The notes beneath the pieces were generated by a model that saw nothing but the letters and a program-made list of their open reading frames with translations, did not search any database and was not told the DNA's origin. Made by a program: the position numbers and the translations under genes. Shown piece after piece: positions 1 to 32,000 of a stretch of DNA of 32,000 bases (within the stretch, counting starts at the first letter, position 1; every line of letters begins with the position of its first letter). The DNA lies in NCBI GenBank assembly GCA_964565945.1, contig CAZMGY010000021.1, positions 60,001 to 92,000 of the forward strand, read 5' to 3'. The stretch comes from an uncultured bacterium (lineage in GTDB: Bacteria; GCA-001730085).

Positions 1-1149
1 TTTAACACTGATAAGCTCGGTGAAGAAAAACAAAAAAACACCATTCTTCGCCACTTGCTGGAAGATTTTGCCAAAGATGAATTAAACCTTCGCCCCAGTC
101 GTGTTGGATCACTCGATGTGATCGGTAACGCCTACGAATATCTGATTAAGCACTTTGCCGCAGGTGGTGGGCAAAAAGCAGGAGAATTCTATACCCCGCC
201 CGAAGTATCTGACCTGATTGCAGAATTGCTAGACCCACAAGAAGACGACACAATTTCTGATCCGGCTTGTGGTTCTGGTTCCTTGCTCATGAAATGTGGT
301 CGTAAAATTAAAAAGCGTTTTAACAGCAAAAAATACGCACTCTACGGGCAAGAAGCTATTGGCTCTACTTGGTCTCTGGCGAAAATGAATATGTTCCTGC
401 ATGGCGAAGACAATCACAAAATAGAGTGGGGAGATACAATCAGAAACCCTAAGCTACTGAATAAGCATGGCGGCTTGATGCATTTTGATATTGTGACGGC
501 TAATCCTCCATTCAGTCTCGATAAATGGGGGCATGATGAAGCTGATCATGATCCGTTTGGACGTTTTCGTCGTGGTATTCCTCCAAAGACCAAAGGTGAT
601 TATGCCTTTATTTCGCATATGATCGAAACTATGGAGCCGACTACAGGGCGTATGGGCGTTGTTGTTCCGCATGGTGTTTTGTTTCGTGGTAGCTCAGAAG
701 GAAAAATCCGCAAACAATTGATAGAAGAAAATTTGCTTGATACGGTGATAGGACTTCCTGAAAAGCTCTTTTACGGTACAGGGATACCGGCGGCGATTCT
801 GATCTTTAAGAAAAATAAGGCGGATAGCAATGTCCTGTTCATTGATGCCAGCCGTGAATGTAAGACGGGTAAAAACCAAAACCTACTCACGCTTGATAAT
901 ATTAAAAAAATAGTCAAGACATATAAGGTGCGTAAAAGCTTTGATAAATATTCGTATTTGGCCAATTTTGAGGAGATTGAGGAAAACGACTTTAACCTTA
1001 ATATCCCGCGTTATGTCGATACTTTTGAAGAGGAAGAAGAAATTGACCTATTGGCAGTGCGTAAAGAGCGTGAAGAACTAAAAACTCAACTCGTCGAACT
1101 GGAAACGGAAATGGATGGTTATCTCAAGGAGCTGGGTTATGGTTCCTGA
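1..1149 (+). CDS. hsdM: Type I restriction-modification DNA methyltransferase subunit HsdM (5' end cut by window edge)
   Basis: Frame 1 is open from base 1. SAM-binding motif DPACGSGSLL and N6-adenine MTase catalytic motif NPPF (TANPPFSL). Stop 1147-1149 is overlapped by the hsdS start. Confidence 0.93.
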   Translation, partial: FNTDKLGEEKQKNTILRHLLEDFAKDELNLRPSRVGSLDVIGNAYEYLIKHFAAGGGQKAGEFYTPPEVSDLIAELLDPQEDDTISDPACGSGSLLMKCGRKIKKRFNSKKYALYGQEAIGSTWSLAKMNMFLHGEDNHKIEWGDTIRNPKLLNKHGGLMHFDIVTANPPFSLDKWGHDEADHDPFGRFRRGIPPKTKGDYAFISHMIETMEPTTGRMGVVVPHGVLFRGSSEGKIRKQLIEENLLDTVIGLPEKLFYGTGIPAAILIFKKNKADSNVLFIDASRECKTGKNQNLLTLDNIKKIVKTYKVRKSFDKYSYLANFEEIEENDFNLNIPRYVDTFEEEEEIDLLAVRKEREELKTQLVELETEMDGYLKELGYGS

Positions 1150-2374
1150 TGGGTGGAAAGAAGAAAATCTTGGAACTCTTTTTGAGTTTAAAAATGGCGC
1201 TAATACTGAGGCAGCCAATTACGGTTCTGGAATTAAGTTTGTTAATGTGATGGACGTGTTTGGTAATCACTTTATTACTAGCGAGAAAATTCGTGAAAGA
1301 GTTAATCTGCCTGAAAAAAAGATTAATTTATATTTGTTAAAAATGGGCGACGTATTATTTAATAGAACGTCAGAGGTTTTCGACGAAATTGCTCTAACTG
1401 CTGTTTATATGGATACTTCACCAGCAATATTTGGTGGCTTCGTTATTAGGGGGCGACCTAAGGCTAACGAACTTGACTTTAAATTTTGTATTTATTGTTT
1501 TTCATCTTATAGAGTCCGTAAGGAATCTATAAGAAGAGGGCAAGGGGTAATACGATCGAACATTGGTCAAAAAGACCTACAGTATGTTCCGTTGTTAGTT
1601 CCTCCTATTATAGAACAAAAGAAAATAGCCAAAATATTATTGACTTGGGATCGAGCGATTGAGGTAACAGAAAAACTAATCAGCAATAGTCAGCAACAAA
1701 AAAAGTCCCTCATGCAACAACTCATCACTGGCAAAAAACGCCTTCTGGGATTTAGTGATGAATGGGAAAAGATTCGATTAAAGCCTCTTTTAGAGGAGGG
1801 AAAGGCTAGAAATAAAGATAGTTCAATACAACGAGTATTAAGTGTTACTAATCATAGCGGTTTTGTATTACCAGAAGATCAATTTTCAAAACGTGTGGCG
1901 AGCAGTAATGTCAGTAACTATAAAATAGTTAAACGTGGAGAATTTGCATATAACCCATCTCGTATAAACGTTGGTTCATTTGCGCGTCTTGATGATTATG
2001 ATGAGGGTATTCTTAGCCCAATGTATGTTGTTTTCAGTGTTAAGAAAGATTCGCTATTTAGTGACTTTTTCTTTCAGTGGATGTCATCACATCACGCAAA
2101 ACAACGTATTCTTTCAAGTACGCAGGGATCGGTAAGAGATTCAGTCAGTTTTCAAGCACTTTGTGCGTTCCCGTTTTTGCTTCCATCACTAAAAGAACAA
2201 CGAAAAATTGCGTCAGTTCTTTTATCTGCGGATAAAGAAATTGAAACTCTTCAACAAAAACTCGAATACCTCAGCCAAGAAAAAAAGGCGCTGATGCAAC
2301 AACTCCTCACTGGCAAACGCCGTGTGAAAATTGATGAAGATGGTATTTCTCAGAAGGAGGTTGTGCGTGCCTGA
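1139..2374 (+). CDS. hsdS: Type I R-M specificity subunit HsdS (two target-recognition domains)
   Basis: ATG at 1139 (MVPDGWKEENLG...) overlaps the hsdM stop by 11 nt. The conserved spacer helices are duplicated: LMQQLITGKKRL (central, nt ~1709-1742) and LMQQLLTGKRRV (C-terminal, nt ~2291-2324). This is typical of HsdS. Confidence 0.9.
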   Translation: MVPDGWKEENLGTLFEFKNGANTEAANYGSGIKFVNVMDVFGNHFITSEKIRERVNLPEKKINLYLLKMGDVLFNRTSEVFDEIALTAVYMDTSPAIFGGFVIRGRPKANELDFKFCIYCFSSYRVRKESIRRGQGVIRSNIGQKDLQYVPLLVPPIIEQKKIAKILLTWDRAIEVTEKLISNSQQQKKSLMQQLITGKKRLLGFSDEWEKIRLKPLLEEGKARNKDSSIQRVLSVTNHSGFVLPEDQFSKRVASSNVSNYKIVKRGEFAYNPSRINVGSFARLDDYDEGILSPMYVVFSVKKDSLFSDFFFQWMSSHHAKQRILSSTQGSVRDSVSFQALCAFPFLLPSLKEQRKIASVLLSADKEIETLQQKLEYLSQEKKALMQQLLTGKRRVKIDEDGISQKEVVRA

Positions 2375-3443
2375 TATTATTTCATTTGAAGCCGCTATTG
2401 CGGAGTCAGAACAATATAAAAAACGTCATTTATTGCTAGGCAATGGTTTTAGTATTGGCTGTCGAGCTGACATATTTCATTATGAGTCTCTTTTTGGGGA
2501 AGCTGATTTTTCGGCAATTCCTGAGGCTAAACAGGTTTTTGAATCTTTACAGACACAGGATTTTGAAGTTGCAATTCGCGCACTTGAGAATGGTTCAAAA
2601 ATTCTACCTATCTATGTGCCCAATGATGACGCAAGCGTTCAGGCAATGAGTAATCATGCTATTGCGCTTAAAGATTTGTTAGTTGCCACAATTGCTGGCA
2701 ACCATCCTCCTAATCCTAATGCAATAGATGATCCAGAGTTTTGGGCTTGCCGACAGTTTTTAAGTTATTTCCTCGCTTCGGATAAGGGAGGACATGTCTT
2801 CACTCTAAACTATGACTTATTACTGTATTGGGCATTGATGCATGATGACAATCCATTTGATGAGGAAGTGGTGGAGCTGAACAAGAATGATGGGTTCGGA
2901 AATGATGAAGATGATCCAGAAGCGGATTATGTTCTCTGGCAAGGTGAGACCTCCGCGCATAGTGCAAATATACTTTTTCTGCACGGTGCACTTCATCTAT
3001 TTGACTCGGGTGCAGAGCTACAGAAATATACTTGGGTTCGTAAGGGTGAACCATTGGTGGATCAAGCGCGCACTGCAATAGCTGCGAATAAATTCCCTCT
3101 TTTTGTCGCGGAAGGAACAAGTACACAAAAGAAAAACAAAATTCGCCATAACGCATATCTTTACCAGTGTTTTAAGGTTCTGACAGCCAACGCACAGACT
3201 GGCACGCACTGTTTTTTCATATTTGGACATTCGTTAGCTGATAGTGATGACCACATCCTAAAACGTCTTGGTAAAGGCCGTTTTAAGAAATTATATGTAG
3301 GTATTTTTGGTGATGCGGATACGCCAGAAAATAGGAATGTGATTGCACGCGCAAATGCTATCGCAGCACTTAGACATGATAGGTATCCTCTTGAGGTGGT
3401 GTTTTTCGATTCCTCATCCGCTAATGTTTGGGGGAATGATTAA
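2367..3443 (+). CDS. SIR2-like (DUF4917-type) protein embedded between hsdS and hsdR
   Basis: GTG 2367 lies 6 nt after RBS AAGGAGG (2354-2360) and overlaps the hsdS stop. The stop TAA shares a base with the hsdR ATG (TAATG at 3441-3445). Motifs read by eye: LLLGNGFS (Rossmann GxG, nt 2439-2453), TLNYDLLL (TQNID-like, nt 2808-2816) and FLHGALH (catalytic HG-like, nt 2982-2987). The family name is from memory and was not searched. Confidence 0.6.
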   Translation: MPDIISFEAAIAESEQYKKRHLLLGNGFSIGCRADIFHYESLFGEADFSAIPEAKQVFESLQTQDFEVAIRALENGSKILPIYVPNDDASVQAMSNHAIALKDLLVATIAGNHPPNPNAIDDPEFWACRQFLSYFLASDKGGHVFTLNYDLLLYWALMHDDNPFDEEVVELNKNDGFGNDEDDPEADYVLWQGETSAHSANILFLHGALHLFDSGAELQKYTWVRKGEPLVDQARTAIAANKFPLFVAEGTSTQKKNKIRHNAYLYQCFKVLTANAQTGTHCFFIFGHSLADSDDHILKRLGKGRFKKLYVGIFGDADTPENRNVIARANAIAALRHDRYPLEVVFFDSSSANVWGND

Positions 3444-6400
3444 TGGCTTTGATTCCCAAATTCCAAGAAGAATACAGCGCGAAAATTCCAGCATTAACGC
3501 TGCTTCATAATCTTGGTTGGACGTTCTTATCACCCGAGCAAGCTTTATCCGCTCGCAATGGCAAAACCAGTGAGGTGGTTTTACGTGAAGTGTTGAGAGA
3601 AGAACTTCGAAAACGCCGTTTTACTTTTGCAGGGAAAGAACGCGTTTTTTCTGAAAATGCTATTGATAATGTTATTGCGGAACTATGCGCGCCAGCTTTG
3701 AACGAAGGCTTAGGTGTTGCTAATGAAAGAATATATAACCATTTGCTTTATGGTATATCGGTAAAAGAGTTTATTGACGGTAAGAAAGTAAATCCAACAA
3801 TCCAAATTATTGACTGGGACAATGTTGATAATAATAGTTTTCTTTTTACCGAAGAATTTAGTGTTTTAAGAACGGGTGAAGTTGAATCCCGTAGACCAGA
3901 TATTGTTTGTTTTGTGAATGGATTGCCATTTGCAGTGATCGAAGCAAAACGTCCTGATGGTCATACCAATAAGGGATTGACCATTGATGAAGGTATTTCC
4001 CAGAATATCCGCAATCAACGCAATGATGAAATCCCTCATTTATTTGCATACTCCCAACTTCTTTTTTCAATCAATGGGGCTGATGGTCGTTATGGCACGC
4101 AAGGTACATCAAAACCGTTTTGGGCACCTTGGCGCGAAGAAGATATTTCTGAAGGAGAATTTTATATCCTGAAAAATAAAGCATTGAGTTCTGATGCAAA
4201 AGATACACTGTTTTCGCATAGACCAAAGCAGGATCGTAAGTGGTATGAAGAGCTTATAGTTGGTGGCGAACTTGCCGTTACTGAACAAGACAAAATGCTC
4301 ATAAGTCTTCTTTCTCCATCACGGTTGATTGAAATGACAAGATATTTTGTATTGTTCGATAAAAAAATAGGGAAAGTGGCAGCACGATATCAGCAAGTAT
4401 TTGGTATTAAGCGTCTGATCGAGAGAATTAATACAAAAGATAATAAGGGCGTGCGTCAGGGTGGTGTTATATGGCACACCACTGGCTCTGGTAAATCTTT
4501 TACCATGGTCTTCTTGTCGAAAGCTCTTATCTTGCATGGCTCATTGAAGCAGTGCCGTATCGTGGTCGTAACTGATCGTGTTGATTTGGAAAGCCAGTTA
4601 AGTACGACCTTTAGTACAGGCGGAGAACTTGCCAGCAAGAAGGATAAAGCAGCCGCTATTGCAACATCTGGAAGAATGTTAGCAGAACAGATTTCTAAAG
4701 GTAATGAGCGAATAATGTTTTCTATTATTAACAAATTTGCTGTCGCCGCCAAAATGCAAGAGTGTCATAACCTAAGCTCTGACATTATCGTTCTTATTGA
4801 TGAAGGACATCGTTCGCAAGGCGGTGAAAACTTTATCCGTATGCGCAATGCTCTGCCTAATGCAGCTTTTATTGCATTTACAGGAACGCCGTTGTTAAAA
4901 GATGATAAAACGGAAAATAAATTCGGCTCGATTGTTCATGCCTATACGATGCAAAGAGCAGTTGAAGACAAAGCTGTTACACCTCTGCTATATGAAGAAC
5001 GTATCCCTGATCTTGATGTAAATGAACGAGCGATTGATAGTTGGTTTGATCGGATTACAGAGGGTCTCACAGATGAGCAGAAGACGGATTTAAAAAAGAA
5101 ATTTGCCAAGAAAGGACACCTTTATCAATCCGAAGATCGTATTCGTTTGATTGCTTATGATATAGCTAATCATTTTGTGAAGAATATTGATGATGGACTT
5201 AAGGGGCAGATTGCTTGTGATAGTAAATTATCAGCCATTAAATATAAGCAATTCATGGATGAGCTTGGTCTGTTTAAATCTGCGGTTGTAATGTCTGCGC
5301 CAGATACCAGAGAGGGCAACACAGATGTTGATGAAGCTACTATCCATGAGGTGGCTAAGTGGTGGAAGGAAAATGTAGGATCACAGGATGAGAAAAGTTA
5401 CACAAAAAATATTGTTAAGCGATTTGAGGAAGATAATGACCTTAAAATTATAATCGTAGTTGATAAGTTACTTACTGGATTTGATGAACCGAGAAATACA
5501 GTTCTTTACATTGATAAGCCCCTCAAAGAGCACAGCCTGATTCAAGCTATAGCGCGAGTTAATCGTTTGCATGAGAAAAAGAAATTCGGTTTGCTTATTG
5601 ATTATCGCGGTATTCTGGCAGAGCTTGATACCACAATAGCTAAATATCAGGATTTGGCTAGCCGTACTCAAGGTAGATTTGATATTGAAGACCTTGAAGG
5701 TCTCTATCAACAAATGAGCACCGAATATAAAAAACTACCGCGTTTGTATAAAGATTTATTAGCAATATTCAAGAATGTTAAAAATAAAGGCGATATTGAA
5801 CAGCTTCGTCAGGTTATAGTTCCAAAAGTACAAGAACAACATGGTGAAATGGTAGATATTAATTTAAAAGCACGTGAAGACTTCTATGATCGATTAAGTG
5901 AGTTTGCTAATTGTTTGAAAGTTGCTTTGCAATCAGCTAGTTTTTATGAAGATAAAAGCTTCACAGAACAGGACAGAAAGCACTACAAAGAAACTGTTAA
6001 ACAATATTCATCATTGCGTCAACTTGCCAAGGCTGATGCGGGTGAGACAGTCGATTACGACGAATATGCCGAGCAAGTAAAGAAGCTGATGGATAAGCAT
6101 GTTGTCGGTGTGGAGGTTAAAGAACCTGATGGTGTTTATGAAGTAGGTAAGATGGGTAAATCTGATCCAAAAGACTGGTCAGAAGATAAAACTCGAAACG
6201 AAACCGATATTATAAAAACTCGTATTACTCGCATGATAGAGCAAAGCTTGCGTGATGATCCTTATGCGCAAGAAGTTTTTTCTAAGCTACTTAAGCAGGT
6301 AATAGAGGAAGCAGAAACCTTGTTTGACCATCCGTTGAAGCAATACATGCTGTTTAAAGAATTTGAAGAAAAAGTCGAAAAACGTGAAGTCGATAGTTTG

Positions 6401-6718
6401 CCTGATAAGTTTGCAGATAATAAGCACGCACAAGCCTACTATGGTGTTTTGAAAATGTATGTTGGCGAAAACCTTTCTACCATAGATGAAGAACTATCTG
6501 ACCGATGGGTGGGGCTTTCTTTCAATGTAGATGAGATTATTACGAATGCTATAGCCGAGCACTCAATAAATCCCCAAAACATTGAATCCGAAATTCGAAA
6601 CAAGCTACTTCCTATGATCTTTAGTGAGTGTAAGAAAGTAGGTTCAGGAATAGATCAGACTAAGGCAATAACTGAAAGAATTGTTCAGATTGTACGCGTA
6701 GGACTAAATCACTCATGA
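3443..6718 (+). CDS. hsdR: Type I restriction enzyme endonuclease/translocase subunit HsdR
   Basis: N-terminal PD-(D/E)xK motif RPDIVCFVNGLPFAVIEAKRP. SF2 helicase motifs WHTTGSGKS (I), LIDEGHRSQ (II, DEAH-type) and FTGTPL (III). Length is 1091 aa. The gene is coupled to both neighbours by overlapping stop/start codons. Confidence 0.93.
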   Translation: MALIPKFQEEYSAKIPALTLLHNLGWTFLSPEQALSARNGKTSEVVLREVLREELRKRRFTFAGKERVFSENAIDNVIAELCAPALNEGLGVANERIYNHLLYGISVKEFIDGKKVNPTIQIIDWDNVDNNSFLFTEEFSVLRTGEVESRRPDIVCFVNGLPFAVIEAKRPDGHTNKGLTIDEGISQNIRNQRNDEIPHLFAYSQLLFSINGADGRYGTQGTSKPFWAPWREEDISEGEFYILKNKALSSDAKDTLFSHRPKQDRKWYEELIVGGELAVTEQDKMLISLLSPSRLIEMTRYFVLFDKKIGKVAARYQQVFGIKRLIERINTKDNKGVRQGGVIWHTTGSGKSFTMVFLSKALILHGSLKQCRIVVVTDRVDLESQLSTTFSTGGELASKKDKAAAIATSGRMLAEQISKGNERIMFSIINKFAVAAKMQECHNLSSDIIVLIDEGHRSQGGENFIRMRNALPNAAFIAFTGTPLLKDDKTENKFGSIVHAYTMQRAVEDKAVTPLLYEERIPDLDVNERAIDSWFDRITEGLTDEQKTDLKKKFAKKGHLYQSEDRIRLIAYDIANHFVKNIDDGLKGQIACDSKLSAIKYKQFMDELGLFKSAVVMSAPDTREGNTDVDEATIHEVAKWWKENVGSQDEKSYTKNIVKRFEEDNDLKIIIVVDKLLTGFDEPRNTVLYIDKPLKEHSLIQAIARVNRLHEKKKFGLLIDYRGILAELDTTIAKYQDLASRTQGRFDIEDLEGLYQQMSTEYKKLPRLYKDLLAIFKNVKNKGDIEQLRQVIVPKVQEQHGEMVDINLKAREDFYDRLSEFANCLKVALQSASFYEDKSFTEQDRKHYKETVKQYSSLRQLAKADAGETVDYDEYAEQVKKLMDKHVVGVEVKEPDGVYEVGKMGKSDPKDWSEDKTRNETDIIKTRITRMIEQSLRDDPYAQEVFSKLLKQVIEEAETLFDHPLKQYMLFKEFEEKVEKREVDSLPDKFADNKHAQAYYGVLKMYVGENLSTIDEELSDRWVGLSFNVDEIITNAIAEHSINPQNIESEIRNKLLPMIFSECKKVGSGIDQTKAITERIVQIVRVGLNHS

Positions 6719-7464
6719 GGAATTTAGCTACACACAGGAATGGTTCAATTCAATATGGAGATACAGCCATTAATTTTTCTATTGAACCCAGAGCAACAGA
6801 TGCACCAAAAGTTTTAATAAAAGTACATCCAGATTGCCGCGTTGTAGCACTTGCACCACCGATGGCATCTCATGATGAAATTATGCAGGCGGTAAAGAAA
6901 CGAGCACGATGGGTTTGTAAACAAATGCGGTACTTTGATAAACAACGCGAAAATATTCTCCCGCGTCACTATGTTAGTGGCGAAAGTCATTTCTATCTTG
7001 GGCGTAGGCATCTATTAAAGGTTCAAGAAAATGCTCAAGATACTCCCAAGGTGAAGTTGCTACGGGGTGTTTTGGAAGTTCAAGTACGCAAAGTAAGCCC
7101 AGAAAAAATAAAAGCAATGCTTTTTGATTGGTATAGAGTTCGTGCTAAAGAAGTATTTGATCGTAGGCTAGAAGAAGTTGTTTCTAAAACATTGTGGGTA
7201 AATGATAAGCCATCTATTCACCTTCTTTCTATGCAGACGCAATGGGGGAGTTGCTCGCCGAAAGGTCAGTTGACAATTAATCCTCATTTGGTGAAAGCAC
7301 CAAGAGATTGTATTGATTATGTGCTACTTCATGAGCTTTGCCATATTGCAGAACATAATCATAGTGAACGGTTCTATCGGCTAATGAAGCAAGTTATGCC
7401 TCATTGGGAAAAAGTAAAAGAAAGACTCGATGGTATGGCTTACTTTTATTTGAACGATACTTAA
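6715..7464 (+). CDS. DUF45/YgjP-type (M48-like) HExxH metal-dependent hydrolase
   Basis: ATGA overlap with the hsdR stop (6715-6718). The zinc motif HELCHIAEHNHSERFY closely parallels E. coli YgjP HELAHLKEKEHNKAFY (recalled from memory). Confidence 0.82.
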   Translation: MRNLATHRNGSIQYGDTAINFSIEPRATDAPKVLIKVHPDCRVVALAPPMASHDEIMQAVKKRARWVCKQMRYFDKQRENILPRHYVSGESHFYLGRRHLLKVQENAQDTPKVKLLRGVLEVQVRKVSPEKIKAMLFDWYRVRAKEVFDRRLEEVVSKTLWVNDKPSIHLLSMQTQWGSCSPKGQLTINPHLVKAPRDCIDYVLLHELCHIAEHNHSERFYRLMKQVMPHWEKVKERLDGMAYFYLNDT

Positions 7465-7582
7465 GGGTTTTCATTGATTACGCATTACTGGGAACTAACG
7501 ATTGCTTGATAAATGGCTATTCGCATAGTTTTTGTTAAAAATTGAGTGCTAACCAATAGCGGACATAAGCAAAGGAGATATC

Positions 7583-10500
7583 TTGGGGAAAAAAGAAGCA
7601 AGGCGCACTAAGTCAAAGTCAACACCGCGTCAAACAGGTGGGGCAGGATACGACTTCGAAGATTTGATTGCAGCCTGGATGATGGTGAAGATGCTGCGTG
7701 AGATTAGGTTGCCAGGTGTTGAGGAGTTTGGTACAGCGATTCAATGGCAAGCGGAAGTGTTAGGTTGGGAACAGATCGATGACCTTCTGGTTACATGTGT
7801 GGTTGAAGAAGAAAAGAAAAAGCAGCTAGCCATCTCTTGTAAAAGCAACATGCAAGTTAGTGGGTCTGGGCTTCCATTTGATTTTCTCAAAAATGCTTGG
7901 TCACTATGGATAAAAGGCGAGCCTTTTAATAAGGAAAATGATTGCATGATGTTGGTTCAGAAAGGCAGCAATCAAAATTTTTTTACTGCTTGGGCAGACC
8001 TAAAATATTGGTGTTCTGAGGGCGATGTAGAAACGGCTCTAGCACGAATTACAGCTTCTCAGAAACATAGTAAAATATACAATGGCGTTAAGGCTCCTGA
8101 TAAAAGCAGTAATTATACAAACGAAGATACTATTGCGCTTATACGCAGTTTAGAAGTTATTCCTGCAGATTTTCATTTAGCTAGTTCGGAATACGAAGAC
8201 ACTTCATTATCCCATTGTCGTGATCTTTTGCAGGATGGCTCTGAAGAGACTGCAAAAAAGCTATGGGACTGGCTTCTCAAGAAAGCTAAAGTCAAACGTA
8301 TCTCAGGTGGAACATTACAGCTATCAGAGTTGTGGCAAGAATTGGTTCCAGCATTTGATTTAAAAGACCATCCAAACTTTCTTTCATCATGGAAGTCTCT
8401 TAAAGCTATATCCGAAGAATATAAGAGATCAATCGAAATTGAATTGCCTAATGGTCATAGTGTCATAAGGCCTGCCGAAGAAGACCTGATAGAGCATCTT
8501 AGAGATGGTCCAATATGTATTGTATATGGTAGCTCTGGAAGGGGTAAATCGGCGGTTGTTAAATCTACTTTAGATAAGAAGCTATCTGATTGGAATCAGG
8601 TTTGGTTTTCTCCGGAAAACCTAGACTTAGCTTCAAGTGAAAGGACTCGCTCAGAAGTGGGATTGCTTAGACCTTTGCAGGATGTACTTGCTCACTCATC
8701 GGAAGAAAAAAATGTCCTAATTATAGATTCTGCTGAGAGGATTAACCCCGATAGCAGAAAAATTGTAAAGTCGCTTATTTCCAACCTATTGATACACAAT
8801 GGCGAACAGAAGAGTCGTTTGAACTGGCGAGTTATCATTGTTGGGCAAACCGAGGCTTGGGCATCTGGCAATTTTCATGAAATTTCAGGACTCTCTTCTA
8901 TTCAGCCTATAGAAATTTCTTCCCTTGACCCTTCGGATGTCAGAGCAGCTTTGCATTCAAGCAATCACTTATCTTGGCTTGCTTCGGATAACGAAGCGCT
9001 TATAGCCTTAGGTAACTTGAAAACTTTGGCTTGGGTAATGCGAGCTGGAACCATTTTTCCAAAAGGGGGAATGAATAGCATATCGTTGCCTGCAATCGCT
9101 GATCGTTTATGGTCGTATTGGACAAAAGATAAAATAAAACTTCAGAATCTTCTGATGCAACTTGCTGAACGTGAAGCTCAATTTGAACGTAGCTTTCCTA
9201 TCAGTGGGTTTGGTATTGATGTAAGCCAAGCTCTTGATGAAGGTTTGGAATGCTTGCCACTACGAAAAAGAAAAGAGACTAATTCAATCGAGTTTGAGCA
9301 TGACCTGGGTGCTGATTGGGCAAGGTTTCAGCGTTTAAAAGAAATAAAAAATGACATAAGCTCTTGGGCACCATTTGCTAGCAACCCTCTCTGGCATAAT
9401 GCTTTGCGCATGATGGGGCAACTCCTATTACGAGAAAAAACTGAACAAGGAACACTATGGGATGTTGTTTATGATGAAGCAGAAAAAACAAAAGTTGAAA
9501 ATCCTTTAGCAGCAGATATTCTCTTAGATTCTTTGTGCCTTGATCCATTTGCTGCGCATTATCTTAATGAGCGGTCGGATATACTTTTTGCAGATAACGG
9601 GGCTCGTTTAAACCGCTTATTAAAACGTTTTCATCATATAGCGACCGTTTCAAATGTCTCTAGCGAGTCCTTGGACATTGATCCCTCGCTAAAATTGTAT
9701 TTAGAAGACATGCAAAGGTTGCCAATCTATGGTCGTTGGCCACAAATTGCACAATTTCTTTCAGATCACAAAGAACAAGTTTCCAGCCTAATCTCACCAA
9801 CTATTTCAAAACTATGTGAGACTTGGCTTACAACAACACCTCTCTATCTTGATCCTGAGGCAAATACGCCGATGCCCTATAGAAAGGTATTTGCAGAGCT
9901 TGCTTTAAGCACGGTAAGGACTTTACAACTTGAGCAAAAGAAAGGGCACTTGTGGCTCACAGATGACAGCGAAAAGCCTCTTTATGGGGCAGCATTTGCG
10001 GCTGTAAACGATCTTCCTGACGAAGTCTGCGAATGGGCTTTAGAAATGGCCTGTAGAAGACCTTGCAAAAAAGAAATACCTGAAGCGCTTGCAGCCTATC
10101 GAGAAGAAAGAAGAAAAGAACATAGAGAAAAATTGCGCACTGATAAGGCTTATCCTGAAAGGCACGAGCGTTTACGTTCAATGCCTTCCGGTATTTCAAG
10201 CCATAGAGATTTACCTCCATGGCCATTAGGGCCACAAGGTAGTGTAGATAATACTTTTCGAGATTATTGCTTGAACTCAAACTCCATGGCTAGGCTGATG
10301 TATCTAAGGCCAGAAGTTGCAAGCGAGTGCCTTCTTGCAATGCTAATAGATTATTCGCGTAGCCCTCTCCGAGATGATTTAGGTCTAGTGTATAGTCACA
10401 CAGGATACCCTACGGCATATTGGAAAAGTCCATTTTTCCAGTTTTTACAGTTGAATAGCACTATAGCCATGGATTCCCTTATTTCGCTCGTTAATTTTTG

Positions 10501-12835
10501 TACAGATCGATGGGCAGATGATTTTGAGAGCGATTATAGTCTAGAGGTAAGTCTACGAGATGGTCAAAAACAAAGTTTGAAAGGAAACGGACATGTTTTC
10601 TCCTGGTCTCAAGAAAGCTCCACATCTAACGGACAGCTCTACTGTGCGTTAGCAGCACTAGAAAAATGGATTTATATTGAAATTGATAAGGACGCAGATG
10701 TAGAGCCTGCGCTCAAGAGACTTATCGAAAACTCAAATTCTGTTGCAATAATAGGCGTGCTCCTAAATGTCGGTAAATACAAACCAAGCTTATTTACAAG
10801 CGCATTACAACCTTTTTTAGGGGTATATGAATTCTATCAAGCCGATGACAACCGCCTTCTAGATGCCGGGCATTGGTATGATGCTGGGGCATGGCCGTGT
10901 GAGGGTGAAAAAATATTTGAAATGGCCAAAGAGTGGCACTTTGCTCCGCACCGGAAAATTCCGTTGCGGCAATTAGCTGTTCAACTTGCTCTCAGTGATA
11001 AAGAGACAGCCTCTTTTATTAAGGAAGCTTCTGAAAGTTGGGAAACACATTCAGTCGAGGAAAAATATGATTTAGAGGTAAGGATATTAAAAGCTGAACT
11101 TGATCCTGAAAATTATAAGCCAGAAAAAGACCAACAATCTGGGCAGACATTATTGAGGTGTTATTACCCAGACAAGCTACAGAAGGACATAGAAGATTTT
11201 CAGAAAAGAAAAAGTCCGAGATGGCATGCTGTTACTATACCTATTCAATGTGAAGAATTATTGGCTTCGTCTCATAACATTACTGATGAAGAGGCTGAGA
11301 GATTAGCTTCTGCACTCAATGTTGTTCCTATAGAAGAAGATGAAGAGAGCATCCTCGCGACAGAAGCGGCGATCGCAGCTACGTTGTTAATAAAGGCACC
11401 TAGCTGGCTAGACAAAAACCCTGATCTTAAAAAGAAAACAAATGAAATTATTCAAAATATAATTTCTAGTATTGGAGACACCTTAGAATCTTTGAGAGCT
11501 ACCGGACATCTTATGAGTGATAGGTCGCTTGCCTTTGCCACTCATGTTGTTGTTGAAGAATTTATAAACAACCCGTCCCATGATAGGGACGTAGATGCTT
11601 CTGTATTAAGAATTTTAACCAGTGGTGACAACCAGGCTGTCTTCATTTTGATGAATGCGGCTTATCAAAATAGAGATAAGCTAGGTGATCGCTGGTGGCG
11701 TCTCATACAAATATCAATCTTTTGTGCTGGACTTAATAGCCTTAGTCCGGGCTTTAGAGAAGATGAAGATAAATCGATTGAATTACGTTGGGCGCGTTGG
11801 TTGATATGGTTGCGCACCCGTGATTTAAACGTTTCAGTAAATGCAGAAGCTATTGACCCAATCGGATTAGCGGTTCGTGTGGATCGTTTAAAAATGGCTC
11901 GTATTAAACGGCTATTTGGAAAAGATACAGACGGACGTTTGCGTTACTATCATCGAGGGTTTTTTGGCCTTGAGACCTACACGTTGGATAAAATGTTTTC
12001 ATGGATGCTGAGTGATCATGGGCAAGGGGCTGACAATAGTTCGGATGTGCGTCTCTTAACTCAAAAACTTTGGGTGTTCGAAGCTTGGAGAAAGCAAAAA
12101 AGCGAAGAAGCCAACGATGAAGATAATGACCGTGATAGCCTTCCAAGCGATTTAGGTTACTCGCTTCTTCAAAAGCTATCAAAGCTTATGCTGACTGCAC
12201 AAAAAGATGAAGCGTCTAAGATTTGGAAGCCGATACTTTCTATGGGCGTAGATGGTCATCATTCTATTGAGCATTTCATTGATGGGTGGCTGCTAGGAGT
12301 GGTTCAAACCAAAAATACAAACTCCCTTTCTCAGTTTTGGAGAGAATTAATTGAGTTTGCGCTCTTATCTCCCAACTGGTCTCCCAATAAATATTGGTAT
12401 AAAGGAGAAGAGTTATTTCGACATCTTTTAGGATTTGGCTTGATTAATCTTGCGGAGTTTGAAGGTGCTCAAAACATTATTTTCGAAATAAAGGATCTGT
12501 ATAAACGTTGGGCTGATACACACCTTTCTCAGGAAGAGGAAAATATAGCAGGCTTTGCATATTTTCTTTCCTCTAAAGTGGGGGCACCTATTCGGTATGA
12601 TGGTCTGCTGTGGATCAGAGACTCCTTGCGACCTCCCAATCCTGCATATTGGCGTCGAATGGAAACCGGACGCTCTCTTGTTGATCTTTTGGATGTTATC
12701 ATTACCGAAGAAACTAAACAAATATCTTCAGATTCTGAGTTTCGCGATGCGTTATTGAGGGTTGCAGCACATTTGGCTGATAGGCAAGTTCCTATTGCAT
12801 TATTGTTGCAAGAGAAGATTCGCCAGGTGCATTAG
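7583..12835 (+). CDS. 1750-aa multidomain protein: Cap4/DUF4297-like PD-(D/E)xK nuclease N-terminus, P-loop NTPase and a long alpha-helical C-terminal region; candidate STAND/Avs-like defence protein
   Basis: TTG start at 7583 follows RBS AAAGGAGA (7571-7578). N-terminal aa 19-89 read GGAGYDFEDLIAAW ... IDDLLV ... LAISCKS. Walker A is GSSGRGKS (aa 316-323, nt 8528-8551). Walker B-like is VLIIDSAE (aa 378-385, nt 8714-8737). The uninterrupted 5.25-kb ORF makes the CDS call safe. The function is inferred from motifs only. Confidence 0.85.
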   Translation: MGKKEARRTKSKSTPRQTGGAGYDFEDLIAAWMMVKMLREIRLPGVEEFGTAIQWQAEVLGWEQIDDLLVTCVVEEEKKKQLAISCKSNMQVSGSGLPFDFLKNAWSLWIKGEPFNKENDCMMLVQKGSNQNFFTAWADLKYWCSEGDVETALARITASQKHSKIYNGVKAPDKSSNYTNEDTIALIRSLEVIPADFHLASSEYEDTSLSHCRDLLQDGSEETAKKLWDWLLKKAKVKRISGGTLQLSELWQELVPAFDLKDHPNFLSSWKSLKAISEEYKRSIEIELPNGHSVIRPAEEDLIEHLRDGPICIVYGSSGRGKSAVVKSTLDKKLSDWNQVWFSPENLDLASSERTRSEVGLLRPLQDVLAHSSEEKNVLIIDSAERINPDSRKIVKSLISNLLIHNGEQKSRLNWRVIIVGQTEAWASGNFHEISGLSSIQPIEISSLDPSDVRAALHSSNHLSWLASDNEALIALGNLKTLAWVMRAGTIFPKGGMNSISLPAIADRLWSYWTKDKIKLQNLLMQLAEREAQFERSFPISGFGIDVSQALDEGLECLPLRKRKETNSIEFEHDLGADWARFQRLKEIKNDISSWAPFASNPLWHNALRMMGQLLLREKTEQGTLWDVVYDEAEKTKVENPLAADILLDSLCLDPFAAHYLNERSDILFADNGARLNRLLKRFHHIATVSNVSSESLDIDPSLKLYLEDMQRLPIYGRWPQIAQFLSDHKEQVSSLISPTISKLCETWLTTTPLYLDPEANTPMPYRKVFAELALSTVRTLQLEQKKGHLWLTDDSEKPLYGAAFAAVNDLPDEVCEWALEMACRRPCKKEIPEALAAYREERRKEHREKLRTDKAYPERHERLRSMPSGISSHRDLPPWPLGPQGSVDNTFRDYCLNSNSMARLMYLRPEVASECLLAMLIDYSRSPLRDDLGLVYSHTGYPTAYWKSPFFQFLQLNSTIAMDSLISLVNFCTDRWADDFESDYSLEVSLRDGQKQSLKGNGHVFSWSQESSTSNGQLYCALAALEKWIYIEIDKDADVEPALKRLIENSNSVAIIGVLLNVGKYKPSLFTSALQPFLGVYEFYQADDNRLLDAGHWYDAGAWPCEGEKIFEMAKEWHFAPHRKIPLRQLAVQLALSDKETASFIKEASESWETHSVEEKYDLEVRILKAELDPENYKPEKDQQSGQTLLRCYYPDKLQKDIEDFQKRKSPRWHAVTIPIQCEELLASSHNITDEEAERLASALNVVPIEEDEESILATEAAIAATLLIKAPSWLDKNPDLKKKTNEIIQNIISSIGDTLESLRATGHLMSDRSLAFATHVVVEEFINNPSHDRDVDASVLRILTSGDNQAVFILMNAAYQNRDKLGDRWWRLIQISIFCAGLNSLSPGFREDEDKSIELRWARWLIWLRTRDLNVSVNAEAIDPIGLAVRVDRLKMARIKRLFGKDTDGRLRYYHRGFFGLETYTLDKMFSWMLSDHGQGADNSSDVRLLTQKLWVFEAWRKQKSEEANDEDNDRDSLPSDLGYSLLQKLSKLMLTAQKDEASKIWKPILSMGVDGHHSIEHFIDGWLLGVVQTKNTNSLSQFWRELIEFALLSPNWSPNKYWYKGEELFRHLLGFGLINLAEFEGAQNIIFEIKDLYKRWADTHLSQEEENIAGFAYFLSSKVGAPIRYDGLLWIRDSLRPPNPAYWRRMETGRSLVDLLDVIITEETKQISSDSEFRDALLRVAAHLADRQVPIALLLQEKIRQVH

Positions 12836-12896
12836 AAGTTTTATTGAATTATCAAACCAAACAATAACAATTTACGTTCACTTTGCACTTTAGTGA

Positions 12897-13109
12897 TTAC
12901 AGGTTACTTTGTGCGTAGTAATCGAGGTAAACCTCTTCAACCTTGTTTCCATTTGGTACTTTGACATCATGATGACCAGTGTCTAATTTTCCCTTTTCAA
13001 TTTGATCTGCAAGTGATCGTAATACCCAAGCCACGGCTTTGCCATTGCTGCAATCAATCTCTATATCGCATTTTAACCGTTCTTCGAAGTCTGGATCACC
13101 ATCGAGCAT
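12897..13109 (-). CDS. Hypothetical small acidic protein (70 aa)
   Basis: ATG at 13109 is preceded on the minus strand by AAGGAG, 8 nt upstream. No recognisable motif. Confidence 0.55.
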   Translation of the reverse strand: MLDGDPDFEERLKCDIEIDCSNGKAVAWVLRSLADQIEKGKLDTGHHDVKVPNGNKVEEVYLDYYAQSNL

Positions 13110-13219
13110 GTTTTAAACTCCTTTGCTGAGCTTTTTTTATATTTGTAGGGCTTCGCTATAGAGCATGATGTGAAAACATTAATGACGAGGTCAGTTTCAG
13201 CTTTTTGACAGAAAAAGCT

Positions 13220-13399
13220 TCAAGGGCATGGTGGCATATAAGTCAATTCACTTTGAATATTTTCAATAGATGCTAAAGCATTTCTTCTTTGATGCGTATG
13301 AGGTTCACTCATCGCAAGTTCGTTAAAAGCATTTCTTAAATATCCATGTAGCTCACTTTCGTTTTTTGCTGCCAATTCAAATCTTGTTACCAGTCTCAT
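13220..13399 (-). CDS. Hypothetical small protein (59 aa; internal start of the 71-aa track ORF)
   Basis: The MRLVTRFELAAK... start at 13399 is preceded by AGGAGG (minus strand ...CAGGAGGTAAAAATG). The longer track start at 13435 lacks an RBS. Confidence 0.5.
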   Translation of the reverse strand: MRLVTRFELAAKNESELHGYLRNAFNELAMSEPHTHQRRNALASIENIQSELTYMPPCP

Positions 13400-13857
13400 T
13401 TTTACCTCCTGTTTGTGGAGGTCGCGTTTATTCACGACCTTTGTTAAAGCCGCTTGTGCGCTGGAAAAATGGACTGCACCTTTGGTCGAAATATATGGAG
13501 AAGCGTGGCAAATCTCATGCTTGCAGTTCTAATGATCTCAAGTGCTTAAATAGGTTTTATAAAAGTCTGATAAAAACGCCCCTCATACAAAAGAGTAAGA
13601 GAGGCTGAATAACTAAATTGTTGGCTCACTTGAAAAAAATAAGAGAGCCAGTTGGTTTAATAGAAAAGATGAAGGACGCTGCGCCCCCTCAAATTCAAGA
13701 ATAATGACGGTTTCCATTTGGGTAAGTCTCAAATAGACCCTCCGCAATTTTTCTGGATTTTTTCACCCCCGCCTAGTCGCCCTAGTCGGCAGAAGTTCAG
13801 GCGCGAGGCAAAAACGCTTCGCTAAGAACTTCAAAACCGAATTTAGGAGATAATAAA

Positions 13858-14370
13858 ATGAGTGCAGAAATTAGAATTTATGTGGCATGTTTGGCAGCGT
13901 ATAACGGCGGTAGATTGCATGGCGTTTGGATTGACGCAACCGATGAGCTGGACGATATTCAAGAGCAAGTAAATATGATGCTAAAAGAAAGCCCAGAGCC
14001 AGACGCAGAAGAATGGGCGATACATGATTACGAGGGTTTTGGTGGTTATAGCGTTAGCGAATATTCAGGGTTTGAAGAGCTTCACGATGTTGCGTCTTTT
14101 ATTGAAGAATATCCAGAAATTGGTGGGGAGCTTTTAGATCATTGCTCAGACCTTGAAGAAGCCAGGAAAGCCATAGAAGAAAGCTATGCAGGATGCCATA
14201 AATCACTTGCAGATTTTGCCGAGGAAACAACCGAGGAAACAACCGAAATTCCTGAGCATTTACGGTATTACATTGATTATGAAAAAATGGGGCGTGATAT
14301 GGAAATGAGCGGAGACGTTTACACAATTGAAACAGGTTATGAGGAAGTGCATATATTTTGGAATCATTAA
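13858..14370 (+). CDS. ardA: Antirestriction protein ArdA (type I R-M inhibitor, DNA mimic family)
   Basis: RBS AGGAGA at 13845-13850. Strongly acidic. Blocks IYVACLAAYNGGRLHGVW, EEWAIHDYEGF and YIDYEKMGRDMEMSG parallel Tn916 ArdA blocks YIANLGKYNEGELVGAW, EEYAIHDYE and YIDYQAYGRDLDLSG (from memory). Confidence 0.9.
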   Translation: MSAEIRIYVACLAAYNGGRLHGVWIDATDELDDIQEQVNMMLKESPEPDAEEWAIHDYEGFGGYSVSEYSGFEELHDVASFIEEYPEIGGELLDHCSDLEEARKAIEESYAGCHKSLADFAEETTEETTEIPEHLRYYIDYEKMGRDMEMSGDVYTIETGYEEVHIFWNH

Positions 14371-14393
14371 AATAAATAATTATCCAAACATTT

Positions 14394-14418
14394 AAGGGCT
14401 CTTCGGAGCCTTTTTTTT
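14394..14418 (+). terminator. Rho-independent terminator after ardA
   Basis: GGCTC (14397-14401), TTCG loop, GAGCC (14406-14410), then a T8 run (14411-14418). Confidence 0.7.
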
Positions 14419-14648
14419 AGTGCTTAAAAAAATCGCCACCGAAAGATGGTACTTTTCGGCGGTTGGTGAGCGTTTCGTCGCTCAATCTCGACCACTGTTT
14501 TGCCAGTGGATTACGACAAGGGTAATATTTATTGTTTGGTAGTTATATGTTTATAGGTGTAACCACTTCTATAATTTGGTGCATTAAGATAGTCTAGTTA
14601 TGTGAGGGGTTAGATATGAAGATAATTGAAGTATCAGGAATATAGAAA

Positions 14649-15692
14649 ATGAAAACTGGTCGAAATGATCCTTGTCCTTGTGGTAGTGGAAAAAAATATA
14701 AGCATTGTTGCCTATCTGTAGCGCGCGCAGTAAATGATGAATTAAGTGATTTGTTGTCAGAACAAGAATTTGACTCAATAGAAGAGATGCAGGCAGCAGC
14801 AGATACCCTTGTGGCAAAACAAAACCTGAAAGCACAAGATTATTTTCTTGGGCTGTCTTCTGAACAAGTTTATCGAATGCTTAATTTTGCCTATGACACA
14901 CCTGAGCTTTTTCAATTTTCTGATCAACTATCCGTAGAGCCTGACGCACCCATCTTGATGTTAATGAATGGTATTGTTTCAGCTATTGATGACAAGGGAT
15001 TAACGGCAACAAAAGCCAGGGGTGGTCTGCCTCAAAAACTCTGTAGAGAAATATGGGATGATTACAGCAAATTATATGCTGATGATACTTTCGCTTCCTT
15101 TCACAAGGTCAATAAAGAAGATGATTTTTTTGAATTACATGTAACGCGCGTTATTCTTGAGTTGGCAGGATTTCTTCGCAAAACCAAGGGGCGCTTCTAT
15201 TTAACCAAAAAATATCAAAAGCTCGCCAGCAAGTCAGGGTTAAAAGGTCTTTATCCCATTATTTTTAAAACTTATTGTAGTGAGTTTAATTGGGGCTACT
15301 GGGATCATTACAATGATGTTCTCTTTATACAGCAATCGTTTTTATTTACTCTGTATTTGTTAAAGCAACATGGCGAGAAGATGACTTTTACTTCGGTCTA
15401 TGAGGATGATTTTCTGCGAGCCGTCCCTATGGTGGTTGATAAAATGGAAGGGTCGTCTTATTCCACCCCAGAAGAAGACTTGCGCCGTTGTTATTCCTCT
15501 AGGGCGATTAAGCGCTTTTTAGTGTTTTTAGGGTTAGCAGAGCTAGAAGTCATTAAGAACAATAAACATTATGACTATCATTATAAGATCAAAAAAACAC
15601 CGCTTTTTGATGCTGTGGTACATTTCAATTTTTTAGGCTCAAAAATCGGTAAGACAATTCATTCAAGTGTTCACAGCGATCATTTGCATTGA
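14649..15692 (+). CDS. SEC-C metal-binding motif protein of unknown function
   Basis: N-terminal GRNDPCPCGSGKKYKHCC is a canonical SEC-C zinc motif. I cannot assign the remaining ~320 aa. Confidence 0.8.
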   Translation: MKTGRNDPCPCGSGKKYKHCCLSVARAVNDELSDLLSEQEFDSIEEMQAAADTLVAKQNLKAQDYFLGLSSEQVYRMLNFAYDTPELFQFSDQLSVEPDAPILMLMNGIVSAIDDKGLTATKARGGLPQKLCREIWDDYSKLYADDTFASFHKVNKEDDFFELHVTRVILELAGFLRKTKGRFYLTKKYQKLASKSGLKGLYPIIFKTYCSEFNWGYWDHYNDVLFIQQSFLFTLYLLKQHGEKMTFTSVYEDDFLRAVPMVVDKMEGSSYSTPEEDLRRCYSSRAIKRFLVFLGLAELEVIKNNKHYDYHYKIKKTPLFDAVVHFNFLGSKIGKTIHSSVHSDHLH

Positions 15693-15924
15693 GCGGGGAA
15701 AATAGATCAATAAGTTTGAAACTAGCTGCATATGCACACTTAGAGTGTGCAAAAGCGCAGATATTTAAACTTACCTGGTGCCTGTTGGTTAGAAACCATT
15801 TTAAAAAAACATAATAAAAACAAGGGAAAATGGTTCTGGCCCCTAATAACGTCATGTTAATAGAAGTAAAAACTTGACGATATTGGTGGTATAGAGTACG
15901 CTATTAAGGTAAGGAGAAATAGCC

Positions 15925-16650
15925 ATGAGTATTGCACAAGCCATTGAAAATTCGGTTAAATCCATGCCTTCTGGCCAGATTTTTGGCTATCAGGAGTTGC
16001 CTAGCTACGCTAAATCACCAGGGGCTGTGATTAAGGCGATTAGCCGTCTGGTGGCTGATAAGAGGTTGGAACGGTTTTCTAAGGGCAAGTTTTACGTACC
16101 CAAAAAAGGCATGTTAGGTGCTAGAAAACCCTCAGATAGTGAGTTGATCCGTTCAATGTTGTACAAGGACGGGCGTTTGCGTGGTTATGTGACTGGCCTA
16201 TCTCTCTATAATCAACTGGGTCTTACAACGCAGGTGCCGCGCACAATTACGGTTGCCTATAACGGTGGTCGTCAGAAAAAAGAATATGGAACAATTCGTA
16301 TTAAGACGGTCGTTACACGTGTTCCGATTAAGGAAAAGGACGTTAAGCTTCTTCAATATTTGGACGCGCTTAAAGACATAAAAAAAATTCTAGATTCTGA
16401 TGTAAATCTTTCTCTTAAGATTATTCGCGGCTATATATCTAAGTTATCTGATCGTGAGCGTAGTCGTTTGGTGGAACTGGCGCTAAATTACTATAACCCT
16501 CAAGTCAGAGCATTGGTTGGCTTATTGTTCACAGATTTAAAACTCTCGGTTCCAAGCTCTTTGGCTCACTCACTTAACCCAACAACGACCTATAAGCTTA
16601 AGCTGGATCGCTCAATGTGGCCAATGGCCAAAGAATGGAATATCCAATAA
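15925..16650 (+). CDS. abiEi: AbiEi-like antitoxin/transcriptional regulator (type IV TA / abortive infection)
   Basis: RBS AAGGAG upstream. An N-terminal winged-helix-like region is followed by a C-terminal domain. The stop TAA shares a base with the ATG of the downstream AbiEii-type gene (TAATG at 16648-16652). Confidence 0.7.
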   Translation: MSIAQAIENSVKSMPSGQIFGYQELPSYAKSPGAVIKAISRLVADKRLERFSKGKFYVPKKGMLGARKPSDSELIRSMLYKDGRLRGYVTGLSLYNQLGLTTQVPRTITVAYNGGRQKKEYGTIRIKTVVTRVPIKEKDVKLLQYLDALKDIKKILDSDVNLSLKIIRGYISKLSDRERSRLVELALNYYNPQVRALVGLLFTDLKLSVPSSLAHSLNPTTTYKLKLDRSMWPMAKEWNIQ

Positions 16651-17602
16651 TGAATTTACATGAGGATGATGAAGCATTTGCAGAATTAGTCGCTGTAACC
16701 GCTGAAACAATAGGCTTGCCGCAGGTCTATGTTGAAAAAGATTATTGGGTTACAAAAGCGCTTAAGAATTTATCAGAATCCAAGCATGTAGGTGAAGTGG
16801 TCTTTAAGGGTGGTACATCTTTATCCAAGGCCTATAGGTTAATTGATCGTTTTTCAGAAGATATTGATTTGGCTGTACTTGCAGGCGGCAAAGGTGATTC
16901 TGCACGTAAGAAACTACTTAAGAGCGTAGAGACTACTGCCAGCGAAGGCCTGATATGTGTGAAAGATGATGCACGGGAATCCAAAGGCTCAAAATTTCGT
17001 AAAACAGTTTATCAATATCCGCGAAGTATAGAAGGTGGTGACTTTGGGCAAGCATCTCCTGAATTATTGATCGAGGTTAATACATTTACCAATCCTGAGC
17101 CTTTTGAAACGCGGGAGCTGCAAACATTTATTGCCGAAGTTCTTACTGAAAAAGGCGAAACAGATTTAATAGCACAATATGTGCTTGAAGGTTTTCCTGT
17201 AAATGTATTGTCGGTCAGGCGTACCCTTGTTGAGAAAATGCTTGGTGTAATTAAAGATAGTTATCATGAAGACCCCGTTGCAAGGATGTCTGTTCGAATT
17301 CGACACATATATGATGTTTGTCTGATATTAAAGAATGATGAATATCGCGACTTTATTGCTAGCGATGAATTTATGTCGCTATGTAATATTTGTATTGAGG
17401 ATGAAAAGGCAGGGTTTTTGCCCCCTCTGATTGTTTCGATACACCATTAGTAGATGCGCCATTATTTTTCAGATTTAAGGATTGGAGTTCCTCTCTTAAT
17501 AATATATATACCGGCGCATTTTCAGATTTGGTGTATGGTGATCTACCAGCAATGGACGAGATTGAAGAAACGTTTAATTTTATCAAAGAGAATTTGAAGT
17601 AA
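16650..17602 (+). pseudogene. abiEii: AbiEii/AbiGii-family nucleotidyltransferase toxin, interrupted by a -1 frameshift in a T5/C5 run (17415-17425)
   Basis: The N-terminal region reads VYVEKDYWVTKAL ... FKGGTSLSKAYRLIDRFSEDIDLAV (NTase GS...DxD signature). The frame stops at 17448-17450. Adding one T to the T5 run restores ...AGFFAPSDCFDTPLVDAPLFFRFKDW...DLVYGDLPAMDEIEETFNFIKENLK*, ending at 17602. Confidence 0.75.
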
Positions 17603-17605
17603 TTA

Positions 17606-17926
17606 CTAAAAAATCCTTGATATTGGGAATTCACTATCTAATAAATTTAAAATATCTTGTGGCAGATATTCCATTGGATCGTCATAGCCAATTCGATATT
17701 GAGGATTATCAACTGGCATATATTCAATTCCATCTTTGCAAACTGAGTAGATGATTGTGTTATGCGGAGACCACCGCGAATATTTCACGGCGTAACCGGC
17801 ATCTTCTAGAACCTGCGCAATGATCGGTGTTTTAACGTCGCCATCGCCATCATCAAAACCAAACTTAGAAAAAGCCTCGCTCCAGTGATAAGAATTGCCG
17901 CAGGATTTACATTTCAAATCGTTCAT
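17606..17926 (-). CDS. Hypothetical protein (106 aa), last gene of the mob operon
   Basis: ATG at 17926 follows a purine-rich AAGGAAAGGAAAG stretch. It starts 14 nt after the relaxase stop on the same strand. There is a single CxxC near the N-terminus and no family assignment. Confidence 0.55.
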   Translation of the reverse strand: MNDLKCKSCGNSYHWSEAFSKFGFDDGDGDVKTPIIAQVLEDAGYAVKYSRWSPHNTIIYSVCKDGIEYMPVDNPQYRIGYDDPMEYLPQDILNLLDSEFPISRIF

Positions 17927-17940
17927 ATTCTTTCCTTTCC

Positions 17941-19261
17941 TTAAATCTCCGGCTCAAAATCGATATCTTGAGCAGGGGTATCAAAGCCCATGCCTTGCTC
18001 CTGGCTTTTGCCGTGGGATTTACTGCGCTCTGCAACGCGGGCTTTCTTCTTCTCATGGGATTTTAGGTGCGATAAATCGCGGATTAACTTGGCACGCTCT
18101 TCCTCATGTTTTTTATGTAGCGAGTTAAACTGTATTTGTAGTTTCTGGCGCATTTCTAATTGCTTATGGATCAGCTCTTCACGCTCTGCTTGGTCGCGCT
18201 TATGCGCCTGCCAGGTTTCACCGTCATTAGCTTTGCGCTGCTTCCAATAGGAGCCATTTAGCTTGTCCCATAGACCTTTAAAACCTTTGCGTATCTGCGA
18301 TACCCTAAGGGCTTCTTCCTTTTGCCAGCGGGATTCCTGATAGGCGTTTTGCGCGGCTCGGTCTTTTCGGTGCTGCAATGTCATAGCGGCCTTGGTTTTA
18401 AGTAGAGGCACTAATTCTTTATTGTGATCTTTATCCAGCTCGCCGATGAATTTCTTCAATAGGGTTGATGTTTTTCCACTGATCTTATTCTTAACTGTTT
18501 CAACGCTCGGCAGGTCTTCTGCTTTGCCAAGACGTTTTTCTATTTTTTTTTCTTCGCTGTGAGCTGGCGGGTTAGAGAATAAACCTCACCGTGTATATAT
18601 CTATAGCTACAAAGCCGCGCTTATCTCCTTTGGCCAGCCAGTAGCCAGATTCCAGGAGCGCTTGCTCAAAGCTTTTCTTATCATCCGACCTTGCCCAGCA
18701 TTGCTGTAAGTTGGCCTTGATGGTCTTGGGGTTTTGATTTGTGCGCGCCGCTTGCTGCCACTCAGCCCTTGTGAAGTTGAGCGGGTTTTTCTGGCTCTTA
18801 TCAATAAAGCCTTTGGGCAGTTGCCAACCATGATCTAAATAAAGCTGTTTTGATATATCTTTGAGCTTATTTTTAAAAAAGGGCTGATCAATTGCCTTCA
18901 TTTCTTTGGCATCAATGCGGCTCCAAACACAATGCGCATGACGGCGGCCATGTTTTTCATGAAAGACAATGACGCGGGGCTGATTTTCAAGCCCCAGCTT
19001 TTTCTCTATTTTTGTTAGTGCATCCTCAAATGCAGCTACCAGCACTTTTTCATTTTGTGGTGGTGATAGCGATAGGGAGAACATGAAACGTGAACATCTT
19101 GTACCTTTGCTAATCGCATGGATTTCATTAAGTGCGCCGCCTATTGTTTCACTGGCAAAACCCGATACTTCATGCACCCGCACATGCTCATTTTGCTCAC
19201 CATTCATGAGGTGCTTTGCCATTTGGCGTGCGCCGCCGCGTTTACTCGCCTTGATGATCAT
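17941..19261 (-). pseudogene. MobA/VirD2-family relaxase (~440 aa if repaired) split by two frame lesions
   Basis: The N-terminus reads MIIKASKRGGARQMAKHLM... with histidine triad HEKHGRRHAHCVWS. The frame ends at 18572 (..GFVAIDIYTVRFIL*). Removing 2 nt in ATATATACAC (about 18591-18600) gives DIYGEVYSLTRQLTAKKKK. Adding 1 nt to the A9/T9 run (18543-18551) then joins IEKRLGKAEDLPSVE... and the 172-aa ORF 17941-18459. Confidence 0.8.
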
Positions 19262-19652
19262 CTTCTTTTTCCTGCAAACCCAGAGCGCGGGTGAGGGTAT
19301 TTCTAATCCAGTGAACCGAGCGGCTGGCCTCATTTAAGGCCTTTAGCACATCTATATTCACAGGCAGGGAACCTGAATTTGCAGCCCTAGCAAGCTGATT
19401 GATATTGTTAGCTATACGAGATTGCCCAAAGGCAGCTAGCAGTCTGGCTAATTCTTTTTGGTCTTTGACGGGCTTCTTGCCCCGTGTTCTATTTTTGGGG
19501 ATTTCATCACCAAAGAGAAGAAAGCGAATATAGGCAGATAGCGGGCGATCACCTGCGGCCAGCTCTAATGTCTTTCTTTCATCCTCAGTGAAGCGAATAC
19601 AATATGGGGAGGGGTATGTATATTTTTGATCCGTAGGGGTTTTTTTAGACAT
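19242..19652 (-). CDS. mobC: MobC-type relaxosome accessory protein
   Basis: The MSKK start at 19652 is preceded by AGGGGGA. It carries an RHH-like N-terminus (IRFTEDERKTLELAA) and the MobC signature FGQSRIANNINQLARAAN. The 3' end overlaps the relaxase start by 20 nt. Confidence 0.8.
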   Translation of the reverse strand: MSKKTPTDQKYTYPSPYCIRFTEDERKTLELAAGDRPLSAYIRFLLFGDEIPKNRTRGKKPVKDQKELARLLAAFGQSRIANNINQLARAANSGSLPVNIDVLKALNEASRSVHWIRNTLTRALGLQEKEDDHQGE

Positions 19653-19830
19653 TTTTCTGTCCCCCTGTTGCCGGAAGGGCAGAGTTACTGGTAGAATACG
19701 CATCCTTTGAAGAGCGGACTCCCTCTATTGCAGATAGTAGCGCCTCTTCTTGTAGCGGATCAGCAGCAATATCATAGCAGTTACCAGCGGTAGATAGCGT
19801 TGGCAACCAGCCCCCGCTACCAAATATAAT
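19653..19830. promoter_or_regulatory. Candidate oriT / mob promoter region
   Basis: This is the non-coding segment directly upstream of mobC, the usual oriT position. It holds short inverted repeats (GAAGAG 19709-19714 / CTCTTC 19744-19749; GTAGCGG 19753-19759 / CCGCTAC 19814-19820). AGTAGCGCCTCT (19736-19747) loosely resembles the RSF1010-type nic core AGTGCGCCCT as I recall it. Confidence 0.3.
19811..19824 (+). repeat. 14-bp direct repeat CCCCCGCTACCAAA, a copy of the tRNA-type acceptor end at 20449-20462 (candidate att core)
   Basis: Exact 14/14 match read directly. It lies at the outer edge of the mob module. Confidence 0.4.
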
Positions 19831-19891
19831 CTATACCACAGTAGCCTTTAAGCTTATTGTGGTTTTTTTGTTTATGCTCAAATTCGGTTTG

Positions 19892-19913
19892 GGCTAACAC
19901 TGTGCTAACAAAA
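19892..19913 (+). repeat. 22-nt direct repeat GGCTAACACTGTGCTAACAAAA (left copy)
   Basis: Matches 20345-20366 (GGCTAACACCATGCTAACAAAA) at 20/22 positions. Each copy contains two GCTAACA heptamers. Confidence 0.55.
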
Positions 19914-20082
19914 TATTTTTACTCTTCTTTATTGTTATCTCACCCACTCTTTAATTTTTAACCTTTTTGTAACTTCAATTTATTAAATTCCTTATTACAA
20001 AAAAACTTTTAAATAAAAAGTCCCCCTGAGTAGATATGATATAATCACTTAAATTATGCACTGTTATAAGGATTAAACTTTA

Positions 20083-20337
20083 ATGAACATAGAAACTTTA
20101 AATCTATTAATTAAAGATGGCGAAGGCATTCGTGTCAAATTTAAGGAGAAATATTCTTCTAAAATAGCCCGTGATATAGTCGCATTTTCACATACTAAAG
20201 GCGGATATATTTTGCTTGGGGTTACGGAAAAGCTTATTGAAAGAAAATATCCCTTTTTTTTTCAACAGAACCCCCTAAATCCCCCTTATCAGAGGGTATC
20301 TTATGTTTGTTTAAGAACTAAGTCAGCACCAAGTTAA
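20083..20337 (+). pseudogene. 5' fragment of an AlbA_2/Schlafen-type DNA-binding (AAA_4-associated) gene
   Basis: The first ~50 aa (E..KFKEKYSSKIARDIVAFSHTKGGYILLGV) fit the AlbA_2 N-terminal pattern (FK ... I.AFAN..GG.IL.GV). The sequence then degenerates and stops. Full-length relatives are several hundred aa. Confidence 0.4.
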
Positions 20338-20344
20338 AAATCTC

Positions 20345-20366
20345 GGCTAACACCATGCTAACAAAA
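20345..20366 (+). repeat. 22-nt direct repeat GGCTAACACCATGCTAACAAAA (right copy)
   Basis: See 19892-19913. Confidence 0.55.
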
Positions 20367-20431
20367 CACCCCAAACCATCAAAAAGCAACATCAACCAAG
20401 ACAAAAATAAAAAGCCCCTAACCCAAAGGCC

Positions 20432-20462
20432 GAGGGTTCGAATCCCTCCCCCCGCTACCAAA
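20432..20462 (+). other. tRNA-type 3' fragment (T-arm plus acceptor 3' strand), not a complete tRNA
   Basis: GAGGG-TTCGAAT-CCCTC (20432-20448) forms a canonical T-stem-loop, followed by CCCCCGCTACCA. I could not fold the upstream 45 nt (A-rich) into anticodon or D arms, so this looks like a remnant or att half-site. Confidence 0.5.
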
Positions 20463-20486
20463 AATTCATTTTTAAAGGAGACAGCT

Positions 20487-21590
20487 ATGTGGAATCGTCA
20501 TAATCAGGATGGTTTAGCTCGCACTGGTTCACTTCATTTATCTCATGGTGATGTGCCCACTCCAGCCTTTATGCCTGTAGGGACACAAGCTAGCGTCAAA
20601 ACAGTTACCCCCGATGAGCTTAAAGCCATCGGGTATCAGCTTATTTTAGGCAATACGTATCATTTGAATTTGCGCCCAGGAATAGCCCTAATTCAAGAGT
20701 TCGGTGGGTTACACCGTTTTATGAATTGGGACCGAGGAATATTGACCGACAGCGGGGGCTTTCAGGTGTTTAGTTTGGCGCCTTTACGCAAAATCACCTC
20801 TGAAGGGGTAATTTTTCAGTCGCATATCGATGGCTCGACTCACCTTTTAACTCCAGAAAACGTGATTGATAAACAGCTCGCGATGGGAGTGGATATTGCT
20901 ATGGTTTTGGATGAATGTCCACCTTTTCCTGCGGAGCGCTCTTATGTAGAAACATCGATGCAGGTCACCCTCGATTGGGCCAAACGCAGCCGGACTTATC
21001 ATCCTAAGGGAAGCTCTGGACCTAAACTTTTTGGCATTGTGCAAGGAGGCATGCATGCCGATTTACGTAAGCAATGTGTGGAGCAACTAATCGATTTGGA
21101 TTTTGAGGGCTATGCAATGGGGGGGCTTAGCGTTGGGGAAAATAAAGCGCTTATGTATGAGATGTTTAGTTTAGTGGCGGATATCCTTCCCCAAGATTCT
21201 CCTCGCTATCTGATGGGTATTGGAACACCCGAAGACCTTCTTGAAGGAGTGGCTTGTGGTGTTGACATGTTTGATTGTGTTTTGCCGTCACGCAATGCGC
21301 GCAATGGGACTCTTTTCACGTGGCAAGGTAAGGTAATAATTAAAAATCAGCGTTGGGAAAAAGTGCAAGATCCGATTGACCCAACATGTACTTGTTACAC
21401 GTGCAAAAATTTCAGTGCGGGTTATTTGCGTCATTTATTTCGCTCTAGAGAAATCTTATCGTTGCGCTTGAATACCTTGCATAATTTGCACTTTTTTTAT
21501 CAACTCATGCATCAAGCGAGACAAGCGATTAGCGAACAAAGGTTTGGGCTATTTAAGGAAAAGTGTTTGGAGGCCTGGTCCCAAACTTAA
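20487..21590 (+). CDS. tgt: Queuine tRNA-ribosyltransferase
   Basis: ATG at 20487 follows RBS AAAGGAG. Motifs: TPAFMPVGT, LGNTYHL, TDSGGFQV, zinc site CTCYTCKNFSAGYLRHL. The upstream extension of the track ORF runs over the tRNA-like fragment and is rejected. Confidence 0.95.
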   Translation: MWNRHNQDGLARTGSLHLSHGDVPTPAFMPVGTQASVKTVTPDELKAIGYQLILGNTYHLNLRPGIALIQEFGGLHRFMNWDRGILTDSGGFQVFSLAPLRKITSEGVIFQSHIDGSTHLLTPENVIDKQLAMGVDIAMVLDECPPFPAERSYVETSMQVTLDWAKRSRTYHPKGSSGPKLFGIVQGGMHADLRKQCVEQLIDLDFEGYAMGGLSVGENKALMYEMFSLVADILPQDSPRYLMGIGTPEDLLEGVACGVDMFDCVLPSRNARNGTLFTWQGKVIIKNQRWEKVQDPIDPTCTCYTCKNFSAGYLRHLFRSREILSLRLNTLHNLHFFYQLMHQARQAISEQRFGLFKEKCLEAWSQT

Positions 21591-21626
21591 TTAAAATAAA
21601 CGACTAATAAAGATCAACAAGAGGCG

Positions 21627-22368
21627 CTACCAAATAAAGAATACTTTGTTAGCTGGGTTTTTATATGTATCGAATGTTGAATAGGCCTTATCTCTGCCGT
21701 TGTCTTTGAATGCCCCAGTGCTCCCCATCAAGTTTTGGTGACTAAATTTAGAGAAACTGCTTTGCCTCCAAGGCTTGCCCGAGGCGGTAATAATACCCTC
21801 TTTGTTTAGTTCAGCCACTATCGCTTTTGGGGATTTATTTTTATAGGCGTAATCTTCAAATATGTGCCAACTGATACTGGCTTGCTCCCCGATGATTTCA
21901 CAATCACCTCGAATAGCCTCACCTTCGGAATTCTGTTTTTTCATCACCTTATAACCATAAGTTAAACCACCGCTGGATTTTCTTTTTTCAACACGTTCTC
22001 GTAATCCACGGCCTGTTTTATCGGCAAGGTTTTTGAGGAAACAGGGCATTCATCGTTCTTTTTAGCCTAATATGAAGTGCTAAGATTTTACCTTTGCTGA
22101 GCGTAAAAATTTAAACTCCTGCAAATTCCATGCGTTTAAACAGACCCGCAATATTTTCCTGATCACGAAAAAGATAATTGAACGCCTCGGCTACCAAGAT
22201 ATCAAATTCATCATTCATGGCAGCCGCCATAAGGGCTTGAATACCTGGACACAAAAGGGAGAGGCCCCCAGATATTCCAGCATCGATGTATGACATACCC
22301 ATGTTCCACCCTTGGCGTTGTGCTTTTTCGTTGCAAAGTCTGATTTGATCTTCGCAAGCCTAAAAAAG
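21627..22368 (-). pseudogene. Decayed large serine recombinase (resolvase plus recombinase domains), truncated at both ends
   Basis: The minus strand reads ..EDQIRLCNEKAQRQGWNMGMSYIDAGISGG..FDILVAEAFNYLFRDQENIAGLFKRMEFAGV, then TAA (22111-22113), then IFTLSKGKILALHIRLKRTMNALF. A frameshift near 22036-22050 leads into LKNLADKTGRGLRERV..GGLTYGYKV..IFEDYAYKNKSPKAIVAELNKEGI. The N-terminal catalytic-Ser segment and the C-terminal half are absent. Confidence 0.75.
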
Positions 22369-22412
22369 AACTGGTACAGTAGTAGCATTATCAGACTCGT
22401 AGTGAAACTTAA

Positions 22413-22520
22413 CAGGATATTTTAAATTACATAGTGATATTTTATAATGGCCTGCGTTTGCATTCTCATTTGGGTTATATCAGCCCCAATGACTACGAAG
22501 CAGTAACATGGCCAAACTGA
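22413..22520 (+). mobile_element. 3' remnant of an IS3-family (rve integrase) transposase
   Basis: Translates to QDILNYIVIFYNGLRLHSHLGYISPNDYEAVTWPN*, the characteristic C-terminal tail (FYN..R.HS.LGY.SP..YE). No upstream transposase body is present. Confidence 0.7.
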
Positions 22521-22884
22521 GTAAAGTTGCTTAACTGGCCTGTACACATCCATTAGACCATTCCATTTAGAAGATGATGTGCTAAACCATAGCAGCCGTT
22601 CTCACTTTAGGACTTACATGACCCAATACAATGGATGTGACCAATTAGCAAAAATCGTTATATTTTAGAAAAATGTAATGCTTGAGAGTGTATGGGTAGA
22701 TTTTAGTTTATTTTGCAAATACAGCTACAATCATATATACTCGTCAAGGATTATTTATACTTGGAGATACGTTGTGGACATGTCTAAGTTCTCTGAGCTT
22801 TGATTCACAGCAAAGCTTCAAATAAAAAGTTAAGGAACTTTCAAAGAAAATAGCTTTTATCATCAAAAACAGAAGGATGTCATT

Positions 22885-24000
22885 GTGAGACTCGTTGTAT
22901 TGTTTAGTGGATTATTATTGTTAGGGCTAGGGATCTCACAAGTCTCTGATCTCGGATCTTACATGCCCTTTTTAACCAACATAACACTAATATGTTTAGC
23001 CTATATTATGATTGAAGTGGGCTTAGAATTTAAAATTCGTAAAGATAAGCTAGCAGAATATGGGAAAGATTATCTGATCGCAGCAACAGCCGCCAGCTTC
23101 CCGTGGATTCTCTGTGCCTTATACTTTATTTTCGTTCTTAATGTTCCTTATAAAGAAGCTTGGCTCGTTAGCCGATTTTCGGCGCCGACATCAGCAGGAT
23201 TACTATTTGCAATGCTTCTAGCAGCAGGATTAGGGTCCACTTGGGTTTTTAAAAAAGTTGAGGTTTTGGCGATCTTCGACGACTTAGATACCATTCTTCT
23301 GCTGATTCCTTTACAGTTTATACTCGTAGGCTTTAAGCCAGAACTCCTCATCGCCATCATTGTCATTGCTGCGCTCTTGAGCGTCGCTTATAAACTTCTT
23401 CATCAGGTCAATTTTCCGTATACCAAAGGCTGGATGATTTTTTATTCGGTCGCCATTGTTTCTATATGTAAAGGATTGGAACATATAGCACACATCCACA
23501 TTGAAGTGCTTATCCCTGCTTTCTGCTTTGGTTGCGTGATAAAACACAACGTCTCCCAAGCCAAAGCAACCAAAGAACAATCCAGTCCGTTTGATATTGC
23601 CTTAAAGTCTCTTTTTATGTTTTTGGTCGGTACCTCCTTGCCCAAAATTGACTTTACGGCCTTAGATTGGCAAACAACGGCTCTTCATGTCATCATCATT
23701 ACGATCATTTCCAACATCGGCAAATGCTTTCCGATTTTGTGCTACAAAAACCAAGCAACACTCAAAGAGAGAATTGCCGTTGGCATTAGTCTCTTCCCTC
23801 GAGGAGAAGTTGGTGCAGCCGTTCTTCTTATAGCTATTGGTTATAAATTTACTGGCATCGCCACGACACTTGCAGGGCTTAGCCTTGCGCTTAACCTGAT
23901 TCTGACTGGTTTATTTATTATGATTGTAATTTCACTGGTTAAACCAAAAACAGACGATAAAAAGAACGACAACAACGCTTATGCCTCTTCGAGAAACTGA
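22885..24000 (+). CDS. Polytopic membrane protein, cation/proton antiporter-like
   Basis: GTG start follows GAAGGA. About 10-11 hydrophobic segments. FSAPTSAGLL and IFDDLDTILLL resemble the CPA-type TM4/TM5 motifs. Assigned by eye only. Confidence 0.5.
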   Translation: MRLVVLFSGLLLLGLGISQVSDLGSYMPFLTNITLICLAYIMIEVGLEFKIRKDKLAEYGKDYLIAATAASFPWILCALYFIFVLNVPYKEAWLVSRFSAPTSAGLLFAMLLAAGLGSTWVFKKVEVLAIFDDLDTILLLIPLQFILVGFKPELLIAIIVIAALLSVAYKLLHQVNFPYTKGWMIFYSVAIVSICKGLEHIAHIHIEVLIPAFCFGCVIKHNVSQAKATKEQSSPFDIALKSLFMFLVGTSLPKIDFTALDWQTTALHVIIITIISNIGKCFPILCYKNQATLKERIAVGISLFPRGEVGAAVLLIAIGYKFTGIATTLAGLSLALNLILTGLFIMIVISLVKPKTDDKKNDNNAYASSRN

Positions 24001-25040
24001 GTATCCTTAATCCATAAAGCTAAGTAGGGCTCCGTTTCTCCCTGGTGTCGCATTAAACACAAAAAGGGTTTATCAACGATATATCGACGGTCCGACACAA
24101 AATCCAAATGGTTCATGTGAATATTTTGCGTCATAAAAGGGATGTCTTTCACTTGCCAGTACTCCCCATCGGCACGAACTTCAAAGCGATAATCTTGAAC
24201 AACCTTGGATAAAAACCAACTCTTTTTTGTTTTATTTTGCACACCATTATCTTGAAGGTCGGGAACAAGTGAATGGCTATCAACGGCTATTTGAGGAATA
24301 TGAAGTTGATCTCCTGGCATAAAAAACATTTGCTGCCCGCCATCAACAATTCTCTTAAGAACATATTTAACCGTATCTTGAAAGGTCGCCAAAGGCGCAA
24401 CCTTAGCAATGTACATCTCATCGTTATAATCCTGCAACGTTAAACCAACAATAAAATCATCAGGGTTGTTATACTCAATCACATTTACTTTTTGCATAGG
24501 ATCTTCTCCTAAGTTACCCTGATAGTCCAACAACATTCCTTTCACAGGGGTATGTTTATCTCCTACCGAAAACAATAAAGGCTGTCCCGTAGAAAATAAA
24601 GTTTGAGGCAAAGATACATGCCGACCCAATCCGATATAACCGAGGACATCCAAAAGCCCTAGCCCTCCCTCAAAATCTGGCATTTCAACACCTATAGAAC
24701 TTTCTCTTTTTTGTTTAAATGTTTCTGCAATATCTTTCAATAAGTATCCATAAAATACATCAGTCATGGCAACCTTTTCGGGAAAAAGTGTTTTAGAAAT
24801 TTTAGACTGATTCATGCGATCTTGATAAGACACATTCCTAAAAAACTGCACATCTTCTTTAACAATATCTTCTTGCATAATCTTCCAAAACTGGATCATT
24901 AACGGAGAATAAAGAATATTTTGGGTTGTCAGTAAATCATCCAGCCACCACACCGTCGAAGAAGATTTGCTTGTTTCAGCAGCAAAACTTATGGCCGTTC
25001 CACACAGTAAAATTAACGCAATCAAATATTTTCCAATCAT
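23979..25040 (-). CDS. Secreted protein with divergent serpin-like signatures
   Basis: The MIGKYLIALILLCGTAISFAAE start at 25040 (a signal peptide) follows AAGGAAG. N-terminal NILYSPLMI fits the serpin pattern N...SP.S, and C-terminal YIVDKPFLCLMRH fits F..D.PFLF.IR. There is no canonical GTEAAAAT hinge. Confidence 0.4.
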   Translation of the reverse strand: MIGKYLIALILLCGTAISFAAETSKSSSTVWWLDDLLTTQNILYSPLMIQFWKIMQEDIVKEDVQFFRNVSYQDRMNQSKISKTLFPEKVAMTDVFYGYLLKDIAETFKQKRESSIGVEMPDFEGGLGLLDVLGYIGLGRHVSLPQTLFSTGQPLLFSVGDKHTPVKGMLLDYQGNLGEDPMQKVNVIEYNNPDDFIVGLTLQDYNDEMYIAKVAPLATFQDTVKYVLKRIVDGGQQMFFMPGDQLHIPQIAVDSHSLVPDLQDNGVQNKTKKSWFLSKVVQDYRFEVRADGEYWQVKDIPFMTQNIHMNHLDFVSDRRYIVDKPFLCLMRHQGETEPYLALWIKDTQFLEEA

Positions 25041-25278
25041 AACCACAGCTTCCTTTTTTTTGCCACCCATTGCTATTCGACTCCACGATCCACCCATAAG
25101 TATTCTTGAATATTGCGTTCATAAGAGCATTGAAAAGCCCTCCACAAAACACACGCCACTTTGGGAACATTGTCAGATAAAGTCACCGAGGAAAGCTCCC
25201 AACGATTACGAGACAAATAAATATCTTTGCACGGTAAAACACCCCCCAAGAGCTGCCCTTCAGGAGTTAAAGAGTCTC

Positions 25279-25313
25279 ACAATGTGTCTGTTGTCATAAA
25301 ACAGACACATTGT
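25279..25313. repeat. Perfect 14-bp inverted repeat (ACAATGTGTCTGTT / AACAGACACATTGT) with a 7-nt loop spanning the cutA stop codon
   Basis: Read directly: arms at 25279-25292 and 25300-25313. No U-tract follows on the cutA strand. Confidence 0.6.
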
Positions 25314-25623
25314 CCTTTAGCCATTGTTCATACGCAGGATTAAGAATATTCATCGACCCTTCCAAAATGCAGGGACATTGATAGGGGTGCTGTTCAAGAA
25401 TTTTATCAATCATACTTTGTTTGAATTTATCTAAGGTCTTAAATATAACCACAACTTCTTGAGTTTCTTCCAACTGCCCATCCCAAGCATAAAAACACTC
25501 AACTCCAGGCAAAATCTGAACACAGGCCACTTTACGCTCAACAACAAGCTGGCGCGACACACTACGTGCGCTTTCAATATCGGGGAACGTCACATACAAA
25601 ATAGCGAGCCTGGCCATGATCAC
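25294..25623 (-). CDS. cutA: Divalent-cation tolerance protein CutA
   Basis: ~108 aa with the CutA1 pattern: ILYVTFPD.E.A..V...LV..K.VACVQI.P.V.CFY.W.G.L. Confidence 0.8.
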   Translation of the reverse strand: MIMARLAILYVTFPDIESARSVSRQLVVERKVACVQILPGVECFYAWDGQLEETQEVVVIFKTLDKFKQSMIDKILEQHPYQCPCILEGSMNILNPAYEQWLKDNVSVL

Positions 25624-25641
25624 ACTTTCTTCATTTATAAT

Positions 25642-26682
25642 TTAAACAAACTCTGTCATCAAATCTAAGGAGGTTTTCTGCCTCCAAGAATCTATATTAT
25701 AGCCCAACTCTTTTGCCTGATCAAAACCTTGTTGACTCTGGTTAGTTTGTCCCAATACAGCATACGCTGCCGCTCGAGCAGCCAAAGCTGACGCAAATTG
25801 AGGATCGATCTCAATGGCTCGCGATAAATCTTGAATGGCTGTAGATATATTACCTAGTTTTAAATAATTCAAAGCACGATGATAGTAAGCATCCTCACGA
25901 CGAGGAGACTCCTCTAATAAGAGATCCCAATCTAACACTGTTAGGCGAATCGTTTTATACCTTTCTAAAAAATTCCCTCCACCATACCTGGGAAGTAACA
26001 AATTAAACACAGGTTCCTTATCAAACAAATGTTCCTCAATCACAACCTCACCATCAATGAAAAAACGGTTTGATTTGTGAAGTCCCTGCTCTGTATAAAT
26101 TTTGGCCACCCCCTGTTTTTGACCATGAACATAGTTGATTTCAAAAGCCAAAATACCCTTAGCGAAAAACTCTTTCATGACCCCTTGTAATTTCCCTTGA
26201 ACAAACAACATTTCTCGTCGTAAGGTCCCTTGCTCATCATACTCACGCACTTCTCCATCCCATAACCCATTTTTGAAATAATACTCCGCTAATGTCGTAC
26301 CATCCAGGTAGTATTCAATATACTTTCCATGTTTTTGACCTTGTTTATGTTGTACAAAAACCTGTAACTGTCCATTTTCGTAATACTGATAGCTATCACC
26401 ATCTAGAATATCATTTTGATAGCGATAGGAATAATGAACTTGCCCATTCGGATAAAATTCCTGTGCAACACCCTGCTTTTTGCCTTTTTCAAAGTGAACA
26501 ATCTGCATGAGCGATCCATCTTCAAAATAAACACGGCTCTCTCCTTGCTCAAGGCTATTCTCCAAAGTTTGTTCAAAACGCAAAGCCCCGCTAGGATAAT
26601 ACTCTTGAATAGCTTCTGCGCACAAATCACCTGCATAGAAGTTTATGAACCACAAGATAGACAACGCTGCAATGTATTTCAT
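25642..26682 (-). CDS. Secreted MORN-variant (YwqK-like) repeat protein with C-terminal TPR
   Basis: The MKYIAALSILW start (signal peptide) follows GGAGAGG. Repeated units read Y..G.L......F..GK..G....Y/F..NG. The C-terminus reads AYYHRALNYLKLGNISTAIQDLSRAIEIDPQFA (TPR). Confidence 0.65.
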   Translation of the reverse strand: MKYIAALSILWFINFYAGDLCAEAIQEYYPSGALRFEQTLENSLEQGESRVYFEDGSLMQIVHFEKGKKQGVAQEFYPNGQVHYSYRYQNDILDGDSYQYYENGQLQVFVQHKQGQKHGKYIEYYLDGTTLAEYYFKNGLWDGEVREYDEQGTLRREMLFVQGKLQGVMKEFFAKGILAFEINYVHGQKQGVAKIYTEQGLHKSNRFFIDGEVVIEEHLFDKEPVFNLLLPRYGGGNFLERYKTIRLTVLDWDLLLEESPRREDAYYHRALNYLKLGNISTAIQDLSRAIEIDPQFASALAARAAAYAVLGQTNQSQQGFDQAKELGYNIDSWRQKTSLDLMTEFV

Positions 26683-26736
26683 ACCTCTCCGTCTGCTATC
26701 TAGAGGCTTCATTTCCTTGCATCATATCTTAAGATA

Positions 26737-26771
26737 TAAAAACGAGCAGGGCTGTACCCCTGCTCGTTTTT
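26737..26771 (-). terminator. Rho-independent (bidirectional-type) terminator after the 26804-27130 gene
   Basis: CGAGCAGGG (26743-26751) pairs with CCCTGCTCG (26758-26766). An A-run and a T-run flank the stem. Confidence 0.7.
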
Positions 26772-26803
26772 AACTCGCAACCCTCGACCCAAGAGGCCCC
26801 ACA

Positions 26804-27130
26804 TTATCTAAAAACAATGTTTTCAGGCTCAATAATAGGCTCATATGCATCTGGAATAGGTAAAGGAAACGTCACAACTTCATAAGCACCTACAAGGCCT
26901 CTTGCAACAGTCATTCCAATTCCTCGAGCTAATCCTAAAGTAATTCCCATAATAGGATTAGACTCTTTGGTCTCCTCCATCACCTGATAAGGAACTTCGA
27001 CCCAACCAGTTACGATGTTACCTACCCCACGAACAAGTTTATTTCCAGCATGATCTGCATGCCCAGAACCAGCCCCAACAGACAGACCTACAACCAATAC
27101 AAATGCTACTAGTACGCAAGCCTTATTCAT
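26804..27130 (-). CDS. Small secreted protein, possibly exosortase-associated TIGR04073-like family
   Basis: Signal peptide present. KLVRGVGNIVTGWVEVP ... RGLVGAYEVVTFPLPIP..YEPIIEPE fits my recollection of that family. Not searched. Confidence 0.45.
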   Translation of the reverse strand: MNKACVLVAFVLVVGLSVGAGSGHADHAGNKLVRGVGNIVTGWVEVPYQVMEETKESNPIMGITLGLARGIGMTVARGLVGAYEVVTFPLPIPDAYEPIIEPENIVFR

Positions 27131-27232
27131 CTGGTTTCTCCTTTATGTTTATTACTAAACGTAAGCATAGCACAAAATGTTTCAACGAAACAAGTTTCAT
27201 TATATAAAATGCAATAAGAATTATTAATTCCC

Positions 27233-28639
27233 TTATAACCGATAAATTCGATAACCTTTCGCCACCATAATTTCCTCGCAAGTATCCAAAATATGGTTCA
27301 AAAAATCTTTGTGATGCCCATAGTTTTCCACTTCTGTCATCACAAAATACCGCGCCCCTTGCGCACGATAAGCCTCAAACTCTGTAATCAAATGCTTCGT
27401 ATCCAAGCCCTTAAAGAGATTAATGGTCCAACCTTGGCGGTGACAATAATACAAGCGACGGGTCGCAATCACCAAATCATCTTTTTCAGCATAGTTTTGC
27501 AAATCTTCACCAGCCTCTTGCGTATATCGATAATGCTCGGACAAGGAATAGGCCCTCGACAACTGCATCACCACGGAAATAATCAAAATAACATTTACCG
27601 TAGTCTTGATCCACTTGGCCACTTCTTTGGAAAAACCCATTTCCCCCTTACCCAGCTCAGCACCGATATAAATCGAAGCCATCGCCAAAAAAGGAAGCAA
27701 ATAAAACTTCTCTCGAACCCCCGTTTGATCCGTCATCAACAAAAGATAAATACCAAAACTCCCCATCCATATCGGCACAACACCTAAGTCCTCTTTCCGA
27801 TTTTTCCATAACGCCCAGAAAAAAAAGAAAAACCCTAATGGTGTTAATGTTTTCCCCGCCAAAAAGCCAAACATTTTTTCCCAATACCGCCCTGAAATTA
27901 AAAGATCCAAGGAAAAAAAGCGCCACAAGTCTCCTCCTAATAAAGCATGCCCTTGTCCAGTATCCCCCTGGGTTAAGTACTGCCAAATGCCCACAAGGAA
28001 AAAGGGAACAAAACACAAAACCCAAATCTGTTTTTGCCACAAAAATTCGCGCCTATTTTTTCGATAAAGCTGATACACCAAAGGAACCATTAAATAACAA
28101 GAAGACGGCCTGAGCAGCATTGCACAAGCACACAACAATGTCGACCAAAGCCATTCCCAGCGTCCTCCATGAGATGTCCAGCAATGCATGTAATACAAAG
28201 CACCTAGGGAACAACAGACAATCGCTGATTCAGGCAAATAAACCCGGGTGTACAAAATGCTCAAAGGCGATAACCAATAGACCAAACAGGCCCATATTGC
28301 TTCTTTACGTCCCAACATCATTTTAGTCCACAAAAAGAGGAAACGTAAACTTGCTAAACCAAACATAATCGCCAATAAACGTCCCCCCCATTCATGTACA
28401 TTCCCCGTCAAAATATAGGTGAGGCCTAAAAGATAGGGATAAACCGTGCTGTGAGCAAAATCATAGAACAGCACAGATCGATGAAAGTGCCCTAAATACA
28501 AATCCCTGGCTAACCAAGCCATTTGTGTTTGCGCCAGGGGCTCAACTTCCAATAAAGGTAATGTTATATAGGTAAGTCTTAAAATAAGCCCTCCAATAAC
28601 GCCCCATAGTAAACGGCGACTATACGTTTCCAACATCAC
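27233..28639 (-). CDS. Polytopic GT-C-type glycosyltransferase (GT39/ArnT/PMT-like)
   Basis: 468 aa with many TM segments and a soluble C-terminal domain. It sits in a polysaccharide gene context. Assigned from architecture only. Confidence 0.5.
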   Translation of the reverse strand: MMLETYSRRLLWGVIGGLILRLTYITLPLLEVEPLAQTQMAWLARDLYLGHFHRSVLFYDFAHSTVYPYLLGLTYILTGNVHEWGGRLLAIMFGLASLRFLFLWTKMMLGRKEAIWACLVYWLSPLSILYTRVYLPESAIVCCSLGALYYMHCWTSHGGRWEWLWSTLLCACAMLLRPSSCYLMVPLVYQLYRKNRREFLWQKQIWVLCFVPFFLVGIWQYLTQGDTGQGHALLGGDLWRFFSLDLLISGRYWEKMFGFLAGKTLTPLGFFFFFWALWKNRKEDLGVVPIWMGSFGIYLLLMTDQTGVREKFYLLPFLAMASIYIGAELGKGEMGFSKEVAKWIKTTVNVILIISVVMQLSRAYSLSEHYRYTQEAGEDLQNYAEKDDLVIATRRLYYCHRQGWTINLFKGLDTKHLITEFEAYRAQGARYFVMTEVENYGHHKDFLNHILDTCEEIMVAKGYRIYRL

Positions 28640-28708
28640 GAGTCAAAGCCTCCACAAGAGAATTTCTAACACATATCATCCCACTTAAATTGCGATCTTC
28701 AGGATAAA

Positions 28709-29050
28709 GTTACGTCGAATCAGAAGAAAAACAACCACCCTTCAAATAAAGATGCACATCAACAATAGGCTTATGCTTTAAAGCAAAAGAATAAAACAAC
28801 ATCAACAAACCGTAGCTTAGCCAAGTCAATGCAAAAAAGGCTTCCCCAAAAAACCCCCCAAAGTTAACGAAAGCACCCCAAGAGATGGAGCAATCATAGC
28901 CACTTGCTTAATCAAGATAAGTCTCGAAGCAAAATGATTGGGATCAACAATATCATTGATCATATATATAATGGAAGACAATAGGCAAAAAGGATTAAAT
29001 TCTTGATCCACTGCTGAACCCTCATCAGACAAATAATAACCACAATTCAA
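28709..29050 (-). pseudogene. Decayed UbiA-family prenyl/phosphoribosyl-transferase-like gene
   Basis: FCLLSSIIYMINDIVD matches the UbiA NDxxD region. The frame breaks at the homopolymer at 28833-38. Adding 1 nt joins ...GKPFF ALTWLSYGLLMLFYSFALKHKPIVDV... (the YS..LK motif). The gene then stops prematurely and lacks N- and C-terminal parts. Confidence 0.35.
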
Positions 29051-29559
29051 CTCCCGTCTTCGCTTCTTTGGATCCGTATATTATCCCATACTACTGGTTA
29101 TTTTTAAACTTCTGACGCAATGCCCGAAGAGGCTATCGTTTAATTTGCTTTAAAGCATCAATAAATGGCGTTTAGATCACTTTAAAATAGTCATTCTAGG
29201 GTTCACTTCGAAATTGTCACATGCCAGTTAAAGCTTTTAACTGCTCACAGTGGTAAGCCTTGGGCCATTTGAATGCCATCACGATCCACAGACATCGGTT
29301 TCCCCAAAAAACAACCCACAAGCCTAAGAAGCCCAACAAGCCTCCAAACTTTTCTGGCTATCGCCGTGTTAACACATTATTCTCAGCATCAGCCACAAGA
29401 TCACCCTATTTATTCTGAGAGTTCTCACCCCAGATCAAAAGTGGAATATTCATTTGCACCGCAATCCGCACAGGAATCGTAAAAATGATCAAATGTTCTG
29501 GCTAAGCGATTAACTCGTGAGCACACATGTTGAAGACTCTTATATCGTGACCCAAAATC

Positions 29560-30318
29560 TCAGTAAATACAGCCTGTTCGATGTAAAACTCTCTTGCGCC
29601 GTACTTTGATCCGCCACTTGTGCCACTTGCGCCAAGGATAGCGCCTCCACCACTTGCGCCAAAACACGCGCCGATTGGCCTTTTCGAAGTTATAGTTTAA
29701 TTGTTCTTTAACAGCGTCCACCGTTTTGCTCCCATAATGATGAATACAAACATCCGTTGTCACTGCCGTTTTTAAACCACAAGACTGCATCCTTAAAAAA
29801 AAGTCTTCATCCTCATATTTGCCCCAGCGAAAATTTTCATCAAAAAGACCCACCTCATCAAAAAGCGTCTTTCTTGCAAACAAAGCAACCCCACGAAATT
29901 CATCTTCGAACACAGTGCCCTCAAATACTTTACGATAACGCTTATTTTCTTGCTCCAAGTCGTAATCCATGGAACCTTCTTTTATCGCTGGAGAAACCAA
30001 CGCATAGGCATGCGATTGATAAAAGTGCTTAAGGCGCAGCAACCAATCACAAGGCACGTCAATATCATTGTTCACAATGCACACAAACTCACCACGTGCC
30101 GCACGCACACCTTGATTCCATGCTGCCGCACAACCTTGGTTCTTTTCGTTACGAATAAGTATTGCCTCAACACCTTCTAAATAATGTTGCGTTTCCTCCT
30201 GAGAGCCATTATCAATTAAAATCAACTCCAAGGACTCAAGAGGCGTCTTGAGGATCGAAACGATGCTTTGCTCTGTCCATTCCAAGTTATCTTTAACCGC
30301 CATAACCACCGATATCAT
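29560..30318 (-). CDS. Family 2 glycosyltransferase
   Basis: The MISVVMAVKDN start at 30318 forms an ATGA overlap with the upstream kinase-like gene stop. GT2 pattern: LILIDNGS, AAWNQG, VNNDIDV (DxD). Confidence 0.8.
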   Translation of the reverse strand: MISVVMAVKDNLEWTEQSIVSILKTPLESLELILIDNGSQEETQHYLEGVEAILIRNEKNQGCAAAWNQGVRAARGEFVCIVNNDIDVPCDWLLRLKHFYQSHAYALVSPAIKEGSMDYDLEQENKRYRKVFEGTVFEDEFRGVALFARKTLFDEVGLFDENFRWGKYEDEDFFLRMQSCGLKTAVTTDVCIHHYGSKTVDAVKEQLNYNFEKANRRVFWRKWWRRYPWRKWHKWRIKVRRKRVLHRTGCIY

Positions 30319-31970
30319 AACGCCAACTCCACATCCTGATCCACATAACCTGCATCGAGCAAGAGTGCTTGTTTTTGGGCATATAAATAATTTCGGTGCG
30401 TCAAAATATGCTGCGCATAGATGGGACATTTTTTTTGATAGGCTTTGAAAAAGGCTATCTCATGAAGAAGCAATAAACCTTCGGGAAAAGCACCCCACAT
30501 TTGTGAAATATTCTTTAACAACTGTCGTTGCGTCAAAGCACCGTTCAAGCGAACATGCCCATGATCTATTAAGTAAAACGTCCATTTGTGCTCGAAACTT
30601 TTAAGCACCAAGATATTGTCAGGCGTAAGATCATTGTGAAAAACATCCTTAGCATGCAAATCCCCAATAAAATCCCCAAGGTGACTCATAAACTGCAGTC
30701 TTTCTTTTTCGGTTTTGAGTGAACTGTAAAAAAATTTATCCGCATTTTGACTATCTGCCAAATAACGCATCACCAAGATACGCTTACGATAAAGATAAGC
30801 AATAGGCTTAGGAACTCGAACGCCAGCAAAAAAAAGGTTCACCGAATGTTGCCACTCGCGATGCATTTGCCCAATTTTCTTTAAAGACATACCCTTAATT
30901 TGTTTGCAACACAGGTGTCCCGTCAGGCTTAACTCGTGAAACACACGATAGGAGTGACTTTGTTTCAAAATATGCTCAGCACCAACATAGTCGGCTGAAC
31001 GAACAAGATTGGGAAGTTGAGCAAAAACACGTTTATAGCGAGGCATCCACTCGCCAATCATATTTCTTTGAACTTGAGCAATCTTGAGTGGGTACACGCG
31101 CAAAAAAGGTTTTTGATTGGCACATATTTTTTGAGAGATTCTATCAATATTTTCAAAGTACTTGCGCCAATGATGTGGAAAAAAGTTACGTTCCTTTTGG
31201 TATTGATTTAAAAAATAAAATTTTTCCGCCAAGGACAAAGCATCGCCAATAGAGCTATAAAGATAAACAAAGTTCATGACGACATTGTTAAGCGATATGT
31301 GTTCTACAAAATGAACCCGATGCAAATCGATAACATAAAACCATCTTTGCCCTTTGTCGTCATCCACTAATATGTTCGCGACATCTAAGTCCCGATGATA
31401 AAAACCGTGATTATGCATATGCGCCATAAAATCTGCAAACTGCTTAATGATAGCACGCCGTTCTAAAACAGTTTTTTTCTTAAAGGTCTCACGATACTCC
31501 AAACCATCTTTCATAGGCATCATATCTTCAACAATAAAAATACTTTCTTGAACGACTCCAAACCTTCTTCGTTCTGCATACAAAATAGGGGTAGGTGTCA
31601 ATATCCTTCTATGCTTTAATTGCCAAGAGGTCTTCCACTCGGTAAATCCTTTGGCTTTTTGTTTAAAAGTTTTAAGTTTATCTTTAAACCGTTTGAACAA
31701 ATACACCTTAACAACTAATGGGTACGTCACTCCTTTGTATTCGTAAGAGCGCCTAAGCACCTGGTGATAATCCGATTGACGTATAGATTCGCCCACACAA
31801 ATCGTTTGATCCATCACATCTCGTTCAATCATATGCAGCAGGTTGGGGGGGTAACCTTCGTTACCTATAAAGTTCCATCCATGTTTATTTTCGCACACAT
31901 GAGGCAATATATCATTCAAATGAGACAAGCCTTCGTGAAGAGGACAGCCACGCAAATGCCAGTAGATCAA
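30315..31970 (-). CDS. Tandem lipopolysaccharide-kinase (Kdo/WaaP/InaA-like) domain protein; the 5' end may lie beyond the window
   Basis: Two kinase catalytic-loop motifs: HNHGFYHRDLDVANILV and LHAKDVFHNDLTPDNILV, followed by YVIDLHRV and YLIDHGHV. The frame stays open from 31970 to base 32000, so the true start may be outside the window. Confidence 0.65.
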   Translation of the reverse strand: MIYWHLRGCPLHEGLSHLNDILPHVCENKHGWNFIGNEGYPPNLLHMIERDVMDQTICVGESIRQSDYHQVLRRSYEYKGVTYPLVVKVYLFKRFKDKLKTFKQKAKGFTEWKTSWQLKHRRILTPTPILYAERRRFGVVQESIFIVEDMMPMKDGLEYRETFKKKTVLERRAIIKQFADFMAHMHNHGFYHRDLDVANILVDDDKGQRWFYVIDLHRVHFVEHISLNNVVMNFVYLYSSIGDALSLAEKFYFLNQYQKERNFFPHHWRKYFENIDRISQKICANQKPFLRVYPLKIAQVQRNMIGEWMPRYKRVFAQLPNLVRSADYVGAEHILKQSHSYRVFHELSLTGHLCCKQIKGMSLKKIGQMHREWQHSVNLFFAGVRVPKPIAYLYRKRILVMRYLADSQNADKFFYSSLKTEKERLQFMSHLGDFIGDLHAKDVFHNDLTPDNILVLKSFEHKWTFYLIDHGHVRLNGALTQRQLLKNISQMWGAFPEGLLLLHEIAFFKAYQKKCPIYAQHILTHRNYLYAQKQALLLDAGYVDQDVELAL

Positions 31971-32000
31971 CCGCCAATAGGTTTGAGACTTAGACGAAAC

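What the first reader, a model, noticed from the sequence alone, without database searches (positions are those of the whole stretch)
2367..3443. SIR2-like (DUF4917-type) gene inserted between hsdS and hsdR and coupled to both
Both junctions are overlaps. GTG 2367 sits inside the hsdS stop region, 6 nt after AAGGAGG, and the 3' junction is TAATG (3441-3445) with hsdR. The gene is therefore probably co-translated with the R-M subunits rather than being a loosely linked passenger.

The protein carries three elements in the SIR2 order: GNGFS (Rossmann), NYD (TQNID-like) and LHGALH (catalytic His-Gly-like). SIR2 domains act as NAD+-depleting effectors in Thoeris, DSR, SIR2-HerA and SPARSA systems.

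I do not know of any functional description of a SIR2-type effector wired into a type I R-M operon. It could act as an abortive second layer triggered by HsdR activity or by anti-restriction proteins.
Basis: partly seen in the sequence, partly recalled or inferred. Interest (0 to 1): 0.7.

Follow-up and report, generated by a model that had tools for sequence, protein, structure and literature searches.

The report
SIR2-like cargo gene inside restriction operon
A small SIR2-like gene (family DUF4917, already listed as the untested phage-defence candidate PDC-S21) sits between the S and R genes of a type I restriction operon, but comparison with relatives shows it occupies a freely exchangeable cargo slot and is probably not a dedicated partner of the restriction enzyme.

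Summary
A 358-codon gene (2367..3443) starts at a GTG 6 nt after AAGGAGG, overlaps the hsdS stop by 8 nt, and shares TAATG with the hsdR start. It is a full-length DUF4917 protein (Pfam E=1.4e-66) and matches PADLOC candidate PDC-S21 (E=5.6e-120). Its predicted fold and invariant GNGFS / NYD / HG motifs match defence-type SIR2 NADases, and it has no zinc ribbon.

The inference that it is wired into the restriction enzyme is not supported:
- Of the 80 closest genomic homologues, 37 lie between hsdS and hsdR, 10 have hsd genes nearby in other or contig-truncated arrangements, and 33 have no hsd gene within 10 kb.
- Embedded and solo copies interleave on the tree and show no group-specific residues.
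- Of 42 related hsd operons, 3 carry DUF4917 in this slot, about 26 carry other cargo (RhuM, Fic, AbiD, kinase) and 13 are empty.
- The two nearest relatives have extra cassettes inserted exactly at the DUF4917/hsdR junction.

The best reading is an autonomous, NAD+-consuming single-gene defence candidate riding in a cargo slot of the operon. A PrrC-like guardian role remains possible but unsupported. The embedding was already catalogued by Payne et al. 2024, and no anti-phage test of the family was found.

The parts
55..1149 (+). hsdM, type I R-M methyltransferase. Only the 3' part is present because the gene is cut by the window start. The full gene is 507 aa in source contig L085, where a 198-aa half-size HsdS-like gene precedes it.
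   Evidence: Pfam N6_Mtase 5.5e-106 and PADLOC MTase_I 2.4e-114. Gene calls in L085 and L086.
1139..2374 (+). hsdS specificity subunit. It is 411 aa by the public gene call; the longest ORF starts at 1115. The two TRD regions diverge from L005, while the central and 3' conserved regions are retained.
   Evidence: Pfam Methylase_S 1e-21 and PADLOC Specificity_I 5.4e-103. Gene call. blastn gaps at the TRDs.
2354..2360 (+). Shine-Dalgarno sequence AAGGAGG, inside the last codons of hsdS and 6 nt upstream of GTG 2367.
   Evidence: Sequence. The junction is conserved in L005, L006, L085 and L086.
2367..3443 (+). DUF4917 / PDC-S21 gene, 358 aa, a SIR2-like single-domain protein. Motifs: GNGFS nt 2439-2453, NYD nt 2808-2816, HG nt 2982-2987. 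A conserved acidic loop spans residues 162-196. There is no Zn ribbon.
   Evidence: Pfam PF16263 1.4e-66. PADLOC PDC-S21 5.6e-120. AF2 model pLDDT 71, pTM 0.75. Foldseek best hits are the SIR2 of SIR2-HerA, E 4e-5, TM 0.44-0.49. Invariant columns. Motif alignment to 8j4u.
3443..6718 (+). hsdR restriction subunit, 1091 aa. Its ATG shares one base with the DUF4917 stop (TAATG).
   Evidence: Pfam HSDR_N, SWI2_SNF2, T1R_D3-like and ResIII. PADLOC REase_I 1407 bits.
6715..7464 (+). YgjP-like (WLM/SprT-type) zinc metallopeptidase with an ATGA overlap to hsdR. It is the conserved last gene of this hsd operon family.
   Evidence: Pfam YgjP-like 3.4e-55. Found directly after hsdR in 35 of the 37 embedded loci plus the window itself and in most HsdR relatives.

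Best explanation
The gene encodes a single-domain SIR2-like enzyme of the DUF4917 family (PADLOC candidate PDC-S21).

**Shown**
- It has the SIR2-type NAD-binding Rossmann core with the GxGxS, N-x-D and H-G catalytic triad of motifs.
- It lacks the sirtuin zinc ribbon.
- It is the third gene visible in the window of a co-oriented, tightly packed operon whose full order in the source contig is half-hsdS, hsdM, hsdS, DUF4917, hsdR, YgjP-peptidase. The operon lies in a defence island.
- The space between hsdS and hsdR in this hsd operon family is a cargo slot. In related operons it holds many different single-gene defence modules or nothing.

**Inferred**
- The protein is an autonomous, normally latent NAD+-consuming effector. 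On sensing infection by itself, most likely by binding a phage product as DSR2 does, it depletes NAD+ and aborts the infection.
- Embedding gives it expression from the hsd promoter through translational coupling to hsdS. It also gives co-transfer with the R-M system, so the cell receives two defence layers as one unit.
- Its activity does not require HsdM, HsdS or HsdR.
For: **Identity and fold**
- DUF4917 at 1.4e-66 and PDC-S21 at 5.6e-120.
- the top 15 structural matches are all defence SIR2 proteins, followed by sirtuins among the weaker matches.
- GNGFS, TLNYDLLLYW and LHGAL align to LLGAGAS, TTNYDLALEW and LHGSL of the E. coli SIR2-HerA SIR2.
- these residues are invariant down to 23% identity.

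**Autonomy**
- 33 of 80 closest homologues have no hsd gene within 10 kb.
- the NJ tree interleaves embedded and solo copies many times.
- 95 columns are conserved at 90% or more in both groups, and none is conserved in only one group. Lengths are the same.
- solo copies have no recurrent neighbour.
- relatives sit upstream of hsdM, downstream of hsdR, or alone on plasmids beside retron, ABC-3C and toxin-antitoxin loci.

**Cargo slot**
- the same operons carry RhuM/PDC-S05, Fic/PDC-S04, DUF4357/PDC-S14, dGTPase, PD-T4-6 kinase, AbiD and another SIR2_2-like protein.
- of 42 HsdR relatives, 3 have DUF4917, about 26 have other cargo and 13 have none. Operons with more than 90% identical HsdR hold different cargo.
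- the window, L005 and L006 are colinear except for cassettes of 0, 1.7 and 1.1 kb placed exactly between the DUF4917 stop and the hsdR start.

**Literature**
- PDCs were defined by embedding and proposed as defence genes (10.1101/2024.01.29.577857).
- From my own knowledge of the field, not checked with these tools, the characterised defence SIR2 domains (ThsA, DSR1/2, SIR2-HerA, SPARSA) act by NAD+ depletion.
- The one DUF4917 protein assayed, SliP, consumed NAD+ in a manner dependent on the GNG motif (PMC10421069).
Against: - No experiment shows anti-phage activity or NADase activity for this clade.
- A 358-aa protein with no recognisable sensor domain leaves the trigger unexplained. Characterised SIR2 defence effectors, as far as I know, have a partner or a sensor domain.
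- Within the window's own subclade (window, L005-L009, L025, L034) every member is embedded.
- DUF4917 distances track HsdM and HsdR distances (Spearman 0.70 and 0.73). Long-term linkage is therefore real and a functional tie cannot be excluded.
- The Pfam SIR2_2 match is below threshold (16.7 against 24.5 bits). The structural model is only moderately confident (pLDDT 71), with conserved loops unmodelled.
Confidence: 0.6

Rival explanations
1. PrrC-like guardian. The SIR2-like enzyme is held inactive by binding the HsdMSR complex. It is released to deplete NAD+ when a phage anti-restriction protein (Ocr, ArdA or Stp type) disables the restriction enzyme.
For: - It occupies the same position as prrC, between hsdS and hsdR (PMC12707154).
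- It has tight translational coupling to hsdS, conserved in 26 of 37 embedded loci.
- It has no sensor domain of its own.
- Every member of the window's subclade is embedded.
- Its distances correlate with those of HsdM and HsdR.
Against: - Association with hsd is far from exclusive: 33 of 80 homologues have no hsd gene. PrrC, by contrast, is almost exclusively embedded.
- Other cargo genes often separate DUF4917 from hsdS or hsdR.
- No residues are specific to embedded copies.
- Closely related hsd operons work with other cargo or none.
- An ArdA gene lies 7 kb downstream on the same island. That would be hazardous for an ArdA-triggered suicide module, although ArdA expression is probably transient.
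Confidence: 0.15
2. Selfish passenger or addiction-type toxin. The gene persists because it is linked to, and expressed with, a mobile R-M operon, and it contributes nothing to phage defence.
For: - The slot accepts many unrelated genes.
- Contexts are rich in mobile elements: integrase, transposase, relaxase and toxin-antitoxin neighbours.
- Payne et al. discuss a selfish benefit of embedding.
Against: - Purifying selection is strong. DUF4917 is more conserved than HsdR or YgjP in the same loci, with median distances of 0.47 against 0.61 and 0.63.
- Catalytic motifs are invariant.
- The cargo that could be identified in the same slot belongs to known or candidate defence families.
Confidence: 0.1
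3. Protein-modifying sirtuin. It is an NAD-dependent deacylase or ADP-ribosyltransferase acting on a specific target. The target could be a host protein, as claimed for the secreted C. jejuni SliP, or an Hsd subunit, for example to tune restriction alleviation.
For: - SliP, a DUF4917 protein, was reported to deacetylate lysines with NAD+ and to need the GNG glycines (PMC10421069).
- The SIR2 chemistry allows it.
Against: - There is no CxxC...CxxC zinc ribbon. The protein has four Cys, none paired.
- The nearest structures are defence NADases, not deacylases.
- The environmental, non-pathogen hosts and the defence-island context do not fit a secreted virulence effector.
- Presence is variable among near-identical hsd operons, which argues against a role as regulator of the enzyme.
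- The reported SliP activities were only about two-fold effects.
Confidence: 0.1

Closest known systems
PADLOC phage defence candidate PDC-S21 / Pfam DUF4917 (PF16263)
   Same: The protein is a full-length, high-scoring match to both models. It is a single gene embedded in a type I R-M operon, which is how the PDC set was defined.
   Different: Nothing substantive; it is a member. The family itself has no tested defence function, and I could not retrieve the authors' own description of S21 because the stored supplements are truncated.
Defence SIR2 NADases: SIR2 of SIR2-HerA, ThsA (Thoeris), DSR1/DSR2, SPARSA SIR2-APAZ
   Same: - Rossmann-type SIR2 core without a zinc ribbon.
- The same motif triad in the same order.
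- Best structural matches are 8suw, 8sub, 8wld and 8w9l.
- Defence-island context.
   Different: - No partner ATPase, pAgo or TIR, and no SLOG or large C-terminal sensor domain. There is no conserved neighbour at all.
- Sequence similarity is at the noise level (SIR2_2 E=0.008; 8j4u E=0.38).
- A helical insertion spans roughly residues 42-136, and there is a conserved acidic loop at 162-196.
- NADase activity is untested.
PrrC / RloC anticodon nucleases embedded in hsd (EcoprrI)
   Same: A latent suicide-type effector gene placed between hsdS and hsdR of a type I R-M operon. This is the conceptual model for a second defence layer.
   Different: - The fold and chemistry are unrelated: ABC ATPase plus anticodon nuclease against SIR2-like.
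- PrrC is almost exclusively embedded, whereas DUF4917 is often solo.
- There is no evidence of masking by Hsd proteins.
C. jejuni SliP (Cjj81176_0779), a DUF4917 protein described as a secreted sirtuin
   Same: Same Pfam family, the same GNG motif, and reported NAD+ consumption.
   Different: - SliP lies next to dnaK/grpE rather than in an hsd operon and is claimed to act on host histones.
- The window's protein comes from an environmental metagenome contig in a defence island.
- Sequence identity to SliP was not measured.

Membership tests
DUF4917 (PF16263) / PADLOC PDC-S21 | Full-length match above the curated Pfam threshold | tested here: met
   225.5 bits against a cut-off of 28. Residues 22-355 cover profile positions 1-311 of 311.
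DUF4917 (PF16263) / PADLOC PDC-S21 | Match to the PDC-S21 HMMs | tested here: met
   PDLC04960 398.8 bits, E=5.6e-120, covering 1-356 of 358 residues. PDLC04961 E=9.1e-66.
DUF4917 (PF16263) / PADLOC PDC-S21 | Family-invariant residues retained | tested here: met
   G25, N26, G27, S29, T63, E67, H113, N148, Y149, D150, H206, G207, E249, G250, K255 and H296 are invariant in a 25-sequence alignment spanning 23-90% identity.
DUF4917 (PF16263) / PADLOC PDC-S21 | Anti-phage activity | not testable with these tools
   PDCs are explicitly untested. No paper pairing DUF4917 with defence was found.
SIR2 superfamily, defence NADase type | SIR2-type Rossmann fold | tested here: met
   Foldseek probability 1.00 and E 4e-5 to 1e-2 for 15 SIR2-HerA or PsSIR2 chains, with sirtuins (Sir2A, SIRT2, SIRT5, Sir2Tm) among the weaker matches that follow. 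TM-scores are only 0.41-0.49 and model pLDDT is 71.
SIR2 superfamily, defence NADase type | GxGxS NAD-binding loop, N-x-D motif and catalytic H-G in the canonical order | tested here: met
   The HMM alignment to 8j4u_A pairs GNGfS with GAGAS, tlNYDLllYW with TTNYDLALEW, and lHGal with LHGSL. These residues are invariant in the family.
SIR2 superfamily, defence NADase type | Significant sequence-profile match to a curated SIR2 model | tested here: not met
   Pfam SIR2_2 16.7 bits against a cut-off of 24.5, E=0.008. The PDB profile search reached only E=0.38. No PADLOC SIR2 model hit.
SIR2 superfamily, defence NADase type | Associated sensor or partner (HerA, pAgo, ThsB-TIR, SLOG or a large C-terminal domain) | tested here: not met
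   The protein is 358 aa with a single domain. Solo copies have no recurrent neighbour.
SIR2 superfamily, defence NADase type | NAD+ hydrolysis on infection | not testable with these tools
   Requires biochemistry.
PrrC-type R-M guardian | Gene embedded between hsdS and hsdR of a type I operon | tested here: met
   37 of 80 homologues show the same arrangement.
PrrC-type R-M guardian | Near-exclusive association with hsd genes | tested here: not met
   33 of 80 close homologues have no hsd gene within 10 kb. All five distant plasmid members whose context I examined (H22, H26, H29, H32, H34) are solo.
PrrC-type R-M guardian | ABC-ATPase N-domain plus anticodon-nuclease C-domain | tested here: not met
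   No such Pfam or PADLOC match; the fold is SIR2-like.
PrrC-type R-M guardian | Latency through binding to the R-M complex, with activation by an anti-restriction factor | not testable with these tools
   Indirect evidence is negative, since there is no embedded-specific conserved surface. Interaction was not modelled.
Canonical sirtuin deacylases | Cys4 zinc-ribbon module | tested here: not met
   The protein has four Cys and no CxxC pair. The conserved ones are C32, C128 and C282.

The most novel reading that the evidence does not exclude
In the hsd-embedded lineage, the DUF4917 SIR2-like enzyme is a guardian of the type I restriction enzyme. HsdMSR keeps it latent, and phage DNA-mimic or peptide anti-restriction proteins release it to burn NAD+. 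This would be a second, chemically unrelated PrrC-type system. The solo relatives would then use another trigger.
Probability: 0.15. Interest if true: 0.7.

Novelty: new member of a known kind. Interest (0 to 1): 0.3.

Why it matters
**If the protein is an NADase**
- DUF4917/PDC-S21 would be the smallest stand-alone SIR2 defence effector known. Its trigger would have to be sensed by the catalytic domain itself or by its conserved acidic loop. That makes it a useful minimal model for how SIR2 effectors are activated.

**What the comparative data add**
- The hsdS-hsdR gap of this YgjP-associated hsd family is a very active cargo slot. About two thirds of operons are occupied, and the contents differ between operons with more than 90% identical HsdR.
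- This makes the slot a practical place to mine new single-gene defences and to study how cassettes are exchanged.

- The value is modest. The embedding was already catalogued, and the evidence leans against a dedicated functional link to the restriction enzyme.

Tried and rejected
- **NCBIfam:** no model for the protein.
- **PDB sequence search with the close-homologue profile A1:** only spurious hits. The diverse profile A3 reached the E. coli SIR2 only at E=0.38, so it was used for motif correspondence, not as proof.
- **E. coli complete genomes (megablast) and GenBank phages (tblastn):** no match. Only a function-unknown PHROG matched, at 1.3e-27.
- **Promoter and terminator scans of 1..13900:** counts equal to shuffled expectation, so they say nothing on internal promoters or terminators.
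- **Literature:** no paper pairs DUF4917 or PDC-S21 with hsd or defence. The S. thermophilus and Sir2-HerA papers mention hsd only incidentally.
- **Payne et al. supplements:** no S21 or DUF4917 entry could be found because the stored tables are cut.
- **Conserved partner gene for solo copies:** considered and rejected, as none recurs.
- **Embedded copies as a distinct subfamily:** considered and rejected. They interleave with solo copies on the tree and have no group-specific columns.
- **A general recombination-site motif at cassette borders:** considered. The 17-nt junction is duplicated only in L005.
Full report
**1. The observation**

The window holds a co-oriented, tightly packed operon:

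| Gene | Coordinates | Note |
|---|---|---|
| hsdM | 55..1149 | 5' end cut by the window |
| hsdS | 1139/1115..2374 | |
| 358-codon gene | 2367..3443 | |
| hsdR | 3443..6718 | |
| YgjP-like metallopeptidase | 6715..7464 | |

AAGGAGG lies at 2354-2360 and an in-frame GTG at 2367. The hsdS stop TGA is at 2372-2374, giving an 8-nt overlap. TAATG at 3441-3445 is shared with hsdR.

The ORF could formally start earlier, at TTG 2331, ATG 2334 or ATG 2340. Three things support GTG 2367:
- Homologues are 354-361 aa and their N-termini align at M-P-x-I.
- The identical 358-aa product is the public gene call on two metagenome contigs.
- The GGAGG..GTGCCT junction is conserved in the closest relatives.

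The source contig (L085, 99.8% identical over 13 kb) shows that the operon begins with a 198-aa half-size HsdS-like gene followed by a 507-aa HsdM.

**2. What the protein is**

- It is a full-length DUF4917 protein (PF16263, E=1.4e-66).
- It matches PADLOC's PDC-S21 models (E=5.6e-120).
- NCBIfam has no model for it.

The Pfam SIR2_2 match is sub-threshold (E=0.008). However, an AlphaFold2 model built on 52 homologues (pLDDT 71, pTM 0.75) finds the SIR2 subunits of SIR2-HerA systems as its 15 best PDB matches (probability 0.96-1.00, E 4e-5 to 1e-2, TM 0.41-0.49). Classical sirtuins appear among the weaker matches that follow.

A diverse family profile aligns, at a non-significant E-value, to the same E. 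coli SIR2. The alignment is motif for motif: GNGFS with GAGAS, TLNYDLLLYW with TTNYDLALEW, and LHGAL with LHGSL.

G25, N26, G27, S29, N148, Y149, D150, H206 and G207 are invariant across members down to 23% identity. There is no CxxC zinc ribbon. The protein resembles the defence-type NADases rather than the deacylase-type sirtuins.

No structure of the family has been solved.

**3. How often it sits in hsd operons**

I fetched the 80 best genomic loci (44-89% identity). I then marked HsdM, HsdS, HsdR and YgjP with iterated profile searches seeded from the window.

| Context of DUF4917 | Loci |
|---|---|
| Between a full-size hsdS and hsdR, same strand | 37 |
| hsd genes nearby in another or a contig-truncated arrangement | 10 |
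| No hsd gene within 10 kb | 33 |

Among the 37 embedded loci:
- The gap to hsdS is 16 nt or less in 26.
- The gap to hsdR is 3 nt or less in 23.
- Both gaps are under 60 nt in 15.
- In 14 loci, 0.24-5.8 kb of sequence, in most cases carrying one or more further genes, lies between DUF4917 and hsdR.

Relatives on plasmids sit in several positions:
- upstream of hsdM in Rhizobium pRL11
- 550 nt downstream of hsdR in Methylobacter
- alone beside toxin-antitoxin genes in Leptospira

More distant members in E. coli, Klebsiella, Vibrio, Bacillus and Acinetobacter are solo genes. Most lie next to relaxases, a retron, an ABC-3C system or prophage genes.

**4. Is it tied to the restriction enzyme?**

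Several tests point against a dedicated tie:
- *Tree.* An NJ tree interleaves embedded and solo copies many times.
- *Sequence signature.* 95 columns are at least 90% conserved in both groups and none is conserved in only one group. Lengths are equal. There is therefore no sign of an Hsd-specific interaction surface.
- *Partners.* Solo copies have no recurrent neighbour. Their surroundings mix defence genes (DRT, CBASS, PD-Lambda), mobile-element genes and housekeeping genes.
- *Reverse survey.* I took 53 metagenomic relatives of the window's HsdR, of which 42 were informative. Three carry DUF4917 in the slot before hsdR, about 26 carry other genes and 13 carry nothing. Operons with 91-92% identical HsdR hold DUF4917, RhuM or an unknown 282-aa gene.
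- *Other cargo.* Cargo identified in the same operons includes RhuM/PDC-S05 (16 loci, usually between hsdM and hsdS), Fic/PDC-S04, DUF4357/PDC-S14, a dGTPase, a PD-T4-6-type kinase, AbiD, a McrB-like ATPase and another SIR2_2-like protein.
- *Nearest relatives.* The window, L005 and L006 are colinear at 75-84% DNA identity. The exception lies exactly between the last codons of DUF4917 and the first codons of hsdR. There, L005 has 1.7 kb (a 169-aa gene plus RhuM) and L006 has 1.1 kb (AbiD).

Two results point the other way:
- Within embedded loci, DUF4917 distances correlate with HsdM and HsdR distances (Spearman 0.70 and 0.73, against 0.87 for HsdM versus HsdR).
- All members of the window's own subclade are embedded.

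Linkage can therefore be long-lived. DUF4917 is also more conserved than HsdR or YgjP in the same loci, which shows it is under selection.

**5. Mechanism**

*Shown*
- A SIR2-like NAD-binding enzyme with an intact catalytic triad of motifs.
- Co-oriented with and translationally coupled to hsdS and hsdR.
- Located in a defence island that also carries a STAND NTPase, AbiEi/AbiEii and ArdA.

*Inferred*
- It is a latent NAD+-consuming effector that acts on its own.
- The operon gives it expression and co-transfer.

The NAD+ inference rests on two points. First, from my own knowledge, the characterised defence SIR2 domains (ThsA, DSR1/2, SIR2-HerA, SPARSA) act by NAD+ depletion. Second, the one assayed DUF4917 protein, C. 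jejuni SliP, consumed NAD+ in a manner dependent on the GNG motif (PMC10421069). That paper interprets SliP as a secreted deacetylase, and its effects were about two-fold.

The trigger is unknown. The nearly invariant but unmodelled acidic loop (residues 162-196) and the E249-G250...K255 segment are candidate regulatory or substrate elements.

I put the autonomous-cargo model at 0.6. The rivals are the PrrC-like guardian model at 0.15, a selfish passenger at 0.1 and a protein-modifying sirtuin at 0.1.

**6. Relation to what is known**

PrrC is the classical effector embedded in an hsd locus and activated when the restriction enzyme is inhibited (PMC12707154). Payne et al. (bioRxiv 10.1101/2024.01.29.577857) surveyed genes embedded in BREX, DISARM and type I R-M systems. 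They derived 145 untested phage defence candidates and put them into PADLOC. PDC-S21 is one of these models.

The embedding of this family in defence operons was therefore already catalogued. The SIR2 resemblance of DUF4917 was noted in the SliP paper. What is still missing is any functional test in a defence context. I found none.

**7. Verdict**

The gene is a new member of a known, catalogued but uncharacterised kind. Interest is modest (0.3). It would rise if the guardian model were shown to be true.

Noticed in passing
window 13858..14370 (+): An ArdA anti-restriction gene (PF07275, E=4.8e-48) lies about 7 kb downstream of the type I R-M operon it could inhibit. This suggests the island is part of a conjugative or integrative element. 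It would also be awkward for any ArdA-triggered suicide module.
   Followed up: partly
window 7583..12835 (+): A 1750-aa STAND-type NTPase lies directly after the hsd operon. It has only weak, partial similarity to Avs4 (PADLOC 2.9e-16; NCBIfam 72 bits against a cut-off of 1500), so it is not Avs4 proper. Large genes (1282-1506 aa) also follow the operon in L006 and L034, but I did not test whether they are related to it.
   Followed up: no
window 15925..17450 (+): An AbiEi (DUF6088) / AbiEii type IV toxin-antitoxin pair. It is preceded by a SEC-C-motif protein (14649..15692). The housekeeping gene tgt at 20355..21590 may mark the island edge.
   Followed up: no
window 6715..7464 (+); also L005-L084 and L092-L143: A YgjP-like (WLM/SprT-type) metallopeptidase with an ATGA overlap to hsdR is the conserved last gene of this hsd operon family. 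It follows hsdR in 35 of the 37 embedded loci, in the window itself, and in most HsdR relatives down to 28% identity. Its role in type I restriction is unexplained here.
   Followed up: partly
L085:6667-7263, the source contig just upstream of the window; also L010:5634-6281 and about 30 other loci: A half-size (about 200 aa, single TRD) HsdS-like gene sits directly upstream of hsdM, in addition to the full-size hsdS downstream. It is a conserved feature of this operon family (Pfam Methylase_S weak; PADLOC Specificity_I 1.3e-21).
   Followed up: partly
L005:11068-11084 versus L005:9990-10006 (window 2356-2372): The 3' end of DUF4917 in L005 carries a second copy of the hsdS-3'-end/SD/GTG junction (GGAGGTTGCGAGTGCCT, 2 mismatches in 17). 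It sits exactly where the 169-aa + RhuM cassette begins. This looks like a footprint of cassette transfer from an operon in which that cassette followed hsdS. It was not seen in the other loci.
   Followed up: partly
L010:7783-8826 and 15 other loci; L005:11525-12592; L042:7585-8649: A RhuM-family gene (PF13310, PADLOC PDC-S05) is the most frequent second cargo. It usually sits between hsdM and hsdS, but in L005 and L042 it lies between DUF4917 and hsdR. The same cargo therefore moves between slots of one operon family.
   Followed up: partly
L012:127-993 and L012:941-1972: Two DUF4917 genes in tandem on one contig (Inquilinus MAG) with no hsd genes nearby.
   Followed up: no
L007:7805-9364: In one relative a second, different SIR2_2-like protein (519 aa, Pfam E=3.6e-5) lies between hsdS and DUF4917. 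That operon therefore carries two SIR2-type genes in a row.
   Followed up: no
window 30315..31970 (-): A 551-aa protein with two kinase-like halves (Kdo/WaaP-type and ABC1-type). It gives weak PADLOC hits to PD-T4-6 and MkoA kinases and lies outside the apparent island.
   Followed up: no

Follow-up and report, generated by a model that had tools for sequence, protein, structure and literature searches.

A probable member of the Avs4 lineage of antiviral receptors with a predicted Cap4-type nuclease domain

A 5.25-kb gene located beside a type I restriction-modification (R-M) cassette of an uncultured bacterium raises the question whether it specifies a new type of single-gene immune system or a divergent form of a known one. 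The original prediction, made from the DNA alone, had recognised the succession of an effector nuclease, a P-loop NTPase and a long helical region but could not place the protein in any named family. This architectural reading was right while the claim of novelty was overstated, as the gene represents a branch, so far unannotated, of an immune family that is already known, and no new type of system. The protein is probably a single-protein Avs receptor of the Avs4 lineage that combines a Cap4-type nuclease, a STAND NTPase and a helical sensor homologous to that of EcAvs4, and that would answer a phage portal protein by tetramerisation, degradation of double-stranded DNA and abortive infection.

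The gene, its NTPase and its sensor

The window, i.e., the whole 32-kb stretch of DNA that was analysed, contains the gene and its start signals at the following positions:

7571..7578, + strand: ribosome binding site AAAGGAGA, read from the sequence, 4 nt before the TTG start
7583..12835, + strand: complete open reading frame of 1750 aa plus stop, TTG start, putative single-gene Avs4-like antiviral STAND protein

Re-reading of the coordinates confirmed the 5.25-kb frame, its own ribosome binding site and its TTG codon, and the distance to the end of the preceding YgjP-like gene (position 7464) is exactly 118 bp, as originally described. The same island is present on a 32-kb Logan contig (SRR19987526), and the start residue (MGKKEARR...) is common to the gene calls on the Logan contig (P0001/P0130) and on the NCBI record (P0131). 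A promoter scan of the 118-bp gap upstream of the frame did not find a sigma-70-like site.

The following features cover the part of the protein that extends from the NTPase to the C-terminus:

8402..9316, + strand: STAND-type NTPase module (nucleotide-binding, helical and winged-helix parts), aa 274-578, homologous to EcAvs4 188-476 (profile against 8DGF)
8528..8551, + strand: Walker A, GSSGRGKS, aa 316-323, aligned with GEGGVGKT of EcAvs4
8714..8737, + strand: Walker B, VLIIDSAE, aa 378-385, aligned with VIVVDSAE of EcAvs4
9293..9322, + strand: motif F-x-H-D-L-x-x-D-W-A, aa 571-580, aligned with ITHDIYEEWA (467-476) of EcAvs4
9317..12832, + strand: predicted all-alpha, TPR-like/solenoid sensor, aa 579-1750, homologous to the portal-binding sensor of EcAvs4
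10208..10231, + strand: motif LPPWPLGP, aa 876-883, recognised by conservation, in a low-confidence loop of the sensor model

Both Walker motifs lie where they had been predicted, and the key residues G316, S318, G319, G321, K322, S323 and D382 are the same in all of 34 homologues (22-78 % identity); the Walker B E385 is at least 90 % conserved in this set. F571, H573, D574 and L575 are likewise invariant in the homologue alignment, and the motif at aa 571-580 probably carries the His that is conserved in STAND winged-helix domains. The label “NACHT-style” that had been attached to the Walker B motif is not supported, since Pfam gives no NACHT match in the full-length protein and reports only sub-threshold hits to AAA_16, nSTAND1, AAA_22, nSTAND5 and nSTAND6, the first three of them weakly at aa 300-425.

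In the PDB, the relationship to Avs4 emerges when the family is used in place of the single protein. A phmmer search of the PDB with the single sequence has no match and EcAvs4 is reached by the family profile only; the profile built from 34 homologues retrieves it (8dgf_A) with an E value of 1.6e-22, as three collinear segments within aa 274-1737 (274-578, 922-1224 and 1466-1737, corresponding to 188-476, 761-1088 and 1317-1576 of EcAvs4), and the next matches are generic ABC P-loops at E≥2.7e-5. Avs4 is also the sole significant family in both the PADLOC (E=2.9e-16) and NCBIfam (E=1.6e-20) scans, in each case at aa 932-1208. The NCBIfam Avs4 equivalog model, NF041815, yields 72.1 bits over three stretches against a cutoff of 1500 bits, so the protein is a distant relative of Avs4 and not an equivalog in the NCBI sense. 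The metagenomic protein P0107 bridges the two groups: its match to the query has E=3e-20, and its match to the Avs4 model scores 567 bits and covers profile positions 159-1579.

The AlphaFold model of aa 560-1750 (pLDDT 85.7, pTM 0.74) is almost wholly helical and, as had been noted from the sequence, the C-terminal 1300 aa are rich in Leu (12.8 %) and Trp (3.0 %). Compared by Foldseek with 8DGF, the sensor model aligns over 1282 columns with E=3.4e-19 and TMq 0.58, albeit at 13-14 % identity; the runner-up has E=2.5e-5 and TM 0.16, and no match besides 8DGF exceeds TM 0.26. Profile comparisons and the predicted structure thus agree in relating the sensor distantly but clearly to Avs4. At about 1170 aa versus about 1100 aa in EcAvs4, it is of normal size for the family and not unusually large as it had first appeared.

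EcAvs4 (AVAST type 4; PDB 8DGF, bound to the portal of phage PhiV-1) has the same layout of N-terminal nuclease, STAND NTPase and helical sensor of approximately 1100-1170 aa, and the two proteins align position by position in Walker A, in the Walker B of hhhhDSAE form and in the HD...WA motif. However, the effector of EcAvs4 is Mrr-like while that found here is Cap4-like, the first 270 aa or so have no match to EcAvs4 (whose residues 1-187 stay unaligned), and the portal is a known trigger of EcAvs4 but here a candidate by analogy. The lack of an Mrr-like nuclease does not exclude the Avs4 lineage, because not all of the family have one and Avs4 effectors are interchangeable according to the literature. 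Homology to a named defence family, which the original prediction had itself listed as counting against it, is largely present: the PADLOC, NCBIfam, 8DGF profile and sensor model results concur for the NTPase and the whole sensor, but the effector domain is unmatched and the score is far below the cutoff.

Given the 72 bits obtained against the 1500 required, the portal-binding surface, and hence the trigger, may not be conserved. The protein could follow the same Avs logic with a Cap4-like nuclease while its sensor has diverged and recognises, in place of the portal, some other protein of a phage or mobile element, maybe as one of Avs8-24 or of the sensor clusters left unnamed by Lee et al. 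(2026). Apart from the low identity to EcAvs4 and the low score on the curated model, the clade has features of its own outside the profile-aligned EcAvs4 stretches, such as the LPPWPLGP loop, with G883 invariant and P878, W880 and P881 each conserved to 90 % or more (model residues 308-330, devoid of DSSP secondary structure, pLDDT <50 at 311-314). Moreover, the literature contains many sensor clusters with differing targets: MvAvs13 of Myxococcus, a genus that also carries members of the present clade, senses the tail nozzle. On the other hand, the entire sensor model superposes on EcAvs4 and on nothing else, and distant Avs4 homologues with swapped effectors, from Acinetobacter and Streptomyces, have been reported to still answer portals (bioRxiv 10.1101/2025.11.14.688446). 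A target other than the portal is thus possible but appears unlikely, and the portal is retained as the preferred candidate.

A Cap4-type fold with a variant active-site motif

The N-terminal region comprises the following predicted features:

7583..8452, + strand: Cap4-type PD-(D/E)xK nuclease effector domain, aa 1-290, from AlphaFold model, Foldseek and hhalign (disordered basic tail, aa 1-17; catalytic core, aa 19-130; helical extension, aa 131-290)
7640..7663, + strand: motif G-x-G-[FY]-x-[FY]-E-D, aa 20-27, at the start of helix alpha-1, from conservation and model
7778..7783, + strand: D-D, aa 66-67, just before the modelled strand (aa 68-75), with the predicted metal-binding Asp of the PD-(D/E)xK site, D67 invariant
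7835..7843, + strand: S-x-K, aa 85-87, at the end of the next strand, with an invariant Ser at the canonical (E/Q) position of (E/Q)xK and an invariant Lys

The nuclease assignment needed a predicted structure, because sequence searches gave nothing significant: Pfam DUF4297 has no match at E≤10 in 23 N-terminal sequences nor at E≤1 with the full-length protein, and the best hit in a PDB profile search of the N-terminal domain is HamA (8zue_A), at E=0.52 and on the GFxF[QE]D motif. The AlphaFold model of aa 1-290 (pLDDT 88.1, pTM 0.82) finds exclusively Cap4, LmuA, SeAvs3 or HamA among its best 25 Foldseek matches, with E values from 9e-6 to 8e-2 (16 of the 25 at E≤1e-3) and a best TMq of 0.47-0.49. 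The identity of aa 1-290 as a nuclease rests on this model, whose TM of about 0.48 is moderate, and the proposal of a Cap4-type nuclease is borne out by the predicted fold in spite of the missing DUF4297 match. The motifs that had led to it are present in the described order (aa 19-32, GGAGYDFEDLIAAW; aa 65-70, IDDLLV; aa 82-88, LAISCKS), but the spacers are 32 and 11 aa and not 38 and 15.

Cap4/DUF4297 nucleases (CBASS Cap4, Lamassu LmuA, Hachiman HamA [PDB 8ZUE] and HerA-DUF4297) share with the model a PD-(D/E)xK core with a helical extension, the N-terminal G-x-G-F-x-[FY]-[EQ] helix, an Asp that starts strand 2 and an x-K that ends strand 3. The 18 residues that separate D67 from S85 equal the distance between D41 and E59 in the D41/E59/K61 site of the HerA-DUF4297 nuclease. 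The protein differs from these enzymes by its S-x-K in place of (E/Q)-x-K and by its fusion to a STAND NTPase, where their partners are SAVED, SMC-associated or helicase-associated. Within the Avs proteins, SeAvs3 and SeAvs7 have the same type of effector in the same N-terminal position, and SeAvs3 (8dgc_A) is among the Foldseek matches of the N-terminal model (E=6e-5); by this likeness, activation would be expected to occur via tetramerisation of the Cap4 domains. The resemblance to Avs3 does not extend to the NTPase and sensor, for which no sequence match is detectable: 8DGC does not figure in the list of 60 matches from the profile search. In addition, SeAvs3 senses the terminase and SeAvs7 the major capsid protein, unlike Avs4, which senses the portal.

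The three-module arrangement and the length recur in unnamed metagenomic Cap4-like/Avs4-like STAND proteins (P0107-P0113) of 1684-1814 aa, 20-21 % identical to the protein, which have homologous N-termini but retain the canonical Q-x-K. In the hhalign comparison with such Q-x-K-type N-termini of other Avs4-like STAND proteins (E=1e-34 for the nuclease domain), S85 is paired with the Q and K87 with the K of a Q-V-K motif. Alternative N-termini gave nothing significant in Pfam (P0107, P0108, P0111, P0113, L076 and L077 were examined), and since HNH_2 reaches only E=0.18 for L077, an HNH effector swap in the latter is a suggestion at the level of motifs.

Does a serine at this position still leave an active nuclease? 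Because it replaces the acidic or amide residue of (E/Q)xK throughout the clade, nuclease activity of the S-x-K domain is plausible but no more. The domain might instead be a catalytically dead nuclease fold that serves as an oligomerisation or DNA-binding scaffold, with toxicity brought about in another way, e.g., by using up NTP or by recruiting a host factor; inactive restriction-endonuclease domains associated with STAND proteins (NA-iREase1) are indeed known to Pfam and were seen among the neighbours. Yet none of the 23 N-terminal sequences departs from G20, G22, E26, D27, Q56, D67, S85 and K87, and in homologues of 22-78 % identity conservation reaches at least 90 % at D66 and Q91; for the acidic residues, K87 and Q91, such a pattern typically marks an active site that is maintained. 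PD-(D/E)xK enzymes are known to accommodate other residues at the (E/Q) position provided that other acidic residues are available, and no conserved second gene could supply the effector, all of which makes loss of catalysis improbable. The invariance of the motif residues across the 23 N-termini and the 34 homologues indicates that those of the nuclease and of the P-loop are kept by selection and not by chance. With an active effector still preferred, the S-x-K clade might also form a functionally distinct Avs family, whose Avs4-derived sensor has been retargeted to another conserved protein of phages or mobile elements and whose Ser-variant Cap4 nuclease has altered chemistry or regulation. 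We consider this rather doubtful; if true, the protein would be an uncharacterised pattern-recognition receptor and not one more portal sensor.

Distribution and genomic neighbourhood of the clade

Approximately 100 full-length homologues of about 1750 aa each were found, and 1275 representatives at 50 % identity match the sensor part. The architecture is almost fixed across the clade, and the G-x-G-[FY]-x-[FY]-E-D motif occurs in 58 of 80 full-length representatives at 50 % identity. The distribution is patchy, with relatives in 179 of 185,579 species genomes. The 80 loci retrieved cover many phyla, and the clade is found in Pseudomonas, Stenotrophomonas, Aeromonas, Burkholderia, rhizobia, Acidobacteriota, Myxococcota and other groups. 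Its members are called “hypothetical” in the databases; NCBI accessions of the clade include WP_139238625.1, WP_182575736.1, WP_198364146.1 and WP_431095433.1. Three full-length copies are plasmid-borne. A phage-encoded origin was rejected, as tblastn had no match in 50,697 phage records.

Pfam verified HsdM, HsdS, DUF4917, HsdR, the YgjP-like protein, ArdA, AbiEii and the MobA relaxase as neighbours in the window. The island had in addition been called tRNA-linked; ARAGORN found no tRNA gene in the 32 kb, so this label lacks support. At the homologous loci the most frequent neighbour family occurs in at most 6 of 80 and there is no conserved partner gene, which together with the domain assignments supports the reading of an Avs protein of effector-NTPase-sensor layout that works alone. 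Of the genes of the window, HsdM recurs in 4 and HsdR in 2 of the 80 loci, and DUF4917, YgjP, AbiE, ArdA and Mob in none; since the genes are not conserved together, the idea that the protein works with the neighbouring type I R-M cassette was rejected. At least 25 of the 276 nearest flanking ORFs match PADLOC models at E≤1e-8, a figure of about 25 that is a lower bound drawn from family-summary tables with no matched genomic control. Among the systems concerned are type I, II and IV R-M, MADS, Septu PtuA, Shedu SduA, DISARM DrmD, Thoeris ThsA, PifA, Dsr2, Olokun, bSEFIR and AbiEii, and integrases and transposases are also among the flanking ORFs.

Could the protein have a role other than antiviral, as a STAND regulator, a module for maintenance, exclusion or addiction of a mobile element, or an accessory of the neighbouring R-M system? 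The gene lies on a mobilizable island right after hsdR and the YgjP-like gene, with no promoter-like site in between, and some copies reside on plasmids. The scarcity of the window genes at the other loci argues against such a role, the effector belongs to a nuclease type known from CBASS, Lamassu, Hachiman and Avs, and the body of the protein has its homologue in Avs4, a receptor whose antiviral function has been proven by experiment. A non-antiviral function is thus highly improbable and defence against phages remains the preferred explanation.

Proposed mode of action and significance

Avs3, Avs4 and Avs7 act when their target induces the Cap4 or Mrr nucleases to form tetramers (PMC13581612; bioRxiv 10.64898/2026.08.25.746987). 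By analogy with SeAvs3, EcAvs4 and SeAvs7, as known from published cryo-EM and biochemical work, the protein would be an autoinhibited monomer in the uninfected cell. Upon infection, the sensor would wrap around a single molecule of a conserved structural protein of the phage, most likely the portal as in Avs4, and this binding would free the NTPase to form an ATP-bound oligomer, probably a tetramer. The oligomer is expected to unite the Cap4-like domains into an active nuclease that may degrade double-stranded DNA indiscriminately, such that phage replication would halt at the cost of the cell, i.e., by abortive infection.

The Avs4-like clade does not amount to a novel class of immunity and is very probably covered already by the 589 clades or 684 sensor clusters that Lee et al. 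(2026; PMC13581612) distinguish, because the seeds used there included Cap4-containing STAND proteins. Nevertheless, a widespread gene for a “hypothetical protein” is now put in the Avs4 lineage of bacterial pattern-recognition receptors. Since the curated models (the NCBIfam Avs4 equivalog and Pfam DUF4297) miss this branch, censuses of defence systems undercount the clade. The practical gains are modest, namely better annotation and a candidate for trigger screens, with portals or otherwise, and the natural S-x-K variant offers a test case for what the Cap4 active site tolerates.

The gene, its motifs and its family

The STAND gene is a single open reading frame that starts with TTG 118 bp after the end of the gene for a YgjP-like peptidase. 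The protein-collection gene calls (one Logan contig and one NCBI record) place the start at the identical position. The reading frame, TTG start and 118-bp gap of the original prediction are confirmed. The five motifs quoted there also lie where they were placed, except that the last N-terminal one stops at aa 88 and not 89; the spacers between the N-terminal motifs, put at 38 and 15 residues, measure 32 and 11.

Features of the STAND gene and its surroundings (aa, positions in the protein)
window 2331-3443, + strand: DUF4917 protein (Pfam E=1.6e-66)
window 6715-7464, + strand: YgjP-like metallopeptidase, overlapping the end of hsdR
window 7571-7578: AAAGGAGA, upstream of the TTG of the STAND gene
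window 7583-12835, + strand: STAND gene, 1750 codons
aa 19-32: GGAGYDFEDLIAAW
aa 65-70: IDDLLV
aa 82-88: LAISCKS
aa 316-323: GSSGRGKS, Walker A
aa 378-385: VLIIDSAE, Walker B
window 10208-10231, aa 876-883: LPPWPLGP, strongly conserved sensor motif

Across 34 full-length homologues (22-78% identical), no variation is seen at D67, S85, G316, S318, G319, G321, K322, S323 and D382, and conservation is 90% or more at D66, K87 and E385; in an alignment of 23 N-terminal domains the invariant residues are G20, G22, E26, D27, Q56, D67, S85 and K87. The P-loop and the nuclease-site residues are intact, and judged by this conservation the motifs are under selection.

A first homologue search returned about 100 full-length homologues of about 1750 aa. 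With a sensor profile at least 568 clusters at 90% identity were obtained, the matches all being named "hypothetical protein" or "ATP-binding protein", and an exhaustive phmmer search of 1.84 billion representatives with a sensor fragment yielded 1275 matches at E<=1e-3, 524 at E<=1e-30. The architecture of the family is nearly fixed, since the sensor starts at residue ~560-580 in the full-length phmmer matches and, among 80 full-length representatives, 58 carry the G-x-G-[FY]-x-[FY]-E-[DN] motif and 74 a Walker A. Two Sphingomonadales loci, L076 9641-14431 (Parasphingorhabdus marina) and L077 9662-14419 (Sphingopyxis sp.), lack the Cap4 core and have in its place a Cys/His-rich N-terminus of ~130 aa (…YICSHPxC…HIVAA…GPRSD…NGIWMCAIH…) joined at the same linker helix, which by its motifs (Pfam HNH_2 E=0.18) looks like an HNH/His-Me finger nuclease. 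In two metagenomic homologues (P0022 and P0027, 1826 and 1838 aa) the Cap4-like domain has an additional XRE-family HTH (PF01381) fused in front of it. One full-length member (P0221, 1754 aa) is deposited under the nematode Ditylenchus destructor, most likely as a bacterial contamination of that assembly.

The N-terminal effector domain

Neither Pfam, run on the first 290 residues of 23 family members, nor a PDB sequence search with the N-terminal domain returned a significant match. The AlphaFold2 model of the first 290 residues (pLDDT 88.1, pTM 0.82) found exclusively Cap4-type nuclease domains from defence proteins among its best 25 Foldseek matches. The CBASS Cap4 structures 6WAN, 6WAM, 6VM6 and 6VM5 match with E down to 9e-6 and TMq 0.47-0.49 over ~246 columns, and Lamassu LmuA, SeAvs3 (8DGC) and Hachiman HamA (8ZUE) are among the 25. 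In the model, E26/D27 sit on the first helix, D66/D67 directly precede the strand at aa 68-75 and S85-x-K87 ends the following strand; by this order of secondary structure the conserved residues adopt a predicted canonical PD-(D/E)xK geometry. The spacing from D to x-K is 18 residues, as in the HerA-DUF4297 nuclease, whose triad D41/E59/K61 was defined experimentally and which its authors likened to Cap4 (bioRxiv 10.1101/2024.10.24.620088). Profile-profile comparison with the N-termini of P0107-P0113, distant, unnamed Cap4-like/Avs4-like metagenomic STANDs, gave Prob 99.9% and E=1.1e-34 over 281 columns and pairs S85 and K87 with the Q and K of their Q-V-K motif. Model, structural matches, triad spacing and profile comparison together indicate that the Cap4/DUF4297 call of the original prediction is right at the level of the fold. 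Throughout the STAND clade, the (E/Q) position is occupied by an invariant Ser.

The NTPase and the sensor

As a single sequence, the protein has only sub-threshold P-loop matches in Pfam (AAA_16 and nSTAND1, aa 300-425), and phmmer finds no match to it in the PDB. The two defence-oriented libraries converge on a single family, Avs4: PADLOC with E=2.9e-16 and NCBIfam (NF041815) with E=1.6e-20 and 72 bits, below the curated cutoff of 1500. A profile of the 34 homologues matches EcAvs4 (PDB 8DGF; E=1.6e-22) in three collinear stretches (STAND protein 274-578, 922-1224 and 1466-1737 on EcAvs4 188-476, 761-1088 and 1317-1576), with generic ABC-type P-loops as runners-up. In this alignment, corresponding EcAvs4 residues face Walker A, the hhhhDSAE Walker B and F-x-HD-L-x-x-D-W-A (aa 571-580), the last of which probably contains the conserved His of the STAND winged helix.

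The C-terminal 1300 residues, predicted to be Trp/Leu-rich and helical, do contain 12.8% Leu and 3.0% Trp and form helices almost throughout in a confident AlphaFold2 model (aa 560-1750, 77-row alignment; pLDDT 85.7, pTM 0.74). Foldseek aligns the sensor model to 8DGF over ~1280 columns (E=3.4e-19, TMq 0.58); CAND1 comes second (E=2.5e-5, TM 0.16), and the remaining matches are generic solenoids (TM <=0.26). P0107, a distant match of the STAND protein (E=3e-20), scores 567 bits against the Avs4 model over profile positions 159-1579 and thus bridges the two groups. From the library, profile, sensor-model and P0107 matches, NTPase and sensor are homologous to Avs4 and very divergent, identity being 13-14%. 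Within the sensor, LPPWPLGP (G883 invariant; P878, W880 and P881 at least 90% conserved) lies outside the stretches aligned to EcAvs4 by the family profile, in a loop, modelled without secondary structure and with pLDDT <50 at its start, that follows a long charged helix.

Genomic setting and possible mode of action

Upstream of the gene lie HsdM, HsdS, the DUF4917 protein, HsdR and the YgjP-like peptidase, the DUF4917 gene interrupting the type I R-M operon between hsdS and hsdR; downstream follow ArdA, a SEC-C protein, DUF6088/AbiEii and MobA. A neighbourhood of type I R-M, AbiE and ArdA on a mobilizable island had been described beforehand. The island, then thought to be tRNA-linked, is not visibly so here, since ARAGORN detects neither tRNA nor tmRNA genes in the whole window (1-32000). 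GC content is flat (STAND gene 41.2%, R-M cassette 39.4%, window 40.4%). The same island recurs in an independent sequencing run (L081, Logan contig SRR19987526_66318, 32,192 nt) in the order HTH, hsdS fragment, hsdM, hsdS, DUF4917, hsdR, YgjP, STAND gene, ArdA, SEC-C, DUF6088/AbiEii, MobA/MobC, with a STAND protein of 1745 aa, 5 residues shorter.

Relatives occur in 179 of 185,579 species-representative genomes; the 80 loci retrieved come from Alpha-, Beta-, Gamma- and Deltaproteobacteria, Acidobacteriota, Chloroflexota, Nitrospira and Myxococcota. When all ORFs within +/-10 kb were clustered, no neighbour family exceeded 6 of the 80 loci; HsdM was near homologues in four, HsdR in two, and DUF4917, YgjP, ArdA, AbiE and Mob in none. 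Membership of the STAND gene in the R-M cassette is therefore rejected, its window neighbours not being co-conserved; the gene is a self-contained module. Among the 276 nearest flanking ORFs, many match PADLOC models at E<=1e-8, including type I, II and IV R-M, MADS mad2, PtuA, SduA, DrmD, ThsA, PifA, Dsr2, OloA/B, bSEFIR, AbiEii and several PDC candidates, and Pfam finds integrases, transposases, resolvase, HipA and KAP NTPase in flanking ORFs. By a raw, lower-bound count, roughly a tenth of the nearest neighbours are defence-related, which supports a defence-island location without proving it.

Three full-length copies are plasmid-borne, and tblastn against 50,697 phage records found no match to the gene. 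On an Aromatoleum aromaticum EbN1 plasmid (NC_006824.1 109792-116545) an IS1182-like ISAzo2 transposase splits the homologue in two, so this copy is presumably inactivated. On Paraburkholderia and Burkholderia plasmids (L082 7010-8419, L083 7233-8408), the homologue is preceded on the same strand, at a distance of ~600 bp, by a gene annotated 'HNH endonuclease signature motif containing protein'.

By analogy with Avs3, Avs4 and Avs7, as described in PMC13581612 and bioRxiv 10.64898/2026.08.25.746987, the protein at rest would be an autoinhibited monomer, and its helical sensor would engage a single copy of a conserved phage protein. NTP-dependent oligomerisation, probably to a tetramer, would then assemble the Cap4-like domains into an active dsDNA nuclease, and the infection would abort. 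The portal protein is the most probable candidate trigger, since the sensor resembles that of Avs4 and a response to portals persists in distant homologues of Avs4 that carry other effectors (bioRxiv 10.1101/2025.11.14.688446); at 13-14% identity its chances are roughly even. That a retargeted sensor is combined with a functionally altered S-x-K nuclease seems rather unlikely.

The body of the protein would work like Avs4, and the Cap4 effector type is held in common with Avs3 and Avs7. The survey by Lee et al. 2026 (PMC13581612) reports 589 STAND clades, 198 of them defence-associated, and seeds that included STANDs with Cap4; the present clade is very likely already within it. With the homology-based features of Avs4 and a score below the curated equivalog threshold, the STAND protein is best placed in the Avs4 lineage of antiviral STANDs, as a divergent subfamily that lacks annotation.
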